A stretch of 64,000 bases of DNA, taken from assembly GCA_019428945.1 (NCBI GenBank), contig JAHYJM010000004.1:2294-66293 (forward strand), given 5' to 3'. Source of the stretch: Bacillota bacterium. Lineage in GTDB: Bacteria > Bacillota > Dethiobacteria > DTU022. Below the pieces are notes generated by a model. That model had not been told where the DNA came from. It made no database searches and saw nothing but the letters and a program-made list of their open reading frames with translations. Shown one piece after another: positions 1 through 64,000 of this stretch. A program made the position numbers and the translations under genes. Each line of letters starts with the position of its first letter. Positions within the stretch are counted from its first letter, which is position 1.

Positions 1-723
1 ACTGGCTCCCATCGATAAAGCGGCACTGGCTGTATCTATGGCATCTACACCGGCTTCAGCGGCTTTCAGGTATGCCATGGAGGCCATTCCGCTGGTGTAG
101 TGACAATGCAGTTGTACGGGCAGGTCGACCTCACTTTTCAATCGCCCGACCAGTTCATAGGCATCATATGGAGTAATTAACCCGGCCATATCCTTAATAC
201 AGATTGAATCTGCACCACTGTTTTTTAAGTCCTGGGCCACATGCACAAAATAATCTATATTGTGCAGGGGGCTGATTGTATAGCTGAGCGTACCCTGGGC
301 GTGCGCACCCTCTCGTTTGGTAAAATCAATGGCCTTATTCATATTCCGGAGATCATTTAAAGCATCAAAGATCCGGATGATATCGATGCCATTGACTACA
401 GCTTTTTTGATAAACTCGCTGAGGACATCATCGGGATAGTGCCGGTAACCAACAATGTTCTGACCGCGCAGGAGCATCTGAAGTTTAGTATTTTTTAGCC
501 CTTCACGCAGGCGACGCAGTCTCTCCCAGGGATCTTCATCAAGAAAACGCATACAGGTATCAAAGGTTGCTCCGCCCCAGACTTCAAGCGAATGATAGCC
601 TACCTGATCCATTAACTCGAGCACAGGAAGCATTTCTTCCAGGCGCATTCTGGTTGCCATTAACGATTGATGGGCATCGCGAAGTGAAGTGTCAGTAATT
701 GCAATTTTTCTCGGTGTAACTAT
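1..723 (-). CDS. Pyruvate/oxaloacetate carboxyltransferase (OadA/PycB family), N-terminal part, runs off the window edge; not in the ORF track
   Basis: Manual translation: ...KIAITDTSLRDAHQSLMATRMRLEEMLPVLELMDQVGYHSLEVWGGATFDTCMRFLDEDPWERLR...QMLLRGQNIVGYRHYPDDV...CIKDMAG...LHCHYTSG. An in-frame TAA at 750-748 leaves only ATA (723-721) as a start with a plausible SD. Confidence 0.9.
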   Translation of the reverse strand, partial: MVTPRKIAITDTSLRDAHQSLMATRMRLEEMLPVLELMDQVGYHSLEVWGGATFDTCMRFLDEDPWERLRRLREGLKNTKLQMLLRGQNIVGYRHYPDDVLSEFIKKAVVNGIDIIRIFDALNDLRNMNKAIDFTKREGAHAQGTLSYTISPLHNIDYFVHVAQDLKNSGADSICIKDMAGLITPYDAYELVGRLKSEVDLPVQLHCHYTSGMASMAYLKAAEAGVDAIDTASAALSMGAS

Positions 724-755
724 AGCGTCGACATCCTTTCGGAAATATTAAGCGA

Positions 756-3173
756 CTATTCCAGTCCGATAAGGTTTACAGCCCGATCATTTTCGTCCAG
801 GCGTATCAGGGTGACGCCACGGGCGTATCGACCCATAAGTGATACCTGATCAATTCTCTGCCTGTTTACAACTCCCCGGGCAGTAACAATCATGAATTCT
901 TCCTCTGTTCCGCACAAAACGATAAATATGGAAAGCGGGCCGCTCTGAGGGGTGGTTTTCATGCCGATCATACCTTTTCCACCGCGCCGATGAATGGCAA
1001 ATTCACTTACAGCAACCCTTTTACCGAAGCCACCGCTAGAGGCAAGAAGCAACTGCGCCTCAGCAGTGACAAGGTCGGCTCCTACCACTCGATCTTTGGC
1101 GCCCAGGGATACAGCTTTAACCCCTCGCGCTGCACGACCCATCGGCCTTACCTGAGCCTCGGGAAACCGGACAAAAAGACCGGCGCTGGTACCTACAATA
1201 ACTTCTTTTTCGCCATCAGTCAGTTTAACAGCCATTAATTCGTCATCATCAGAAAGGTTCAGCGCAATAAGACCCGTCTTTCGGGTATTGCGGTATTCCT
1301 GCAGTGATGTTTTCTTGATCATTCCCCTGGCAGTAACCATGAGCAGGAAGAAATCATCACTAAATTCGGTGATCGGCATGGTTGCCGTAATATACTCTTT
1401 TTCCTCTAGCGGCAGGATGTTAACCAGGGCAGTTCCCCGTGATTGTCGGCCCGACTCAGGGACTTCATAGATCTGCAGGAGATAAACCTTACCCCTGTTG
1501 CTGAAACAGAGAAGTTTATCATGAGTAGATGCCACATGACACTGCTCAACCCGGTCATTTTCCCTGGTCTGGATACCAACAACCCCGCGACCGCCGCGGT
1601 GTTGGCTGCGGTATGTTGTTAAAGGCAGCCTCTTGATGTAACCACGATCGGTTAAAGTTACAACCACATCTTCCTGTAAGATTAGGTCGGTTATAACGAC
1701 ATCGCCCTCATCGGCAACGATATCGGTGCGACGATCGTCGCCATGTTTATTCTGTATAACTGTAAGCTCGTCACTGATAATATTCAGAACAAGCGATTCA
1801 TCTTCTAGGATCCGGCGTAGATAAGCTATTTTTTCCAGGAGCTGATCTTTTTCCTCTACAAGTTTGGATATTTCAAGCTGTGTCAGGCGCTGCAGACGCA
1901 TATCGAGAATGGCCTGGGCCTGTTTTTCAGATAAGTCGAGCAGATTCATAAGTCCTTCACGGGCGGTCTGAACATCTTTGGAAGCGCGGATCAGGGCAAT
2001 AACTTCATCAAGCATATCAAGAGCGGTGAGTAGGCCTTCAACTATATGAAGCCTTTCTTCAGCCCTATTTAAATCGAACAGAGAACGACGCCTGATGATT
2101 TCTATCTGATGCTCGATATAGTAAGCTAAAATCTGCTTCAGGGTCAGGACTCTGGGCTGTCCATCTACCAAGGCCAGCATAATGATACCGTATGTCTGCT
2201 GAAGCGGAGTATATTTATAGAGCTGGTTAATAATAACTTCCGGTTGAAAATCACGTTTTACTTCCATAACAACACGAACTCCGGAGCGATCTGATTCGTC
2301 ACGAAGATCGGTAATACCCTCAATTTTACGCTCTTTGACCAGATCGGCGATTTTTTCGACCAACTTCGCTTTGTTCTGCTGATAGGGAACTTCGGTAATC
2401 ACTATCTGATCGCGGGCTTTTTCCTTTTTCTCGATCAGGACCTTGCCCCTGACTTTAATTATGCCGCGCCCTGTTTTATAAGCGGAATAAATTCCTTCAT
2501 GGCCAACTATGATACCGCCAGTCGGAAAATCAGGGCCTTTGATATACTGCATTAAATCAATAACAGATGCCTCAGGATGCTTTATCAAATGCTTTAAAGC
2601 ATCAATCAGTTCTGTCAGGTTATGCGGCGGAATATTTGTAGCCATTCCGACCGCAATTCCAGAGGAACCATTAGCCAGCAGGTTTGGGAAACGGGATGGG
2701 AGTACAACCGGCTCTTCAAGGCTTTCATCAAAGTTGGGCCTGTAATTAACCGTGTCTTTCTGCAGATCAGTTAGAAGTTCACTGGCTATCGAAGATAGTC
2801 GAGCCTCTGTATAACGCATTGCCGCTGCGGAGTCGCCATCCTGTGATCCAAAGTTTCCATGACCGTCAACCAGGGGATACCTGGTAGAAAAATCCTGGGC
2901 CATGCGAACAAGAGTATCATAAAGGGCAACATCGCCGTGAGGGTGGTATTTACCTAAAACTTCACCGACGATACGCGCAGATTTACGATGTGGCTTATCA
3001 TGGGTTGATCCCATTTCAGACATGGCATAGAGGATCCGCCTGTGAACCGGTTTTAACCCATCACGCACATCGGGCAGAGCCCTGCTGACAATTACGCTCA
3101 TAGCATAATCAAGAAAAGAAACTTTTACCTCATCATAAATATTGACAGGAACAATGCTTTCTCTATCAGTCAT
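756..3173 (-). CDS. gyrA: DNA gyrase subunit A
   Basis: [31 protein letters not shown] (catalytic Tyr); GyrA-box QHRGGRG in the C-terminal domain. Confidence 0.98.
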
Positions 3174-3249
3174 CTCTTCTCCTTTGCAGGGTGGGCTAAA
3201 GCCGGGTTTATGGCAAACCGGCTACAATAAGACCGGTTTCGGGTTTTAT

Positions 3250-3278
3250 TAAAAAATCCCGACAGACATGTCTGCCGG
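3250..3278 (-). terminator. Intrinsic terminator between the DUF5673-like gene and gyrA
   Basis: Minus-strand hairpin CCGGCAGA-catg-TCTGTCGG (includes a G.U pair that forms only on this strand) followed by a U6 tract. Confidence 0.65.
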
Positions 3279-3344
3279 TGTAAAAATATTTAACGCTTAA
3301 ATATTATCATAAAAAAAGAACGGGGGGAAGAGCACAGTTAAAGG

Positions 3345-3869
3345 CTAGCTCTTCTTTTTGCCTTTACCTGAACGCTTAGGAACCATTTTCTTCATCATCT
3401 GATCCAATTCTTTTTTGGCATCTGCTTTAACCTGCCAGGCTTCCATCCTTTTTCTTTTGCCCCTGTCAATAGTGATAGTCAGAACATCTTTAGACCACCT
3501 GAAGGATTCGACTTCAGACCATTTCCAGAATCCGCGGGGAGTTGAAATTCCTTTTTCCCTGATTGCAGGTTTTTCTACTTCACGTGCAATAACCGCAACC
3601 ATCAGGGCTCCGTAGAAATAAACATATGTATATGGGCCAAGGAGAAGCACGTCTTCAACAGCAGATATATTTTGCAGATCAAATCGCATCAGAAAATATG
3701 ATGCTGCAGCAAGAATAACTATTAGCATCAAAGAATCATTATTATAGCGGCTCAGAAGAACGCGATCAACCTTCAGTAAAATAGGGCCAAGTTTGTAATA
3801 GCGATAGTAAACATAACCGATAACAATGAACAGCAACAGTAAATAGGGAAAAAGAAGCCTCAGGTACAT
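3345..3869 (-). CDS. Membrane protein, DUF5673-like (three TM segments plus a small C-terminal PH-like domain)
   Basis: Hydrophobic N-terminal segments then GISTPRGFWKWSEVESFRWS; SD GGAGG before ATG 3869 (ORF track starts at 3884). Confidence 0.6.
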   Translation of the reverse strand: MYLRLLFPYLLLLFIVIGYVYYRYYKLGPILLKVDRVLLSRYNNDSLMLIVILAAASYFLMRFDLQNISAVEDVLLLGPYTYVYFYGALMVAVIAREVEKPAIREKGISTPRGFWKWSEVESFRWSKDVLTITIDRGKRKRMEAWQVKADAKKELDQMMKKMVPKRSGKGKKKS

Positions 3870-4020
3870 CAAAATTCCTCCCATTTATTAAAACTTTCAA
3901 TCTCCTATATTTAAACATGAAAACAGGTCGGGGTAAATAACCTGCCTTACAGAATGATCATGGACTCGTCGTTTATAAAATGTAAAAGTTAACAATTATT
4001 AATATTTTCAAGAATTGTAT

Positions 4021-4069
4021 AGCAGGATCATTCGATCTGAAAATTGAATATACAACATTATTCAATTTT
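4021..4069 (+). promoter_or_regulatory. sigmaH-like promoter overlapped by an 11-bp inverted repeat (candidate operator)
   Basis: GCAGGA (AGGA 4024-4027), 18 nt, GAAT (4046-4049); AAAATTGAATA-N8-TATTCAATTTT at 4040-4069. Confidence 0.55.
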
Positions 4070-4154
4070 TTATAAATAATATAAACGAATGGGGGTGAAT
4101 ACTCGTTTCTCGAAATTTAAGCTTTACATTTTATACTAAAATGGAGGGTCAAAA

Positions 4155-5174
4155 ATGAAAGAAAGAAACATTATATTTTATCTGATGGTGTTTGCTTTAG
4201 TCGCGTTGTTTTTTATTGGCGGCTGTGGGACTGATACAGCGCCAACAACCGAACCGGATACTGATGAGAACGGAACTGAAGAACCAGAAGCTCCGGCTGT
4301 CTCGCGTATTAACATGGGTTCCGGCTGGGTTACCGGTGCTTATTATCCCCTGGCAGGCGGAATGTCCCGTGTTATTCATACCAGTGTTGATACAATTTCC
4401 CTTACTGTCGAGTCATCCGGAGCTTCTGCAGTAAATTCCAGGATGATCGGCAGTGGCGATCTCGACATGGCCATAGTTCAGAATGATGTAGCCTTTTATG
4501 CCTATAATGGCGAAGGCGCATTTGATACCCCGATCACAAACATTCGCGGAATGTTTATCCTCTACCCCGAACCGGTACAGTTAGTTGCAGCGGCTGGCTC
4601 AGGTATTGATTCGCCTGCGGATCTTGCCGGCAAACGAGTTGCACTGGGCCCACTGGGCAGTGGCGCCGAAGTTAATGCCCTGCAGGTACTTGAGGCAGCT
4701 GGTCTCACAGAAGACGATCTGGCTTTGGCAGAACGCCTTGAAGCACAGGAAGCTGCCGATTATATCAGGGATGGAAGGCTCGATGCGGCATTTTACACTG
4801 TGGCAGTTGGCGCCTCGGTTATTGCAGACCTTGCCGTTATGGATGATATCTACCTTGTAAACATAGACGGTGACATTGCAGACGCGCTTATTGCTGAGTA
4901 TCCATTCTACGCTAACCTTACTATTGCCGGTGATGTTTACTCGGGAGTTCCGGAGGCACAGACTGTCTCAATCCTTTCGATGGTTATCTGTCGCGAGGAT
5001 CTTTCAGAAGATATAGTTTATGAATTTACGAAAGCGATTTTTGAAAACCTCGACGTAATTCATAATGCTCACTCAGCCGGACAATTTGTCACTCTTGAGT
5101 CGGCCCTGGACTGGATGGGCATTCCGATTCACCCAGGTGCGGAAAAATATTTCACTGAAGCAGGAGTAATGTAA
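4155..5174 (+). CDS. TAXI-family TRAP transporter solute-binding lipoprotein
   Basis: Lipobox FFIGGC; MGSGWVTGAYYPLAGG, SSGASAVN, QNDVA, YPEPVQLV, GKRVALGPLGSG, IPIHPGA. Confidence 0.93.
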   Translation: MKERNIIFYLMVFALVALFFIGGCGTDTAPTTEPDTDENGTEEPEAPAVSRINMGSGWVTGAYYPLAGGMSRVIHTSVDTISLTVESSGASAVNSRMIGSGDLDMAIVQNDVAFYAYNGEGAFDTPITNIRGMFILYPEPVQLVAAAGSGIDSPADLAGKRVALGPLGSGAEVNALQVLEAAGLTEDDLALAERLEAQEAADYIRDGRLDAAFYTVAVGASVIADLAVMDDIYLVNIDGDIADALIAEYPFYANLTIAGDVYSGVPEAQTVSILSMVICREDLSEDIVYEFTKAIFENLDVIHNAHSAGQFVTLESALDWMGIPIHPGAEKYFTEAGVM

Positions 5175-5194
5175 AATTAGCAGAGCAGTATAAA

Positions 5195-5229
5195 GGTACA
5201 GGGCGTTTACTGCGCCCTGTACCATTTTT
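5195..5229 (+). terminator. Terminator/stabilising hairpin between the binding-protein and permease genes
   Basis: GGTACAGGGCG-tttactg-CGCCCTGTACC then ATTTTT. Confidence 0.75.
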
Positions 5230-5255
5230 CTATTAACGGCCGGGGGTGAGTTCCA

Positions 5256-7280
5256 TTGAGCCTGGAAGAAGCGATTCAAAAAAAAGATGAAATCGATCTA
5301 AGTGACATTGTAGACGAAGGAAGAGTGAGAAACCCCGGGGGAACAATGGCAGTGATTATCTTCATTGTCGGAGTCCTCTGGTCGCTATTTCATTTCTACA
5401 CCGCCGGCAGTGGTCTGCTTACTGCCACCCTGCAGAGATCAGCCCATCTGTCTGTCGGCCTCGCGCTCTGTTTCATGTATTATCCGTTAAACAAGAAAGA
5501 TGACGATGCTTATAAGCGTTTACCGTTTTATGATATTATACTGGCTCTTGCCGGGTTTGCTTCTATATTTTATGTTTTTTACTTTTACCGCGATCTGGCT
5601 ATGCGGGTAGGTGCGCCAACTACGACCGACCTGATTATGGGAGGCCTGGCTGTAGTGCTGATCATACTGGCAGCACATCGTGCTTTCGGGTTTGTGCTGC
5701 CAATTGTAACCATGGTTTTTCTATCTTATCCATTCATAGGCCCTTATTTGCCTGGCATTATCGGACATGGCGGATACCGCATAGTCAGGGTAATCAACGA
5801 TCTTTATATCACCAATACTGGCATTTTCGGAATACCAATCGGGGTAACCTCAACTTTTGTATTCGCCTTTGTCCTTTTTGGCTCATTTTTCCAGACTTCA
5901 GGCGCAGGCCTTTATATTGTCAGACTTGCTTTCGCAACTCTTGGTCGCTTCAAGGGTGGTCCGGCTAAGGCTGCAGTTATGGCCAGCGGTTTTATGGGCA
6001 GTATAATTGGAAGCTCAGTGGCAAATACAGTTGTAACCGGTTCAATTACGATTCCCGTCATGAAAAATACCGGTTTCACCCCCGAAGTGGCTGGGGGTGT
6101 TGAAACCGCAGCTTCTACAGACGGACAGTTTCTCCCCCCGATTATGGGAGCTGCAGCATTTGTAATGTCTGAATTTACGGGCATACCATACTGGCAAATT
6201 GCAATCGCCGCAGCCTTGCCAGCTGTCATCAGTTATTTTGCCCTTTTGGTTATCGTTCATCTTCAGGCAGCAAAAACAGGTATGGTCGGTATGGATAAAA
6301 AAGATATTCCACCTTTTCTTTCAACCTTTGTCCGCGGCATTTTTTACTGGATACCTATCTGCGTGCTTATTTACTACCTGATAATTGCCCGGATGACGCC
6401 TATTGCCGCCGGTTATTTTGCTATTCTGTCGGTTCTGGCAATTATGGTTATAATGCGGGTTATCAAATTAATCTCCGACTTAAAAGCAGAAGCTGTCACA
6501 CCTGCAGATGGTATAATTACACATATCAAGGGGTTATGGTCTGATTTTCTTGAGGGACTGGAAAGTGCAGCTAAAAGTATGTCAGGAATTGCCGTTGCCT
6601 GTGCCTGTGCCGGTATTATTGTCGGCATAGTAACGATGACTGGGTTAGGGCAGAGTATGATTTTACTTTTATCCGCCCTTGCTGGGGATAATCTGCTCAT
6701 TCTGCTGTTAATTTCTGCCGGCATTTCTATCATACTCGGGCTCGGCCTGCCAACAACAGCGAAATACGTGGTAATGGCGTCATTGGTGGCTCCGGCTATT
6801 TTGGTCATAGCCCCGGATATATCTGTTATAGCTGTGCATCTCTTTATTCTTTACTACGCAATTCTCGCCGATGATACGCCACCGGTGGGTGTTGCCGCCT
6901 ATGCAGCGGCGGCTATAGCGCGTTCAGATCCCATTAAAACAGGTTTGTTGGGTTTTAAATTCGACCTTGGCGCCTTTTTATTGCCCTTCATGTTTATCTA
7001 CAACCCTGAATTTTTACTAATCGACACTACATGGTATAAGGCTTTGCTAGTCGCAGCGACTTCACTCTTCGGAATATATTGCTTTTCGGCTGTAATTCAG
7101 CGCTGGCTTTTTACCAGAATGAAAATCTGGGAACAGGTAGTCCTGCTTGGGGTAGCCCTTTCGATGATCTGGCCAACCTGGTATACCGATATTATCGGTG
7201 CAGTAGTTTTTTTGGTTATATATTTTCACCAAAAAGCTGTCAAAGCCCGGGAAGATAAAGCTCTTGTTGCCGGAGCCTGA
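5256..7280 (+). CDS. TRAP transporter 4TM/12TM fusion permease
   Basis: GIFGIPIGV, GGPAKAAV, SSVANTVVTGSITIP, ASTDGQFLPPIMGAAAF, LGLGLPTTAKY, ADDTPPVGVAA; TTG start after SD GGGGGTG. Confidence 0.93.
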   Translation: MSLEEAIQKKDEIDLSDIVDEGRVRNPGGTMAVIIFIVGVLWSLFHFYTAGSGLLTATLQRSAHLSVGLALCFMYYPLNKKDDDAYKRLPFYDIILALAGFASIFYVFYFYRDLAMRVGAPTTTDLIMGGLAVVLIILAAHRAFGFVLPIVTMVFLSYPFIGPYLPGIIGHGGYRIVRVINDLYITNTGIFGIPIGVTSTFVFAFVLFGSFFQTSGAGLYIVRLAFATLGRFKGGPAKAAVMASGFMGSIIGSSVANTVVTGSITIPVMKNTGFTPEVAGGVETAASTDGQFLPPIMGAAAFVMSEFTGIPYWQIAIAAALPAVISYFALLVIVHLQAAKTGMVGMDKKDIPPFLSTFVRGIFYWIPICVLIYYLIIARMTPIAAGYFAILSVLAIMVIMRVIKLISDLKAEAVTPADGIITHIKGLWSDFLEGLESAAKSMSGIAVACACAGIIVGIVTMTGLGQSMILLLSALAGDNLLILLLISAGISIILGLGLPTTAKYVVMASLVAPAILVIAPDISVIAVHLFILYYAILADDTPPVGVAAYAAAAIARSDPIKTGLLGFKFDLGAFLLPFMFIYNPEFLLIDTTWYKALLVAATSLFGIYCFSAVIQRWLFTRMKIWEQVVLLGVALSMIWPTWYTDIIGAVVFLVIYFHQKAVKAREDKALVAGA

Positions 7281-7300
7281 CATGGAAGGTAGTATTTTAA

Positions 7301-7801
7301 GTGAAATTATTTTTGAATAGAAAAATGGCTTTACTTGTAATAATTTCTTTTACAATTATGGTTATGGTTGCGGGGATCTTTTATTATAGCTATTTGTTAA
7401 TGGAACGCCAAACCTGGCACCTGGTTGTTGAAGATCCCCGTGACAATGTTGAATATTACTTTATAAAAATTAAGCCAGGCGATCATTTCACCCTTACCTG
7501 CAGAAACTCCGTCAGTAAATCACTTGTAACAGGCACATTTGCGATCACCACTAAAGGGCAGTTTGAACCTTTAACTACTGCATTTACTTCATACGGACCC
7601 GGATTGCCCCTGGATTTTCTGGAAGAGTATGAGATTGAAGGTAATGTGATAACTGTTATTCATAGCGAAGAACCACGCGACAGTATTCGCCTCTGGGTCA
7701 CACCTTCTACAGAAGAAACTTTTTATCTGAATAACATGGCTTACCCCCTTGGAGAACTCACTGATACATACCTACTCGTATATATATATGTCTCAAAATA
7801 G
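7301..7801 (+). CDS. DUF1850-like protein associated with TAXI-TRAP
   Basis: N-terminal TM, FTLTCRNSVSKSLV and FTSYGPGLP resemble DUF1850 (H/NSV...GAGLP); operon context. Confidence 0.7.
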   Translation: MKLFLNRKMALLVIISFTIMVMVAGIFYYSYLLMERQTWHLVVEDPRDNVEYYFIKIKPGDHFTLTCRNSVSKSLVTGTFAITTKGQFEPLTTAFTSYGPGLPLDFLEEYEIEGNVITVIHSEEPRDSIRLWVTPSTEETFYLNNMAYPLGELTDTYLLVYIYVSK

Positions 7802-7828
7802 TACGACAGTATACCACTCGTTTAGATT

Positions 7829-7860
7829 ATCAGATCAATTTCTACCCTGATCTGATTATT
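7829..7860 (+). terminator. Probable terminator of the TRAP operon
   Basis: ATCAGATCA-N10-TGATCTGAT followed by a T-rich tract. Confidence 0.45.
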
Positions 7861-7962
7861 TAAGATTTTCTTCTAAACTCAGGGATTGCCTTCGGTCTTA
7901 AGAAACTAAATGGCAATGATAAAAGAGATTCTTAAATATTTATAAGCAGCATTTTCTAACCC

Positions 7963-7990
7963 GGAACTATTTTATATTTTGACTGTCATA
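7963..7990 (+). promoter_or_regulatory. ECF sigma-type promoter
   Basis: GGAACT-16 nt-GTCATA, 36 nt upstream of the ATG at 8027. Confidence 0.5.
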
Positions 7991-8026
7991 AATAGTACAG
8001 ATATATTCAAAATGGAGGGATATAAA

Positions 8027-8662
8027 ATGACGAAGAAGATATTACTTTTCGCAGCAATGATTTTAGCCGCATTTATGGCCGTAAGCGGTTGTGCAGACGG
8101 GGTTCCTGAAGATAATGAAGATATGGCCGGCCCTATCAGCGGTCTTATTTATACCATCGAAGATAGCCGTATATTGGTTATCGGAGGGATCGATGACGTT
8201 AATATCCCACAGGAAAAATGGTTCGAATCAGGAAACCGGGCTGTATACTTCAGCATAACTGATGAAACCGTCATAGAAGTAAATGGGGAAACGGTTTCTG
8301 CAGAAAGGCTGGCCAGGGGTCAGGCGGTAGATGTTTTTCATGAGGGGTTTTTGGCTGAATCATACCCCGAACAGGGTGGGGCATTAAAAATAGTGATCGT
8401 AAATGCTGATGCTGCAGGCGAATACAACACTGATTCGGGAAAATATATTGGCATTACAGTGAATGGCGAAGGAGAACTGCTGGAAATTAAAATCAGTGGA
8501 GTACCTGATGAAATACCATCAAAGCTATTTAAAATAACCGATGAAGTGAGAGAAGTATTTGCTGGCCTTGAATTAGAACCCGAAGAAGATATTATATTCC
8601 GCTACCTGCCGGACAGCGAATCTGACGGCTTGATTTTTGACCTTTCGCGGATTGTTAATTAA
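8027..8662 (+). CDS. Lipoprotein, DUF3221/YobA-like
   Basis: Signal peptide and lipobox MTKKILLFAAMILAAFMAVSGC; OB-like GLIYTIEDSRILV...GQAVDVFHEGFLAESYPEQGGA; SD GGAGG before ATG 8027. Confidence 0.7.
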   Translation: MTKKILLFAAMILAAFMAVSGCADGVPEDNEDMAGPISGLIYTIEDSRILVIGGIDDVNIPQEKWFESGNRAVYFSITDETVIEVNGETVSAERLARGQAVDVFHEGFLAESYPEQGGALKIVIVNADAAGEYNTDSGKYIGITVNGEGELLEIKISGVPDEIPSKLFKITDEVREVFAGLELEPEEDIIFRYLPDSESDGLIFDLSRIVN

Positions 8663-8680
8663 TTAAGATCTATTGATTAC

Positions 8681-8720
8681 GCCCCTGTCAAAATAAACAT
8701 CTGACAGGGGCATTATTTTT
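8681..8720. terminator. Terminator hairpin between the converging DUF3221 gene and gyrB, probably bidirectional
   Basis: GCCCCTGTCA-N11-TGACAGGGGC with a T-rich tract on the plus side. Confidence 0.75.
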
Positions 8721-8727
8721 TAAAGAA

Positions 8728-10644
<1,917 letters not shown>

Positions 10645-10719
10645 TCACCTCTGAAAATGCAAAATTGTAATTATATCATTATACCATATTTATGCAGAAA
10701 TATTGTTGAAGCGCTTTAG

Positions 10720-10965
10720 CTAGCGGTTGTTTTTCTGCCGTCTGGACAGCGTAATTGGAGATATTGGCGAAATAAATATATCTCTATCCGTTACTATAAA
10801 AGATTTTGGTAAATCGCTGCCAATTTTACTTTTAACCATATTAACTTTAACTGTCTCAAAAAATATACTGTTAATGTTTTCATCAACAGCAGAAAGGCTG
10901 TAATCAAAAATACCAATTAGTTCATGGGTAAAAACAATCTGTGAACCTCCAATATGAAGAAACAT
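10720..10965 (-). CDS. remB: RemB/YaaB (DUF370-like) protein
   Basis: MFLHIGG...KSFIVT...ISPISPITLSRR; canonical position between recF and gyrB. Confidence 0.85.
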   Translation of the reverse strand: MFLHIGGSQIVFTHELIGIFDYSLSAVDENINSIFFETVKVNMVKSKIGSDLPKSFIVTDRDIFISPISPITLSRRQKNNR

Positions 10966-11042
10966 TGCACCCCTCCGGCATTAACAATAATCTTATCATT
11001 CGGGCATATATGAAGAGTAATCATAATTTATCATTAAAAATA

Positions 11043-11339
11043 CTATTCGGCCAGATCGCCTATCTGAAAGAATATATCCCTGACTATTTTTGAACCTGCA
11101 TGCTGATTAAGTTTTCCGATAAGTTGAGGTTTCATCATGGTCAGATGATATGCCCAAACTGAATCTTTTACAGACACTCTTAGAACTCCGTTAGCAATAG
11201 ATTCTGCCTGTGTCACTTCAGACAGGGCCGATCCAACTATTTCATTCCAGCTTTGAACCAATTGATATTGCTGATAACCATTCCACAAATTGCAGCTCCG
11301 CAGGAAATTTTCAAGTACTGAACTGATCTGTTTCATCAA
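11043..11339 (-). CDS. DUF721/DciA family protein (putative helicase-operating protein)
   Basis: WNEIVGSALSEVT...NGVLRVSVKDSVWAYHLTMMKPQLIGKLN...VRDIFFQIG; overlaps the recF 3' end. Confidence 0.8.
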   Translation of the reverse strand: MMKQISSVLENFLRSCNLWNGYQQYQLVQSWNEIVGSALSEVTQAESIANGVLRVSVKDSVWAYHLTMMKPQLIGKLNQHAGSKIVRDIFFQIGDLAE

Positions 11340-12444
11340 ATGCGCTCCCCTGCTTAACTGTTATAATTTTATAATCACTGTTATTTTTTTCGATAAGACC
11401 ATTTAAATCAGTTGCTGTCGAAATAAAACACTGCCCTGCTATTTCTCTGATGAATTTAAGCAGGTACCCTTTTCTGCTGTTGTCAAACTCAGAAAATACA
11501 TCATCAAGCAAAATGATCGGGCTGTCATTATTTCTCATTCTGAATAGGCTCACTTCTGCCATTTTCAGGGCAAGTGCTGCAGTTCTCTTCTGCCCCTGGG
11601 ATGAATAACGTCTGGAATCAGAACCATTGATCATCACTTTTAAATCATCCAGATGTGGCCCTATTATCGTGGTCCCTCTTTTTAACTCAGCATCTCTTTT
11701 TTCTGATAGAGTCCTTAAAAAATTATTCCTAGTAGTTTCAGGATTCTCGCAGAAATCTATTGTACTGCTGTAACTCAACGTAAGCTCTTCAAACGAGCCT
11801 GTCATTGTTTCAAAAAAAATAGACGCTTCTTTTTCGATTGCTTCGATCAGAACAAGGCGGGAACTGATTATACTGCTTCCTAAATCAGCCAGTGCCTGAT
11901 CCCATGGTTCAAGGTAATCCCTGATTTTAGGATGATAGCGCTTCTCTTTTAGGAGGAAATTTCGCTGCATTAAAATCCGCTGATAGTTTTTTAGATCTTC
12001 GAAATACAAAGGGTTTAATCTTGACCCTTCAAGATTTAAAAAACGCCTGCGGACTGCCGGGCCATCTCTGATGATCTGTAAATCGTCAGGACTGAAAACC
12101 ACTACAGGGAAACTTTGCAAGTGATCAAATCGATCTGCCTGGTTGCTGTTTACAGAAATCTTCAGTTGATCATTTTGTCTGTAACTTGCCTGGACCACGT
12201 GTTTTAAATCGTCTTTTATAAAAGAACCCTTAAGATAAAAATAGCGATCTTCAAAATTTGCCAGTTCCTGGTCGCGATTAGTGCGAAAAGATCTTGTTAC
12301 TGATAGATAATATATTGACTCAAGCAGATTGGTTTTACCCTGGGCATTTTCACCGATAACAAGATTCAGGCGGGGGTGAAATTGCAACTGCTCGTTATGA
12401 TAATTGCGAAATCCCTTTAACTGAAGGCTTTCCAGGTAATACAA
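11311..12444 (-). CDS. recF: DNA replication and repair protein RecF
   Basis: GFRNY, GENAQGKTNLLE (Walker A), GPHLDD, SQGQKRT, LLDDVFSEFD. Confidence 0.97.
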   Translation of the reverse strand: MYYLESLQLKGFRNYHNEQLQFHPRLNLVIGENAQGKTNLLESIYYLSVTRSFRTNRDQELANFEDRYFYLKGSFIKDDLKHVVQASYRQNDQLKISVNSNQADRFDHLQSFPVVVFSPDDLQIIRDGPAVRRRFLNLEGSRLNPLYFEDLKNYQRILMQRNFLLKEKRYHPKIRDYLEPWDQALADLGSSIISSRLVLIEAIEKEASIFFETMTGSFEELTLSYSSTIDFCENPETTRNNFLRTLSEKRDAELKRGTTIIGPHLDDLKVMINGSDSRRYSSQGQKRTAALALKMAEVSLFRMRNNDSPIILLDDVFSEFDNSRKGYLLKFIREIAGQCFISTATDLNGLIEKNNSDYKIITVKQGSAFDETDQFST

Positions 12445-12465
12445 TAATGTAAACCCCCAAAATTA

Positions 12466-13578
12466 CTAATTAACCTTTTTTATAGGCAGTACTAAATACA
12501 AGTATGAGGAATTATCTAAAAGCCTGAAAATAAGCGGACCTCCTTCACCATGAAAATCAATAATTATTTTTTCTTCATCCCTTATCTTTAAGATATCAAG
12601 AATGAAACGGGAGTTGACAAAAAGCTCAAGGCCTTCTCCCTCTTGTTCCACCGGTAAATATTCTTCCATACTGCCTTCCTGACTATTTACACGAACTTCA
12701 AAACGGTTATCTTTCACGGCTATATTAACCGCCTGGTTTTTACCTTCTGCCAGCAATGCAGCCCTGGCAATTGTTTCTTCCAACAATTTACGTTCGATGA
12801 TAACCCTCGTTTTAAATTCAAATGGAATAACACCACTTACATCAGGATATTTTTCCTCAAGCAACCTTGAAGCAAAAAAAGTATTGTCAAAATTAACAGT
12901 TAACAGGCTGTTTTGATATCCGACTGTGACCCCGGTATGTCCTTCACCTGCAATACGTAAAAATTCACGAAGAGCTTTTGCGGGAACCAAACATTTCGTC
13001 TCTTCAAATGACCATGATTGATCATAGATTTCATTAATCACAAGACGATATGTATCGGAGGCAGTAAGCGACAGGGTCTGCCCTTTGAAAGTAAATAAAA
13101 TTCCATTAAAAGCAGGTCTGGTTTCTTCAGTGGAAGCTGCAAAAACCACTTCTTTCAATATTTTTTTGAATCTAATTAAATCCAAATTAAAGCTTTCTGT
13201 AAGTTCTTCTTCCGGGGAAACAGACGTTGTAGGAAAATCTTCAGCCGAGGCTCCGTAGAGATGAAAACGTGCGGAACCTCCGGAAATATCAAGCCTGTAA
13301 TTATCCCAGTTTATGTCAATCAATACTGAAGGAGTGGGAAAATATCTGACAATGTCAACAATTTTTGGAGGCAGCAAAATTCTTCCGGAGTCGCTCCCCT
13401 GATGATCCATACTGACATTAATAAATATTTCATGATTTGTTGCTGAAAAGGTTAATCTATTGCTGTCGATATTTAAAAGAATGTTATTTATGACTGGAAC
13501 TGTTGTTCTGACAGGAAGAGCTTTTTCCACTGTTTCAAGACATGCTGACAGTTGACCGGTAACAGTTGATAATTGCAT
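12466..13578 (-). CDS. dnaN: DNA polymerase III beta clamp
   Basis: 370 aa; SDTYRLV, SRLLEEKYPD, YLVLPI C-terminus; position downstream of dnaA. Confidence 0.95.
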   Translation of the reverse strand: MQLSTVTGQLSACLETVEKALPVRTTVPVINNILLNIDSNRLTFSATNHEIFINVSMDHQGSDSGRILLPPKIVDIVRYFPTPSVLIDINWDNYRLDISGGSARFHLYGASAEDFPTTSVSPEEELTESFNLDLIRFKKILKEVVFAASTEETRPAFNGILFTFKGQTLSLTASDTYRLVINEIYDQSWSFEETKCLVPAKALREFLRIAGEGHTGVTVGYQNSLLTVNFDNTFFASRLLEEKYPDVSGVIPFEFKTRVIIERKLLEETIARAALLAEGKNQAVNIAVKDNRFEVRVNSQEGSMEEYLPVEQEGEGLELFVNSRFILDILKIRDEEKIIIDFHGEGGPLIFRLLDNSSYLYLVLPIKKVN

Positions 13579-13599
13579 TATTAACTCCCCTTTACAATG

Positions 13600-13830
13600 T
13601 TTTTAACAGGTATTTAATAATTACTTTATTGATCTATATAAATAGTAGTGGTAGTAAGTCCTGTGTATACTGTGCAAAAATAATTATTTTAGTAAAAAGC
13701 ACCATACAAGAAGAAATTAATTATAATTTTATCAATTTAAAGTGTTAATAAACTCTTAAAAACTTGTTTAATAAAAGTGTGATTTTTATAATTTAAAAAA
13801 AGAGATAATATATGCACAGGTTATTAACAT
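13600..13830. other. oriC: oriC unwinding region (DnaA boxes, DnaA-trios, AT-rich DUE)
   Basis: Tandem near-consensus boxes TGTGTATAC 13662-13670 and TGTGCAAAA 13671-13679, next to TAG TAG TGG TAG TAA trios 13643-13657 and an AT-rich tract; further boxes TGTTAATAA 13743-13751, ATATGCACA 13810-13818, TTATTAACA 13821-13829. Confidence 0.85.
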
Positions 13831-13835
13831 GATAA

Positions 13836-15242
13836 TTAGGAGTTATTAAGGATATTATTTTTAATGAGTTCTATCCTGTTTTTAAAATCTTGGTTCCTGG
13901 TTATTAAGCTGTCAATTTTCTTAAAAGCATGAAGCACAGTAGTATGATCTCGACCGCCAAATTCTTCACCAATTTTTGGTAAGGATAGGTCGGTAAGCAT
14001 ACGGCACAGATACATAGCAGTCTGCCTTGTTAGGGCAATTTCCTGTGTTCTTTTTTTTGAAATTACATCTTCTTGATTTAGACTAAAATTCTCTGCTGTT
14101 TTTTGAATAATTACTGAAACTGTTATATTTTTCTGGCGGGTAACAATAATATCCTGTAAAGCTGCTTCAGTAAGTTCCTGAGTGACAGGAGTTTCGGAGA
14201 GAGATGCATATGCAACAATTCGAATCAATGCTCCTTCGAGTTCACGGATATTAGTAATTACTTTTTCAGCAATATACTGGATAACCTGATCGGGTATATC
14301 TATTCCGTCTGAAAGTGCTTTCTTTTTTAGAATTGCAGTCCGGGTTTCAAGATCGGGAGGCTGAAGGTCAGTAATTAATCCCCATTCGAAACGCGAACGA
14401 AGACGATCTTCTAGTGTGGGAATTTCTTTAGGAGGGCGATCACTGGAAATAATTATCTGCCTGTTATTGTCGTGAAGAGCATTAAATGTGTGGAAAAATT
14501 CCTCCTGGGTCTGTTCCTTTCCAGCTAAAAATTGAATATCATCAATTAAAAGTATATCCATATTTCGATATTTATTTCTGAATTCAAGAGTTTTATTATC
14601 GCGAATAGCGTTAATAAATTCATTGGTAAATTTTTCGGAAGAGAAATAAAAAACTCTTGAAAAACCATGGTTTATAAGGGAATATTGACCAATTGCATGA
14701 AGTAAATGCGTTTTGCCAAGACCAACTCCGCCATATATAAAGAGAGGATTGTAGGCTCTGGCAGGACTTTCAGCTACAGCCAAAGATGCGGCGTGTGACA
14801 GACGATTACATGCTCCGACAACAAAGGTATCAAAAGTATAGCGGGGGTTAAAGCTGGATATAAGTTTATTTTTTTTAATGTTGTCATCAATTCGTTTCTG
14901 ATTATTCTTGTTTTCATTCTCTGAAAGAAAAAAATTATTATTTAGGGCATCTTCATCAAGCTGTTGTATCAAATCACCTGAATCCTGAAATTCAGATGCA
15001 ATGATAAAGTTTACGCGGTGATCAGATGCTGTAATTTCTTTGAGGGCTTTCATAATTTTATCTCTGTACCTGGTTTCAAACCACTCTTTGGTAAAATCAT
15101 TCGGCACTTCAATTACCAGACAATCATTTTCAAGGGATACAGGTTTAGTTAAATTAAACCAGGTTTCAAAGCTTGGTTTTTTTAAGTCTTTACTCAATTC
15201 TGATAATGTAAGTTGCCAAATTTCGTTCAAATGGCTGTTCAT
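13836..15242 (-). CDS. dnaA: Chromosomal replication initiator DnaA
   Basis: SFETWF, FNPRYTFDTFVVG, YGGVGLGKTHLL, DDIQFL, GGRDHTTVLHA; SD GGAGG before ATG 15242. Confidence 0.99.
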   Translation of the reverse strand: MNSHLNEIWQLTLSELSKDLKKPSFETWFNLTKPVSLENDCLVIEVPNDFTKEWFETRYRDKIMKALKEITASDHRVNFIIASEFQDSGDLIQQLDEDALNNNFFLSENENKNNQKRIDDNIKKNKLISSFNPRYTFDTFVVGACNRLSHAASLAVAESPARAYNPLFIYGGVGLGKTHLLHAIGQYSLINHGFSRVFYFSSEKFTNEFINAIRDNKTLEFRNKYRNMDILLIDDIQFLAGKEQTQEEFFHTFNALHDNNRQIIISSDRPPKEIPTLEDRLRSRFEWGLITDLQPPDLETRTAILKKKALSDGIDIPDQVIQYIAEKVITNIRELEGALIRIVAYASLSETPVTQELTEAALQDIIVTRQKNITVSVIIQKTAENFSLNQEDVISKKRTQEIALTRQTAMYLCRMLTDLSLPKIGEEFGGRDHTTVLHAFKKIDSLITRNQDFKNRIELIKNNILNNS

Positions 15243-15287
15243 AAATAATACCTCCATAAAGAATCATGAGAGTAAAGACAGGAATAG

Positions 15288-15398
15288 TTATTAACATTAA
15301 AAAGAGTTATTAACAAAAAGTGTGGATAACTCTTTGTTTGAGGAGCTAAAAGCGACTGTCTGTAAAAATATATTAACAGATTCAGTGGGTAACTGCAA
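15288..15398 (-). promoter_or_regulatory. dnaA sigmaA promoter and DnaA-box cluster (upstream half of oriC)
   Basis: Minus strand TTGCAG (15398-15393)-17-TAATAT (15375-15370) with extended TG; boxes TTATTAACA 15288-15296 and 15307-15315, perfect TGTGGATAA 15321-15329, ATATTAACA 15370-15378 over the -10. Confidence 0.7.
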
Positions 15399-15449
15399 AG
15401 ATAAGTTTGAGTAAGCAACAAAGAATTTCATTATGAATGAACTGTTTTC

Positions 15450-15479
15450 TTGACATGATTCCTTTTATTACTGTATAAT
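15450..15479 (+). promoter_or_regulatory. sigmaA promoter of the rpmH operon
   Basis: TTGACA-18-TATAAT. Confidence 0.85.
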
Positions 15480-15515
15480 TTTTTTAAACTATGTACTTTA
15501 AGTGAAGGGGTAAAA

Positions 15516-15650
15516 ATGAAAAGAACATATCAACCTAAAAAAAGAAAAAGAAAAAGAGTCCATGGATTCTTAAAAAGAATGAGTACACAGGCAGGCAGAC
15601 AGGTTATTAGAAGAAGAAGGCTGAAGCTGAGAAAACGTATCAGCGCTTAA
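15516..15650 (+). CDS. rpmH: 50S ribosomal protein L34 (not in the ORF track)
   Basis: Manual translation [44 protein letters not shown]. Confidence 0.97.
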
Positions 15651-15657
15651 CATTAAT

Positions 15658-15996
15658 ATGATGTTGAGCAGGCTTAAAAAAGGCTGGGAATTTAAAAAGG
15701 TTTACCGAAAGGGCAGGACGGTTGTTTCTAGAAATATCGTCCTTTATTACTGCCCTAACGGATTAAATATAAACCGTATTGGGTTCTCAATAAAAAAAAG
15801 TGTAGGGAAAAGTGTTATTCGCAATCGAATCCGGCGTATCTACAGAGAAGCATTCTTTCATTTGGAAGGACAGTTGCTGCAGGGTTTTGATTTTATAATT
15901 ATTGTTAGGAAACCATCAGTGGGTGTTTCTTTTCATGAAGCCGGCAAGGAGCTGTTCAATCTTTGCAAGAAGGCTCAACTGCTTTCAAAGGGATAG
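15658..15996 (+). CDS. rnpA: Ribonuclease P protein component
   Basis: [31 protein letters not shown]. Confidence 0.95.
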
Positions 15997-16226
15997 GAAA
16001 AACAACAGAATATTATGCCACCAGGATCTGTTTAATAATAATCAGATTCTACAGGATATTTATTTCTCCCCTCAAACCCCGGGTATGTCGTTTTTATCCA
16101 TCCTGCTCAGAGTATACTTATGAGGCTGTTCAGAAATATGGCATATGTAAAGGAATATATATGGGCATGAAGAGGATTTTAAAATGCCACCCCTTTAATC
16201 CGGGTGGCTTTAATCCTGTAGAATAA
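15963..16226 (+). CDS. yidD: Membrane protein insertion efficiency factor YidD (start uncertain)
   Basis: [10 protein letters not shown]...[16 protein letters not shown]; start either TTG 15963 or ATA 15993. Confidence 0.92.
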
Positions 16227-16248
16227 CCTGTTGGTAGGAGGAATATAA

Positions 16249-17073
16249 ATGATAGATGCAATAGCCCAATTTTTTGGGGTCCTTATCAGCTTCATTTACG
16301 ACTATGTTCCAAACTTGGGATTAGCGATCATAATTATGACAGTCCTGGTTAAAATTGTTACATTCCCGTTAAATAACAAGCAGATCCAGTCAGCAAAAAG
16401 AATGCAGCAGTTGCAGCCGGAAATGAAGAAAATTCAGCAAAAATATAAGGATGACAAGGAGAAGCAGAACCAGGCTGTATCAGAATTCATGAAAGAAAAT
16501 AACATGAATCCTTTGGCAGGATGCCTTCCGCTGCTGGTACAGTTTCCGATATTGATCGGGATCTTCAGGCTGCTAAGAGAAGCAAATGAATTCCTGGATA
16601 TGAGCGTGATTAATCCATACCTGTTTCCCTCAGCGCAATTTATCGATTTACTGGCTGTGCCAAATATAGGTTTTGATAATTTCCTGAGTCAAATAAGTAT
16701 ATATTACATATTCCCCTTAATTGCAGGCGCAACCACATATATTTATTCAAAGATGTCAATGTCGACCGACAGCAGTCAAAAAATGATGTTATACATGATG
16801 CCAATTATGATTACTGTATTCAGTTTTAGTTTTCCGGTTGGCTTGGTCATATATTGGATCATGAATAATGTATTTTCCATTGGTCAGCATAAATTTATTG
16901 TTAAAATGGATCAAGTTAAGGAAGACGGTAAGGCAGATGAAGTTTCAAAATCGAATGGCAGGGAAAATAGTAAACCCGAGAGCAAAAAGGCTTTAGAAAA
17001 GACTGAAAGCAATAAAAAACCTGAACCCAAGGGAGCTAAATCAAAAGCAAAAAAGGGGAAGGGTAAAAAATGA
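16249..17073 (+). CDS. yidC: Membrane protein insertase YidC/SpoIIIJ
   Basis: MQQLQPEMKKIQQKY, NPLAGCLPLLVQFPIL, GLVIYW; Lys-rich C-terminal tail. Confidence 0.95.
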   Translation: MIDAIAQFFGVLISFIYDYVPNLGLAIIIMTVLVKIVTFPLNNKQIQSAKRMQQLQPEMKKIQQKYKDDKEKQNQAVSEFMKENNMNPLAGCLPLLVQFPILIGIFRLLREANEFLDMSVINPYLFPSAQFIDLLAVPNIGFDNFLSQISIYYIFPLIAGATTYIYSKMSMSTDSSQKMMLYMMPIMITVFSFSFPVGLVIYWIMNNVFSIGQHKFIVKMDQVKEDGKADEVSKSNGRENSKPESKKALEKTESNKKPEPKGAKSKAKKGKGKK

Positions 17074-17690
17074 GTGATTATGAAGCAACCGGACGGACAA
17101 CCGATGAAGCCGTTGAAAAGGCTCTGAGTTCACTTGGAATAAGAAAAGAAAATGCTAAAATAGAAATTATGGATGAGCCTTCACAGGGCTTATTAGGCAT
17201 TCTTGGCAATAAAAACGCAAGAGTTCTTGTGACACCAATACTTGAACCGGAAGAATACCTTGATAAATATTTGAAAGAAATGCTGCTTAACATGGGGATT
17301 GAAGGCAGCGTCAATGTAGTAAGTGATGACGAAAAGCTTGAGGCCATGATATTGGGCGATGATGTTGGTGTATTAATTGGAAGAAGAGGTAAAACTCTAA
17401 GCGATATGCAGTATTTAATAAATGTTGTGATGAGAAGACAGTTCAGCAACTTGAATAAAATGACTGTGATAGATATTGAAAACTACAGGGCTAGACGGGA
17501 AAAAACTTTAACACAACTGGCCAGAAATGTGGCAAGAAAGGTTAGTCATGAAGGTTATGAGCAGGCGCTTGAACCTATGACACCACAGGAGAGAAGAATA
17601 ATACATATTGCACTTCAGGATTACCCGGGGGTAACAACTTACAGCGCCGGGCAGGAACCCTACCGGAAAGTTATAATCGCACCAAATTAG
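17070..17690 (+). CDS. jag: RNA-binding protein Jag/KhpB/EloR
   Basis: Jag_N domain, KH GVLIGRRGKTL, R3H ERRIIH. Confidence 0.93.
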   Translation: MSDYEATGRTTDEAVEKALSSLGIRKENAKIEIMDEPSQGLLGILGNKNARVLVTPILEPEEYLDKYLKEMLLNMGIEGSVNVVSDDEKLEAMILGDDVGVLIGRRGKTLSDMQYLINVVMRRQFSNLNKMTVIDIENYRARREKTLTQLARNVARKVSHEGYEQALEPMTPQERRIIHIALQDYPGVTTYSAGQEPYRKVIIAPN

Positions 17691-17704
17691 AAATTCTGTA
17701 CGGC

Positions 17705-17730
17705 GCCGCCCCGGTATGGGGCGGTTTTTT
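17705..17730 (+). terminator. Terminator after jag
   Basis: CCGCCCC-ggtat-GGGGCGG-TTTTTT. Confidence 0.8.
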
Positions 17731-17756
17731 ATTGTTCATTTACTAACAGGAAGGAG

Positions 17757-19151
17757 TTGAGACATGTGTATGATAACAGTACTATCGCTGCAATAAGTAC
17801 CCCTCTTGGCGAAGGGGGTATTGGTATTGTAAAGATTAGTGGTAACGAATCATTTAACATAACAAAGAAAATATTCCATTGCAGGGAAAGTAAAAAAAGC
17901 GGCTACCCGGCACCAAGATATTTATATCATGGCTATATCAAGGATGAAGAAAATAGAATTGTAGATGAAGTACTGACATCATTTATGCCGGCTCCAAAAA
18001 CCTATACTCGTGAAGATATAGTTGAAATTAATTGTCACAGCGGTATATTCGCCTTAAGAACAATTCTAAAAATAGTGATTAATTCTGGGGCACGATTAGC
18101 CGAACCCGGCGAATTTACCAGAAGAGCATTCTTAAACGGCAGAATTGATTTAAGTCAGGCTGAAGCAGTTATTAACATTATTCGTGCAAGATCTGAGGAA
18201 GCGGTAAGAACTGCTGCAAGAGTATTAAGTGGAGGGCTTACAGAAAAAATAGAAAATATAAGAAGTGAGTTGATTAATCTTAGAGCCCCGATTGAAGCTA
18301 TGCTCGATTATCCCGAAGAGTATGATTATGACAAACCTGACTTGCTGAAGTTAAATGAAAAATTATTGGTTATTCATAAAAATATAAATGATTTGTTAAA
18401 AGGGGTTGAAGTTAGCAGGGTTTATCAGAATGGAGTAAATATTGCTATAGTTGGACAGCCAAATGTAGGAAAGTCATCGCTTCTGAATGCACTGCTTAGA
18501 CAACAAAAAGCAATTGTTCATGAAACTCCGGGAACCACAAGAGACCTGCTGGAGGGTTATATGAATCTGGGAGGATATCCGCTTCGTCTGGTTGATACCG
18601 CAGGTATTCAAGGCACGGAAGATCCTGTCGAAAAAGAGGGGATAGCTCGGTCAAGAAATGCTGCCAGGGAGGCGCGGCTTCTTTTAATGGTGTTGGATGG
18701 TTCAATTGGATGGTCTGCGTTCGATACTGGAATTGCAGACTTAAAAGAAGAATATCAAGGCCTGGTGGTTGTTATTAATAAAGCTGATCTTGAGCAAAAG
18801 ATCACACCTGTAGAAGTTAATAATAAGATCCCCGATGCTTCTGTCGTTAAAACTGTTGCAACCCGGGGTGAAGGAATTGATGCTCTGGAGTTGGCAGTGG
18901 CGGAACAGCTTGATCGGGTATTGGGGTCGGCGCCGGAAAGCCCTGTTATTGTAACCCTGAGACAAGAAGAAATATTAACGGATGCATTACTGATTATAGA
19001 TGATACCCTGGAGGCTCTTTATAAACAACCGCTGGAAATAATTAGCAGCGAGATGCAAAGACTATGGATGAAGTTGGGAGAAATAACAGGAGCTACCATG
19101 AATGGTGATTTGTTAGACAAAGTATTCAGTGAGTTTTGTCTCGGCAAGTAA
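17757..19151 (+). CDS. mnmE: tRNA modification GTPase MnmE/TrmE (start may be GTG 17766)
   Basis: TIAAISTPLGEGGIG, GEFTRRAFLNGRIDLSQAEA, GQPNVGKSS, PGTTRD, DTAG, FCLGK. Confidence 0.97.
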   Translation: MRHVYDNSTIAAISTPLGEGGIGIVKISGNESFNITKKIFHCRESKKSGYPAPRYLYHGYIKDEENRIVDEVLTSFMPAPKTYTREDIVEINCHSGIFALRTILKIVINSGARLAEPGEFTRRAFLNGRIDLSQAEAVINIIRARSEEAVRTAARVLSGGLTEKIENIRSELINLRAPIEAMLDYPEEYDYDKPDLLKLNEKLLVIHKNINDLLKGVEVSRVYQNGVNIAIVGQPNVGKSSLLNALLRQQKAIVHETPGTTRDLLEGYMNLGGYPLRLVDTAGIQGTEDPVEKEGIARSRNAAREARLLLMVLDGSIGWSAFDTGIADLKEEYQGLVVVINKADLEQKITPVEVNNKIPDASVVKTVATRGEGIDALELAVAEQLDRVLGSAPESPVIVTLRQEEILTDALLIIDDTLEALYKQPLEIISSEMQRLWMKLGEITGATMNGDLLDKVFSEFCLGK

Positions 19152-19912
19152 TTAACAACGTGGCTGTTGAAGGGATGATTAGACTGTCTGGAAAATCTGC
19201 ACAGGGATTAGTAGATAAAATCATAGACTCTTTACAATTGGAATGCAGTTTGCAGATGAGAGAACAGCTTTCAGGGTATGCACAGTTGCTGCTGGAAGGG
19301 CTAAAAAAACAAAGATTGAGTGGTGAGCGAACGCTTGAAGGGATCGTTTTGAAACAAATATATGATTCTCTCTTTCCATTAACCATAATAGGCTCAACTA
19401 AGAATAGCAGGATACTTGATCTCGGAACTGGTGGTGGCCTTCCCGGAATACCATTAAAAATATTATTACCGGAATCAGATTTCTACCTGATGGATTCAAA
19501 CAAAAGAAAGATGGACTTTTTAATCGAGGTAACAACTGCTTTGGGTCTAAAAAAAATCAGCTGCCTGCACGGAAGGGCTGAAAACTGGGGCCATGACATT
19601 AACCACAGAGAAAAGTATGATTATGTATTTTCTAAGGCTGTAGCGGAAATAGCAGTATTAGCAGAGTTAGCGCTTCCCTTCATAAAGATCGGAGGAACAG
19701 CATTATTTTACAAAGGCCCACGATGGAAAGTTGAAGCTGAGAAAGCTGTAAAGGCGATTGAATTTTGTGGCGGCACGCCTGACGAACCCTGGCATTACAA
19801 AATTTTAACAGGAGAAGAGAGAGTTATTTTCAGAATCAGAAAAATAGAAATAACTCCGGATCAATACCCGAGATCAGTTGGAAAACCTGCAAAACGACCT
19901 ATTGGCAGTTGA
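19136..19912 (+). CDS. rsmG: 16S rRNA m7G527 methyltransferase RsmG/GidB (true start probably about 19175-19184)
   Basis: LDLGTGGGLPGIPL, HGRAE, YPRSVGKP. Confidence 0.93.
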   Translation: MSRQVINNVAVEGMIRLSGKSAQGLVDKIIDSLQLECSLQMREQLSGYAQLLLEGLKKQRLSGERTLEGIVLKQIYDSLFPLTIIGSTKNSRILDLGTGGGLPGIPLKILLPESDFYLMDSNKRKMDFLIEVTTALGLKKISCLHGRAENWGHDINHREKYDYVFSKAVAEIAVLAELALPFIKIGGTALFYKGPRWKVEAEKAVKAIEFCGGTPDEPWHYKILTGEERVIFRIRKIEITPDQYPRSVGKPAKRPIGS

Positions 19913-19968
19913 GTCGGCTTTGGTGTTAATATCTTTATTTATAATCGGATGAAGGAAAGTTATTAAGA

Positions 19969-20895
19969 TTGTCTAATAGTAGCATCAGAGTATATAAAGA
20001 AAAGGCGCAGGTAAAAATGACAGATAAAATGACAGATAAAATGACAGAAAATGTTCAACTAAACAAAAAAGAGCCAACCACAGACAGGGTATTTGCCATT
20101 GAAATTTGTGAAATTGAGCCAAACCCTTTCCAGCCAAGACAGGAGATTGCAGAAGAAAAAATTGAGGAGCTTGCAAATTCTATAAAGGCAAGCGGTTTAA
20201 TTCAGCCTATAGTTGTCAGACGTATCGGAAACAGGTACCAGCTGGTTGTTGGAGAACGAAGATATTTAGCTTGCAAAAAGCTTGGCTGGCAAAAAATATC
20301 AGCGGCGGTAAAAACTCTGACCGATAACGATATGGCTACAATTGCCCTGATCGAAAATCTGCAAAGAGAAAACCTTAATTATCTGGAAGAAGCATTAGGG
20401 TATGTTAGCCTAATGAAGAATTTTAATATTACCCAGGAAATGCTTGCTCAGCGCTTAGGGAAAAGCCAGTCTACCATTGCCAACAAGATTAGGTTATTAA
20501 AATTGGGTGAGCCGATCCGTAGAATGCTTCTGGATTATGGTTTGACAGAGAGACATGCAAGAGCGCTTTTAAGGATGAACTCTGAAGCAGAGCAGCTGAA
20601 AATGATTGATGAAATTACGGAAAAAGGCCTTACAGTAAACCAGGCAGAAAAACGAATTGCCCGTGTCACAGGAAGGAAGGTTGAAGGAGAGAATAAAAAA
20701 AAGAAAAAACCAATTATAAGAGACATGAGAATTGTCCTGAATACTATACGAGAAGCAGTTAAAATAATGCAGAAATCGGGATTGAATCCAGATGTTGATG
20801 AAACTATTGATGATGAATATATTGAAGTAACGATTAGATTTACAAAAGACATGGTTAAGACAAGCACTGTTCGTGATAATAAGATCAGTAGTTAA
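19969..20895 (+). CDS. noc: Nucleoid occlusion protein Noc (ParB paralogue)
   Basis: PNPFQPR, GLIQPIVVR, GERRY, ENLQRENL, HTH; C-terminal IRDMRIVLNTIREAV; position between rsmG and soj. Confidence 0.85.
   Translation: MSNSSIRVYKEKAQVKMTDKMTDKMTENVQLNKKEPTTDRVFAIEICEIEPNPFQPRQEIAEEKIEELANSIKASGLIQPIVVRRIGNRYQLVVGERRYLACKKLGWQKISAAVKTLTDNDMATIALIENLQRENLNYLEEALGYVSLMKNFNITQEMLAQRLGKSQSTIANKIRLLKLGEPIRRMLLDYGLTERHARALLRMNSEAEQLKMIDEITEKGLTVNQAEKRIARVTGRKVEGENKKKKKPIIRDMRIVLNTIREAVKIMQKSGLNPDVDETIDDEYIEVTIRFTKDMVKTSTVRDNKISS
20017..20052 (+). repeat. 12-nt tandem repeat at the 5' end of noc
   Basis: ATGACAGATAAA ATGACAGATAAA ATGACAGAAAAT (MTDK MTDK MTEN). Confidence 0.9.
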
Positions 20896-20927
20896 GAGTT
20901 GCAGTAGATGATTAGGAGAGAAAAGTC

Positions 20928-21686
20928 ATGGCACAAATAATCGCAATTGCCAATCAAAAAGGCGGTGTCGGCAAGACCACTACAGCTATAAACCTGAGTG
21001 CGGCTCTGGCCAAACTTGGTCAGAAAATATTACTGATTGATATAGATCCACAGGGAAATGCTACAAGTGGACTCGGTTTATCAAAAAAAGAGATTAAACA
21101 ATGCATTTATAATATTTTAGTGGATGAAGTTAACGTTGAGGATGTAGTTATATCAACAAGGTGGCCAAACCTTGATATCGTGCCGGCTTCAATACAACTG
21201 GCCGGTGCTGAAATAGAATTGGTGCCTATGGTATCAAGAGAAGATAAGTTAAAAAAAGCGCTGGTTTCCATAAAAGACATATATGATTATATATTTATTG
21301 ACTGCCCGCCATCTCTGGGGTTATTAACTTTGAATGCGCTAAATGCAGCTCATGGAATATTAATACCAATTCAGTGTGAATATTATGCTTTAGAGGGCCT
21401 GGGTCAGCTCATGAACACAATTTCACTTGTAAGAAAACATTTAAACGAAAATCTTCGTATTGAGGGTGTGGTGCTGACAATGTACGATATGCGCACAAAC
21501 CTTTCAGAACAAGTAGCTGAGGAAGTACGTAATTATTTTAAACATTATGTTTATGAAACGATAATTCCCCGAAATGTACGCTTAAGTGAGGCCCCAAGCT
21601 ATGGACAGCATATTCTGGAATACGATCCCAGAAGTAAGGGGGCTGAACTGTATCTATCGCTGGCTGGGGAGGTCATAGAAAGATGA
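20928..21686 (+). CDS. soj: ParA/Soj ATPase
   Basis: NQKGGVGKTT, DIDPQGNA, IDCPPSLG, IPRNVRLSEAPS. Confidence 0.97.
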   Translation: MAQIIAIANQKGGVGKTTTAINLSAALAKLGQKILLIDIDPQGNATSGLGLSKKEIKQCIYNILVDEVNVEDVVISTRWPNLDIVPASIQLAGAEIELVPMVSREDKLKKALVSIKDIYDYIFIDCPPSLGLLTLNALNAAHGILIPIQCEYYALEGLGQLMNTISLVRKHLNENLRIEGVVLTMYDMRTNLSEQVAEEVRNYFKHYVYETIIPRNVRLSEAPSYGQHILEYDPRSKGAELYLSLAGEVIER

Positions 21687-22546
21687 ATGAAAAAAGACGT
21701 TTGGGAAAAGGACTTGGCGCACTTATTCCGGAAGTGCTTGCCGGTACAGGTGAATCAAGCGAAGTAGAACTGGATAGAATCAAACCAAACCCTTATCAAC
21801 CAAGGCAGTCTTTCGATGAAGAAAAACTGCGGGAACTGACTGAATCTATAAAGGAGCACGGTGTTTTACAGGCCGTTGTATTGTCACCTTCAGGTGACGA
21901 AGGATCATATTATCTTGTTGCCGGGGAACGTCGATGCAGGGCAGCCCGGAAAGCAGGATTGACCAGAGTCCCCGCTGTCATTAAAGCTTACGATGGTAAA
22001 GCTATGCTGGAAATTGCTTTGATTGAAAACTTGCAGAGAGAAAATCTGAATCCTATAGAGGAGGCTCGAGCCTATCAGAAACTGATGAAAGAGTTTAGCT
22101 ACACTCAGGAAGAGCTTGCAAGGAAACTCGGTCGGAGCAGGCCATCTGTTGCAAACTGTATAAGACTGCTTTCACTGTCAGAGCCTTTAATAATAGCCCT
22201 TGAAAAAGGCGACATGACATCAGGGCAGGCAAGACCGCTATTATCTATAAGTGATCCTGCCGTACAGCAGGAAGCAGCTATAAAGATTATGTCTGAAGGG
22301 CTTACAGCAAGAGAAGCTGAAAAAATAGCAGCGGGAATAATTGAAGCTAAGAACAAACCTGGTAAAACCACAATGAAAATAGAAGAAGATCCTATTCAGA
22401 CAGAACTACAGTTACAGATACAGAGGGTGCTCGGAACGAAGGTTAAAATCAAGCCTGGCAAAAATGGCGGTACCATCGAAATATATTACTACGGAGAAGA
22501 AGATCTTGAGCGATTAGTATCAAAGTTGTTGCCTGAAGGTTTGTAG
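21683..22546 (+). CDS. spo0J: ParB/Spo0J
   Basis: LGKGLGALIP, PNPYQPR, GERRCRA, ENLQRENLN. Confidence 0.96.
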   Translation: MNEKRRLGKGLGALIPEVLAGTGESSEVELDRIKPNPYQPRQSFDEEKLRELTESIKEHGVLQAVVLSPSGDEGSYYLVAGERRCRAARKAGLTRVPAVIKAYDGKAMLEIALIENLQRENLNPIEEARAYQKLMKEFSYTQEELARKLGRSRPSVANCIRLLSLSEPLIIALEKGDMTSGQARPLLSISDPAVQQEAAIKIMSEGLTAREAEKIAAGIIEAKNKPGKTTMKIEEDPIQTELQLQIQRVLGTKVKIKPGKNGGTIEIYYYGEEDLERLVSKLLPEGL

Positions 22547-22548
22547 AA

Positions 22549-22564
22549 TGTTTCACGTGAAACA
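22549..22564. other. parS: parS site 1
   Basis: Perfect palindrome TGTTTCACGTGAAACA. Confidence 0.97.
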
Positions 22565-22587
22565 TTTTCTGCTTTATTGGGGGGCAA

Positions 22588-22603
22588 TGTTTCACGTGAA
22601 ACA
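22588..22603. other. parS: parS site 2
   Basis: Perfect palindrome TGTTTCACGTGAAACA. Confidence 0.97.
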
Positions 22604-22797
22604 TTTTCTTTCATGGCAGGGCTAGGAGTTGTTCCGGGACAGTGTCAAACTAAATATGCCTTCTCCCGGCAGGCTTATTGATCAATTTATGTTTAGGTTG
22701 CACTGATATGTTATAATGAAAAAAGTTTATGTCGGGAGTGGCGCCAGGACACTAGTTTTGTGCGGGCCCGGCTTTTTTATCGCGAAAGGAAGTTTTT

Positions 22798-23745
22798 ATG
22801 GAGTCATCAAAAGCAAAACGCTGTTTTACGATCATGATAGTTCCCCATACTGAAGAATCTACCTTTAGCCTTCGGATTCCGCTCTTTGTTGTACAGGTTG
22901 TGGTAGTGTTTCTTGTATTGAGCTTGGTCGGGGTTTCAGTCCTTGGATATGCTTACCTTAAAGCCGCTGCTGAAGCAAATGAGGCAAATATGTTAAGACA
23001 GATAAACCGGGCGCAGCAGGAGGAAATAAACGCTCTTGCAATAGAAACTGAAAAAATGATGGAACAGATTCAGACTATTGATGAATTGGTAGACCTTGTT
23101 ACTGACAAACTTGACCTCGATCCGGAGGATTTGAATAACAGTGTTCAAAACCAGGCATTTGAAGGTCCTAATTCTTATGTTGCGAACAGCGCAGCGGAAG
23201 TATATGAATTTGACAGATCATACGGAAGCCGTGCTTTAACTACAAATGGAGTGCTTGGCCGGGCTGCTGAAAACATAATTCTGCTTCAGAACATTGTTCC
23301 CGAGAAATCAGAATCACTTGACACTGTTGGTGAATTTGTAATTCAGGCTGATGCTAAACCCTCTATTTGGCCCTGCAGGGGACGGCTTATTTCCGGATTT
23401 GGAATGAGACGGATTCCTTACAGCAGCGGCTACCAGTTCCACACAGGTGTTGATATTATCGGTGCGCACGGTTCGGAGATTTGGGCTACTGCAGGGGGTG
23501 AAGTTATTTTCACCGGATATAGGGGTAGTTATGGAAACATGGTTATTATAGACCATGGATATGAATATGAAACTTATTACGCTCATCTAACCGGCTTTGC
23601 TGTCAGGGCTGGTGATTTTGTTGAGAGGGGCCAAATAATAGGTTATATGGGTGCATCCGGTCGCGTAACAGGAACTCACCTTCACTATGAAGTTCACTAT
23701 GGTGGATCACCGGTAAATCCTAACAACTACATGAAAAAGCAGTAA
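22798..23745 (+). CDS. Membrane-anchored M23 family peptidoglycan endopeptidase (LmdC/Csd1-like architecture)
   Basis: Short cytoplasmic N-terminus FTIMIVPH..., TM helix, coiled coil, M23 motifs HTGVD and HLH. Confidence 0.9.
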   Translation: MESSKAKRCFTIMIVPHTEESTFSLRIPLFVVQVVVVFLVLSLVGVSVLGYAYLKAAAEANEANMLRQINRAQQEEINALAIETEKMMEQIQTIDELVDLVTDKLDLDPEDLNNSVQNQAFEGPNSYVANSAAEVYEFDRSYGSRALTTNGVLGRAAENIILLQNIVPEKSESLDTVGEFVIQADAKPSIWPCRGRLISGFGMRRIPYSSGYQFHTGVDIIGAHGSEIWATAGGEVIFTGYRGSYGNMVIIDHGYEYETYYAHLTGFAVRAGDFVERGQIIGYMGASGRVTGTHLHYEVHYGGSPVNPNNYMKKQ

Positions 23746-23763
23746 CTTAAGGAGGCACATAAT

Positions 23764-24201
23764 TTGTTTAAAAAAGATAACTTAGAAACACCGCCAGATA
23801 AAGTAAATACTGTGATCGGGAAAGATACAATATTTAAAGGGACTATTAACGGGAAGGGTTTAATCCGTATTGATGGCGAGGCAGAAGGTCATATTTTGAA
23901 CAAAGGCGATGTGATAATTGGCGAGAACGGCAGGGTATCCGTAGAAATGAAAGCCCGAAATATTACAATAGCCGGTCGTTATGAAGGGGATCTTACTGCT
24001 GAAGGAAGACTGGAGCTTAAGAGAACAGCTACGGTAGCTGGAACATTTAAAACCAACGGGTTAATGATTGAGGATGGCGCTGTAATTTCCGGAAATGTTG
24101 AAATGAAGAATAAAGAAACAGCCGAATCAGGCAAAAATAAAAGTGAATGGAGTTCAGGTCCACCAGAACCAGGTAAAGAGGATAAGAGTTTACAGAAATA
24201 A
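23764..24201 (+). CDS. Bactofilin (polymer-forming cytoskeletal protein)
   Basis: TVIGKDTIFKGTI...IRIDGEAEG...VIIGENGRV...ITIAGRYEGDL...LMIEDGAVISGNVEM; N-terminal MFKK; TTG start after AGGAGG. Confidence 0.93.
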   Translation: MFKKDNLETPPDKVNTVIGKDTIFKGTINGKGLIRIDGEAEGHILNKGDVIIGENGRVSVEMKARNITIAGRYEGDLTAEGRLELKRTATVAGTFKTNGLMIEDGAVISGNVEMKNKETAESGKNKSEWSSGPPEPGKEDKSLQK

Positions 24202-24256
24202 AGGATTAAAGAGAATAAATCCTTATAATTTCCTTAGCTGTATAGATACTTGATAA

Positions 24257-24283
24257 AAGCGCCTTTGCGGGCGCTTCATTTTT
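24257..24283 (+). terminator. Terminator after bactofilin
   Basis: AAGCGCC-N6-GGCGCTT then CATTTTT. Confidence 0.6.
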
Positions 24284-24470
24284 GCAAAAAAACTTTTTAT
24301 TAGTGAGGTTAGTAGCCACTTGAAATAATTCAACCGTTACAAAAACCTATGGTTCTCATAGTTAATGCTGTATTTTGGTTTAACTGCGCGGCAGCAGGAA
24401 TTAATGCAGAAAAGAAGAACCTTTATTAACTGGCACAAATTGTGAACACTCAGAAAGGTGAGGACTAGAT

Positions 24471-25118
24471 ATGTTAATTATTCTGCTGGGTCCGCCAGGT
24501 GCCGGGAAAGGTACACAGGCGGAAAGAATTGTAATCAAATATCAATTAGCCTATATTTCAACTGGAGACATTCTTAGAGGCGCTGTCAGGGAGCAAACCA
24601 ACCTGGGCCGAAAAGCAAAACAATATATGGATCAGGGTCAATTGGTGCCAGATGAATTGGTTGTCGCTATTGTTAAAGATCGACTGGCAGATCCTGATTG
24701 TGCGGAAGGCGCTTTATTGGACGGCTTTCCCCGCACAGTGGTCCAGGCTGACTTTCTTGAAAAAGCACTGCCTGAGATTGGGATAAAAATTGGCAAGGTA
24801 TTATCGATTGAAGTTGCAGAGGAAGAATTGATTGAACGCTTGACGGGAAGACGAGTTTGCAGTGAGTGCGGCGCTAATTTTCATCTGAAATTTAAGCCTC
24901 CCAAGGTTAGAAATGTTTGTGATCTTTGTGGGGGGGATCTTTATCAAAGAGATGATGACACACTTGAAACAGTAAAGGAGCGTCTTGAGGTTTATAAAAA
25001 ACAGACAGAACCACTGATTGCATTTTATGAGGAGAAAGGAATTTTAAGCCCAATTGATGGTAATCAGGATATCGAAGCTGTTAATGATCAGATAAATATA
25101 ATTCTAGAAAAGATTTAA
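24471..25118 (+). CDS. adk: Adenylate kinase (Zn-lid type)
   Basis: GPPGAGKGT, DGFPR, lid CSEC...CDLC, QRDDD. Confidence 0.97.
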   Translation: MLIILLGPPGAGKGTQAERIVIKYQLAYISTGDILRGAVREQTNLGRKAKQYMDQGQLVPDELVVAIVKDRLADPDCAEGALLDGFPRTVVQADFLEKALPEIGIKIGKVLSIEVAEEELIERLTGRRVCSECGANFHLKFKPPKVRNVCDLCGGDLYQRDDDTLETVKERLEVYKKQTEPLIAFYEEKGILSPIDGNQDIEAVNDQINIILEKI

Positions 25119-25137
25119 GGGTCGGTGAAAGACAGTA

Positions 25138-25320
25138 ATGGCAGATTATGCGGTAGGTCAGCTTGTCGAAATGAAAAAAGGTCATCCCTGTGGAGCAAAT
25201 AGGTGGCGCATAATCAGGGTAGGGATGGATTTTCGAATTAAATGTGAAAAATGCGGTCGCAGTGTCCTGATCCCAAGAAACCGCTTTGAAAGAAGAGTTA
25301 AAAACAGAATTGATGAGTAA
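25138..25320 (+). CDS. DUF951 family protein (YyzM-like)
   Basis: VEMKKGHPCGANRWRIIRVGMDFRIKCEKCGRSV. Confidence 0.88.
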   Translation: MADYAVGQLVEMKKGHPCGANRWRIIRVGMDFRIKCEKCGRSVLIPRNRFERRVKNRIDE

Positions 25321-26396
25321 TGTTCGAAGTGCCTGAGTCGGGGAACGGGGTTATGATGGATAAAAACTGGTCAATAGCTACCCGTATGATAGGGTTGCTT
25401 GCATTCATTGCAGCTGCCATATGGTTGCTCAACAGCCTGTCATGGCTTGTGGGTCTAATTTTGATCAGCATAATTATCGTATACATTTTACACCCCATTC
25501 TCACATGGATGAAAGAGCGGTTTAATTTGAGGCACGGCCCGGCCACCGTCATCGTATTTACTCTATTTATCCTTTTCTGTGTTTTTGTATTAAGCCTGGT
25601 CATCCCTGTAATTATTTACGAAGTTTCAGAACTGATTGATGCTTTTCCTCACTATGCTGAAAGATTTCAGGAATTTCTCTCCTGGTTTTCACAGCAGACA
25701 ATAAATCTTGATATTGAAGAAGAGGTAAGAAATTACCTGATTAATCTTACCGATAATCTGCATCAGGCTCTGGAATATATTGCAGAAGCATCGATGTCAC
25801 TAATCGGAGGCGCTATAGATTTCTTCCTTGTTCTTTTCCTGGTATTCTACCTTCTTTACGATTTTCAGGCCGTCAGAGAACAGATAGTTGGTTTAGTTCC
25901 GCTGGCAAAAAAAACGCTGGCCGAAGAAATCTTATTGATAATTGATACAAATGCGGGAACTTTTATTCGCGGGTCACTGATACGCTGTACTATAGTTGGT
26001 ATTGTGACCGGAATAGTGCTTGCTATTGTGGGTATGCCTTATGCGCTTCTGCTTGGTATGCTCGCCGGTTTATTTAATTTTATATTATATATTGGACCCT
26101 ATATAGCGGCTGTTCCTGCGCTTCTGCTTAGCTTTTCACCCCTTACCCCCTCTCCTCTCGTTGTTATTATTGTATATGTTGTGATCCAGGTGCTTGATGG
26201 TATGTTTTTAGCTCCCATAGTGCTCGGCAGAATTGTTAAACTCAAACCGATAACTGTAATTATTGCTATTCTTGCCGGCGGACGGCTGGCAGGTTTGCTG
26301 GGAATGGTTTTAGCTGTTCCTGTTGCTGGTATTATTAAAAACATTATTGAATTATTAAAAAGAGGTTCCGCTTACAGGAGCGAGGAAAAAAGTTAG
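25320..26396 (+). CDS. AI-2E family transporter (start may be ATG about 25353)
   Basis: YILHPIL, multiple TM segments, NFILYIGPYI, APIVLGRIVKLKP, GLLGMVLAVP. Confidence 0.88.
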   Translation: MFEVPESGNGVMMDKNWSIATRMIGLLAFIAAAIWLLNSLSWLVGLILISIIIVYILHPILTWMKERFNLRHGPATVIVFTLFILFCVFVLSLVIPVIIYEVSELIDAFPHYAERFQEFLSWFSQQTINLDIEEEVRNYLINLTDNLHQALEYIAEASMSLIGGAIDFFLVLFLVFYLLYDFQAVREQIVGLVPLAKKTLAEEILLIIDTNAGTFIRGSLIRCTIVGIVTGIVLAIVGMPYALLLGMLAGLFNFILYIGPYIAAVPALLLSFSPLTPSPLVVIIVYVVIQVLDGMFLAPIVLGRIVKLKPITVIIAILAGGRLAGLLGMVLAVPVAGIIKNIIELLKRGSAYRSEEKS

Positions 26397-26403
26397 CTAC
26401 TGC

Positions 26404-26432
26404 TTGCCATAGATTAGCATATATGCTATCAT
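26404..26432 (+). promoter_or_regulatory. sigmaA promoter of rpsF-ssb-rpsR
   Basis: TTGCCA-17-TATCAT with extended TG. Confidence 0.75.
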
Positions 26433-26440
26433 GTTTCAGG

Positions 26441-26491
26441 TTATTCCCTGCTCCTTAAAAGGGGCCATAAGTCCAGAGGGAGGTGAAAAAT
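26441..26491 (+). promoter_or_regulatory. S6:S18 ribosomal-protein leader (autoregulatory RNA)
   Basis: CCCTGCTCCTT...GGGGCC...AGTCC...GGAGGTG resembles the Firmicute rpsF leader with its CCC motif and SD-sequestering stem. Confidence 0.65.
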
Positions 26492-27037
26492 ATGGGATAT
26501 TATGAAATTATGCTTATCATCCGCCCGGATGTAGAAGCAGATGGACACCAGGAAGTTTTAGAAGATTTAAAAGCCGCTATTACCAAAGAAGGCGGAGATG
26601 TCAGCACTATCCTCGACTGGCGTAAACGTCGTTTGGCTTACGAAATCAACAAGCACAAAGAAGGACATTATTACCTGGTTTATTTTAGTGGACAGGGCAC
26701 AATTATTCCCGAAATTGAACATTATTTCAGGGTTACTGATGCCGTAATTCGCTATATGGTTGTGTCAGTCGAAGAAAAAGACTTTAATGCTGCAGCTGAA
26801 AAAGCTGCTGAAGCTGCTTCTGCAGCGGAAGCGCAGGCGGAAAAACAGGAAGAAGCTGCTGCTGCTGAAGAAACAGCAGCGGTTGAAGAGCCTGAAGTTG
26901 AAATTGTGCCTGAAGTTGATGAAGAACCTGAAGCGGAAGGACAAACTGAAGTGACGGAAGTAGCAGAGAAAGTTGAAGGGCAAGCTGAAGTTGAAGCCGC
27001 TGATGAAGTTCAGACAGATTCAAAAGTTGACGAGTAA
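26492..27037 (+). CDS. rpsF: 30S ribosomal protein S6 with long acidic C-terminal extension
   Basis: [10 protein letters not shown]...[18 protein letters not shown]...VIRYMVV; SD GGAGGTG before ATG 26492. Confidence 0.95.
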
Positions 27038-27057
27038 AACCGAAAGGACGGTGTTTT

Positions 27058-27462
27058 ATGTTAAATCAGGTTGTATTAATCGGTCGTTTGACCCGTGATC
27101 CGGAACTGCGCTATACTCCCGGCAACGGAGTTCCCGTTGCATCGTTTACCCTTGCAGTTGACCGTCCTTTTACCAACCAGCAGGGAGAGCGGGAAGCTGA
27201 TTTTATCAATATAGTAACCTGGCGTAAACTCGCAGAAAATTGCGCCAACTATCTGAAAAAAGGCAGTCTGGCAGCTGTTACCGGCAGGTTACAGATACGG
27301 TCGTACGATGACAGCCAGGGAGTAAGACGTAAAGCCGCAGAAGTAATTGCTGATAATGTGCGTTTTCTTGATCGCGGCCGCAGCTCAGAAGACGGTCCGG
27401 GTGAATTTGACAGCCCAAATGTTGAAGATATTGATATCAGTGGAGAAGATGTTCCTTTTTAG
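27058..27462 (+). CDS. ssb: Single-stranded DNA-binding protein
   Basis: [20 protein letters not shown]; C-terminal EDVPF. Confidence 0.97.
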
Positions 27463-27480
27463 TGGAAGGAGGTTACTTAG

Positions 27481-27711
27481 TTGAGGCGTGACAGAGGCAG
27501 GAAGCCGAAGAAAAAAATCTGCAGTTACTGTGTGGATAAAATAGAATCTGTTGATTATAAGCAGTATGAAAAACTGAAGCGTTTTGTAACAGAAAGAGGC
27601 AAGGTGTTGCCTCGCCGAATTTCCGGCAATTGTGCCAGGCATCAGCGCCAGCTGACCAGGGCGATTAAAAAGGCCAGGATAATGGCCTTGCTTCCCTTTA
27701 CTTCAGAGTAA
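27481..27711 (+). CDS. rpsR: 30S ribosomal protein S18 (Zn-binding form)
   Basis: CSYC, IDY-like [22 protein letters not shown]. Confidence 0.97.
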
Positions 27712-27734
27712 AAGGATCAGGATTTATAATGTTT

Positions 27735-27772
27735 AAACGGTGCCGGGCAAATAAATGCGGGCACCGTTTTTT
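27735..27772 (+). terminator. Terminator after rpsR
   Basis: AAACGGTGCC...GGCACCGTTT followed by further T residues. Confidence 0.8.
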
Positions 27773-27841
27773 ATTTGGCAGGATCGTTCACACCGGGAAG
27801 CGAATTTACATTTATGATGTTTGGAAAGGAGCAGTTATAAT

Positions 27842-28288
27842 ATGCAGGTTATACTTCAACAGGATGTTCCTAATTTGGGTAAAAAAGGTGAGTTAAAAGA
27901 TGTCGCTCCGGGATATGCCCGTAATCATTTGCTGCCCCGTAATCTGGCAGTAGAGGCCACTCCTCAGAGACTGAAAGACTGGGTAAAGCATCAGGATAAA
28001 CTTGAAACTGAAAGCCGCAGGCAGGAAGAACATGCCCGGGCCTTGGCCGGGAAAATGGCTGATATAAAATTAACTTTCAAAATGCCGGCTGGTGAAGGCG
28101 GGCGTTTATTTGGCTCAGTAACCCCGGCTGATATAGCCGGTAAATTGAAAGAGGCAGGTTTTGAAGTAGAGAAAAAGAAAATAGAGCTTGAAGAACCAAT
28201 TAAAAGCCTGGGCCTTTTTAATGCAGCTATCCGCCTTCATCCTGGGGTCAAGGCTGATATCAGGCTTGCGGTGGAAAAAGAGGATTAG
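27842..28288 (+). CDS. rplI: 50S ribosomal protein L9
   Basis: [16 protein letters not shown]...GYARNHLLP...GRLFGSVT; SD AAGGAG. Confidence 0.96.
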
Positions 28289-28314
28289 CGAAAGCTGAAG
28301 GGAGTCATCAGCGG

Positions 28315-29661
28315 TTGGTTGTCATAAGCGACAGAGTTCCTCCACAAAGCAAAGAAGCTGAACAATCAGTTCTCGGTTCCATGATCATCGACCGGGAATC
28401 GATATTTTTAGCTGCAGAACTTTTAACAGAGCAGGATTTTTACAGCACTGCTCATCAAAAAATATTTTCCGGAATTATTTCTTTGAGTGAAAAGGGAGAA
28501 CCGGTTGATCTTGTTACTCTTTCTGAAGAGCTGCAGCGAAAACAATGTCTGGATGAGATTGGTGGACGTTCATACCTCGTAACTCTTGCCAATGCTGTTC
28601 CTACAGCGGCAAATGTACAGTATCATTCCCAGATTGTCCGTGAAAAATCGATTTTGCGTGCCCTTATTCAGACTGCGACCGGTATTGTATCGCGCAGTTT
28701 TGACGCTCCTCACAATGTAGACGAATTTCTTGATGAGGCAGAGCAAATGATCTTTGAAATCGGAAAGAGGGGGAAACAGCAGGGATTTGCTTCTCTGAAA
28801 GAAGTCCTCGTGCAGGCCTTTGATCGTATAGAAAAATTATATGATGAGAAAAAAGGCGTGACGGGAATTTCGACCGGTTTTACCGATCTTGATCGGCTGA
28901 CATCAGGCCTTCAGAATTCTGATCTGATAGTTATCGCTGCCCGTCCCAGTATGGGAAAAACAACCTTGGCTCTTAATATGGCCCAACAGATTGCGGTCAG
29001 AGAGAAAAAGCCTACTGCGATATTCAGTATGGAAATGTCAAAAGATCAACTGGCTCAGCGTTTGCTTTGCGCAGAATCTCAAATCGATGCCCAGAACATG
29101 AGACGTGGTTTCCTTTCACAGGAAGAGTGGCATAAGCTAACCAGGGCTGTTGGACCCTTAAGTGAATCACCCCTGTACATTGATGATAGTGCTTCACTTT
29201 CTGTAATGGAGGTCAGGGCTAAAGCCAGGCGTTTAAAAGCAGAAAAAGGGTTGGAAGCAATTTTTGTTGATTATCTGCAGTTAATGCGCGGGTTCAGCCG
29301 CTCAGAGAGCAGGCAGCAGGAACTTTCTGAAATTTCCAGAGCGTTAAAAGCTCTTGCGAAAGAGCTAACAGTTCCTGTTGTTGCACTTTCCCAGTTGAGC
29401 CGGGCCGTAGAAAAAAGGCCGGATCGCAGACCAATTCTCAGTGATCTGATGGAATCAGGAGGTATTGAGGCGAATGCCGACCTGGTAATGTTCATATACC
29501 GGGAATCATATTACAACAAGGATTCAGATAAAGGTAATATTGCAGAAATTAATATAGCTAAACAAAGAAACGGGCCAACAGGCCTGGTTGAACTTTACTT
29601 TCTTGATCGCTATACAAAATTTGCCAACGTAGCCCAAAAATCAATCAGAGAAGAAGGGTGA
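28315..29661 (+). CDS. dnaB: Replicative DNA helicase (DnaB; DnaC in B. subtilis naming)
   Basis: PPQSKEAEQSVLG, ARPSMGKT, FSMEMS, VDYLQL, ALSQLSR, AKQRNGPTG. Confidence 0.97.
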   Translation: MVVISDRVPPQSKEAEQSVLGSMIIDRESIFLAAELLTEQDFYSTAHQKIFSGIISLSEKGEPVDLVTLSEELQRKQCLDEIGGRSYLVTLANAVPTAANVQYHSQIVREKSILRALIQTATGIVSRSFDAPHNVDEFLDEAEQMIFEIGKRGKQQGFASLKEVLVQAFDRIEKLYDEKKGVTGISTGFTDLDRLTSGLQNSDLIVIAARPSMGKTTLALNMAQQIAVREKKPTAIFSMEMSKDQLAQRLLCAESQIDAQNMRRGFLSQEEWHKLTRAVGPLSESPLYIDDSASLSVMEVRAKARRLKAEKGLEAIFVDYLQLMRGFSRSESRQQELSEISRALKALAKELTVPVVALSQLSRAVEKRPDRRPILSDLMESGGIEANADLVMFIYRESYYNKDSDKGNIAEINIAKQRNGPTGLVELYFLDRYTKFANVAQKSIREEG

Positions 29662-29667
29662 TTGATA

Positions 29668-31053
29668 ATGGTTCATAATGACTATGACGTTGTTATAGTC
29701 GGTGCCGGTCCTGCCGGTATATTTGCAGCCCTTGAATTTGCAGCGCACAATAGAACAAGGGTGCTCATGATTGACAAAGGCGCTCCGCTTGAGAAGCGAA
29801 ATTGCAAAACTCAGCGAGAGTACGGCAGATGTCTGCGTTGCGAACCCTGCGCGGTAACCTGCGGTTGGGGTGGAGCCGGGGCATTCAGTGACGGTAAGCT
29901 TACTCTCTCCCCTGATTTTGGCGGGAATCTAAGCGAATTTATTAACCAGTCTACTATCGAAGAATTAATAGAAGAGGTGGACCGGGTTTATTTATCTTAT
30001 GGCGCTTCAGAAAAAGTATACGGTACTGATTCTGAAGCGATCAAAGATATGGCGCGAAGCGCTGCAGCGGCAGGGTTAAATCTGATCCCGGCAAGGATTA
30101 GACATCTGGGAACAGAAAATTGTTACCTGGTTCTTGAAAAAATGTATGAAGCGCTGAAGAACTCCGTTGAGATTAGAATGAACACTACAGTAGAAGAAAT
30201 ATTATCAACTGACGGAACAGTCAAGGGAGTTAAGCTTGCGAATGATGAAACTATCTCGGCAAAGTATGTTATCTGTTGTCCCGGTCGCATAGGAGCTGAC
30301 TGGATGAACCGTGAGTCTAATCGCCTGGGCTTAAAAGGTTCCAATAACCCGGTTGATATTGGGGTAAGAGTTGAAGTGCCGGCAGTTATCATGGAGAAGC
30401 TTACTGATAAAATATATGAATCGAAACTTGTCTATTTTACCAGCCACTTCGATGACCGTATTCGAACTTTTTGCATGAATCCGTACGGTGTAGTTGTTAC
30501 AGAAAATAATGAAGGTCTCATCACTGTAAACGGGCACAGTTTTGCTGAATCAAGAACTGGAAATACAAATTTTGCTCTCTTAGTGAGCAAATCGTTTACA
30601 GAACCTTTTAATGAGCCAATCCGCTATGGCCGCTATATTGCCAGCCTCGCTAATATGCTGGGTGATGGTGTTATAGTGCAAAGGCTTGGTGATCTTCTGA
30701 TGGGGCGCCGTTCTACGCCGGAACGTATTCACCGGGGGCTCGTCAGGCCTACTCTAAAGGAGGCAACACCTGGTGATTTAAGCCTGGTACTGCCTTACAG
30801 GTACCTGTTGGCAATTATAGAGATGCTTGAAGCTCTCGACAAGCTTGCTCCGGGGATAAATTCAAGACATACTTTGCTGTACGGTGTGGAGGTCAAATTT
30901 TATTCATACCGTCTCGCTTTAGACAGTAAGCTTGAAACAGGCATCAACAATTTATTTGCCATTGGAGACGGTGCCGGTGTTACCAGGGGTTTAATTCAGG
31001 CTTCGGCAACTGGTATGATCGCAGCCCGCGAGATTAAATCGCGTTTGCCCTAG
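29668..31053 (+). CDS. Uncharacterised NAD(P)/FAD-dependent oxidoreductase (COG2509-like)
   Basis: VGAGPAG, GWGGAGAFSDGKL, VDIGVRVE, RTFCMNPYG, GDGAGVTRG. Confidence 0.85.
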   Translation: MVHNDYDVVIVGAGPAGIFAALEFAAHNRTRVLMIDKGAPLEKRNCKTQREYGRCLRCEPCAVTCGWGGAGAFSDGKLTLSPDFGGNLSEFINQSTIEELIEEVDRVYLSYGASEKVYGTDSEAIKDMARSAAAAGLNLIPARIRHLGTENCYLVLEKMYEALKNSVEIRMNTTVEEILSTDGTVKGVKLANDETISAKYVICCPGRIGADWMNRESNRLGLKGSNNPVDIGVRVEVPAVIMEKLTDKIYESKLVYFTSHFDDRIRTFCMNPYGVVVTENNEGLITVNGHSFAESRTGNTNFALLVSKSFTEPFNEPIRYGRYIASLANMLGDGVIVQRLGDLLMGRRSTPERIHRGLVRPTLKEATPGDLSLVLPYRYLLAIIEMLEALDKLAPGINSRHTLLYGVEVKFYSYRLALDSKLETGINNLFAIGDGAGVTRGLIQASATGMIAAREIKSRLP

Positions 31054-31073
31054 TTGACCATAAATGATATAAT
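31045..31073 (+). promoter_or_regulatory. sigmaA promoter upstream of the M23/G5 gene
   Basis: TTGCCC-17-TATAAT with extended TG. Confidence 0.6.
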
Positions 31074-31278
31074 ACCGTTGTTAACGGATAGCTTAACCAG
31101 CAATGCCGTTTTTTTGTTCATGATTAGATCAACAACTTATCAACTTTTTGCGCCAGGCAAAGAATCGGTCATTACTGACAGATCTTAGATAGATTATAAT
31201 TATATAAAGATTGCCAGACGGCGTGCCAGATAGAGTGAGGATCAACCGGCATCTTGCATTGCAGAAAGGATTTATATT

Positions 31279-32754
31279 ATGAAATCAAGGTCTGTCCAAA
31301 CTGTACCTGCTGGCAAGCGACCCAAGATAAAAAAACCTAACTGTTTCAAGCTCTCACTGTTAGCAGTAAAAGCATGGCTAAAATCATTGGATATACAAGG
31401 GTTGCACTTTGCTGTAGCTGCTTCCGCTGTAGTTATTATCTTATTAGGACTTCACAACCATTTAAGCAACTATGTCTATGTTGTATTTTTTAACAACCAG
31501 GAAGTCGGGACTGTAGAAGAAGCAAAAGATGTAGAAAATTTTATTAGTGAATTAACAGACAGATGCGGCGAATTCTATGGCATGAATGTGAAGCCCGGTG
31601 AAGAGATACTTCTGGTAAAGGAATTCAGACCTGACAGCAAACCAGCTCGGGATACCGTTGAATCAGTTATCCGGCAGCGGATGACATTTCTCACCGACGC
31701 ATATATGCTTACTGCCAATGGCATGCCTCTTGTTGCTGTACATGATGAAAGTGATCTTGAAGAAATAATTCAGGGATTAAAAGCCAGTTACAGTCGCAAT
31801 AGCAGCTATGTAACCAACATAAGTACTATTGTCACAGATAATCTTGCTCTGGAGCCCTGCATTGTTTCACCGGAGATTGTATATACCGCCGGGGATGTTG
31901 TTGCCATGATTGTTGAGAGCGAGCATACTCCGGTTTCACAGACCGCTTATATTTCTGAAACTATAAGCAGGGGAAGCCTTGAAAGCAGACAATCTTTTAG
32001 TTCAGCGCAGCAATCAGATTCGCTCATCCTTGCTTTTCTCTCTCCTGTAGAACAGGCTATGCAAGTTGAAAAGCCTCCTTTAAGCGGAGACAGCATTCAT
32101 GTAAGAACTCTTGAAGAGTTGGTAATTTTTGAAACTATACCCTTTGACACCGAAATTGTGGAAGATGAAGATATGTGGATTGTGCAAAAGGAAATTCTTG
32201 TTGAGGGAGAAGAGGGTGAAAAAGAGGTTGTTTTCCATGTTACCAGGGAGAATGGTCTGGAGATTGACAGAATCAAAGTTGATGAAAAGATACTTAGTGA
32301 ACCGGTAACCCGGGTTGAAGCCTGGGGGACCGCACAGGTACCTTCAATCGGCACCGGTCAGTTTATTTGGCCTGTTGATGGTGGTGGTGGCGTAACTCCC
32401 GGCAGAGGCTTTAGCACCTGGCATACAGGCATTGACATTCACACTGCAACCGGTACTGACATCCTGGCAGCTGATAGTGGTATAGTCTGGTTTTCCGGTT
32501 TCGGAGGAACCCAGGGTAATTATATTATTCTTTATCACGGTTCATTCTGGACGCTATATCTCCATAACAGCGTGAATTTTGTTATCGAAGGACAGGTAGT
32601 TGAGCAAGGTGACATTATTGCCAAGGCTGGATCAACAGGACGTTCTACAGGCCCACACCTGCACTTTGAAGTTCGGCTTGATGACAGTTCCGGAGAGTGG
32701 CATACTTATTATCAACATAAACCAATAGATCCACTACAGTTTTTTGAGCCATAG
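31279..32754 (+). CDS. M23 peptidase with G5 domain and N-terminal membrane anchor
   Basis: G5: IPFDTEIVEDEDM...EGEEGEKEV...EPVTRVEAWGT; M23: FIWP, HTGID, STGPHLHFE. Confidence 0.88.
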   Translation: MKSRSVQTVPAGKRPKIKKPNCFKLSLLAVKAWLKSLDIQGLHFAVAASAVVIILLGLHNHLSNYVYVVFFNNQEVGTVEEAKDVENFISELTDRCGEFYGMNVKPGEEILLVKEFRPDSKPARDTVESVIRQRMTFLTDAYMLTANGMPLVAVHDESDLEEIIQGLKASYSRNSSYVTNISTIVTDNLALEPCIVSPEIVYTAGDVVAMIVESEHTPVSQTAYISETISRGSLESRQSFSSAQQSDSLILAFLSPVEQAMQVEKPPLSGDSIHVRTLEELVIFETIPFDTEIVEDEDMWIVQKEILVEGEEGEKEVVFHVTRENGLEIDRIKVDEKILSEPVTRVEAWGTAQVPSIGTGQFIWPVDGGGGVTPGRGFSTWHTGIDIHTATGTDILAADSGIVWFSGFGGTQGNYIILYHGSFWTLYLHNSVNFVIEGQVVEQGDIIAKAGSTGRSTGPHLHFEVRLDDSSGEWHTYYQHKPIDPLQFFEP

Positions 32755-32770
32755 AATTCTGCATAGTACC

Positions 32771-32804
32771 AAAGCCCTTCTCCATAAAAGGGGGAGGGTT
32801 TTTT
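32771..32804 (+). terminator. Terminator between the M23/G5 gene and walR
   Basis: AAAGCCCTTCTCC...GGGGGAGGGTTTT. Confidence 0.7.
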
Positions 32805-32913
32805 AGATTTGATGACTTTTAAGGGCGTAAAACCGCTCTTCTTTTTGTGCAGGTATTCCCGGCACGAAAAGAGAATTTTTATGATCAAAACCTGCAATGG
32901 AGACGTGCTGCTA

Positions 32914-33615
32914 ATGGAAACAATACTAGTGGTTGATGATGAAAGGCCGATTGTTGAAATATTAAAGTATAATCTTGAAAAAGAAGGATACAGGGTGATA
33001 ACAGCCTTTGACGGTGATCAAGCGCTGCAGATGATTGAAAGAGAAAATCCCGATTTAATTCTGCTCGATATTATGCTTCCTGTTAAAGATGGATTTACCG
33101 TATGCAGAGAGATCAGGGCTAATAAAGATATTCCAATTATTATGCTTACCGCAAAAGAAATGGAAGTTGATAAAGTGCTTGGCCTCGAACTGGGTGCAGA
33201 TGATTACGTAACAAAACCATTTAGTGCCCGTGAGGTAGTGGCGAGGGTAAAGGCAATTTTGCGCAGAGGGAGAACACGGGAAGCTTCTGGTGAAAGCAGG
33301 AAAGAAAGACTGACTGTCGGAACGATCACGGTAGACCGTGATGAAGTACAGGTTTATAATCAAGGCATACCGGTAGAGCTGACATTGCGGGAATATAATC
33401 TGCTTGTTTCTCTGATGCTCAAACCAGGCTATGTTTTCAGCAGGGATCAATTATTGAATCAGGTATGGGGTTATGATTACATAGGCGACGAGCGGACAGT
33501 AGATGTCACCGTACGCCGCCTGCGCGAAAAGTTGGAAATAGATCCGGCAAAGCCTGACTATATACATACAAAGAGGGGTGTCGGCTATTATTTCAGGCGG
33601 AGGAAGAATATTTAA
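32914..33615 (+). CDS. walR: Response regulator WalR/YycF
   Basis: ILVVDDE, LLDIMLP, MLTAK, GADDYVTKPF, VDVTVRRLREKLE; ATG 32914 after GGAG. Confidence 0.92.
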   Translation: METILVVDDERPIVEILKYNLEKEGYRVITAFDGDQALQMIERENPDLILLDIMLPVKDGFTVCREIRANKDIPIIMLTAKEMEVDKVLGLELGADDYVTKPFSAREVVARVKAILRRGRTREASGESRKERLTVGTITVDRDEVQVYNQGIPVELTLREYNLLVSLMLKPGYVFSRDQLLNQVWGYDYIGDERTVDVTVRRLREKLEIDPAKPDYIHTKRGVGYYFRRRKNI

Positions 33616-35398
33616 CAGTCTTCAGTGGAAGATTATCTTTATTTATCTGATGCTGATTCTATTTTCCCTGCAGCTGATAAGTGTATATCTGGTCCAATCA
33701 CTTGAGCAGTATTACCTGCGTAATTATAAAGAGGGTCTCGAAAACCAGGCCAGGCTTCTTTCTGTATTTATGGAACCGGGCTTTGGAGAAGGGCAGGGAT
33801 GGGCGGAAGACACAGTCAGGCTGGCCAGGGAATTCAGAGATTTGCACGATATGGAGATAATCATTCTTGATAACTATGCCCACATTATCGGATCTTCCGG
33901 CAGCCAGGCTCTGATCGGGCGCCGCCTTATTCGTGAGGAAATAACCCGTGCTCTTGCCGGCCATCTAAGCGATAATATGCGGTATGATCCAATCAACCTT
34001 GAAAGGCGTTATTATCTAGCTTTCCCGGTTCAAAATGATCAAAATATTTTAGGAGTTATCTATCTGAGCGGCTCGCTTAAATCGGTTGATGATACATTAA
34101 ATGAAGTCAAGACTATATTGCTAACAGGTGTTGGTCTGGCGCTTGCTGTAAGTTTTTTACTTGGTGTCGTTTTGACAAAAACGATTACTTCACCGATAAA
34201 AGAAGTCACTGATCAGGCTTTAAATATGGCCGGTGGTGATTTTAACCGGAAAATTGAGGTTAAAACAGCTGATGAGATTGGCCGCCTAGGTGAAACATTT
34301 AATTATCTTGCGGAACAGCTAAGCTATACAATTAATGAAATGTCTTCTGAAAAAAGTAAGGTAGAAGCTATTATCAATAATATGAGTGACGGTATAGTTG
34401 CTCTTGATGGTAAAGGCCGGATAATTCAGATTAACCCTTCAGCGAGAGGTCTGATCAAAAATCTCGGACTGAAGGTGCCTACGCTTGGACGGTCAGGTTT
34501 TAACCTGCTTCGCAGTTTGATCGGAGCCGACACTATGCGCCAGTTTGTGCGCCATCAGCACCCCCTGACAGCTGAAATATCAAGCAGTTCTCCTGATTGC
34601 ACTATGCAGGTTAAGATTGCGCCTTTTAAAGTTGGCAAAGGAAAACTGGATGGCACCCTGATAGTTCTCCATGACATTACAAGAGAAAGGGAGTTGAAGC
34701 GGCGTCAGGAAGAATTTGTGGCTGATGTGTCACATGAATTAAGAACGCCATTGGCTACCGTGAAGAGTTACGTAGAAACGCTGCTTGACGGTGCAGCTGA
34801 GGAGCCGGATACCAGGAACCGCTTTTTAAAGGTGCTTTCCAGGGAGACAGATCGTATGGTTAGTATGGTTAAAGATCTTTTGGTCTTATCCCAAATGGAT
34901 GCCAGCCAGGTTTACTGGCAGAATTCCGAGGTAAATTTAAGAGACTTAGTTCTTGAAGCAGCGGATCAACTCAGGCAAAAGCTGGGTGTCAGGTATCCAC
35001 GCGTTGAAGTAAATATTCCTCAGAAACTTAGAGTATATGTTGATCGAGATAAGGTAATAAGGGTATTTTCCAATCTTCTTAATAATGCTGTGCGATATAC
35101 TGAATCTGATGGTGAAATCACTGTGAATGCTGTAAAAGAAGATGATTTTGTTAAGGTGTATATAAGCGATACCGGTCATGGTATTCCTGCAGATGAACTC
35201 CCACGTGTTTTCGAAAGGTTCTACAGGGTTGAAAAAACCCGCAGCAGGGACTATGGCGGTACAGGTTTAGGATTGTCGATAGCCAGAAAAGTAGTTGAAG
35301 GCCATGGAGGATCAATCAGCATCGATAGTGTTGTTGGTTCCGGTACGAGGGTTTCGTTCACCCTTCCGGCAGTAAATCCAGGGGGCAATGATTTATGA
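33578..35398 (+). CDS. walK: Sensor kinase WalK/YycG (probable start ATA 33608)
   Basis: Two TM segments, HAMP, PAS, SHELRTPL, RSRDYGGTGLGLSIA. Confidence 0.92.
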   Translation: MSAIISGGGRIFNSLQWKIIFIYLMLILFSLQLISVYLVQSLEQYYLRNYKEGLENQARLLSVFMEPGFGEGQGWAEDTVRLAREFRDLHDMEIIILDNYAHIIGSSGSQALIGRRLIREEITRALAGHLSDNMRYDPINLERRYYLAFPVQNDQNILGVIYLSGSLKSVDDTLNEVKTILLTGVGLALAVSFLLGVVLTKTITSPIKEVTDQALNMAGGDFNRKIEVKTADEIGRLGETFNYLAEQLSYTINEMSSEKSKVEAIINNMSDGIVALDGKGRIIQINPSARGLIKNLGLKVPTLGRSGFNLLRSLIGADTMRQFVRHQHPLTAEISSSSPDCTMQVKIAPFKVGKGKLDGTLIVLHDITRERELKRRQEEFVADVSHELRTPLATVKSYVETLLDGAAEEPDTRNRFLKVLSRETDRMVSMVKDLLVLSQMDASQVYWQNSEVNLRDLVLEAADQLRQKLGVRYPRVEVNIPQKLRVYVDRDKVIRVFSNLLNNAVRYTESDGEITVNAVKEDDFVKVYISDTGHGIPADELPRVFERFYRVEKTRSRDYGGTGLGLSIARKVVEGHGGSISIDSVVGSGTRVSFTLPAVNPGGNDL

Positions 35399-36741
35399 TT
35401 GAAAAAATAAAAAGCTTGATTTTAATTATTCTTGTCATCTTGAGCTTATTTCTGACATACCAGCTTTGGTATGGTCAACAGCCTGCTGAGCTTGTCGCTG
35501 AGGATGTTTATGAACGGATAGTAGTAGAAAGACCCCAGCCAATTGAGGAAGTGTTTAATCCTGCTTTTATGACTATTCCGGTTGAAAACGGTTATTATGT
35601 ACTGAATGATCATGAACGGGAATTTATTGATGTATGGGCTTTCATCAGCAAATCTCTGCAGATGCCTGCAGATGAATTATTGATTGAATCAAGTATGATT
35701 ACAGGGGAGGAAGGCAGGCTGCTAACGTTATATTTCGAACCTGGTTTGCCAACCGGTCCTCAGATGCCCTGGTTAAAAGAGTATCCGGAGAAAATTGTTC
35801 AAGAAATTAAAATCATTACTAAAAATAACGGTTTGTGGTTAATTGCCGGGGACATAGATGATGATTTGATTTATATAGAGAGCATCAGAGATGAAAAAAT
35901 GGAACGCCTATTCACCAGCCTGCAAAGCATATACGAAAGCGAGAGGGATCTTTATTTTCTTCTCAGTGAAGATATGTTTGTAAGTGCAAACGATCGGGAA
36001 CTGATTCTTCCAAAGCCGGTATTCCTGCCCATAGACCCTGTCTCTATGGATAGAATACTGCTTGCAAATGAAGTTATCGACAGAGATCTTGTGCTTAAAA
36101 CATTTTTTGTAGACTACAATTTAGCCAGGGTAATTGAAGAAAAAGATGGCGGGCTGATCTACACTGACGGTGAGAAAGGGTTACGGCTTACACCAGTAAG
36201 TCTGGAATATTCTAATCCCCGACTGGAAGACAGCAGCGCTACACTTAGTTATGCCGATGCGCTTAATAACAGCAATAACCTGATCAGCTATCATGGTGGT
36301 TGGCCTGATGGGTTAAGATTGGAGTCACTTGAAAAAAGTGGTTGGGGAGACGCGCTTTCATTCAAGGCCCAGTGGAGAATATATAACAACGGCTACCGTC
36401 TTTATACGGCTATACCGACAAAAATAATTTTCAACGATCGCGGATTGGTTCACTATTCACGGTCGTTATATACCGCACAAGAATTATACTTAGCCGGTAA
36501 TGAAGCTTACACAACAGCAGTGTGGCGCGACGCTCTGGAAGCAGCCGTTAAGCTTTATGAAGCAGAGTTGTCCGGTCCTGGTGCGGCGATACGTTTGGAA
36601 GCGATGCATTTAGCTTATGCTGTTCTTCTTACCGGAAATGATTATTATGGAGAACCAATCTGGTATATTCAGTTAAACGGAGAAAGGTATTTACTTAAGG
36701 CAGATACCCTGACGCAGATACGTGAGGAGGTTTTGCAGTGA
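35395..36741 (+). CDS. walH: WalH/YycH regulatory protein
   Basis: MIEKIKSLILIILVILSLFLTYQLW; position after walK. Confidence 0.8.
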   Translation: MIEKIKSLILIILVILSLFLTYQLWYGQQPAELVAEDVYERIVVERPQPIEEVFNPAFMTIPVENGYYVLNDHEREFIDVWAFISKSLQMPADELLIESSMITGEEGRLLTLYFEPGLPTGPQMPWLKEYPEKIVQEIKIITKNNGLWLIAGDIDDDLIYIESIRDEKMERLFTSLQSIYESERDLYFLLSEDMFVSANDRELILPKPVFLPIDPVSMDRILLANEVIDRDLVLKTFFVDYNLARVIEEKDGGLIYTDGEKGLRLTPVSLEYSNPRLEDSSATLSYADALNNSNNLISYHGGWPDGLRLESLEKSGWGDALSFKAQWRIYNNGYRLYTAIPTKIIFNDRGLVHYSRSLYTAQELYLAGNEAYTTAVWRDALEAAVKLYEAELSGPGAAIRLEAMHLAYAVLLTGNDYYGEPIWYIQLNGERYLLKADTLTQIREEVLQ

Positions 36742-37625
36742 ACCTCGAACGAGCTAAGTTCATACTCATTATTGCTTTCGCCTGCTTAAATCTTTTCCTT
36801 GGTTATCACCTTTTCTGGCCTGATTTTGGCAGATTAACCCAGGTGGCAGTATCTGCAGAAGATTTACGCCAATTGGATCTATTGTTAAATCAGAACAATT
36901 ATTATCTAGAGAACTCTATTGACAGGTCGGTCCAGACAGGGATATTTATGACAGTATCAACATCCCTTGAATTTAGAAGACAGGTTCTGCTAAAATTTTT
37001 ACAGGAAGGTGCCCAGTTTAGCAACACAGAAGATGGAACATACTACCGAAAAGATGATAAAACGGCGATAATACAATCAACAGGGTTAATCACGGTTATT
37101 TATACTCCACCGATTGAAACGGATGAAAATCTTGCTGAATTAGAGCAGCGTGAGCTGAGAAGCTATATTGAACATTTTCTCCGAGAACAACATTTAATGC
37201 CTGAAGGTGCCGTATTTGATTACCTGGAGGCTACAGAAACAGGAGAAGTTATATTACGGTATTATCAGGCAGTTGATGACTGTCCTGTTTTTGCCGGTCA
37301 CCTGAGAGTCACTACCGAAGAAGCGAGCATTAAATCAGTTGAAATATACTGGTTAAATCCTATCGAGAGTGAGCCCTCCAGGGAAATGGAAGTAATAACG
37401 GCCGCTGCTGCTTTGGCTAATTTTGTCAGAGATATGGGGCCAAGCACAGAACCTCAATTTATTACCGATGTTTCGCTCGGTTATTTCAGTGGTGAATATG
37501 ATGCTGAAAAATGGGAGATTCCACCTGTTTGGAGGATACTTTTGCAAGAAGGTCAAATATATTATATAAATGCTTTTACAGGCAATATTGAACAGGAAAG
37601 CGTTATTCCTGAACAGTTGCCTTAA
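36738..37625 (+). CDS. walI: WalI/YycI regulatory protein
   Basis: MNLERAKFILIIAFACLNLFL; C-terminal PVWRI...INAFTG. Confidence 0.8.
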   Translation: MNLERAKFILIIAFACLNLFLGYHLFWPDFGRLTQVAVSAEDLRQLDLLLNQNNYYLENSIDRSVQTGIFMTVSTSLEFRRQVLLKFLQEGAQFSNTEDGTYYRKDDKTAIIQSTGLITVIYTPPIETDENLAELEQRELRSYIEHFLREQHLMPEGAVFDYLEATETGEVILRYYQAVDDCPVFAGHLRVTTEEASIKSVEIYWLNPIESEPSREMEVITAAAALANFVRDMGPSTEPQFITDVSLGYFSGEYDAEKWEIPPVWRILLQEGQIYYINAFTGNIEQESVIPEQLP

Positions 37626-37680
37626 ATATCATTAAGCAAACACCGACAGAATAAGTGTCGGTACTTGGCAGGAGGTTGTC

Positions 37681-38970
37681 ATGGAAAAATTTATCATCAA
37701 AGGGAAAACAGCTCTGCAGGGCAGTGTCAGAATAAGCGGATCTAAAAACTCTGCTGTAGCATTACTACCTGCATCTGTATTGACTGATAGTACGGTACAT
37801 ATTGAAAACCTGCCAGATATTACCGATGTGCGGACCATGATTTCTATTCTTGAAGATCTTGGTGTGAAAATAAGAAGACGTGGTCGGAATGCAGTAGAAC
37901 TTACGCCAGGAAGCTTGTCTAAAATTGCCCCTTCTTATGATCTTGTAAAGAAAATGAGAGCTTCATATTATTTTATGGGCAGCTTGCTTGCACGCTTTGG
38001 CAAAGCAGAAGTTCCTATACCCGGTGGTTGTGATCTTGGTCCCAGACCGATAGATCAACACCTTAAGGGTTTCGCTGCGCTTGGTGCAAAAAGCAGTATT
38101 GAACATGGAATGATTAAGTTAATCTCAGAAAAACTTGTAGGTGCGCGAATTTACTTTGATGTTGTCAGTATCGGCGCAACTGTTAACCTAATGCTTGCTG
38201 CAGCTGCTGCAGAAGGTAGGACAGTTCTGGAAAATGTTGCCAAGGAACCTGAAATTGTGGATCTTGCAAACTTTCTCAATGCAATGGGGGCATCTATCAG
38301 AGGCGCCGGTACAGATGTAATTAGGATCGATGGTACCAATAAGTTTTCCGGGGCAAGACACACGGTAATACCGGACAGGATAGAAGCCGGAACGTTTATG
38401 CTTGCTGCAGCGGCAACAAGGGGTAGTGTGGTGGTGGATGATGTGATCCCAAAACACCTTGAAGCAATTACTGCAAAGCTGAGAGAAGTTGGCGCTATCG
38501 TTGAAGTAGAACCGGAAACTATAAAGGTGACAGGCGTGGCAAATCTGAAACCTTCAGATCTTAAAACCTTTCCCTATCCCGGCTTTCCGACTGATCTGCA
38601 GCCACCGGGAATGGTTTTACTGACCGCGGCTAAAGGTTTGAGTGTAGTAACCGAAAATGTTTTTGACGGCCGCTATAATCATGTTGATGATCTTAAAAGG
38701 ATGGGCGCTCACATAAAAGTTGAAGGCCGAACTGCTTTGATTGAAGGCGGGAACAGTTTATCTGGAGCTCCCGTTTCAGCTCCTGATCTCAGGTCAGGAG
38801 CAGCATTGATCATAGCAGCGATCATGGCTGAAGGGGTCAGTGAAATCTGTGCGATTGAACATGTTGATCGCGGATACGACAGATTTGAAGAAAAACTTAT
38901 AAAACTTGGGGCATCGATTAAAAGGGCAAAAGTTACTGAACTTGATTGTTCAACTGGTAATACAGAATAA
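37681..38970 (+). CDS. murAB: UDP-N-acetylglucosamine 1-carboxyvinyltransferase, MurAB/MurZ-type paralogue
   Basis: GSKNSA, MRASYY, GGCDLGPRPID, YPGFPTDLQ, DLRSGA. Confidence 0.92.
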   Translation: MEKFIIKGKTALQGSVRISGSKNSAVALLPASVLTDSTVHIENLPDITDVRTMISILEDLGVKIRRRGRNAVELTPGSLSKIAPSYDLVKKMRASYYFMGSLLARFGKAEVPIPGGCDLGPRPIDQHLKGFAALGAKSSIEHGMIKLISEKLVGARIYFDVVSIGATVNLMLAAAAAEGRTVLENVAKEPEIVDLANFLNAMGASIRGAGTDVIRIDGTNKFSGARHTVIPDRIEAGTFMLAAAATRGSVVVDDVIPKHLEAITAKLREVGAIVEVEPETIKVTGVANLKPSDLKTFPYPGFPTDLQPPGMVLLTAAKGLSVVTENVFDGRYNHVDDLKRMGAHIKVEGRTALIEGGNSLSGAPVSAPDLRSGAALIIAAIMAEGVSEICAIEHVDRGYDRFEEKLIKLGASIKRAKVTELDCSTGNTE

Positions 38971-39055
38971 ACTACCTGGAGTATTTATATAAATTAACAG
39001 GTTCTTTACGTTACAAGCTGTTTGCGATAGACTTGATATGAGGAGGTGTTACTCC

Positions 39056-40294
39056 ATGGAGAATCACTATAATAAAAGTAATTCAGGCAGGGGAGGTTTC
39101 TGGGCAGTCATAGGCTACCTTTCCTTTGGTGTCTTAGGAATTCTGCTGGGAGCTGCAATGTTGTACGGTTTATTTATATTTTTTCTCTCGCCGTCAGCAG
39201 ATCTTGCAGTTCCTGAAGAAATAATTGATGAAACCGAAGAGCAGGTTTTACCGGAAATAGACATAGAAAACAGTTTGGCCGATGTGGCTGAAAAAACTTT
39301 GGATGCTGTTGTTGGTGTTAATAAGCATCTCAATATAACCCGTTTTGGTGAACAGAGGCTTGAGGAAGTGGAATCTGGTTCGGGAGTTATAATTGACGAA
39401 GAAGGTTATATTATTACTAATCAGCATGTAATCGAAGAAGCAGATCACATTTCTGTAGTCATTCCAGGTAAGGGAAGTTATGAGGCCGAATTAATCGGGT
39501 CTGACTCCTTAACAGATTTGGCTCTGCTTAAAATAGAAGAAACCGGATTAGTTGCGCTTCCGATTGGTGATTCCGATCAATTAAGGGTGGGTGAGAAAGT
39601 CCTTGCCATTGGTAATCCCTTTGGTTATTTCCAGCAAACTGTAACTGCCGGTATTATCAGTGCTCTCCAGCGACAAGTCAGGGTACCCGGCAGCGATTAT
39701 ATTTATCCCTTTATCCAGACAGATGCACTGGTGAATCCGGGTAACAGTGGGGGTCCTCTGGTTAATTTAAAAGGTGAAGTGATAGGAATTAACACGGCTA
39801 AGATAGCTCTTGTCGGAGTTGAAGGAATTGGCCTGGCTATTCCGAGCAACACAGTTAAGAGAGTTATGAGTGATCTATATGAACATGGCCGTGTAATCCG
39901 GCCTCACCTGGGAGTCGTAATCGATGACTGGTTGCAGTACGGTGAAGTTGAGCCGGAGAGAGGCGTTATTATCGTTGAAGTTGCACCTGGTTCAGCCGCG
40001 GACAATGTTGGTTTACAGGCAGGCGATATTATCGTAGCAATTAATGGTGAAGATGTTTACTATCTTGCCCTTCTTTTCGACAACCTTTTTTCTTATTATC
40101 CGGGCGATACCATCACTGTTACCTATTATCGTGAAGGTGTAAGAAGCGAGGTAACAGTAGTATTGGGAGAGCGCCCTGAGAATCTTCCTGCCCAGGTGGA
40201 GGTTGAAGAGCCAGTTGAAGCTGAAGAGCCCGGAGCGTTTGCAGAACCCGGGGATCCCACAGAGAACGAAAACCAGGAAAACAATGGTGAATAA
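39056..40294 (+). CDS. htrA: HtrA/DegP-like serine protease with PDZ domain
   Basis: GSGVI, TNQHV, DLALLK, TDALVNPGNSGGPL; acidic C-terminal tail; SD AGGAGGTG before ATG 39056. Confidence 0.93.
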   Translation: MENHYNKSNSGRGGFWAVIGYLSFGVLGILLGAAMLYGLFIFFLSPSADLAVPEEIIDETEEQVLPEIDIENSLADVAEKTLDAVVGVNKHLNITRFGEQRLEEVESGSGVIIDEEGYIITNQHVIEEADHISVVIPGKGSYEAELIGSDSLTDLALLKIEETGLVALPIGDSDQLRVGEKVLAIGNPFGYFQQTVTAGIISALQRQVRVPGSDYIYPFIQTDALVNPGNSGGPLVNLKGEVIGINTAKIALVGVEGIGLAIPSNTVKRVMSDLYEHGRVIRPHLGVVIDDWLQYGEVEPERGVIIVEVAPGSAADNVGLQAGDIIVAINGEDVYYLALLFDNLFSYYPGDTITVTYYREGVRSEVTVVLGERPENLPAQVEVEEPVEAEEPGAFAEPGDPTENENQENNGE

Positions 40295-40314
40295 AAGAAA
40301 GCTGGAGACTCAAC

Positions 40315-41250
40315 TTGAGATTACTCTTCATTTTTATTGATGGGGTTGGCCTGGGTTATGATGAGCCAGGCAATCCCTTCATAATTACAGAGACACCTAA
40401 TATTACCCGTATTTTGGAGGGGGGCAGATTAACTTCTTCTTCTGCCGGTTTTGTTGGCAGTGAAGCATCACTTCTCGAGCTTGATGCTTCACTTGGGATT
40501 TCCGGATTGCCACAGAGCGCTACAGGGCAGGCTTCGATTTTCACCGGTTTTAACGCACCGGCTTTCCTGGGAGAACATGTAAATGGATTTCCGAATAGTA
40601 AATTAAGAAAATTGTTGGCAGCCAGAGGAGTGTTCAGGCAATTAAAGAAAAAAGGTTATAAAGTATGTTTTGCAAATGCATACCGGCCTCCATTTTTTGA
40701 ATTGCTGCGTAGAGGTCTCCCTGGTGAAAGGTACTCCTGTTCAACACTGGTGGCTTATTACGGTGGACTTCCGTTCTTTTCGCTGGATGATCTCAAAGAA
40801 AGAAAAGCTTTGTTCATGGATATAACGAATGATATATTGCTGAGAATGGGCTGTGATGTTCCAGGTATAACCCCCGAAGAAGGTGCACTTAGAATGCTGG
40901 AAATAAGCAAAGACTTTGATTTCTGCCTTTTTGAGTATTTTCTTAGTGATTTGGCAGGTCACATGGGGGAAGCAAAGGAAGCTGTCAGGGTTATATCGAT
41001 CCTGGACAGGTTCATCGGTACTATTACGAAAAATCTCAATCCAGAAGAAGAATTGCTGCTGGTAAGCAGCGATCACGGCAACATTGAAGATTTGACAACT
41101 CGGAATCATACTATGAACAAGGTTCCTGCTTTGCTTGTAGGAGATTATTGGCTTCGCAAAGAGCTACAACCGGGATTATCGTGCCTTACAGATTTGTTAC
41201 CTGCAGTGTACAAAGCGCTTGAATGGAAGGGTGAAAATGATGCAAATTGA
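40315..41250 (+). CDS. Alkaline-phosphatase-superfamily metalloenzyme (iPGM/phosphopentomutase-like), function unknown
   Basis: FIDGVG, PQSATGQ, DLAGH, SDHGN, NHT metal-ligand motifs. Confidence 0.75.
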   Translation: MRLLFIFIDGVGLGYDEPGNPFIITETPNITRILEGGRLTSSSAGFVGSEASLLELDASLGISGLPQSATGQASIFTGFNAPAFLGEHVNGFPNSKLRKLLAARGVFRQLKKKGYKVCFANAYRPPFFELLRRGLPGERYSCSTLVAYYGGLPFFSLDDLKERKALFMDITNDILLRMGCDVPGITPEEGALRMLEISKDFDFCLFEYFLSDLAGHMGEAKEAVRVISILDRFIGTITKNLNPEEELLLVSSDHGNIEDLTTRNHTMNKVPALLVGDYWLRKELQPGLSCLTDLLPAVYKALEWKGENDAN

Positions 41251-41863
41251 ATCGTTAACGGTCAGTATGTTTGGCACAAATTGCTACATTGCCTTCTGTA
41301 TAAAAACAAGAGAGGCAGTAGTGATTGACCCCGGCGCTGAAGGAAAAAACATAATTGATAAAATTAAGAATTTGCAGCTTGAAATTAAGTATATCCTTAA
41401 TACGCATGGTCACATTGATCACATCGGCGCTAATGGTAAAATCAAGGCAGAATTTAATGCTCCTGTCCTTATAAGTGAAAAAGATCTGGAAATTTATAAC
41501 AACCCTGGATACGGCCTGGGTCTGGTACTAAAAAAGCAACCAATGCCTGACCATTTTATTGCCGAGGGTGATTCGATTAAATTTGGTCGTGAAGAGTTAC
41601 GGGTTTTGGAAACACCTGGCCATTCACCAGGTGGAGTATGCTTTCTTTCCGGGAAATTGCTTTTTAGCGGAGATTCTCTGTTTGCCGGCTCAGTCGGCAG
41701 AACCGATCTTGCCGGCGGATCTTTTGATGTATTGATAAAGAGTATAAATGAGAAACTTATTACGCTGCCGCATGATACGATAGTTTATCCCGGTCATGGT
41801 CCTGCGACAACCATAGGTGCTGAAGCAGAATCTAATCCCTTTATTACCGCTTCTTACCTCTAG
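41237..41863 (+). CDS. MBL-fold metallohydrolase (glyoxalase II/YcbL-like)
   Basis: TNCYI, THGHIDH, TPGHSPG, FSGDSLF, PGHG. Confidence 0.9.
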   Translation: MMQIESLTVSMFGTNCYIAFCIKTREAVVIDPGAEGKNIIDKIKNLQLEIKYILNTHGHIDHIGANGKIKAEFNAPVLISEKDLEIYNNPGYGLGLVLKKQPMPDHFIAEGDSIKFGREELRVLETPGHSPGGVCFLSGKLLFSGDSLFAGSVGRTDLAGGSFDVLIKSINEKLITLPHDTIVYPGHGPATTIGAEAESNPFITASYL

Positions 41864-42101
41864 TCATTTTTTATAATAATTTAGCAGGAATATTTTAACG
41901 CACAGAGAATACAATCAGCATTGCTAATAATTTATATTTCTATCTAAGCTTATCTGCTCCATAATGCAGCTAAACTTTCCCTGATATATATTTCCCGGTC
42001 TTTATTTTTCCCCCATATATAATAAAGATAATTTATTTGATTGCCTCCTGGGTTATGTTATACCGGCGGTAATTAAATCAATCAGGTACAGAGAGTATAA
42101 T

Positions 42102-43103
42102 ATGATCAATCCTTGGTTACAATTTGCAGTATGTGCAGTAATAATAGTAATTGCCGGCAGCCGGCTAACAAGAATGGCAGCTATTGTTGCACACAACACA
42201 GGAATCGGCACAGCATGGATTGGCGCTTTAATGCTGCCGCTGGCTACTTCGCTGCCTGAACTGGTAACCACGTTGCGTGCGGTAACAATTGATGCTCCTG
42301 ATCTGGCTCTGGGTAACATCTTTGGTAGCTGCCTTTACAACCTCACCCTGATTGCAGTTATAGATCTTCTTGAAGGCAGAGGTCCACTTACAGCACGGAT
42401 TAATCGTGGGCATATCATCATGGCTTCAATGAGTATTATAACCGTCTCTTTTGCAGTGGTAGCTATGCTCGGAGTGATAAATTTAACAATTAGCCGAGTG
42501 AGCTTTGAAACAGTAATTATTGCCCTTATTTATATTATGGGAAGCAGATTGCTTTACCGTTATGAAAAAAGACAGGTTTCGATTGATCTTGAAGAAGCTG
42601 GTTTTCGGTCATCACGAAGTGGTCAGTCTACCGGTATGGCTCTGTTCCAGTTTCTTATTGCCGCTGCATTTATTGTTGGCGCAGGAGTTTTTCTGACCGA
42701 TGCATCGGATAAGATCGCTGTATCAACGGGGCTTGGACATACCTTTGTCGGATCTATATTTCTGGCAATAAGCACTTCCCTGCCTGAGACGGTTACAACA
42801 ATTACTGCAGTGCGTATTGGGCTTCTTGATATGGCAGTTGCCAATGTATTTGGTGCAAATTTTATGAACCTGTTTATTGTTTTTATCGCAGATCTGTTTT
42901 ACCGCGGAGGTCCACTGCTTTATGCAGTTTCAGACAATAATCTTTTTTCGGCGATAATGGTGATCATGTTGAGTACATTTGTAATTTTCGGTATTACTTA
43001 CAGATCAGAAAGAAAGTTTGCCCGGATCGGTGTAGATGCTTTGCTGGTCCTGCTTGGCTACCTGGTGGCGGTATACATGTTATACATATTGGGTGGCAAT
43101 TAA
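42102..43103 (+). CDS. Sodium:calcium antiporter (CaCA family)
   Basis: Two alpha repeats ATSLPEL...GNIFGS and STSLPET...ANVFGAN. Confidence 0.88.
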   Translation: MINPWLQFAVCAVIIVIAGSRLTRMAAIVAHNTGIGTAWIGALMLPLATSLPELVTTLRAVTIDAPDLALGNIFGSCLYNLTLIAVIDLLEGRGPLTARINRGHIIMASMSIITVSFAVVAMLGVINLTISRVSFETVIIALIYIMGSRLLYRYEKRQVSIDLEEAGFRSSRSGQSTGMALFQFLIAAAFIVGAGVFLTDASDKIAVSTGLGHTFVGSIFLAISTSLPETVTTITAVRIGLLDMAVANVFGANFMNLFIVFIADLFYRGGPLLYAVSDNNLFSAIMVIMLSTFVIFGITYRSERKFARIGVDALLVLLGYLVAVYMLYILGGN

Positions 43104-43120
43104 CATAAGGTGGTGGCGTT

Positions 43121-44365
43121 TTGGATACTGAGAAGTTAAAGAATATGACATTAAACGAATTGCATCGGCTGGCCAAGGAACACGAGGTCAAAGGACAGTC
43201 GACTATGCGAAAACAAGAATTGGTTGATAACCTGACCCGACTATTTTCAGAAAATGGCGAACAGTTCAGCGCATCCGGCATGCTGGAGATAATGTCTGAC
43301 GGTTTTGGTTTTCTGCGTCGCAAGAAATATTTTTTCTCTGAAGATGATATCTATATATCTGCTTCACAAATCAGAAGATTTAACATGCGTACAGGTGACA
43401 TTATCACCGGCCGGATCAGACCTCCGAAAGATAATGAACGTTACTACGCTCTACTCCAGGTTGAAGAAGTTAATGGTGAAGACCCTGAAAAGCTCTCCGG
43501 ACGGCCTGTCTATACCTCCCTCGTGCCAATTCACCCGGTTGATCAAATTCGTATGGAAACAAAATCACATATTCTTTCCACCCGTATTATTGATCTCCTC
43601 ATTCCTATCGGCAAAGGGCAGCGCGGCCTTATCGTATCCCCTCCAAAGGCTGGTAAGACTATGCTGTTGAAACAGCTGGCTAATAGTATTTCTGTAAACC
43701 ATCCGGATATAGAGTTGATTATTCTATTGATTGATGAAAGACCTGAAGAAGTTACCGATATGGAGCGAAGCGTTAATGCTGATGTTGTCAGTTCAACCTT
43801 TGATCAAAAACCGGAAAACCATATCCGGATTGCCGAACTGGTTTTGGAACGTTCGCAGCGCCTTGTAGAACAGGGTCGGGATGTTGCTGTTCTTCTCGAT
43901 AGCATTACCAGACTAACCCGGGCTTACAACCTGGTGATCCCACCCAGCGGGCGCACTCTTTCAGGGGGTATAGATCCGGGCGCATTTTACAAGCCGAAGA
44001 GGTTCTTCGGTGCAGCGAGAAATATAGATGGTGGAGGCAGCCTGACAGTTTTGGCTACGGCTATTGTCGATACAGGAAGTAGAATGGACGATGTTGTATA
44101 TGAAGAATTTAAAGGTACCGGTAATATGGAGCTGCATCTGGATCGCCGTATTTCGGAAAGAAGAATCTTTCCGGCGATTGATATATCCCGCTCTGGAACC
44201 CGCCGTGAGGAACTTTTACTCAGTGATCATAAAATTGAACTTATGTGGGCTTTGCGCAGGGCGATGGGCAGCAGTACTAGTGTTGAGTTTCTTGAAGCTC
44301 TGCTCGACAGACTTAAAAAAACCAAGTCCAATGAAGAGTTTCTAAGTAATATGCATACAATGTAA
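43121..44365 (+). CDS. rho: Transcription termination factor Rho
   Basis: [40 protein letters not shown]. Confidence 0.98.
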
Positions 44366-44397
44366 AAAGGTTATCTTTTTAGATCCGAAACAGAATG

Positions 44398-44426
44398 TTG
44401 CAGAATATAATGCTTTATGCTATCAT
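44398..44426 (+). promoter_or_regulatory. sigmaA promoter of rpmE
   Basis: TTGCAG-17-TATCAT with extended TG. Confidence 0.75.
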
Positions 44427-44458
44427 ATTGTTTCGGGAAGAGAGAAGGAGGAAAATAG

Positions 44459-44656
44459 ATGAAAACTGATCTGCACCCAAAATATTACCGCGCCACAGTA
44501 ACATGTGCCTGCGGCGAAACCTTTGAAACGGGATCTACCAGCGAATCGCTCAAGGTAGAGATTTGCTCCAAATGCCATCCCTTCTTTACCGGCAAACAAA
44601 AATTTGTTGATACCGGAGGACGGGTTGAAAGGTTCAAACGCAAGTACAACCTGTAA
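44459..44656 (+). CDS. rpmE: 50S ribosomal protein L31 (Zn-binding form)
   Basis: CACG...[10 protein letters not shown]...GRVERF. Confidence 0.97.
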
Positions 44657-44661
44657 TAGAC

Positions 44662-44689
44662 AGAGCAGAGCAGAAGCTCTGCTCTTTTT
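44662..44689 (+). terminator. Terminator after rpmE
   Basis: AGAGCAGAGC-agaa-GCTCTGCTCT-TTTT. Confidence 0.85.
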
Positions 44690-44822
44690 CTAGGCTCATC
44701 TAATATTTCCAACCAGATTGCATCCGCTTATTTAATCGAAAAACAGGCTTGCCATTAACTGCAAAGAATTCCTTATTTAAATTGATGAGCGGCAGTATAA
44801 TGTCATGTCAGAGGTGACTACT

Positions 44823-45893
44823 ATGCTTGAAAAACTTGATATGATCATAAAACGATATGAAGAACTTGAACAACTGCTTAGCGATCCTAATGTTATGGAT
44901 GATCGTGATGAGTGGCTTAAAATGTCGAAGGAAATTTCTGCAATTACACCCGTTGCAGCGATGGCCCGCCGCTTAAAAGAAGTAACCGTTCAGATTGGCG
45001 AGGCGGAAGAACTGCTGGTTGAAAGTGAAGAAGCTGAAATGACAGAATATCTTAAGAAAGAAATTGAGGAGCTGGAACTGGAAAAGGAACAGCTTGAAAC
45101 CAGTCTTAAGGAGCAGCTATTGCCGAAAGATCCTTACGATGAAAAGAACGTATTTATAGAAATAAGAGCCGGTACTGGTGGTGAAGAGGCAGCTCTATTT
45201 GCTTCTGACTTGTTGAAGATGTATTCTCGCTTTGCTGAGAAAAGTGGTTATAAAGTGGAGATTGTTGACTCACATCAAACCGATATTGGCGGTTTCAAGG
45301 AAGTTATCCTGGGGGTGGAAGGCAAAGGGGCTTACAGCCGGTTAAAATATGAAAGCGGTGTTCACCGGGTGCAGCGAATTCCATCAACAGAATCTGGCGG
45401 CCGTATCCACACATCTGCGGCTACGGTAGCAGTTTTGCCTGAAGTTGAAGATGTTGAAGTTGAGATTAATCCTCAGGATTTGAGGATTGATACTTTTTGC
45501 GCAACCGGCCCGGGAGGGCAGAGTGTCAATACTACCCAGTCTGCAGTACGGATTACCCATATTCCCACCGGAGTAGTGATAAGCTGCCAGGATGAGAAAT
45601 CACAGCTTCAAAATAAAGAGAAAGCTATGCGTATATTGCGCAGCCGGTTGCTCGACAAGTACATTTCCGAACAGACAGAAGAGCTGGCACAGACCCGAAA
45701 GACAATGGTTGGCAGCGGTGATCGCAGTGAAAGAATTCGGACTTATAATTTTCCGCAGAATAGGGTAACAGAACACAGGATTGGCCTTACCCTGCACAAG
45801 CTTGATCTCGTACTAGCTGGTGATCTCGATGAAATAGTCGATGAATTAACAGCCAATGAAAGAGCTGAGCTGCTTAAGGCCGCAGGAGAATGA
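44823..45893 (+). CDS. prfA: Peptide chain release factor 1
   Basis: PxT motif (RIPSTE), GPGGQ, RTYNFPQ; SD GAGGTGA before ATG 44823. Confidence 0.97.
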
Positions 45894-45897
45894 TTAA

Positions 45898-46776
45898 ATG
45901 GAAACATTAACTATTGAAGAAGCTCTCAAACGGGCTTCTTTTTATATACGTCAGGCCGGTATGGATCAACCGAGATTAGAGGCCGAATTGTTGCTTTCTT
46001 TTTGCATTGGGAAAGATCGACTTCGTTTAAGGCTGCTGCAGGATAAGACTCTGAATGATGAAAAGCTCACCTTTTATGAAGAAATAGTGAACAGAAGGTG
46101 TACCGGGGAACCTCTAGCTTATATAACCGGAGAAAAATACTTTTTTGGCCGTTCTTTTTCTGTAAATAAGAATGTATTAATTCCCCGTCCGGAAACTGAA
46201 AAGATTATTGAAATTACTATTAGCCGCTTTCGGATTGAAGGGTATAAAAAGAGTTCAAAATTCAAATGTCTTGATCTTGGCACCGGTAGTGGAGTTCTCG
46301 CTGTTACCCTGGCTCTCGAGTTCCCCCAGGGATTGTTTTGGGCGGTCGACATTTCAAAGGAAGCACTTGAAACCGCTCGCTGCAATGCAAGAAGATTAAA
46401 TGTAGTCGACAGAATTCGTTTTCTGCAGAGCAACTATTTCGATGCTTTGCAGGGAGAAAAAAATGTGAAATTTGATCTTATCGTCTCTAACCCTCCCTAT
46501 ATTGATCAGAAAGCTATGAACAACTTGCCTGCTGATGTAAAAAACTTTGAGCCGGAAATTGCCTTAAGTGGCGGGAAAGAAGGACTTGATGGTTACCGCA
46601 CTATCATAGCCGGGCTGCCGGACCACATAAGTAAACCCGGTTTGCTGTTGCTGGAAATAGGATCAAACCAGTGGGAAGCAGTTGAGACAATTTGTAGTCA
46701 GGCGAGAATATTTAGATCTATTGCCTGTCATAATGATCTTGCCGGTCTTCCCAGAGTTGTCGAGGGTGTTGTTTAG
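45898..46776 (+). CDS. prmC: Release factor glutamine methyltransferase
   Basis: GEPLAYI, LIPRPETE, DLGTGSG, SNPPY. Confidence 0.96.
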   Translation: METLTIEEALKRASFYIRQAGMDQPRLEAELLLSFCIGKDRLRLRLLQDKTLNDEKLTFYEEIVNRRCTGEPLAYITGEKYFFGRSFSVNKNVLIPRPETEKIIEITISRFRIEGYKKSSKFKCLDLGTGSGVLAVTLALEFPQGLFWAVDISKEALETARCNARRLNVVDRIRFLQSNYFDALQGEKNVKFDLIVSNPPYIDQKAMNNLPADVKNFEPEIALSGGKEGLDGYRTIIAGLPDHISKPGLLLLEIGSNQWEAVETICSQARIFRSIACHNDLAGLPRVVEGVV

Positions 46777-47192
46777 TTTAAGCCTTTGCCGGTTGAGGTG
46801 ATTGTCAGTTTGCCGTGTTTAACCCCTTTGACGCCAATAAGTCTCCCGGCAAGTTCTTTCGCTTCAACTGCAGGACCTTTGATAACCATTACTTCAAGAC
46901 AGTGATCATGTTCCAGGTGAACATGCATAACCGAAATAATCATATCATGATGATCGTGCTGAAGTTCCAACAATAGATCGCTTAGGCCTTTAACATGGTG
47001 GTTATAAATAATTGTTATAGTTCCGGCGACTTCTTCCTCGTCCCGGGACCAGTCGAGCTCTACCAGTTGGTTTCTGATCAAGTCTCTGATAGCTTCAGAA
47101 CGATTAGGATAACCGCGCTTAACAATTTCCTGGTCAAGCCTGGCAAGTAGTTCTTTTTCCATTGATATGCCGAAGCGGATTAAACCGGGCAT
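46773..47192 (-). CDS. nikR: Nickel-responsive regulator NikR
   Basis: RHH RFGIS...NRSEAIRDLIR; QHDHHD...HVHLEHDHCLEV Ni ligands. Confidence 0.95.
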   Translation of the reverse strand: MPGLIRFGISMEKELLARLDQEIVKRGYPNRSEAIRDLIRNQLVELDWSRDEEEVAGTITIIYNHHVKGLSDLLLELQHDHHDMIISVMHVHLEHDHCLEVMVIKGPAVEAKELAGRLIGVKGVKHGKLTITSTGKGLN

Positions 47193-47374
47193 CTATGAGC
47201 ACCTCCAACGGTTGTTCCTTAGATTATAGCACAGGTAAATATATAATCATGAAGGGTTTACTCTTAGGCTGAAATCAAGTAATGTATATATAAATTAAAA
47301 AAAGCGATCCAGTGTTTTATAATTATCCTTGCATGATTATCGAGTATCTACCGACCGTTTTGGAGGGGTAGGAT

Positions 47375-48976
47375 TTGTTCTGGACCATTGTTTTTACCAC
47401 CCTTGGCGGGATGGGCCTTTTTTTATTCGGAATTCAAATTATGGCTTCCGGTATGCAAAAAGCAGCCGGTGACCGGTTCCGTAAAATTCTTGAAATGCTA
47501 ACTAATAATCCAATTCTTGGTGTTATCACAGGAATTGTTGTTACCATCCTGGTACAGAGCAGCAGCACTTCCACGGTAATGGTTGTTGGTTTCGCCAATG
47601 CAGGACTGATGAACCTTTCCCAGGCGATAAGCGTTATAATCGGAGCAAATATTGGGACGACTGTGACAGCGCAGATTGTCTCTTTTAAAATCGGCGTTAT
47701 TGCCCTGCCTACAATAGGGATTGGTTCACTCTTAAACTTTTTTGGCAAGCGTAGATTCCACCGGTATCTTGGGCAGACAATTTTGGGATTTGGGCTTCTC
47801 TTCCTTGGCATGACAACAATGTCGGAAGGGATGAGTCCGCTCCGTGAATTCGAAGCTTTCCATCGCCTGCTGGCTCAATTCAGTGTATATCCGGTGCTGG
47901 GTATACTCTGCGGAGCTTTATTTACAGCTCTGGTTCAAAGCAGCAGTGCCTCAACCGGTGTAATTATAGCCCTGACGATGCAGGATTTGATCCCTTTTGA
48001 ATCTGCAGTTCCGCTAATATTGGGTACAAACATAGGAACCTGCATAACGGCCATCCTGGCCAGTATAGGCGCCAATGTGGCGGCGCGACGGGCGGCAACT
48101 GCACACGTGCTATTTAATGTTATCGGAGTAACGCTAGCCCTGATCCTGCTTGGACCTTTCACGGAAATAATGATGGAAACAGCAAGTACTGTCCCCCGCC
48201 AGGTTGCAAATACACATACAATCTTCAATATTTTTAATACCATAATATTTTTGGTCTTTCTTAAATTCTTTTCCCGCCTTGTCTGCCGGATTATCCCTGG
48301 TGAAGATGAGAAAATTGAATTCGGGCCGAAATACTTAGATCACCGAATTTTAAAAACTCCACCTGCAGCAATAGGAGGGGTAAAAAAAGAAGTATTGAGG
48401 ATGGCAGGTATTGCCCGGGAAATGTTAGATGAATCGGTGCAGGTATTTTTAACAAATGATCTTAAGAAGGTTAAACATATTGAACAGATGGAAGAGCTGG
48501 TCGATGGCCTCGAGAAAGAGATCAATATTTATCTGGCAGAATTGTCGCAGCACTCCATGTCTCAAGAACAGTCTAAAATGGTAGCCAACCTGATGTCGGC
48601 GGCTAACGACCTTGAGCGTATCGGCGATCATGCGGAAAATATTATGCAGCTTGGCGAAGCTAAAACTGAAGACAGGCTTCCTTTTTCACAGGCAGCGCTT
48701 GAAGAAATAACAGAATTTTACGGCAAAGTTGAAGCCATGCTGGAAAAAGCGGTAAAAGCATTTGAGACGAATGATCATGAGCTTGCGAACCAGGTTGTTC
48801 TGGAAGATGATTATGTTGATGACCAGGAAAAATTACTGCGCAAAATGCACATAGATAGGATCAATACCAAGAAATGTTACCCTGCTGCCGGCGTGATTTA
48901 CCTTGATCTGCTGAGCAATCTAGAGCGTGTCGGGGATCATGCAAACAATATCGCCGATCTGGTTCTTACAGAGTAA
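47375..48976 (+). CDS. Na/Pi cotransporter with PhoU-like C-terminal domains
   Basis: Two VQSSS repeats, GANIGTT/GTNIGTC; DLERIGDHA and NLERVGDHA. Confidence 0.93.
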   Translation: MFWTIVFTTLGGMGLFLFGIQIMASGMQKAAGDRFRKILEMLTNNPILGVITGIVVTILVQSSSTSTVMVVGFANAGLMNLSQAISVIIGANIGTTVTAQIVSFKIGVIALPTIGIGSLLNFFGKRRFHRYLGQTILGFGLLFLGMTTMSEGMSPLREFEAFHRLLAQFSVYPVLGILCGALFTALVQSSSASTGVIIALTMQDLIPFESAVPLILGTNIGTCITAILASIGANVAARRAATAHVLFNVIGVTLALILLGPFTEIMMETASTVPRQVANTHTIFNIFNTIIFLVFLKFFSRLVCRIIPGEDEKIEFGPKYLDHRILKTPPAAIGGVKKEVLRMAGIAREMLDESVQVFLTNDLKKVKHIEQMEELVDGLEKEINIYLAELSQHSMSQEQSKMVANLMSAANDLERIGDHAENIMQLGEAKTEDRLPFSQAALEEITEFYGKVEAMLEKAVKAFETNDHELANQVVLEDDYVDDQEKLLRKMHIDRINTKKCYPAAGVIYLDLLSNLERVGDHANNIADLVLTE

Positions 48977-49010
48977 AGCCAAACGAAAAAGAATTAACAG
49001 AGGAGCTTTT

Positions 49011-50033
49011 ATGACGAGTACATTTAAGCGTGTTAACGGTACTCTATTACTGGACAACAGTTATCCTGCCTTAGCCAGGGCAGTATCGATTATTCGCCGT
49101 GGCGGCCTAGTTGCGTTTCCCACAGAAACTGTATATGGACTCGGCGCTTCAGCCACTGACAGCAACGCAGTAAATAATATATTTCTGGCAAAGGGACGCC
49201 CTTCTGATAATCCACTGATAGTGCATATCTCATCTATTAACCAGTTGACAAATATTGCCCGGGATATACCTGAAACAGCTTTCCTGCTTGCTGAAAAATT
49301 TTGGCCGGGAGCGCTGAGCATTGTTCTCACCAGGTCAGAGATCATTCCTCCTGAGGTAAGTGCAGGGTTGCGAACTGTTGCAGTAAGAATGCCTGATCAT
49401 AAGGTTGCGCTTGACCTGATAAGAATGTCGGGAGTTCCGATAGCTGCTCCGAGCGCAAACCGATCGGGCAGGCCGAGCCCGACCAGTTATCGTCATGTAC
49501 TGGAGGATCTGGCCGGGCGCATAGATGCGGTGATCAAAGATGATGATTGTTCAATCGGCGTTGAATCTACGGTAATTGATCTTTCCGGACCAGTTCCGGT
49601 AATACTCAGACCCGGCGGTGTAAGTCGTGAAGAGCTGGAAAGTGTTCTAAAACTCAACGTTAAAGTGTCCGCTCCCCTTTTCAGAGAAGGGATCCCAAGT
49701 TCACCGGGCATGAAATACCGGCATTATTCTCCGAAAGCGCCCCTGATCCTTGTTACAGGTGATGAAACCAGGCGTATGCATTTCGCAGAGAAAATCGCTG
49801 ATTGTTACAGAAGAAAAGGACAAAGGGTTGGAATTTTAAATACTTTTTGCGAGAGCGGCAGACCCGATCTTAACAGATTAAGGATAATAGCATCGCGACT
49901 TTACCGTGAGTTGCGTATATTGGATCAACAAAATGTTGATATCATTATTGTTCAGGCAACCAGCAGCGGAGGAATTGGGCTGGCTGTGATGAATCGTCTT
50001 CGAAAGGCGGCTGCACGGATCATCAAAGTCTGA
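49011..50033 (+). CDS. sua5: L-threonylcarbamoyladenylate synthase Sua5/YwlC
   Basis: FPTETVYGLG, KGRPSDNPLIVH, APSANRSGRPSP, SPGMKYRHY, NRLRKAA; SD before ATG 49011. Confidence 0.95.
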   Translation: MTSTFKRVNGTLLLDNSYPALARAVSIIRRGGLVAFPTETVYGLGASATDSNAVNNIFLAKGRPSDNPLIVHISSINQLTNIARDIPETAFLLAEKFWPGALSIVLTRSEIIPPEVSAGLRTVAVRMPDHKVALDLIRMSGVPIAAPSANRSGRPSPTSYRHVLEDLAGRIDAVIKDDDCSIGVESTVIDLSGPVPVILRPGGVSREELESVLKLNVKVSAPLFREGIPSSPGMKYRHYSPKAPLILVTGDETRRMHFAEKIADCYRRKGQRVGILNTFCESGRPDLNRLRIIASRLYRELRILDQQNVDIIIVQATSSGGIGLAVMNRLRKAAARIIKV

Positions 50034-50124
50034 CACGACAGTACAAAGGATTTCTCTTGATTAGTAATGGTCAGCCGGAATCTGAATCAAACGCTGCAGT
50101 TAAGTTTGAAAAGGAGATTCAAAA

Positions 50125-50595
50125 TTGCTTAAAATACTTTTTGTGTGCACCGGTAATACCTGTCGCAGTCCGATGGCGGAAGCTTTGTTAAAGAACATGC
50201 TGTCTGGAGAAAAACTGCGATATGAAATTGAAGTCTTATCTGCGGGGCTTTCATCATTTCCGGGTGAGAAAGTATCGCACGAAGTGATTAAACTGTTACA
50301 GAATGAAGGTGTTGGAAACATTCAGGATCGGCGTTCTGTAATGCTTGATCGACTAATGGTTGATGAAGCTGATCTGATCTTTGTGATGACCGGTGACCAT
50401 CTCAGAAAGCTCACTGCGCTGTTTCCTTTTACAAAGGGAAAAGCTTATAAATTAACCGATTATGCTGAGTGCTTCGGAGGGGCCGACATTGATGATCCTA
50501 TCGGTCAGGACGAAGAAATATATCGCAAAGTGTTAGAGGATATCCGAGTCTGTTTAAAGAATTTAATTTCTAAATTAGAGCTAAGAGGGGGATAA
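50125..50595 (+). CDS. Low-molecular-weight protein Arg/Tyr phosphatase (YwlE-like)
   Basis: CTGNTCRSPMAE, DDPIG. Confidence 0.92.
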   Translation: MLKILFVCTGNTCRSPMAEALLKNMLSGEKLRYEIEVLSAGLSSFPGEKVSHEVIKLLQNEGVGNIQDRRSVMLDRLMVDEADLIFVMTGDHLRKLTALFPFTKGKAYKLTDYAECFGGADIDDPIGQDEEIYRKVLEDIRVCLKNLISKLELRGG

Positions 50596-50597
50596 AT

Positions 50598-51050
50598 ATG
50601 AAGATAGCTATCGGCAGTGATCACGCCGGTTACCGGTTAAAAGATCAGGTAGTCGAATATCTGAAGGCCTCCAATCATGAATTAAATGATTATGGTGTAT
50701 TTTCCGAGGAAAGTGCTGATTATCCCGATCTTGCATCGGCTGTAGCCGGTTTTGTACAAAGAGAGGAATTGTCTTTCGGCATTTTGATTTGTGGCACAGG
50801 AATTGGCATGTCTATTGCTGCTAACAAATACAAAGGGATCAGGGCAGCTCTCTGTGCCGAGCCATATTCTGCCCGCTGTGCACGACAACATAATGATGCA
50901 AATGTGCTTACACTGGGTTCACGAGTCATTGGACCAGGTCTGGCGATTGATATCGTATGCACATTTCTTGGTACTGAATTTGAAGGGGGACGTCATTCCA
51001 GGCGAATTGAAAAGATAAGCCTGGCTGAAAAACTGATGAACAGAAAATAA
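50598..51050 (+). CDS. rpiB: Ribose 5-phosphate isomerase B
   Basis: GSDHAG, CGTGIG, HNDANVL, FEGGRH. Confidence 0.96.
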   Translation: MKIAIGSDHAGYRLKDQVVEYLKASNHELNDYGVFSEESADYPDLASAVAGFVQREELSFGILICGTGIGMSIAANKYKGIRAALCAEPYSARCARQHNDANVLTLGSRVIGPGLAIDIVCTFLGTEFEGGRHSRRIEKISLAEKLMNRK

Positions 51051-51143
51051 TGAATCAAGGCTACAAGAAGGGCCTGGCATGGCAGTAATAACTATGAATA
51101 ATTATCCTGCCGGAGTAATGCAGATGGAGTTGAACTTATTAAT

Positions 51144-52403
51144 ATGGAAAGACTAGAAGCAATCCTTTCGACGGCACCTCTTCAGGAAATAGATCCTGAA
51201 ATAGCTTTCACATTAGATAATGAGCGAAAACGGCAGCAGGAAAACCTGATCATGATTGCATCTGAGAATCTTGTCAGCAGAGCTGTATTAGAAGCCCAGG
51301 GTTCAGTTTTAACCAACAAGTATGCTGAAGGTTACCCAGGTGCAAGGTATTATGGCGGTTGCTACTTTGTCGATCAGGCTGAAGAACTGGCGTATAAAAG
51401 AGCTGTTGAGCTTTTTAAAGCAGAACATGTCAATGTTCAGCCGCATTCAGGTACTTCTGCAAATATGGCGGTTTATCTTGCCATGCTAAAGCCCGGTGAC
51501 CGCATTCTTGGTATGGATCTCAGTCATGGCGGGCATCTTACCCACGGAAGCAAAGTAAATATTTCCGGCCGTTATTATGAGGCATTCAGCTATGGAGTTG
51601 ATCGCAAAACCAGTTTCATTGACCTTGATCAGGTCAGAGAAAAGGCACTCAGCGTAAAACCAAAATTAATAATAGCAGGCGCCAGCTCCTATCCACGGCA
51701 GATAGATTATGAAGGATTCAGATCAATTGCTGATGAAGCAGGCGCGCTTTACATGGTAGATATGGCACATACTGCCGGCCTGATAGCCGCCGGGGTTCAC
51801 CCTAACCCCGTTGAGGTGGCAGATATAGTTACCGCAACCACCCATAAGACTTTTCGCGGTCCCAGGGGTGGAATTATTTTCTGTAAATCAGCATATGCGT
51901 CAGCAATAGACAAAGCAGTCTTCCCCGGATTACAGGGTGGTCCGCTCATGCACATCATAGCGGCAAAGGCAGTTGCTTTTAAAGAGGCGCTTACTCCTGA
52001 GTTTGTCAGCTACCAGAAAACAGTGTTGGCCAATGCCCGTGCCCTTGCAAAAAGCCTTGTAGAGAGCAGTTTCGATCTGGTGACCGGTGGTACAGACACT
52101 CACCTTATTCTGGTTGATCTTCGGAGAAAAGGTATCTCCGGCAGAGATGCGGAAAAACTGCTGGAAGATGTTCAGTTAACTGTGAATAAAAATGTGATAC
52201 CTTTTGATCCGAAAGGCGCAAATGATCCCAGCGGGATCAGGCTGGGTACTCCAACCCTGACTTCCCGCGGTATGAAACCGGAGCAGATGGCAGAAGTAGC
52301 AATGCTTATTAATAAAGCGATTGAAAGTCGCAATGATCCTGAAGCCCTGGCAGATATTCGGAAAAGCGTTGGCAGGCTTTGCCGGGAATTTCCTGCCTAT
52401 TAA
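51144..52403 (+). CDS. glyA: Serine hydroxymethyltransferase
   Basis: [33 protein letters not shown]. Confidence 0.98.
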
Positions 52404-52429
52404 TAATAAAAAGATAGGAGATGGTTCGC

Positions 52430-53059
52430 ATGGAACAAGTAAATGTTGTCGATCATCCGCTTGTGGTTCACAAGTTGACGCAATGCCGTCGGAGAGAGAC
52501 AGAAACCTGGCAGTTCAGGGGGCTGGTTGAAGAGATTACGGCAATGCTGCTTTATGAAGCTGTCAGAGATATTGAAACCGAGGAAAAAGATATTGTTACT
52601 CCGGTGACAGCTGCCAAAGGAAAGTTTATTAAAGATTCAGAGCCCGTTTTTATTGCTGTATTAAGGGCAGGTTTAGGTATGGTGCCCGGTGCGTTACGCC
52701 TGTTTCCTTATGCAAGAGCGGGACATATAGGATTATACCGTGATCATGATACTCATGTTCCAGTTGAATATTACTGTAACCTTCCTCCGAATATCAGTGA
52801 ACTTGATTGCTTCTTGCTAGAACCGATGCTCGCAACGGGTGGCTCTGCCACACACGCTATATCTGTATTGAAAAAAGCCGGCGCAAAAAAAATAAAGCTG
52901 TTAAGCTTGATTGCGGCCCCGGAAGGCATTAAAACAATCATTTCGGAACATCCGGATATTAAAATCTACCTCGCTTCGTTGGATGAAAAATTAAATGAGA
53001 ATGCCTACATTGTTCCGGGTCTTGGTGATGCCGGCGACCGTCTTTTTGGTACAGCTTAA
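52430..53059 (+). CDS. upp: Uracil phosphoribosyltransferase
   Basis: [29 protein letters not shown]. Confidence 0.97.
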
Positions 53060-53523
53060 TGCATGAGGATTTAACCGGTATTGATCGTCCTGACTGGGAT
53101 CATTATTTTATGGAAATTGCTACAGTTGTTGCAAAGCGGTCAACCTGCCTTAGGAGGAAGGTGGGCGCGCTTCTAGTTCAAAACAAGAGGATTCTTTCCA
53201 CAGGCTACAACGGCGCTCCCGGTGGATTGAGTCACTGTGCCCAGGTTGGCTGTATCAGGGAGCAGTTGAAAGTTCCTTCGGGAGAGCGACATGAGTTGTG
53301 CAGGGGACTCCATGCTGAGCAGAATGCAATAATCCAGGCTGCGGTTCACGGTGTAGCTATCGATAATGCTATTCTTTACTGTACTCACTATCCCTGTGCT
53401 GTCTGTGCCAAGATGCTCGTTAATGCCGGAATTAGATCACTGGTGCTTGCTGCCAATTATCCCGATGATTTGGCGAAAGAGATTTTTGCGGAAGCTGGAA
53501 TTAACGTCAGGTTTATAGTATAA
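53059..53523 (+). CDS. dCMP deaminase (ComEB family)
   Basis: [24 protein letters not shown]. Confidence 0.93.
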
Positions 53524-53789
53524 TATTTCGCGTGCCGTGCTTTTAGTTTGTATAAATATTTGCATATTTCAACGATTAGCCTGCACTCTGATTTTCGCTA
53601 ATATATAACTGAACATTAATAACCGCATCAGCTTAATAATGTTAATGACTACCTAAATACTACGCCGGCATATTCAAAAGGACCTTTTAAGCCATTATTT
53701 GATGAAGGTTATTTATTTGACTTAGAATATAGCTTGCTTAATTTTATTGTTGCAGCATAAATCAGTATCAGTTTAAAGGATGGTGGGGT

Positions 53790-54392
53790 ATGTCGATTCA
53801 GGTAAAAGAACTTATTGACAAGATTAAAAACGAGGGTGTCCTTGCGGCCGAGACTGAGGCTGAAAAAATTATTTCCGAAGCTGAGGAAAAGGCAGCCCAA
53901 CTAATTAAGGATGCTCAGGCCAAAGCGGAATTGCATAAGGCCCAGGTCGAACAGGAGTTGGAACAGCAAAAAGCTGCCGGTATTGCTGCTATTAAGCAGG
54001 CCGCCCGCGATGTTTTAATCGGTTTGGACAAGCAGCTTATAAAACGAATGGACGCGGTTATCATTGAATCAGTAGATACAGCACTGACAACTTCTTTAAC
54101 AGAGAAAATTATTGTAGAGATGGTCCATGCCTGGGCTGAAAAGGGCGAAGAGGGCATCAGGGTAGTTCTCTCTTCAAAAGATGCCGAAACGTTGAAAGAG
54201 TCTTTAAAGGGAAAATTGTCGCAGAGCCTCAAGGATGGAGTGGAAATAATCCCCTCTGCTAAGTTTGATAAAGGTTTTCGTATCGGTGGCAGTAGTGGGG
54301 TTTTATACGATTTTTCCAAGGAAAGTATTGCGGAGGTTCTGTCTCAGGCTCTCTCCCCCGACCTTGCAGCAGCTTTAAAAGAGTCAATCTAA
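53790..54392 (+). CDS. ntpE: V/A-type ATPase subunit E
   Basis: ELIDKIKNEGV...AEKIISEA coiled coil; GFRIG...YDFSKESIAE; first gene of the cluster. Confidence 0.85.
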   Translation: MSIQVKELIDKIKNEGVLAAETEAEKIISEAEEKAAQLIKDAQAKAELHKAQVEQELEQQKAAGIAAIKQAARDVLIGLDKQLIKRMDAVIIESVDTALTTSLTEKIIVEMVHAWAEKGEEGIRVVLSSKDAETLKESLKGKLSQSLKDGVEIIPSAKFDKGFRIGGSSGVLYDFSKESIAEVLSQALSPDLAAALKESI

Positions 54393-54411
54393 GGACTTGG
54401 AGGAAAGTGTC

Positions 54412-54939
54412 TTGAAAAACCATTATTACACGTTAGCGGCCCTTGGAACGATCAGGCTGGAAGAAAAAATACCCGTTACTGAAGAATATTTTTTGCAGTT
54501 TGCTGAAGATACAATTGATGCGAAAAGCTATCAGGTTTTGTTAAAAAGTCGCTGGGGCTTAACGGAGCCAACCGGCTTTTCTTTTGCTGACCGGATTCTC
54601 TCCTGGGAAAAGGAACTGCGTTTGGAATTGGCTAAAGCACGTGCTTTGAAGCTGCCATTTGACGCTTCTCCAGATCTAGAGGAATCAAAAGGTAGCTACA
54701 ACTTGCTTGAACAGGTGCGAGCTGTCATGGCTTTAGATTCACCTTTGGATGCGGAGCGATATTTGGACCAATTGCGATGGTGCTATTTAGAAGAGACGGG
54801 TGCTCACCACTATTTTGACCTTGAGGCTTTGGTCGTATATTATTTAAAACTTCAGCTTGCTTTGCGTCAGGAAAAGTTTAAAGTGGAACTTGGCAGAGAT
54901 TCTTTTGAAAAAGAATACGCTGCTTTAGCTGACAGTTAA
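54412..54939 (+). CDS. DUF2764 / V-type ATPase subunit C-like protein
   Basis: YYTLAALG, SWEKELRLELAKAR, AERYLDQLRW, HYFDLEALVVYYLKLQ; slot between E and A. Confidence 0.75.
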   Translation: MKNHYYTLAALGTIRLEEKIPVTEEYFLQFAEDTIDAKSYQVLLKSRWGLTEPTGFSFADRILSWEKELRLELAKARALKLPFDASPDLEESKGSYNLLEQVRAVMALDSPLDAERYLDQLRWCYLEETGAHHYFDLEALVVYYLKLQLALRQEKFKVELGRDSFEKEYAALADS

Positions 54940-54970
54940 TATACTGATTACCTTATAGAAATGGGTGAGG

Positions 54971-56740
54971 ATGATTAACAAAGTAATTGGAGTTAGTGGA
55001 AATATGGTATCTGTGGAATATGCCGGCGAAGCCACGATGAACGAAGTCTGCTACATTAATACCGGTGATAAGAAATTAAAATCAGAGGTCATCCGTATTA
55101 AGGGCAATGTGGCCGACCTCCAGGTTTTTGAAATGACTTCAGGTATAAGTGTGGGGGAAACTGTTGAATTCAGCGGTGAATTACTCAGTGTGCAGTTAGG
55201 CCCGGGTTTATTGGGGCAAATATATGATGGATTGCAGAACCCCTTACCTGAACTGGCACAGCAGTGTGGCTTCTTTTTAGAACGCGGTGTCTATATGGCA
55301 GCTCTCGATGATAAAAAAGAGTGGGAATTTAGCCCGACGGTGGAGGCCGGTGCCAGGTTGGAATCCGGCGAACAGATCGGCTTTGTCAAAGAGGGTCTTT
55401 TTAATCACTGGATCATGGTCCCCTTTCAGCTTGATGGTGTTCTAACAATCGAGAGCATTGCTGCGGCAGGAACATACACCATTAATGATGTGCTGGCGGA
55501 AGTTAAAGATGAAAAAGGCGACATTCACCAATTAACAATGGTATTTAACTGGCCCGTAAAAAGAGCGATTAAAAACTATGCAGAGCGCTTGAAGCCGGAA
55601 GAAACTCTGATCACAAAACTAAGAATTATTGACACTTTCATCCCCGTGGCCAAGGGCGGTACTTACTGCATTCCCGGTCCTTTTGGCGCCGGTAAAACGG
55701 TTCTGCAGCAAATAACTTCCAGGTATGCTGATGCGGATATTATTATTATCGCTGCCTGTGGTGAGCGTGCCGGCGAGGTAGTGGAGACCCTGAAAGAGTT
55801 TCCCGAGCTGATCGACCCGAAAACCGGCCGTTCTTTAATGGAAAGAACCATCATAATCTGCAACACCTCTTCCATGCCGGTTGCTGCTCGTGAAGCTTCA
55901 GTTTATACGGCGGTAACTATGGCCGAATATTACCGGCAGATGGGCCTGAATGTTCTGATGCTGGCTGATTCAACCTCGAGGTGGGCCCAGGCTATGCGTG
56001 AAATGTCCGGTCGTCTGGAAGAAATTCCAGGGGAGGAAGCATTTCCTGCCTACCTGGAATCCCTGATTGCCGCCTTTTATGAGCGGGCCGGGATAGTTCG
56101 CCTCAAAAGTGGCGATATCGGCTCTGTGACTATCGGCGGCACTGTTTCTCCGGCCGGTGGTAACTTTGAAGAGCCGGTAACCCAGGCCACTTTGAAGGTA
56201 GTAGGCGCATTTCACGGTTTGTCACAGCAGCGGGCTGATGCCCGTAAATATCCTGCTATCCACCCCCTGGAATCCTGGTCAAAATATAAGGGGATCATCG
56301 ATCAAAAGAAAACAGAATATGGTCGGGCCATTCTCTTTAAAGGTGACGAGGTTGGCCAAATGATGAAAGTAGTTGGTGAAGAGGGTACGTCCCTTGATGA
56401 TTATATCATTTACCTAAAATCGGAGTTGCTGGATTACGTGTATATTCAACAGAACTCCTTTGATCCTGTAGATGCTGCTGTTGAGCCTGAGCGCCAACTA
56501 CATATCTACGATATTCTAATCGGTATTCTGACGGCTAAGTTAGATTTTGCCGGCAAAGAGGAAGCCCGCTCCTGGTTTAACCGGGTGCGGCAGAACTTCC
56601 TGGACTATAATGGTAAAAAATGGAAGAGTGACGAGTTTAATAATTTGGAGAAAACCATCTCCGAACTGTTGGACGATAAGAAAATTGGGGTCGAAGCAGA
56701 TGCCGAAAGTCTTTGGGCAGGCGAGTCAAGGAGGGGCTAG
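54971..56740 (+). CDS. ntpA: V/A-type ATPase subunit A
   Basis: [47 protein letters not shown]. Confidence 0.96.
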
Positions 56741-56742
56741 TA

Positions 56743-58041
56743 TTGCAAAAAGTATACAGTAAAATCGAATCGATCTCCGGTAACGTTATTACAGTAAAGG
56801 CAACGGGTGTGCGCTACAAGGAGCTTGCCGTTGTGGGAAGCAGGTACGGCTCATCAATGGCGGAAGTAATCCGTCTTAAAGGCGATGAAGTTGCCCTGCA
56901 GGTTTTTAATGGTGCACGGGGAGTATCCACCGGGGATGAAGTCCGGTTCATGGGTGAGCCGATGAAAGTTTCTTTTTCCCCGAACCTATTAGGGCGTATT
57001 TTTGATGGATCAGGACGGCCGCGGGACGGAGGACCTGAACTTGCCGATACAATGGTTGAAATTGGTGGCCCTTCCGTTAACCCCGCCAAGCGGATTATTC
57101 CCCGCAACATGGTCCGGACAGGGATTCCCATGATTGATGTTTTTAATTCGCTGGTAGAGTCGCAGAAACTGCCTATTTTTTCAGTTTCCGGAGAGCCTTA
57201 TAATGAACTTTTAGCGCGGATTGCCCTACAGGCTGAGGTTGATATTATTATCCTCGGTGGGATGGGTCTAAAATACGATGATTATCTTTTCTTCAAGGAT
57301 ACTCTGGAAAAGGGTGGCGTGATGTCAAGGACAGTCTTTTTTGTCCATACCGCGTCCGACCCCGTCGTTGAATCCCTGCTGGTTCCCGATATTGCCCTGG
57401 CGGTGGCGGAAAACTTTGCCATCCAGGACAAACGGGTCCTGGTTCTGCTGACCGATATGACCAACTTCGCCGATGCCATGAAGGAAATCGCCATTACGAT
57501 GGAACAGGTTCCCTCCAACCGTGGCTATCCCGGAGACCTTTACACCCAGTTAGCCTCACGGTATGAAAAGGCGGTTGATTTTGAAGGGTCAGGCTCAATT
57601 ACTATCCTTGGCGTAACCACCATGCCCGGGGATGACGTTACCCACCCTGTGCCCGATAACACGGGATACATCACTGAAGGACAGTTCTATCTTCGTAATG
57701 GCCGGATCGAGCCGTTCGGATCTCTGTCCAGGTTAAAGCAGCTGGTAAATGGTGATACCCGTGAGGATCACCGTGCCATCATGGACGGCATGATTAAACT
57801 GTATGCTGCCTATAAGGAGTCCCTGGAAAAGAAATCAATGGGTTTTAAAATGTCAGACTGGGATGAGAAGCTTTTGACTTATGGTCAGTTGTTTGAAAAG
57901 GAAATGATGGATCTTTCCGTCAACATTCCCCTGGAGGCCGCCCTGGATAAAGGATGGGAAATTTTAGGCGGCTGCTTTGCGCCGGAGGAAACAGGATTAA
58001 AGTCGGAGCTGATCGAAAAATACTGTCGTACTAAGGTGTAG
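56743..58041 (+). CDS. ntpB: V/A-type ATPase subunit B
   Basis: [49 protein letters not shown]; TTG after GGAGG. Confidence 0.96.
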
Positions 58042-58044
58042 ATC

Positions 58045-58641
58045 ATGGCAAAAATCAAGTATACGAAAAATGAATTAAAAAAGCAAAAGGACCAGCTTAA
58101 AAGGTTCAGGCGCTATTTACCCACGCTGATTCTGAAGAAGCAGCTGCTGCAGATGGAGATAAGACAGGTCGAGATGCAAATAAACGAAAAGAACCAGCAG
58201 CGGGAAAGAATAAATGCCGAACTGATGAGCTGGGTTCATGTTTTTGGCGAAAATTTGAATATTGCCGAGCTGGTTAAGGTAAAAGAGACGGATCTGGAAA
58301 CCACTAACATAGCCGGTGTTGATATTCCAGTGTTTAATAAGGTCATTTATGAGAATATGCCCTATGACTTAATGTTCTATCCTTTATGGGTGGATGCAGG
58401 TGTTCAAAAGTTGAAAGAGCTTTTTTCTGCAGATATGGAACTTACTATTCTTAAAAAACAGGCTGAACTACTGGGTGAAGAATTAAGAATCACTTCTCAG
58501 CGGGTCAACTTGTTCGAAAAGGTAAAGATTCCTGACACCACGGAAAATATCAGGCGCATTAATATTTTCCTCGGCGATCAACAGACGGCGGCGGTTGTGC
58601 GGGGCAAGTTATCGAAAAATAAACTGGTGAGGGAGGCTTAA
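58045..58641 (+). CDS. ntpD: V/A-type ATPase subunit D
   Basis: TKNELKKQK...YLPTLILKK; TSQRVNLFEKVKIP. Confidence 0.93.
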   Translation: MAKIKYTKNELKKQKDQLKRFRRYLPTLILKKQLLQMEIRQVEMQINEKNQQRERINAELMSWVHVFGENLNIAELVKVKETDLETTNIAGVDIPVFNKVIYENMPYDLMFYPLWVDAGVQKLKELFSADMELTILKKQAELLGEELRITSQRVNLFEKVKIPDTTENIRRINIFLGDQQTAAVVRGKLSKNKLVREA

Positions 58642-58644
58642 GCG

Positions 58645-60528
58645 ATGATCGCAGAGATGAAAAATGTATCGATGGTTGTCCAGACCAAAGATAAAGAGTT
58701 AACTCTGGATGCACTGGCCGAACTTGGCCTCGTCCACCTTGAAGACTTTCAGTATTCTTCACCGGAAGTTGATGATGCTCTTGCCAGGAAAAACAGGGCA
58801 GAAGCTGCCTATAATTTTTTGATCTCACTCAAAAACAAGAATGACCTGACTTCCCCTTCTGTAGAAGTTTCAGAGGCCATAGAGGAAGTACTGAAGATAA
58901 AGGATGATCTTCAGGCTGCAATGGAACAGGAAGCTGCTTTAGAAAAACAGATTGCCGGTTTGGAAAAATGGGGGGATTTTAATCCCGCAGACTTCAACTT
59001 TCTTGCGAACAAGGGTTACTACCTGAAAATATATACCTTTCCTGGTGGCAAAAGCGACGATATCAACGATCTCGAGGGTTACGTAGTAATTTTAGAGGAA
59101 AACAAAAAAGAGTTGATATTTGCTCACCTTACCCGTGAACCTGTAAAACTGGACGATCATGAAGAGTTTAAGCTCCCCCAGCAAAGTCTCAGCGCTATGC
59201 GGGCAGAAAAAAATGAATTAGAAGCGAAGATTGCAGAGCTTACAGGCAAAGTACAGCAATATCATGGTCTTGGGCCTGCTCTACATGCTCACCTGGAAGA
59301 ACTGGACTCTAACCTGCAATATTGGATTGCCAAAGCAAATACCGTAGATGAAGGAAATCTCACCGCTATAGTCGGATATCTTCCTGCTGACGAAGCAGAG
59401 GCCGTCCAGAATTGGGCCCGACAGAATTCTGTCGCTTTAGCCATAACGGAGCCGGAAACATTAGAATCCGTCCCAACGCTAATCCGTAATCCCAGGTGGT
59501 TGCAGATTGTTGAACCTGTATTCAAATTTATGGGTACAGTCCCCGGCTATAAAGAACTGGATATAAGCCTGGTATTTCTTTGTTTTTTCACTATATTTTT
59601 TGCCATGATTATCGGGGATGCCGCCTACGGAAGCATTTTTTTCCTGGCAGGACTCGGTCTGGTAATTTACTATGGCAAATCTAAAAAAGAGAAACCTCCA
59701 CTGGCTGTGGTGCTTTTTACCATTCTTGGTTTGGCCACGGTTATATGGGGGAGCATGACCGGTTCCTGGTTTGGCAGTCCTGAACTGATCAAAGGTACTA
59801 TATTGGAAAAACTGGTAATTCGCCAGCTAACGGAGGGTTTCAGTTTCCATACGCCCGCCGGTGAATTTTATAAGGTTTTGAGCGGCCAGGATGTTATCAT
59901 GCTGTTGTGTTTCACCATCGCGATAGTTCACCTTACTATTGCGCAGGTTTGGAATTTTTTACGTGCCCTGGCTCACCGCTCTCTGCAGGCCCTGGGTCAG
60001 GTAGGATGGATGCTAATTAACTTTGGTCTTTTCTACCTGGTGCTCGATATGGTGGCGAGATTCAACCTCGACCAGGCGCTTGGTGCGGGAGGTCTCGTTA
60101 CAGACATGAGTTTAAATATTATTATTATTGGGTTAGCGTTGATCGTTCTTTTTGGCTCACAAAGACCAAGGGGTAACTTTTTTAAAGGACTGCTTGGCGG
60201 TCTTGGAGATCTACCGAGCACAGTTCTGGGATCTATATCGGCCTTCGGTGACATCATATCTTATGTGCGGCTTTTTGCCATGGGTCTGGCGGGAGCCGAA
60301 ATAGCGAGAGCATTCAATAACATGGCCGGAGACCTTTTATCCGGCAATACGTTCATATTTGGGGTGCTGATCCTGTTAATCGGGCATGCCTTTAACTTAG
60401 TTCTCTGCAGCCTGGGAGTGCTGGTGCACGGAATTCGTTTGAAAATGCTGGAGTTCTCGGGTCGGCTGGGTATACAGTGGTCTGGCCAGGAATATAATCC
60501 ATTCAGATTTCGTAGAGATTTTATTTAA
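58645..60528 (+). CDS. ntpI: V/A-type ATPase subunit I (a)
   Basis: WGDF, VPTL, PGYKELD, GDAAYG, SYVRLFAMGLA (essential Arg), HGIRLKMLEF. Confidence 0.93.
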   Translation: MIAEMKNVSMVVQTKDKELTLDALAELGLVHLEDFQYSSPEVDDALARKNRAEAAYNFLISLKNKNDLTSPSVEVSEAIEEVLKIKDDLQAAMEQEAALEKQIAGLEKWGDFNPADFNFLANKGYYLKIYTFPGGKSDDINDLEGYVVILEENKKELIFAHLTREPVKLDDHEEFKLPQQSLSAMRAEKNELEAKIAELTGKVQQYHGLGPALHAHLEELDSNLQYWIAKANTVDEGNLTAIVGYLPADEAEAVQNWARQNSVALAITEPETLESVPTLIRNPRWLQIVEPVFKFMGTVPGYKELDISLVFLCFFTIFFAMIIGDAAYGSIFFLAGLGLVIYYGKSKKEKPPLAVVLFTILGLATVIWGSMTGSWFGSPELIKGTILEKLVIRQLTEGFSFHTPAGEFYKVLSGQDVIMLLCFTIAIVHLTIAQVWNFLRALAHRSLQALGQVGWMLINFGLFYLVLDMVARFNLDQALGAGGLVTDMSLNIIIIGLALIVLFGSQRPRGNFFKGLLGGLGDLPSTVLGSISAFGDIISYVRLFAMGLAGAEIARAFNNMAGDLLSGNTFIFGVLILLIGHAFNLVLCSLGVLVHGIRLKMLEFSGRLGIQWSGQEYNPFRFRRDFI

Positions 60529-60633
60529 CCGGTAACCATCTCTACAATATCTCGACGGTTAGGACTAGTATCTTTTATTGTATCGGGATAATATACCGAA
60601 ATAAACTGCATTATTGAAAAGGAGCCTGATAAA

Positions 60634-61080
60634 ATGGTTGAGTATGGATTAATGGGTATTGCTGCAGCGCTTGCTATCTCTGCTGTTGGATCTTCACTCG
60701 GTATTGGTGCGGCCGGGCAGGCTGTTATTGGAGCGTGGAAAAAAGCATTCATGCAGAATAAGCCTGCTTCGTTTATGTTGTTGGCTTTTACTGGCTTTCC
60801 GCTCTCCCAGACTTTTTATGGTTTAATTCTAATGAATACCATCGTAGCATCGGCACATCTCTTAGAGAGTGGTGTAATTCTGGGGATCGGTATTTTTGGT
60901 GGCCTTGCAATCGGCACATCAGCCTATTTCCAGGGCGTTGCCGGTGCCGGTGCAGTCGATGCTTTTGCAGAGACAGGCAAAGGGTTTACCAACTATGTTC
61001 TGGTGCTTGGCGTTATTGAATCCGTTGCTCTGCTGGCTATGGTGTTTCTGATGACGATGATCAACACCATAGCAGGGTAA
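60634..61080 (+). CDS. ntpK: V/A-type ATPase subunit K (c), four-TM proteolipid
   Basis: GSSLGIGAAG, PLSQTFYG, FQGVAGAGA, GVIESVAL. Confidence 0.93.
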   Translation: MVEYGLMGIAAALAISAVGSSLGIGAAGQAVIGAWKKAFMQNKPASFMLLAFTGFPLSQTFYGLILMNTIVASAHLLESGVILGIGIFGGLAIGTSAYFQGVAGAGAVDAFAETGKGFTNYVLVLGVIESVALLAMVFLMTMINTIAG

Positions 61081-61272
61081 TTTCTGCAGAAGTGCTCTGC
61101 TATCGGTCGGATTAATCATTTGAGGCTGTCTGCAAAAGTGTTTTGGTCAGCCCCTATAGTTATCAATTTTGTCACTAAATTAATGCTGTTTAAAACAAGC
61201 GGACGGGTAGCGCTTACGCTATTATGCCTCTACCCAGGGTATTCATTTTAAGGTGTGTGGAAGGAATATTTT

Positions 61273-62571
61273 ATGACTCAGGAATTGATTGTGCAGGGGG
61301 GTATACCCCTGCATGGCTCTGTCAGAATAAAAGGTTCAAAAAATGCAGGGTTACCCATAATCGCTGCCGCTTTGCTTATAGATGAACCAGTGGTTATAGA
61401 AGAAGTGCCAGATCTTCTCGATGTTCGTACAATGCTGTCTGTTATAGAATCTCTCGGGGCTGTAGTTGACTACGATTCGAATGAAGAAAGAATTACTATA
61501 AATCCGAAAAATCTTCAGTCGGCTGAGCCACCCGTAGATCACATGCAGAAAATGCGTGCATCATTTCTGGTTTTAGGTCCCCTGCTGGCCCGTTACGGAT
61601 ATGCCCGACTTTCCCTTCCCGGCGGTTGTGCGATTGGCACGCGGCCCGTAGATCTTCACCTCAAAGGCTTTGAAGCAATGGGTGTTGAATTTTCCTACAC
61701 CAGCGGTTTGGTTGAAGGTAAAACCGGTTTCTTAAAGGGTGCAGATGTTTATCTTGATTATCCGAGCGTAGGCGCAACAGAAAATCTGATCATGGCGGCA
61801 GTGCTGGCAAAGGGATCCACTACAATTGAGAACGCCGCTTCAGAACCTGAAATTGTAGACTTAGCCGGCTTTTTAAACAGCGCCGGAGCCAAAATCAGCG
61901 GCGCTGGAACCAAAACAATTCGCATAAATGGTGTTAAGCAGCTTGGTGGAACCAAATATGCAGTGATACCGGATCGCATTGAGGCGGGAACATTTCTGCT
62001 AAGTGCAGCAGTTACCGGTGGTGAAATTATCGTTAACAATGTTCTTGCCGCTCACCTCAAACCGCTGCTGGCTAAAATGAGAGAGACGGGAGTAGAAATA
62101 GAAGAGACTGATCTTTCAGCGATCAGGGTTAGAGGGAGCCTTGACAAAAAGTGTGTTGACTTAAAAACACAGCCTTACCCGGGTTTTCCAACCGACCTTC
62201 AGCCCCAGTTTATGAGTTTGCTTGCAGCCTCCCGGGGAACAGGACTGGTGACTGAAACTGTATTTGAAAACCGCTTCAGACACATTGGCGGTTTGCTGCG
62301 CATGGGAGCAGACATACAGGTGGAGGGAAGCAGGGCAGTTGTTCAGGGAGTCAAAAAGCTTAGCGGCGCCCCCGTTGAAGCTTCCGATCTGAGAGGTGCT
62401 GCGGCGCTTGTTCTGGCAGCGCTGTCTGCCGGGGGAACTTCACGCATAACCGGACTTGAACATCTTTGGCGCGGTTACAGCGGGTTTGAAGATAGGCTCA
62501 GAAGTCTCGGCGCCAATTTAAAAGTGGAAACTAATATTAATTTAACGTGGGAAAGAGCAGCAGGAGAATAA
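61273..62571 (+). CDS. murA: UDP-N-acetylglucosamine 1-carboxyvinyltransferase
   Basis: GSKNAGLP, MRASFLV, GGCAIGTRPVD, YPGFPTDLQ, DLRGAA. Confidence 0.95.
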   Translation: MTQELIVQGGIPLHGSVRIKGSKNAGLPIIAAALLIDEPVVIEEVPDLLDVRTMLSVIESLGAVVDYDSNEERITINPKNLQSAEPPVDHMQKMRASFLVLGPLLARYGYARLSLPGGCAIGTRPVDLHLKGFEAMGVEFSYTSGLVEGKTGFLKGADVYLDYPSVGATENLIMAAVLAKGSTTIENAASEPEIVDLAGFLNSAGAKISGAGTKTIRINGVKQLGGTKYAVIPDRIEAGTFLLSAAVTGGEIIVNNVLAAHLKPLLAKMRETGVEIEETDLSAIRVRGSLDKKCVDLKTQPYPGFPTDLQPQFMSLLAASRGTGLVTETVFENRFRHIGGLLRMGADIQVEGSRAVVQGVKKLSGAPVEASDLRGAAALVLAALSAGGTSRITGLEHLWRGYSGFEDRLRSLGANLKVETNINLTWERAAGE

Positions 62572-62590
62572 TATATTCCGGGGTGGTTAA

Positions 62591-63655
62591 ATGTATACTT
62601 ATCCCGGCAACATCCATATACACAGCACACACTCTGACGGCAGCGGAACTATTGCGAAGATTGCGACAGCGGCTGCTGCAGCCGGTTTAAGTTTTGTTGT
62701 TATCAGTGATCATGAAACCCTGGCGGGGCTTCCCGAAGAAGCTATCTGTCAGGGTGTTCTTGTATTGGTTGGAGCTGAAATCAACAAGGATAAGAATCAT
62801 TACCTGGCGCTTGGTATTGATAAACCGGTTCAGTTTGATGATGAACATCCCCAGAATGTAATTGATCGCGTCTGCCAGGCCGGGGGAATTGGATTTATAG
62901 CTCATCCTTTTGATCGAGGTTCCCTCTATATTGAAAAAGGTAAAGCTTTCCCCTGGAAAAACTGGCCGGTTTTCGGTTTTAACGGAATTGAAATCTGGAA
63001 TTTTTCCTCACACTGGCGAGGCCTGCATCCGTCTCTTTTCAGAACTTTGTATTGGTTTTTCTTCAATCGCAGGGGAGCAATGAAAGGTCCGCCCCGCAGA
63101 CTTCTAAGATTGTGGGATTGCTATAACTCAAACGGCCACAGAATTGTCGCCATAGGCAGCAGCGACGCCCATGCTTATCGATACAGGTTGGCGTTGTGTT
63201 CGATCATAATATTCACCTATCGTTATACATTTACAACAATCAATACATACATAGTGATGAAGGAAAAACTGAGCGGCAATTTTACGGAAGCAAAGGCTCA
63301 GGTTATAGATGCCCTGAGCAGGGGGTGCTGTTTTACTTCTTTTGAAACACTTGGCAAGGCAAAAGAATTTTCATTTACCGCGTTAGCGGGTGACCAGCTG
63401 ATTTTAATGGGTGGTGAAATCCGTATGGAACGAAGGATTAAGCTGCAGATTAAGGCGCCGGGCAAACGATCTTTAATCAGGTTAATATGTAGTGGCGAGC
63501 TGTTGCTTGAAACAAAACAACCGGAAATAATTTATGAAGCTTACAGGCCGGGGGTGTACAGGGTGGAAGTGTATTATCGTCCACACTGCGGAAGAGCGCG
63601 GCCATGGATATTTTCCAACCCGATTTACATTCTTCCCTTTCAATATTCCCGATAG
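62591..63655 (+). CDS. PHP-domain metallohydrolase (CehA/McbA-like) with C-terminal beta domain
   Basis: NIHIHSTHSDG, SDH, GAEI, AHPF, GIEIWN, GSSDAH; C-terminal GVYRVEVY...WIFSNPI. Confidence 0.8.
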   Translation: MYTYPGNIHIHSTHSDGSGTIAKIATAAAAAGLSFVVISDHETLAGLPEEAICQGVLVLVGAEINKDKNHYLALGIDKPVQFDDEHPQNVIDRVCQAGGIGFIAHPFDRGSLYIEKGKAFPWKNWPVFGFNGIEIWNFSSHWRGLHPSLFRTLYWFFFNRRGAMKGPPRRLLRLWDCYNSNGHRIVAIGSSDAHAYRYRLALCSIIIFTYRYTFTTINTYIVMKEKLSGNFTEAKAQVIDALSRGCCFTSFETLGKAKEFSFTALAGDQLILMGGEIRMERRIKLQIKAPGKRSLIRLICSGELLLETKQPEIIYEAYRPGVYRVEVYYRPHCGRARPWIFSNPIYILPFQYSR

Positions 63656-63736
63656 TTGCATGGTGCTTGTTCATGATATATTATTTATAAAGATATAACT
63701 TGATACAAATGTGCAAATATACAAGGAGGTATCTTC

Positions 63737-64000
63737 ATGTTAAAAGTAGGCATCAATGGTTTTGGCAGAATTGGCAGGATGGCTATGCGTGTATCCATGA
63801 ATCAAAATAAGGTTAAAGTAGTTGCTGTAAATGACCTTGCCGATAACTCCACATTGGCTCATTTACTGAAGTATGATTCAGTTTATGGTGTTTTAGATCT
63901 TGATATTAAAGCAGACGATCAGGGGTTTGATATCAATGGCGAAAGAATTGCGGTTTTTTCTGAGAGAGAGCCGGCTAAAATTCCCTGGAAAGATTATGAG
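63737..64000 (+). CDS. gap: Glyceraldehyde-3-phosphate dehydrogenase type I, N-terminal part (not in the ORF track)
   Basis: Manual translation MLKVGINGFGRIGR...VVAVNDL...AHLLKYDSVYG; SD AAGGAGG. Confidence 0.96.
   Translation, partial: MLKVGINGFGRIGRMAMRVSMNQNKVKVVAVNDLADNSTLAHLLKYDSVYGVLDLDIKADDQGFDINGERIAVFSEREPAKIPWKDYE

Follow-up and report, generated by a model that had tools for sequence, protein, structure and literature searches.

Which rotary ATPase occupies the interval between upp and murA in the 64-kb stretch of DNA analysed here (hereafter the window), and how did it come to lie there? The window is ~99.8% identical to a MAG of the class Dethiobacteria (GCA_033549225.1) and, across the Firmicutes, the slot downstream of upp holds an F-type operon, a nine-gene V-type operon or a seven-gene V-type operon. 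We consider it likely that a Spirochaete-type, seven-subunit Na+ V/A-ATPase operon has replaced a nine-gene V operon in the Dethiobacteria slot. The seven-gene family is already known, and it is the history of the locus that is of interest here.

A seven-gene V/A-ATPase operon between upp and murA

Seven intact plus-strand ORFs, spanning positions 53790 to 61080 and assigned by Pfam and NCBIfam searches against curated cut-offs, encode E, DUF2764, A, B, D, I and K in that order (Table 1). They are bounded on the left by a block consisting of Na/Pi-PhoU, sua5, LMW phosphatase, rpiB, glyA, upp and dCMP deaminase, and on the right by murA followed by a PHP-domain gene. The ORFs and domain matches thus bear out the gene order read earlier from the DNA alone; the flanking genes are as described in that original prediction, and the N-termini it quoted agree with the GenBank gene calls.

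Table 1. Features of the upp-murA interval and its borders, in window coordinates
Feature	Position	Strand	Match or remark
upp (uracil phosphoribosyltransferase)	52430..53059	+	PF14681; conserved left marker of the slot
dCMP deaminase	53059..53523	+	PF00383; last left-flank gene, common to carriers of both V-operon types
Left junction, presumed promoter region, 266 bp	53524..53789	.	no gene remnant
Subunit E (peripheral stalk), 200 aa	53790..54392	+	NCBIfam PRK01558 best match, E = 1.5e-46, below curated cut-off
DUF2764 protein, 175 aa	54412..54939	+	PF10962, 39.3 bits (cut-off 24.1)
Catalytic subunit A, 589 aa	54971..56740	+	PRK04192, 779 bits (cut-off 470)
Non-catalytic subunit B (short form), 432 aa	56743..58041	+	PRK02118 equivalog, 760 bits (cut-off 431)
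Central-stalk subunit D, 198 aa	58045..58641	+	PF01813; PRK02195, 242 bits (cut-off 189)
Stator subunit I (a-subunit homologue), 627 aa	58645..60528	+	PF01496; best match PRK05771.2-2
Proteolipid subunit K, 148 aa, four helices	60634..61080	+	PRK06649, 186 bits (cut-off 127)
Right junction, 192 bp	61081..61272	.	no gene remnant
murA	61273..62571	+	PF00275; right marker of the slot

The NCBIfam family cut-offs were exceeded by B, D, K and A (for A, that of a subfamily model). For subunit I the right model ranked best but remained below its cut-off (467 vs 799 bits), while subunit E, whose gene opens the operon in all relatives, reached 158 bits against a cut-off of 241 and gave no match in the Pfam search. 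Subunit A carries the ATP-synt_ab_N, ATP-synt_ab_Xtn, ATP-synt_ab and ATP-synt_VA_C domains and the P-loop GPFGAGKT, and its nearest solved structures are the Pyrococcus A-type and Enterococcus hirae V-type A subunits. The DUF2764 protein is short here relative to the 271-position Pfam model, of which the match covers just the C-terminal third; in Firmicute loci, as in those of Spirochaetes, its gene is invariably placed between E and A, and comparison by hhalign with each subunit of the nine-gene type gave no profile similarity (probability < 4%). It is a family-specific subunit. Genes for C(d), F and G gave no Pfam match in the operon and no tblastn match in the window, and the marks of the nine-gene type, namely the order (G)-I-K-E-C-F-A-B-D and the PF01992/PF01990 proteins, were not found in the operon. 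Together the seven genes encode a complete rotary V/A-type ATPase made of an A3B3 head, D, E, I, a K ring and the DUF2764 protein, lacking C/d, F and G.

This operon is a member of a known, biochemically uncharacterised family of seven-gene V/A-ATPases, which includes those of Treponema, Borrelia, Chlamydia trachomatis, Porphyromonas and Bacteroides fragilis (PTOS_002482-88). All share its order and subunits, including DUF2764 and the short B, and the enzymes of Spirochaetota, Chlamydiota and Bacteroidota have the same best NCBIfam equivalogs. The expectation of an undescribed system is not supported, as the seven-gene operon with DUF2764 is already on record (bioRxiv 10.1101/2023.05.11.540287; PMC2359735). 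The nine-gene V/A-ATPases of E. hirae, Thermus thermophilus and Dethiobacter alkaliphilus have homologous A, B, D, E, I and K subunits, but differ in gene order, in possessing C(d), F and G and in having no DUF2764; their A and B are ~42-43% and 36-37% identical to the window proteins, and their B subunit, at 460 aa, is ~28 residues longer, which upholds the earlier claim of a short B.

Predicted ion coupling and direction of the enzyme

Subunit K has a single Na+-type ion site formed by S58, Q59, Y62, Q100 and E129. Its profile matches E. hirae NtpK (2BL2; E = 2e-24), these residues aligning with NtpK T64, Q65, Y68, Q110 and E139, so that the first is Ser here and Thr in NtpK. The residues T64, Q65, Q110 and E139 of NtpK, along with Y68, are its Na+-coordinating residues (see also bioRxiv 10.1101/2023.05.11.540287). 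Arginine 542 of subunit I (GDIISYVRLF) aligns with R573 of E. hirae NtpI and R563 of T. thermophilus; hence both general marks of a rotary V/A-ATPase, the P-loop in A and the stator arginine in I, are present. The nine-gene type has the same Na+-site and stator-arginine residues, and Na+-site residues are also reported for the K subunit of B. fragilis. Since the K site matches that of NtpK, the enzyme is likely, judging from its residues, to be Na+-coupled, whether for ATP synthesis or for hydrolysis, and such coupling fits a soda-lake anaerobe.

Whether it works in the cell as a synthase or as a pump we can only infer. With a single ion site for every four helices the ion/ATP ratio is low, a property often linked with pumping over synthesis. 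It is quite conceivable that the enzyme would be an ATP-driven Na+ export pump, maintaining ion and pH balance under saline, high-pH conditions beside another rotary synthase encoded elsewhere, in which case it would not be the main ATP synthase, given that the E. hirae Na+ pump has the same arrangement of one site per four helices, that in Bacteroides the seven-gene enzyme is present alongside an F-type synthase and has conditional importance (bioRxiv 10.1101/2023.05.11.540287), and that related Dethiobacteria are reported to have Na+ F1Fo synthases. Against this stands the location of the operon in a single conserved ATPase slot, where it alternates with the nine-gene enzyme, the described ATP synthase of D. 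alkaliphilus (a GIKECFABD Na+ V-type; PMC5609068); this alternation suggests functional equivalence, and the occurrence of the nine-gene type in the same slot of sister lineages points to a role in the cell that is probably the same. Moreover, the V-type is the only rotary ATPase in most Chlamydia and Spirochaetes (PMC2359735), and the DNA available shows no second ATPase.

Relation to the Spirochaetota operons

The gene order and subunit set had been ascribed to the Spirochaete/Chlamydia/Bacteroides type, in agreement with the ORFs and domains found, and the nearest sequences outside the Firmicutes all proved to be from Spirochaetota. After the Firmicute clade, the best 80 genome loci are from this phylum, with 67-73% identity in A, except for one MAG labelled Candidatus Proendomicrobium, whereas representatives of Chlamydiia, Bacteroidota, Desulfobacterota and Acidobacteriota are far more distant (44-52%). 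Identity between the window proteins and those of Spirochaetes is 68-73% for A and 79-82% for B. The Spirochaete loci (L010 to L081) have the same gene order; many of them contain, before E, a conserved 132-aa ORF that is absent from the window operon. The latter also departs from its seven-gene relatives in its Firmicute host, of the class Dethiobacteria, and in its upp...murA slot.

In neighbour-joining trees, built from A and from short A+B+D concatenations, the operon is separated from the nine-gene type in 100/100 replicates and groups with Spirochaetota. The A+B+D tree shows the Firmicute seven-gene clade as monophyletic (100/100), nested in Spirochaetota (94/100; a position that could be a rooting artefact, the root being set by the long branch to the nine-gene type) and beside a single Spirochaete MAG (70/100). 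Monophyly and nesting together support the horizontal acquisition put forward in the original prediction, and an ancestor within Dethiobacteria would have gained the operon in a single event, from a donor resembling Spirochaetota. The reverse direction, with an operon native to the Firmicute lineage and passed on to Spirochaetota, is very unlikely. It could draw on the dependence of the root on that long branch and on the replicates, just 6 of 100, in which a Spirochaetota clade excludes the Firmicute sequences; yet the family is widespread over many Spirochaetota families, being the sole rotary ATPase in most, while among Firmicutes it was found in one subclade of one class only, whose relatives have other types, and the position beside a single Spirochaete MAG speaks against it as well.

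The GC3 of the operon (0.465) is higher than that of the other window genes (0.385 +/- 0.040; p = 1.4e-4), which agrees with a foreign origin but could mean high expression instead.

Junctions of the operon

Two query sets, the complete F-type subunit set from locus L123 and a nine-gene V-type set, were compared by tblastn with the window and matched only V-A, V-B, V-I, V-K and Rho. No F-type subunit, including a, b, c, delta, gamma and epsilon, was detected in the 64-kb window with its two junctions, in accordance with the earlier reading that neither junction holds an F-type remnant, and no nine-gene-type remnant was detected in either junction. Among close relatives, conservation of the left junction is limited to the ~29 nt immediately preceding the E start, and a -35/-10-like site in this junction (53699-53728) is weak and no better than chance; the right junction is partly conserved with L004, L005 and L085. 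A search for a tRNA, a flanking repeat or a mobile-element gene found none, which fits replacement via flanking homology; the exchange would probably have proceeded by recombination in the conserved flanks.

That all sequences come from metagenome assemblies, and that Spirochaetes (Alkalispirochaeta and others) live in the same soda-lake habitat, raises the issue of a chimeric assembly or mis-binning that fused a Spirochaete contig to a Firmicute one. Such an artefact is extremely improbable, as these junctions, bordered left and right by Firmicute genes, are found again in independent assemblies of other studies (L004, L005, L009, L085 and L165) and at different levels of divergence, the operon A is just 68-73% identical to any Spirochaete sequence, and the operon proteins co-diverge within the Firmicute clade.

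The likely predecessor in the slot

The acquired operon would have landed in the Firmicute rotary ATPase slot, between upp/dCMP deaminase and murA. This is the classical atp slot: locus L123 reads upp-(wecB)-atpIBEFHAGDC, six further loci have F-type subunits downstream of upp, and the F1Fo operon atpIBEFHAGDC of Bacillus and Clostridia has the same position (upp upstream, murA/spoIID downstream) and encodes an enzyme of the same general rotary mechanism, albeit with only distant homology (alpha/beta 24-30% identical to A/B) and entirely different stalk and stator subunits. The original prediction was therefore right in placing the seven-gene operon exactly where atpIBEFHAGDC is found elsewhere, but its view that an F-type operon was displaced is not supported. 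The seven same-flank lineages without the seven-gene operon (L082, L083 and L166 to L170) all carry a nine-gene V operon (G-I-K-E-C-F-A-B-D) in the slot and none an F-type operon, and in unrelated Clostridia contigs, too, the nine-gene type is found immediately downstream of upp. The predecessor is thus likely to have been another V-type operon, and in Dethiobacteria most likely the nine-gene Firmicute-type Na+ V-ATPase operon, not an F-type one; V-type operons are not exceptional occupants of the atp slot.

Direct displacement of an F-type operon in place, leaving the seven-gene enzyme as sole ATP synthase, is accordingly already disfavoured, and we regard it as improbable. F1Fo enzymes do exist in the class, having been reported in other Dethiobacteria (PMC10608574, PMC6295475), and with the L123 set tblastn found no F-type gene in ~20 kb of any related locus, as in the window; besides the seven same-flank loci, however, the divergence of the nine-gene operons tracks that of the flanks, as for a long-resident operon.

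Probable repeated switching between the two V types

Orthologues of the dCMP deaminase gene lie directly upstream of both V-operon types in the relatives, whichever type is present the ATPase operon is followed by murA or the PHP gene, and the seven-gene operon is kept in this slot across lineages whose flanks are just 55-72% identical. In trees of the flanks (a proxy for the host tree, based on at most nine linked genes), both V types occur on both sides of a split with 100% support: L009, with the seven-gene operon, forms a sister pair with the nine-gene carrier L168 (99-100% bootstrap), and two nine-gene carriers, L169 and L170, match the seven-gene carriers L005 and L085 in their closeness to the window. 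This interspersion indicates that the slot has switched type several times, although the number of switches that we infer would be wrong if the flanks had recombined along with the operons. Parsimony requires ~4 events whichever V type is ancestral, and alone gives no ancestral type. Following its single gain, the seven-gene operon would then have taken the place of the nine-gene one in a number of related lineages.

Consistent with lateral spread of the seven-gene type, its I and E subunits are 78-84% and 83-90% identical among members of the window's group, whose flanks share 68-72% identity, whereas those of the nine-gene type reach 60-65% and 51-64% at the same host distance, a comparison that assumes similar evolutionary rates in the two enzyme families. 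Across the deep split, I and E are ~51-63% identical in both types. Divergence as deep as the deepest host split (80-87% for A+B) and a monophyletic Firmicute seven-gene clade, which fits a single ancient gain, would also agree with an ancestor that had both V operons, in tandem in the slot or with one elsewhere, of which each lineage kept one, with no lateral swaps in the class. Such differential loss appears rather unlikely: the two operons occur together, in tandem or within 10 kb, in 0 of ~17 loci with readable flanks, both would have to be kept through successive splits and then undergo at least 5 independent losses, and the far lower divergence of the seven-gene type is unlike pure vertical descent.

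Replacement of a resident operon by a functionally equivalent, non-orthologous one between conserved flanks resembles in situ xenologous gene (operon) displacement (Omelchenko et al. 2003, Genome Biol 4:R55, as cited in PMC1274311), the difference being that here a whole multi-subunit operon appears to have been exchanged several times among related lineages. We tentatively suggest that the slot may be an exchangeable bioenergetic cassette site, at which two non-orthologous Na+ V-ATPases, one of them Spirochaete-derived, have swapped repeatedly over long periods, the seven-subunit enzyme being the sole ATP synthase of carriers such as the window. If so, the slot could be a maintained polymorphism, its alternatives differing in ion/ATP ratio or in bias towards synthase or pump, among anaerobes of soda lakes that live close to the thermodynamic limit. 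In one subgroup, the same orphan ORF before murA bounds both V types on the right.

The operon and its junctions

Seven intact ORFs, all on the plus strand, lie between the dCMP deaminase gene (end 53523) and murA (start 61273), and were assigned with Pfam and NCBIfam to a V/A-ATPase operon of the Spirochaete/Chlamydia/Bacteroides (seven-gene) type (see table). They are preceded by Na/Pi-PhoU, sua5, LMW phosphatase, rpiB, glyA, upp and deaminase genes and followed by murA and a PHP-domain gene, which confirms the gene set and the neighbours described in the original prediction. That prediction had also regarded the operon as the window's best candidate for an undescribed system. The enzyme in fact belongs to a family that has been known from the time of the Treponema, Borrelia and Chlamydia genomes, forms a recognised divergent clade and, in many Spirochaetes and Chlamydiae, is the sole rotary ATPase (PMC2359735); it is the history of the locus that is informative. 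The B. fragilis enzyme of this family was recently highlighted as functionally uncharacterised, and the seven-gene V-ATPase is a fitness factor in Bacteroides (bioRxiv 10.1101/2023.05.11.540287). In the literature, we found no report of a seven-gene V-ATPase in Firmicutes and no description of alternating V-type operons at the atp slot.

Features of the window, with the basis of each assignment
Feature	Position	Strand	Basis or remark
murA/EPSP-synthase family, first gene	37681-38970		after walR-walK-yycH-yycI, before htrA
NikR-like regulator	46773-47192	-	synteny with Pfam-annotated orthologues in L082, L083 and L165
Na/Pi cotransporter-PhoU fusion	47375-48976		diverges from the adjoining NikR-like gene
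Subunit E	53790-54392	+	NCBIfam PRK01558 best match, under curated cut-off
DUF2764 protein	54412-54939	+	Pfam/NCBIfam
Subunit A	54971-56740	+	NCBIfam PRK04192, above curated cut-off
Subunit B	56743-58041	+	NCBIfam PRK02118, above curated cut-off
Subunit D	58045-58641	+	NCBIfam PRK02195, above curated cut-off
Subunit I	58645-60528	+	NCBIfam PRK05771.2-2 best match, under curated cut-off
Subunit K	60634-61080	+	NCBIfam PRK06649, above curated cut-off
murA/EPSP-synthase family, second gene	61273-62571		

Subunit D has an exact protein match on JAWSUH010000006.1 (GCA_033549225.1; locus L001), where the gene calls agree with those of the window. Over window positions 48045-64000 (15,956 bp), the alignment with L001 is free of gaps and has 32 substitutions (99.8% identity), with about five amino-acid changes in murA, about five in the PHP gene, and identical A, B, D, I and K. 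The part of the window with dnaB, walRK, rho and prfA resembles typical origin-proximal Firmicute content. The NikR-like and Na/Pi-PhoU pair is kept in all related loci, a sigma factor and SpoIIR being inserted between the two genes in one host subgroup.

Two query sets, a complete, Pfam-verified F-type set (from L123, a metagenome locus) and one of nine-gene V-type subunits, were run against the whole window by tblastn (E <= 10) and matched only the operon's own V subunits and Rho (43.1-44.4 kb). Neither set matched in the junctions of 266 bp and 192 bp, in line with the absence of F-type remnants first read from the sequence. Scans of the window for Rfam families and tRNAs gave no match, and a promoter/terminator scan did no better than on shuffled sequence; around the operon, no mobile-element genes or flanking direct repeats were found, and repeats were at chance level. 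Independent assemblies (L004, L005, L009, L085 and L165) contain these same junctions, flanked by Firmicute genes left and right, and a chimeric contig is therefore very unlikely. The junction DNA of seven-gene and nine-gene carriers has nothing in common except a 19-nt match of doubtful significance. In L165, a JGI contig, the seven-gene operon and the adjoining deaminase gene (8568-16587) are split into many short gene calls by frameshifts; because a flank gene is also hit, an indel-prone assembly is the likely cause, with pseudogenisation as a less favoured reading.

Occupants of the slot in related and distant Firmicutes

Homologues of Upp led us to seven related loci (L082, L083, L166, L167, L168, L169 and L170), which have in common a left flank of prfA, prmC, nikR, Na/Pi, sua5, ywlE, rpiB, glyA, upp and deaminase and carry PHP or murA on the right. 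In all seven, the slot holds the Firmicute/Thermus-type (nine-gene) V operon, consisting of a small G-like ORF and then I, K, E, C, F, A, B and D, an architecture that the Na+ ATP synthase of Dethiobacter alkaliphilus is reported to have (PMC5609068). None of the seven harbors an F-type operon there, and the proposal that an acquired V-ATPase had displaced an F-type operon in place is therefore not supported. One of these loci, L169 (GCA_033549065.1, JAWSUE010000004.1), is from a MAG whose Upp is 80% identical to that of the window and which, judging from the adjacent WGS prefixes, probably comes from the same study as GCA_033549225.1; the two operon types may thus coexist in related populations of one habitat.

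A wider census covered 80 metagenome loci around upp, among the matches listed from an Upp alignment scan, mostly from distant Firmicutes; it surveys the occupants of the slot and does not sample sister taxa densely. Among these matches, the seven-gene operon occurs in at least one locus (L085, a close relative), the nine-gene operon follows upp directly or at a short distance in at least eight unrelated Clostridia loci (L095, L100, L107, L112, L125, L139, L143 and L145), and F-type subunits are present in at least seven (L090, L094, L098, L123, L152, L155 and L164). Downstream of upp, Firmicutes therefore have a conserved rotary-ATPase slot in which any of three operon types may sit, and a V-type operon there is not unusual. 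In several gut and bioreactor Clostridia (L095, L100, L112, L139, L143 and L145), the nine-gene operon stands directly after upp, where other Firmicutes have the F-type; V-type operons thus seem to have taken the place of F-type ones in other parts of the phylum.

Predicted function

Subunit A carries the P-loop GPFGAGKT, and R542 of subunit I aligns with the stator arginine of E. hirae NtpI (R573) and of T. thermophilus subunit I (R563). The K-subunit profile matches E. hirae NtpK (2BL2; E = 2e-24), and the NtpK Na+-site residues T64, Q65, Y68, Q110 and E139 correspond to S58, Q59, Y62, Q100 and E129 of the window's K; at these positions, members of both V types are identical or differ by conservative substitutions. 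From these alignments, the operon is predicted to encode a rotary enzyme coupled to Na+, in which each four-helix K has a single ion site. Profile comparison gave no counterpart of DUF2764 among the nine-gene subunits, the hhalign probability being below 4% against C, F, G and every other one; its structure model, built from a shallow alignment, was unusable (mean pLDDT 50), and a PDB sequence search found no solved structure of the seven-gene family.

Synthase and pump are both candidate roles of the enzyme. In favour of a synthase, the operon occupies the one conserved slot and alternates there with an enzyme described as a synthase; on the other hand, Bacteroides has an F-type enzyme alongside its seven-gene enzyme (bioRxiv 10.1101/2023.05.11.540287), and Na+ F1Fo synthases are reported for two other Dethiobacteria (PMC10608574, PMC6295475). 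The alternation with the well-understood nine-gene Na+ enzyme amounts to a natural equivalence experiment and suggests that the minimal seven-gene enzyme can do the same job. Its free-living, non-pathogenic Firmicute carriers offer tractable material for biochemistry and cryo-EM.

Origin of the seven-gene operon

The nearest A subunits (79-97% identity) belong to MAGs named Dethiobacteria, Syntrophomonadaceae or Bacillota, many of them from soda-lake sediment; a second tier (67-73%) is essentially all Spirochaetota, and full-length representatives from Chlamydiia, Bacteroidota, Desulfobacterales and Acidobacteriota follow at 44-52%. The A tree places the Firmicute sequences in a single clade (100%) inside a star-like Spirochaetota radiation. 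In a neighbour-joining tree of A+B+D (1,191 columns, rooted on nine-gene-type sequences by a long branch), this clade was monophyletic in 100/100 replicates, was excluded by Spirochaetota in only 6/100, and had a single Spirochaete MAG (L031) as its sister in 70/100. GC3 of the seven operon genes (0.465) shows a modest but significant rise over the 36 other window genes (0.385 +/- 0.040; p = 1.4e-4), overall GC being similar. Taken together, trees and GC3 support a single old transfer of the operon from a Spirochaetota-like donor, within the bounds of neighbour-joining and a long root branch, and the horizontal origin first proposed for the operon agrees with them.

An ORF of about 132 aa, without a Pfam family, is conserved directly upstream of E in 29 Spirochaete loci (e.g. 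L011:8237-8632, L018:8203-8601 and L026:8325-8723) and absent in all Firmicute carriers of the seven-gene operon; in Spirochaetes, its product may serve the operon as a further subunit or as a regulator. The A subunit of L032 (WQVR01000101.1), a termite-gut MAG named Candidatus Proendomicrobium guianensium, nests among Treponema in the A tree, owing either to a further transfer between phyla or to faulty binning.

Probable repeated change of operon type

Concatenated flank proteins served as a proxy for the host tree. Group Y (100% bootstrap) joins the window, L085 and L005, all seven-gene, with the nine-gene loci L083, L169 and L170, while group X (100%) joins the nine-gene loci L082, L166, L167 and L168 with the seven-gene loci L009 and L165; within the latter, L009 and L168 are sisters at 99-100%. 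A third group (L007, L008 and L048) has the seven-gene operon in a rearranged context. Whichever type is ancestral, on this tree the slot must have changed its type of operon three to four times or more. A left-hand sigma-factor/SpoIIR insertion is common to group X members of both types, and an orphan ORF just before murA is found in L082, L165 and L009, irrespective of V type, which means that orthologous genes delimit the exchanged segment. Gene-by-gene analysis of linkage and breakpoints along the flanks showed no clear rise of same-type identity near the junction. The orphan ORF (L082:20049-20558, L165:16589-17140 and L009:16334-17026) encodes 170-231 aa without a Pfam match, is 36-45% identical between loci, and sits where other Firmicutes have SpoIIT/YwmB.

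Comparisons of divergence speak for lateral spread of the seven-gene and not the nine-gene operon. Within group Y, where flank identity is 68-72%, seven-gene I and E reach 78-84% and 83-90% identity, against only 60-65% and 51-64% for the nine-gene type, whose identities track that of the flanks. Across the deep X-Y split, I and E are about 51-63% identical in both types. This reading, suggestive as it is, assumes like evolutionary rates in both families, and differential loss from an ancestor carrying both V operons is a live alternative, although no locus with both was seen. Xenologous displacement in situ is an established concept, as cited in PMC1274311; here it would concern a whole operon for a core bioenergetic machine, apparently repeatedly among relatives, which bears on the use of ATPase type as a phylogenetic or physiological marker.

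The third group (L007:5043-7882, L008:6636-7676, L048:7096-8415 and 16723-17676) lacks upp, and the DNA before E has gained genes for membrane proteins, namely a large multi-pass protein and an MFS transporter. The extra 2-4 kb between deaminase and E in L007 and L008, checked for F-type remnants, hold membrane-protein genes only. After K, an opposite-strand lactate/malate dehydrogenase gene takes the place of murA, and L048 has, as upstream extras, an acetyl-CoA synthetase gene and two acetyl-CoA hydrolase/transferase-GNAT genes.

Follow-up and report, generated by a model that had tools for sequence, protein, structure and literature searches.

A seven-gene V/A-type ATPase operon with a sodium-type K subunit in a Dethiobacter-related Bacillota genome

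Judged from its sequence, an operon in a 64-kb stretch of DNA (the window) from a Dethiobacter-related Bacillota metagenome-assembled genome (MAG) is complete and intact, and encodes a seven-protein bacterial V/A-type rotary ATPase. The operon is a further copy of the seven-gene V-ATPase known from Chlamydia, spirochaetes and Bacteroides. Its layout is not new and the window brings no new kind of machine; the only unusual aspect is its position, the very site that is occupied in sister genomes by a canonical nine-gene sodium ATP synthase. As a whole, the observations are best explained by a seven-protein Na+ V/A ATPase that derives from spirochaetes and probably acts as the main reversible Na+ ATPase/synthase, a reading that we consider likely.

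Gene content and subunit identities

Gene coordinates were taken from the open reading frame list and the gene calls of the deposited assembly (Table 1). The seven genes form one tight run in the order E-DUF2764-A-B-D-I-K, with an intergenic spacing of 3-30 bp throughout and the 105-bp I-K gap as the sole exception, which is too little space for an F or G gene to lie undetected between them. The original prediction placed the start of the cluster at 54412, one gene too late, as a canonical subunit E gene at 53790 begins it. A Pfam scan of the cluster detected no ATP-synt_F (PF01990), no vATP-synt_AC39 (PF01992) and no G family, and a tblastn search of the 64-kb window that used G, C and F from a sister genome's canonical enzyme as queries gave no match; both results agree with the earlier statement that the cluster lacks F and G genes. 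The promoter-like site found by a consensus scan upstream of the operon is a candidate only, because such sites in the region do not exceed the shuffled expectation.

Table 1 Features of the seven-gene operon in window coordinates
Feature	Position	Strand	Description
Promoter-like site TTGATG-18-TAGAAT	53699..53728	+	consensus scan, 266-bp comEB-E gap
Subunit E	53790..54392	+	200 aa, peripheral-stalk protein
DUF2764 protein X	54412..54939	+	175 aa; 180 aa if the start is the TTG at 54397
Catalytic subunit A	54971..56740	+	589 aa, P-loop GPFGAGKT
Non-catalytic subunit B	56743..58041	+	432 aa
Central-shaft subunit D	58045..58641	+	198 aa
Stator subunit I (a-type)	58645..60528	+	627 aa
Proteolipid K	60634..61080	+	148 aa, four TM helices

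The subunits were scored with Pfam and NCBIfam profiles against curated cut-offs. Subunit A scores 779 bits with NF003220 (cut-off of 470), contains the Pfam domains ATP-synt_ab_N, Xtn, ab and VA_C, and carries its P-loop at residue 238 when numbered in the 591-aa reading frame from 54965. The cut-offs of the class-specific NCBIfam equivalogs are exceeded by subunits B (NF002555, PRK02118; 760 bits vs 431), D (NF002565, PRK02195; 242 bits vs 189) and K (NF005174, PRK06649; 186 bits vs 127), and D additionally matches Pfam ATP-synt_D (E = 1.7e-41). For subunits E and I, these profiles are the best NCBIfam matches yet the scores fall under the cut-offs: PRK01558 for E (E = 1.5e-46, 158 bits vs 241) and PRK05771.2-2 for I (467 bits vs 799). 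The best PDB match of subunit I is NtpI of the Enterococcus hirae Na+ V-ATPase (8WCI_P, E = 3.2e-19). The GDxxSYxRL and VHGxRL motifs are conserved in the alignment of these two proteins, which share both conserved arginines, R542 (SYVRL) and R598 (HGIRL) in subunit I. The AF2 model of subunit E (pLDDT 86.8) consists of a 97-residue N-terminal helix followed by an alpha/beta C-terminal domain. A Foldseek search with this model returned 37 matches at E<=1e-3, and those listed are V-ATPase entries with TM-scores of at most 0.70, among them yeast, mammalian and Thermus (3V6I_A and 6QUM_J) proteins and Pyrococcus horikoshii subunit E (4DT0). As modeled, this architecture and its likeness to solved E subunits are those of a canonical subunit E.

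The K subunit and the DUF2764 protein

The hydropathy profile of K contains four hydrophobic segments in 148 aa, and the motif residues are F55-P56-L57-S58-Q59-T60-F61-Y62-G63, Q100-G101 and E129-S130. With a profile of 56 K sequences, the best PDB match is E. hirae NtpK (2BL2, E = 5e-4); a search with the single sequence did not find 2BL2 at E<=1. In the profile alignment, T/S58 corresponds to T64 of NtpK, Q59 to Q65, Y62 to Y68, Q100 to Q110, and E129 to E139. All five residues are thus brought together as the original prediction had supposed for the Na+ ligands. Among the 56 sequences, Y62, Q100 and E129 are invariant, Q59 is present in 54, and position 58 is occupied by T in 39 and by S in 17. 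No D or E is found in helix 2 of K (residues 44-72), again as described earlier, and K carries a single carboxylate (E129) per four helices. Such a motif predicts ion specificity rather than proving it, and the enzyme is presumed to be coupled to Na+.

The protein encoded between subunits E and A, X, matches Pfam PF10962 (DUF2764) with an E-value of 7.9e-10, over positions 194-261 only of a profile that is 271 positions long. The reduced V-ATPase class is widespread, and the family of X alone numbers thousands of representatives at 50% identity (3,126 at E<=1e-3). All 65 homologues compared with Pfam match DUF2764 and no other ATPase family, and at loci with a complete reading frame the length is 175-209 aa. 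The AF2 model of X is all-helical (pLDDT 88.8, pTM 0.82). This product had been described as a C-like protein of about 176 aa, a likeness that is not supported: it is a short DUF2764 protein of 175-180 aa in which no sequence, profile or fold likeness to subunit C was detected. PF01992 is matched by none of the 65 family members, an hhalign comparison of the X family with a 20-sequence subunit C profile gives a probability of 0.4%, and none of the 50 PDB matches listed by Foldseek for the model is a V-ATPase subunit, the best E-value being 2.3. With these values and no PDB fold match at E<2, a kinship of X with subunit C is not supported. No structure of a homologous complex was found in PDB searches with X and E, made both with profiles and with single sequences. 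Based on the operon position, strict co-occurrence and elimination, X, the seventh protein and specific to this class, is a candidate adaptor between rotor and ring that most likely stands in for C and F. X shows no detectable resemblance to C and could instead be an assembly factor.

Relation to known enzymes and chromosomal slot

The window operon is identical in gene order and content to the atpE-DUF2764-atpA-B-D-I-K operon of Borrelia burgdorferi, Treponema, Chlamydia, Ca. Kuenenia (V-ATPase-4), Bacteroides and Porphyromonas. Common to both are the lack of C, F and G genes in the operon, a DUF2764 gene in second place, and a K subunit that has four helices, the Na+ residues and a carboxylate in helix 4 only. 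Across 80 related loci, the seven-gene set is unchanged in several phyla; the order E-X-A-B-D-I-K is kept wherever the locus is long enough, and shorter loci show parts of it in order. The gene set without C, F and G and the K subunit without a second carboxylate are described for the Borrelia, Chlamydia and Kuenenia clusters in passages of PMC2936114 that cite Lolkema 2003. In Bacteroides fragilis, the operon includes the DUF2764 gene and Na+ residues in K and contributes strongly to fitness in deoxycholate (bioRxiv 10.1101/2023.05.11.540287). Several pathogens with this class of operon, namely Borrelia, Treponema, Chlamydia and P. gingivalis, have no membrane ATPase other than the V-type enzyme (PMC2359735). 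Within the literature library searched, no biochemical study of a member of the seven-gene class was found. The host of the window operon, a Bacillota MAG, differs from the spirochaete, chlamydial and Bacteroidota hosts of the known class, and its DUF2764 is the short form of ~180 aa, as in the sampled spirochaete loci.

A tree of subunits A and B, with canonical V/A sequences as the root, unites the Bacillota operons in a single clade (SH-aLRT 100) that is nested within Spirochaetaceae sequences. This placement indicates that the host lineage acquired the operon from spirochaetes by horizontal transfer. Unlike in the known class, the operon occupies a slot between upp-comEB and murA/PHP in which it alternates with the canonical V/A operon of sister genomes. 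At four sister loci (L082, L084, L085 and L086; Upp 68-84% identical), genes in the order G-I-K-E-C-F-A-B-D lie between comEB and murA/PHP. This canonical Na+ V/A operon, found in Dethiobacter alkaliphilus and sister MAGs, shares with the window the slot, the Na+ motif of K (LPGTQGIYG/YQG/VETY at L082) and the type of habitat. It differs in having nine genes, which include PF01992 (C) and PF01990 (F), and in gene order, and its A and B subunits are 42% and 38% identical to those of the window. The alternation of nine-gene and seven-gene enzymes in one slot argues for functional equivalence, and a position in the slot of the sisters' synthase makes a main-enzyme role plausible without proving it. 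Contigs from hypersaline soda-lake metatranscriptomes carry the operon of a relative, with E to I in one piece of ~6 kb at ~89% nucleotide identity and the end of I to K in a second piece.

Among solved enzymes, the E. hirae Na+ V-ATPase (NtpFIKECGABD; 2BL2, 8WCI) likewise has a four-helix K with a single Na+ site and aligned T/S-Q-Y-Q-E residues, and its NtpI is the closest solved match to subunit I. In contrast to the seven subunits of the window, it has nine, including C, F-like and G-like subunits, in place of which the window has DUF2764. The A1AO enzymes of Eubacterium callanderi/limosum have a full stalk complement, and those of Pyrococcus and Thermococcus fall into the same V-type c subunit group. 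As predicted for K of the window, the Eubacterium enzyme has one Na+ site per four helices, and ATP synthesis at a low driving force has been demonstrated for it (PMC9171764), which answers the energetic concern of the original prediction about making ATP with a V-type ring.

Proposed mechanism and alternative readings

In the proposed mechanism, an A3B3 head would hydrolyze or make ATP, with D as the central shaft. The four-helix K subunits, each with one Na+ site composed of S58, Q59, Q100 and E129 with Y62 in support, would form a ring that rotates against subunit I and its arginines R542 and R598. The peripheral stalk may be built from E with no G partner, and DUF2764 may couple D to the wide K ring, thereby doing the job of C (and F). 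A more far-reaching version, in which the seven-subunit enzyme is the only rotary ATPase and a Na+-driven synthase that can be swapped with the nine-subunit one, DUF2764 is a rotor subunit that replaces C and F and whose fold has no solved relative, and the stalks consist of E only, is put forward tentatively and is rather doubtful in full.

The operon may instead encode an accessory pump of the E. hirae kind that extrudes Na+ at the expense of ATP for Na+ and pH homeostasis in a saline-alkaline habitat, with ATP made by a separate F-type or canonical V/A synthase. Among solved proteins, NtpK and NtpI of E. hirae are indeed those closest to K and I, and relatives vary in their enzymes, with a Na+ F1Fo in Ca. 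Contubernalis and Ca. Syntrophonatronum and a full V-type enzyme in Dethiobacter. In B. fragilis, an F1Fo enzyme is present alongside the homologue, which the cells can do without in standard medium, so the window operon too may encode a pump or an accessory enzyme. Against this role stand the exact match of the slot to that of the sisters' canonical Na+ V/A ATP synthase, the sole-ATPase status of the V-type enzyme in several bacteria with the seven-gene operon type, and the presence of the relative's operon contigs at an assembler depth of 8-114 in metatranscriptomes, although contig depth is a poor measure of expression. On balance, the pump seems less than probable, and a main reversible Na+ ATPase/synthase is preferred.

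Two further readings are both improbable. One holds that the enzyme is minimal in appearance only, with equivalents of C, F and G that are encoded elsewhere joining the complex and DUF2764 acting as an assembly chaperone or regulator. This would fit the dissimilarity of DUF2764 to any known rotary-ATPase subunit and the scope of the absence, which is established over 64 kb of the genome. It is countered by the unchanged recurrence of the seven-gene set in several phyla, by the translational packing of the DUF2764 gene, which starts 4-20 bp after E and ends ~30 bp before A, and by the V-ATPase clusters of Borrelia, chlamydiae and Kuenenia, for which the relevant passages of PMC2936114 report no C, F or G homologues. 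The other reading is an enzyme that is coupled to H+, or is promiscuous for H+ and Na+, despite its Na+-type motif. The ion specificity of a rotor ring is determined by the site in its entirety and by the conditions, and methanogen ATP synthases may, according to the literature, use Na+ and H+ simultaneously. Here, however, all five residues of the E. hirae site are matched and are fully or nearly conserved in the sampled family, the sister canonical operon carries the same motif, and the soda-lake habitats of the relatives disfavor H+ coupling.

The host lineage is anaerobic and related to syntrophic acetate oxidizers, and, in the more far-reaching version above, the reduced enzyme would serve there as a Na+-driven synthase. 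Closely related anaerobes with either a nine-gene or a seven-gene Na+ enzyme in one slot provide a natural comparison, and such matched pairs are useful for asking what roles DUF2764 and a stalk without G play. Finally, the best DNA match of the host lineage is to a run labeled 'volcano metagenome'.

Operon content and exchange at the comEB–murA slot

The ATPase genes of this region form a close-set operon of seven genes in the order E-X-A-B-D-I-K, where X encodes a DUF2764 protein, flanked by comEB (dCMP deaminase) on one side and murA on the other. The P-loop of subunit A is intact. The original prediction covered this operon from X to K (54412-61080) but omitted subunit E. Its claim that the cluster lacks an F or G gene is borne out by the ORF map, in which neither is present, by the intergenic gaps of 3-105 bp, which leave no space for either gene, and by tblastn of the 64-kb window using the G, C and F sequences of one sister genome as queries, which returned no match. 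Promoter and terminator scans gave site numbers not above those of shuffled sequence.

Coordinates and family assignments of the seven-gene operon and of the canonical nine-gene operons of four sister genomes
Feature	Coordinates	Strand	Assignment
Subunit E	53790-54392	+	
X (DUF2764 protein)	54412-54939	+	
Subunit A	54971-56740	+	V/A-type ATPase subunit by Pfam/NCBIfam
Subunit B	56743-58041	+	above curated cut-off of equivalog PRK02118
Subunit D	58045-58641	+	above curated cut-off of equivalog PRK02195
Subunit I	58645-60528	+	V/A-type ATPase subunit by Pfam/NCBIfam
Proteolipid K	60634-61080	+	above curated cut-off of equivalog PRK06649
Canonical operon, L082	11201-19949		
Canonical operon, L084	11177-19787		
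Canonical operon, L085	11178-19820		
Canonical operon, L086	11211-19852		

Upstream of the operon lie genes for a Na/Pi cotransporter, sua5, ywlE, rpiB, glyA, upp and comEB; downstream, murA is followed by a PHP-domain gene. The same flanks are found in the four sister genomes (Upp 68-84% identical), where the interval from comEB to murA/PHP holds a canonical operon of order G-I-K-E-C-F-A-B-D, with a G-like gene of 108 aa, a C subunit of PF01992 and an F subunit of PF01990. A tree built from five flanking proteins has a fully supported clade that unites the window and the minimal-type locus L004 with the canonical-type L082, L085 and L086; the minimal-type loci L006, L007 and L008 and the canonical-type L084 fall outside it. 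This interspersion of operon types requires at least two exchanges between nine-gene and seven-gene operons at the slot, in either direction given the open inner nodes of the tree. The alternation of both types at one site suggests that the seven-gene enzyme fills the role of the nine-gene Na+ ATP synthase.

A direct replacement of an F1Fo enzyme is not supported at this site. In the sister genomes the slot is taken by a canonical V/A operon, and in a more distant relative it contains no ATPase, so the immediate predecessor is not shown to be F-type. This relative keeps the order spoIIT-murA-spoIID-spoIIID-mbl, an arrangement found around the atp operon of Bacillus. Leftovers of an F1Fo in the interval from comEB to E, considered for L006 and L007, were rejected as well: the extra DNA of L006 (5043-7882) encodes two membrane transporters of 363 and 418 aa and no ATPase subunit. 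The window itself carries two EPSP_synthase-family (murA-type) genes (37681-38970 and 61255-62571), probably corresponding to the MurAA and MurAB that Bacillota usually have. In L004, L082 and L086 the murA copy after the ATPase is missing, so that the PHP-domain gene is directly next.

Ion-binding ring, DUF2764 protein and peripheral stalk

Proteolipid K is a 148-aa protein with four hydrophobic segments, in which residues 55-63 (FPLSQTFYG) are followed by Q100-G101 and E129-S130. Searched against the PDB as a single sequence, K did not reach the Na+-binding E. hirae NtpK ring (2BL2); this structure is the best match of a profile built from 56 K sequences of related loci. The profile alignment pairs S/T58 with T64, Q59 with Q65, Y62 with Y68, Q100 with Q110 and E129 with E139. 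Y62, Q100 and E129 never vary across the 56 sequences; Q59 is found in 54, and position 58 is always T or S. Both the proposed match to the NtpK ligands and the predicted lack of a helix 2 carboxylate hold: helix 2 contains no acidic residue. Subunit I is nearest to E. hirae NtpI (8WCI) and keeps both ion-path arginines, R542 and R598. The prediction of Na+ coupling is well grounded. The K subunit of the canonical L082 operon also carries the NtpK motif (LPGTQGIYG, YQG, VETY).

The second gene product, X, had been described as C-like, a label that proved wrong, as X has no detectable sequence, profile or fold similarity to C. Its only Pfam match is to DUF2764, and just to the C-terminal part of that profile. 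All 65 X homologues from related loci match DUF2764 and none matches PF01992 (subunit C/d) or the F family. When X was compared by hhalign with a subunit C profile of 20 canonical sequences, drawn from the sister genomes and their relatives, the probability was 0.4%, and a search of PDB sequences with the X profile at E<=10 gave chance matches only. The confident AlphaFold2 model of X, calculated from the 65-sequence alignment (pLDDT 88.8, pTM 0.82), is a compact eight-helix bundle; its best Foldseek match in the PDB has an E of 2.3, and no V-ATPase subunit is among the 50 matches listed. This compact all-helical model is incompatible with X being an F-like protein (alpha/beta) or a G-like one (a single long helix). 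Truncation is ruled out by a short length that is family-wide: X has 175-209 aa wherever its reading frame is complete in a related locus, and the best 150 of the 3,126 members recovered at E<=1e-3 from 1.8 billion representatives by profile search are all 162-251 aa. Taken together, the DUF2764-only matches, the null comparison with C and the lack of a fold match in the PDB mark X as a conserved, class-specific protein, not a demonstrable C homologue, and as the predicted successor, by position, of C and F. DUF2764 and the locus swap merit follow-up.

The model of subunit E has an N-terminal helix of 97 residues and an alpha/beta C-terminal domain, and the Foldseek matches listed are V-ATPase entries, among them Thermus 3V6I_A and 6QUM_J and P. 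horikoshii E (4DT0). As modelled, E is canonical. In solved V/A enzymes the N-terminal helix of E is paired with G. Since there is no G gene here, the helix would be partnered by a second E or another protein.

Known class and phylogenetic origin

The layout of the operon is common to the seven-gene V-ATPases of Borrelia, Chlamydia, Kuenenia and Bacteroides. For the clusters of Borrelia, chlamydiae and Kuenenia, van Niftrik et al. (PMC2936114), with reference to Lolkema et al. (2003), report that C, F and G are missing and that the four-helix proteolipid is without a second carboxylate near helix 2. The same operon in B. fragilis, with DUF2764 named and all NtpK Na+ residues conserved, is noted as encoding an uncharacterised enzyme (Fiebig et al., bioRxiv 10.1101/2023.05.11.540287). 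A V-type enzyme is the sole membrane ATPase in Borrelia, Treponema, Chlamydia and P. gingivalis (Mulkidjanian et al., PMC2359735), and an enzyme whose c subunit is of V-type has been shown to synthesise ATP (Litty and Müller, PMC9171764). None of the papers in the library searched was a cryo-EM or biochemical study of the seven-gene class, and searches of PDB sequences with X and E found no solved homologue from a complex of this type. The minimal rotor of the original prediction is a textbook trait of a known, uncharacterised class; only the alternation of operon types at one slot goes beyond the literature.

The nearest A subunits (93-96% identity) come from MAGs that carry the label Syntrophomonadaceae or Bacillota, of which two, with 'CSSed' in the isolate name, are from soda-lake sediment; soda-lake "Syntrophomonadaceae" of such type are Dethiobacter relatives. 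The next nearest, at about 70% identity, are nearly all from spirochaetes. In a tree of A and B rooted on canonical V/A sequences, all Bacillota copies group together in a single clade (SH-aLRT 100) that branches from within Spirochaetaceae sequences, which indicates that the operon reached Bacillota by one transfer from spirochaetes. In the same tree, the V-ATPase of L031 (Candidatus Proendomicrobium guianensium, Elusimicrobiota) falls among MAGs labelled Treponema, within their clade; several of these have isolate names resembling those of termite-gut studies. This placement suggests either that the seven-gene operon crossed between phyla a further time or that the MAG was wrongly binned.

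Genome setting and environmental expression

Whether the seven-gene enzyme is the only rotary ATPase of the genome is near even, leaning towards yes because its slot is common with the operon of the sister genomes. Relatives vary in this respect: the enzyme of Ca. Contubernalis and Ca. Syntrophonatronum is a Na+ F1Fo, that of Dethiobacter a full V-type.

The best DNA match to the window is a run labelled 'volcano metagenome', and weaker ones are soda-lake and sediment metagenomes. Contigs from the operon of a relative occur in four metatranscriptome assemblies of hypersaline lakes: a piece of ~6 kb spans E to I at ~89% nucleotide identity (657 differences/6,037 bases) with an assembler depth of up to 56, and a second piece runs from the end of I to K. 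As assembled contigs, for which DNA carry-over is possible, they are compatible with transcription of the operon as one unit in situ. All four assemblies (runs X25-X28; window 53763-61146) have the same break in the I gene, at about 59800-59908, where short alternative contigs of 84 nt are present; the break looks like strain variation rather than a transcript end.

The replication-origin neighbourhood lies at 756-16250, with gyrA, gyrB, recF, dnaN and dnaA on the minus strand, a GC skew sign change at about 12-14 kb, and then mnmE and parB on the plus strand. This position places the ATPase operon about 40 kb away, on the strand with nearly all genes past the skew switch. Putative Na+-linked transporter genes near the operon encode a CaCA Na+/Ca2+ exchanger (42102-43103), a Na/Pi cotransporter fused to PhoU (47375-48976) and a TAXI/TRAP system (NMT1_3 and fused DctM, 4155-7280), and fit a Na+-based membrane economy.
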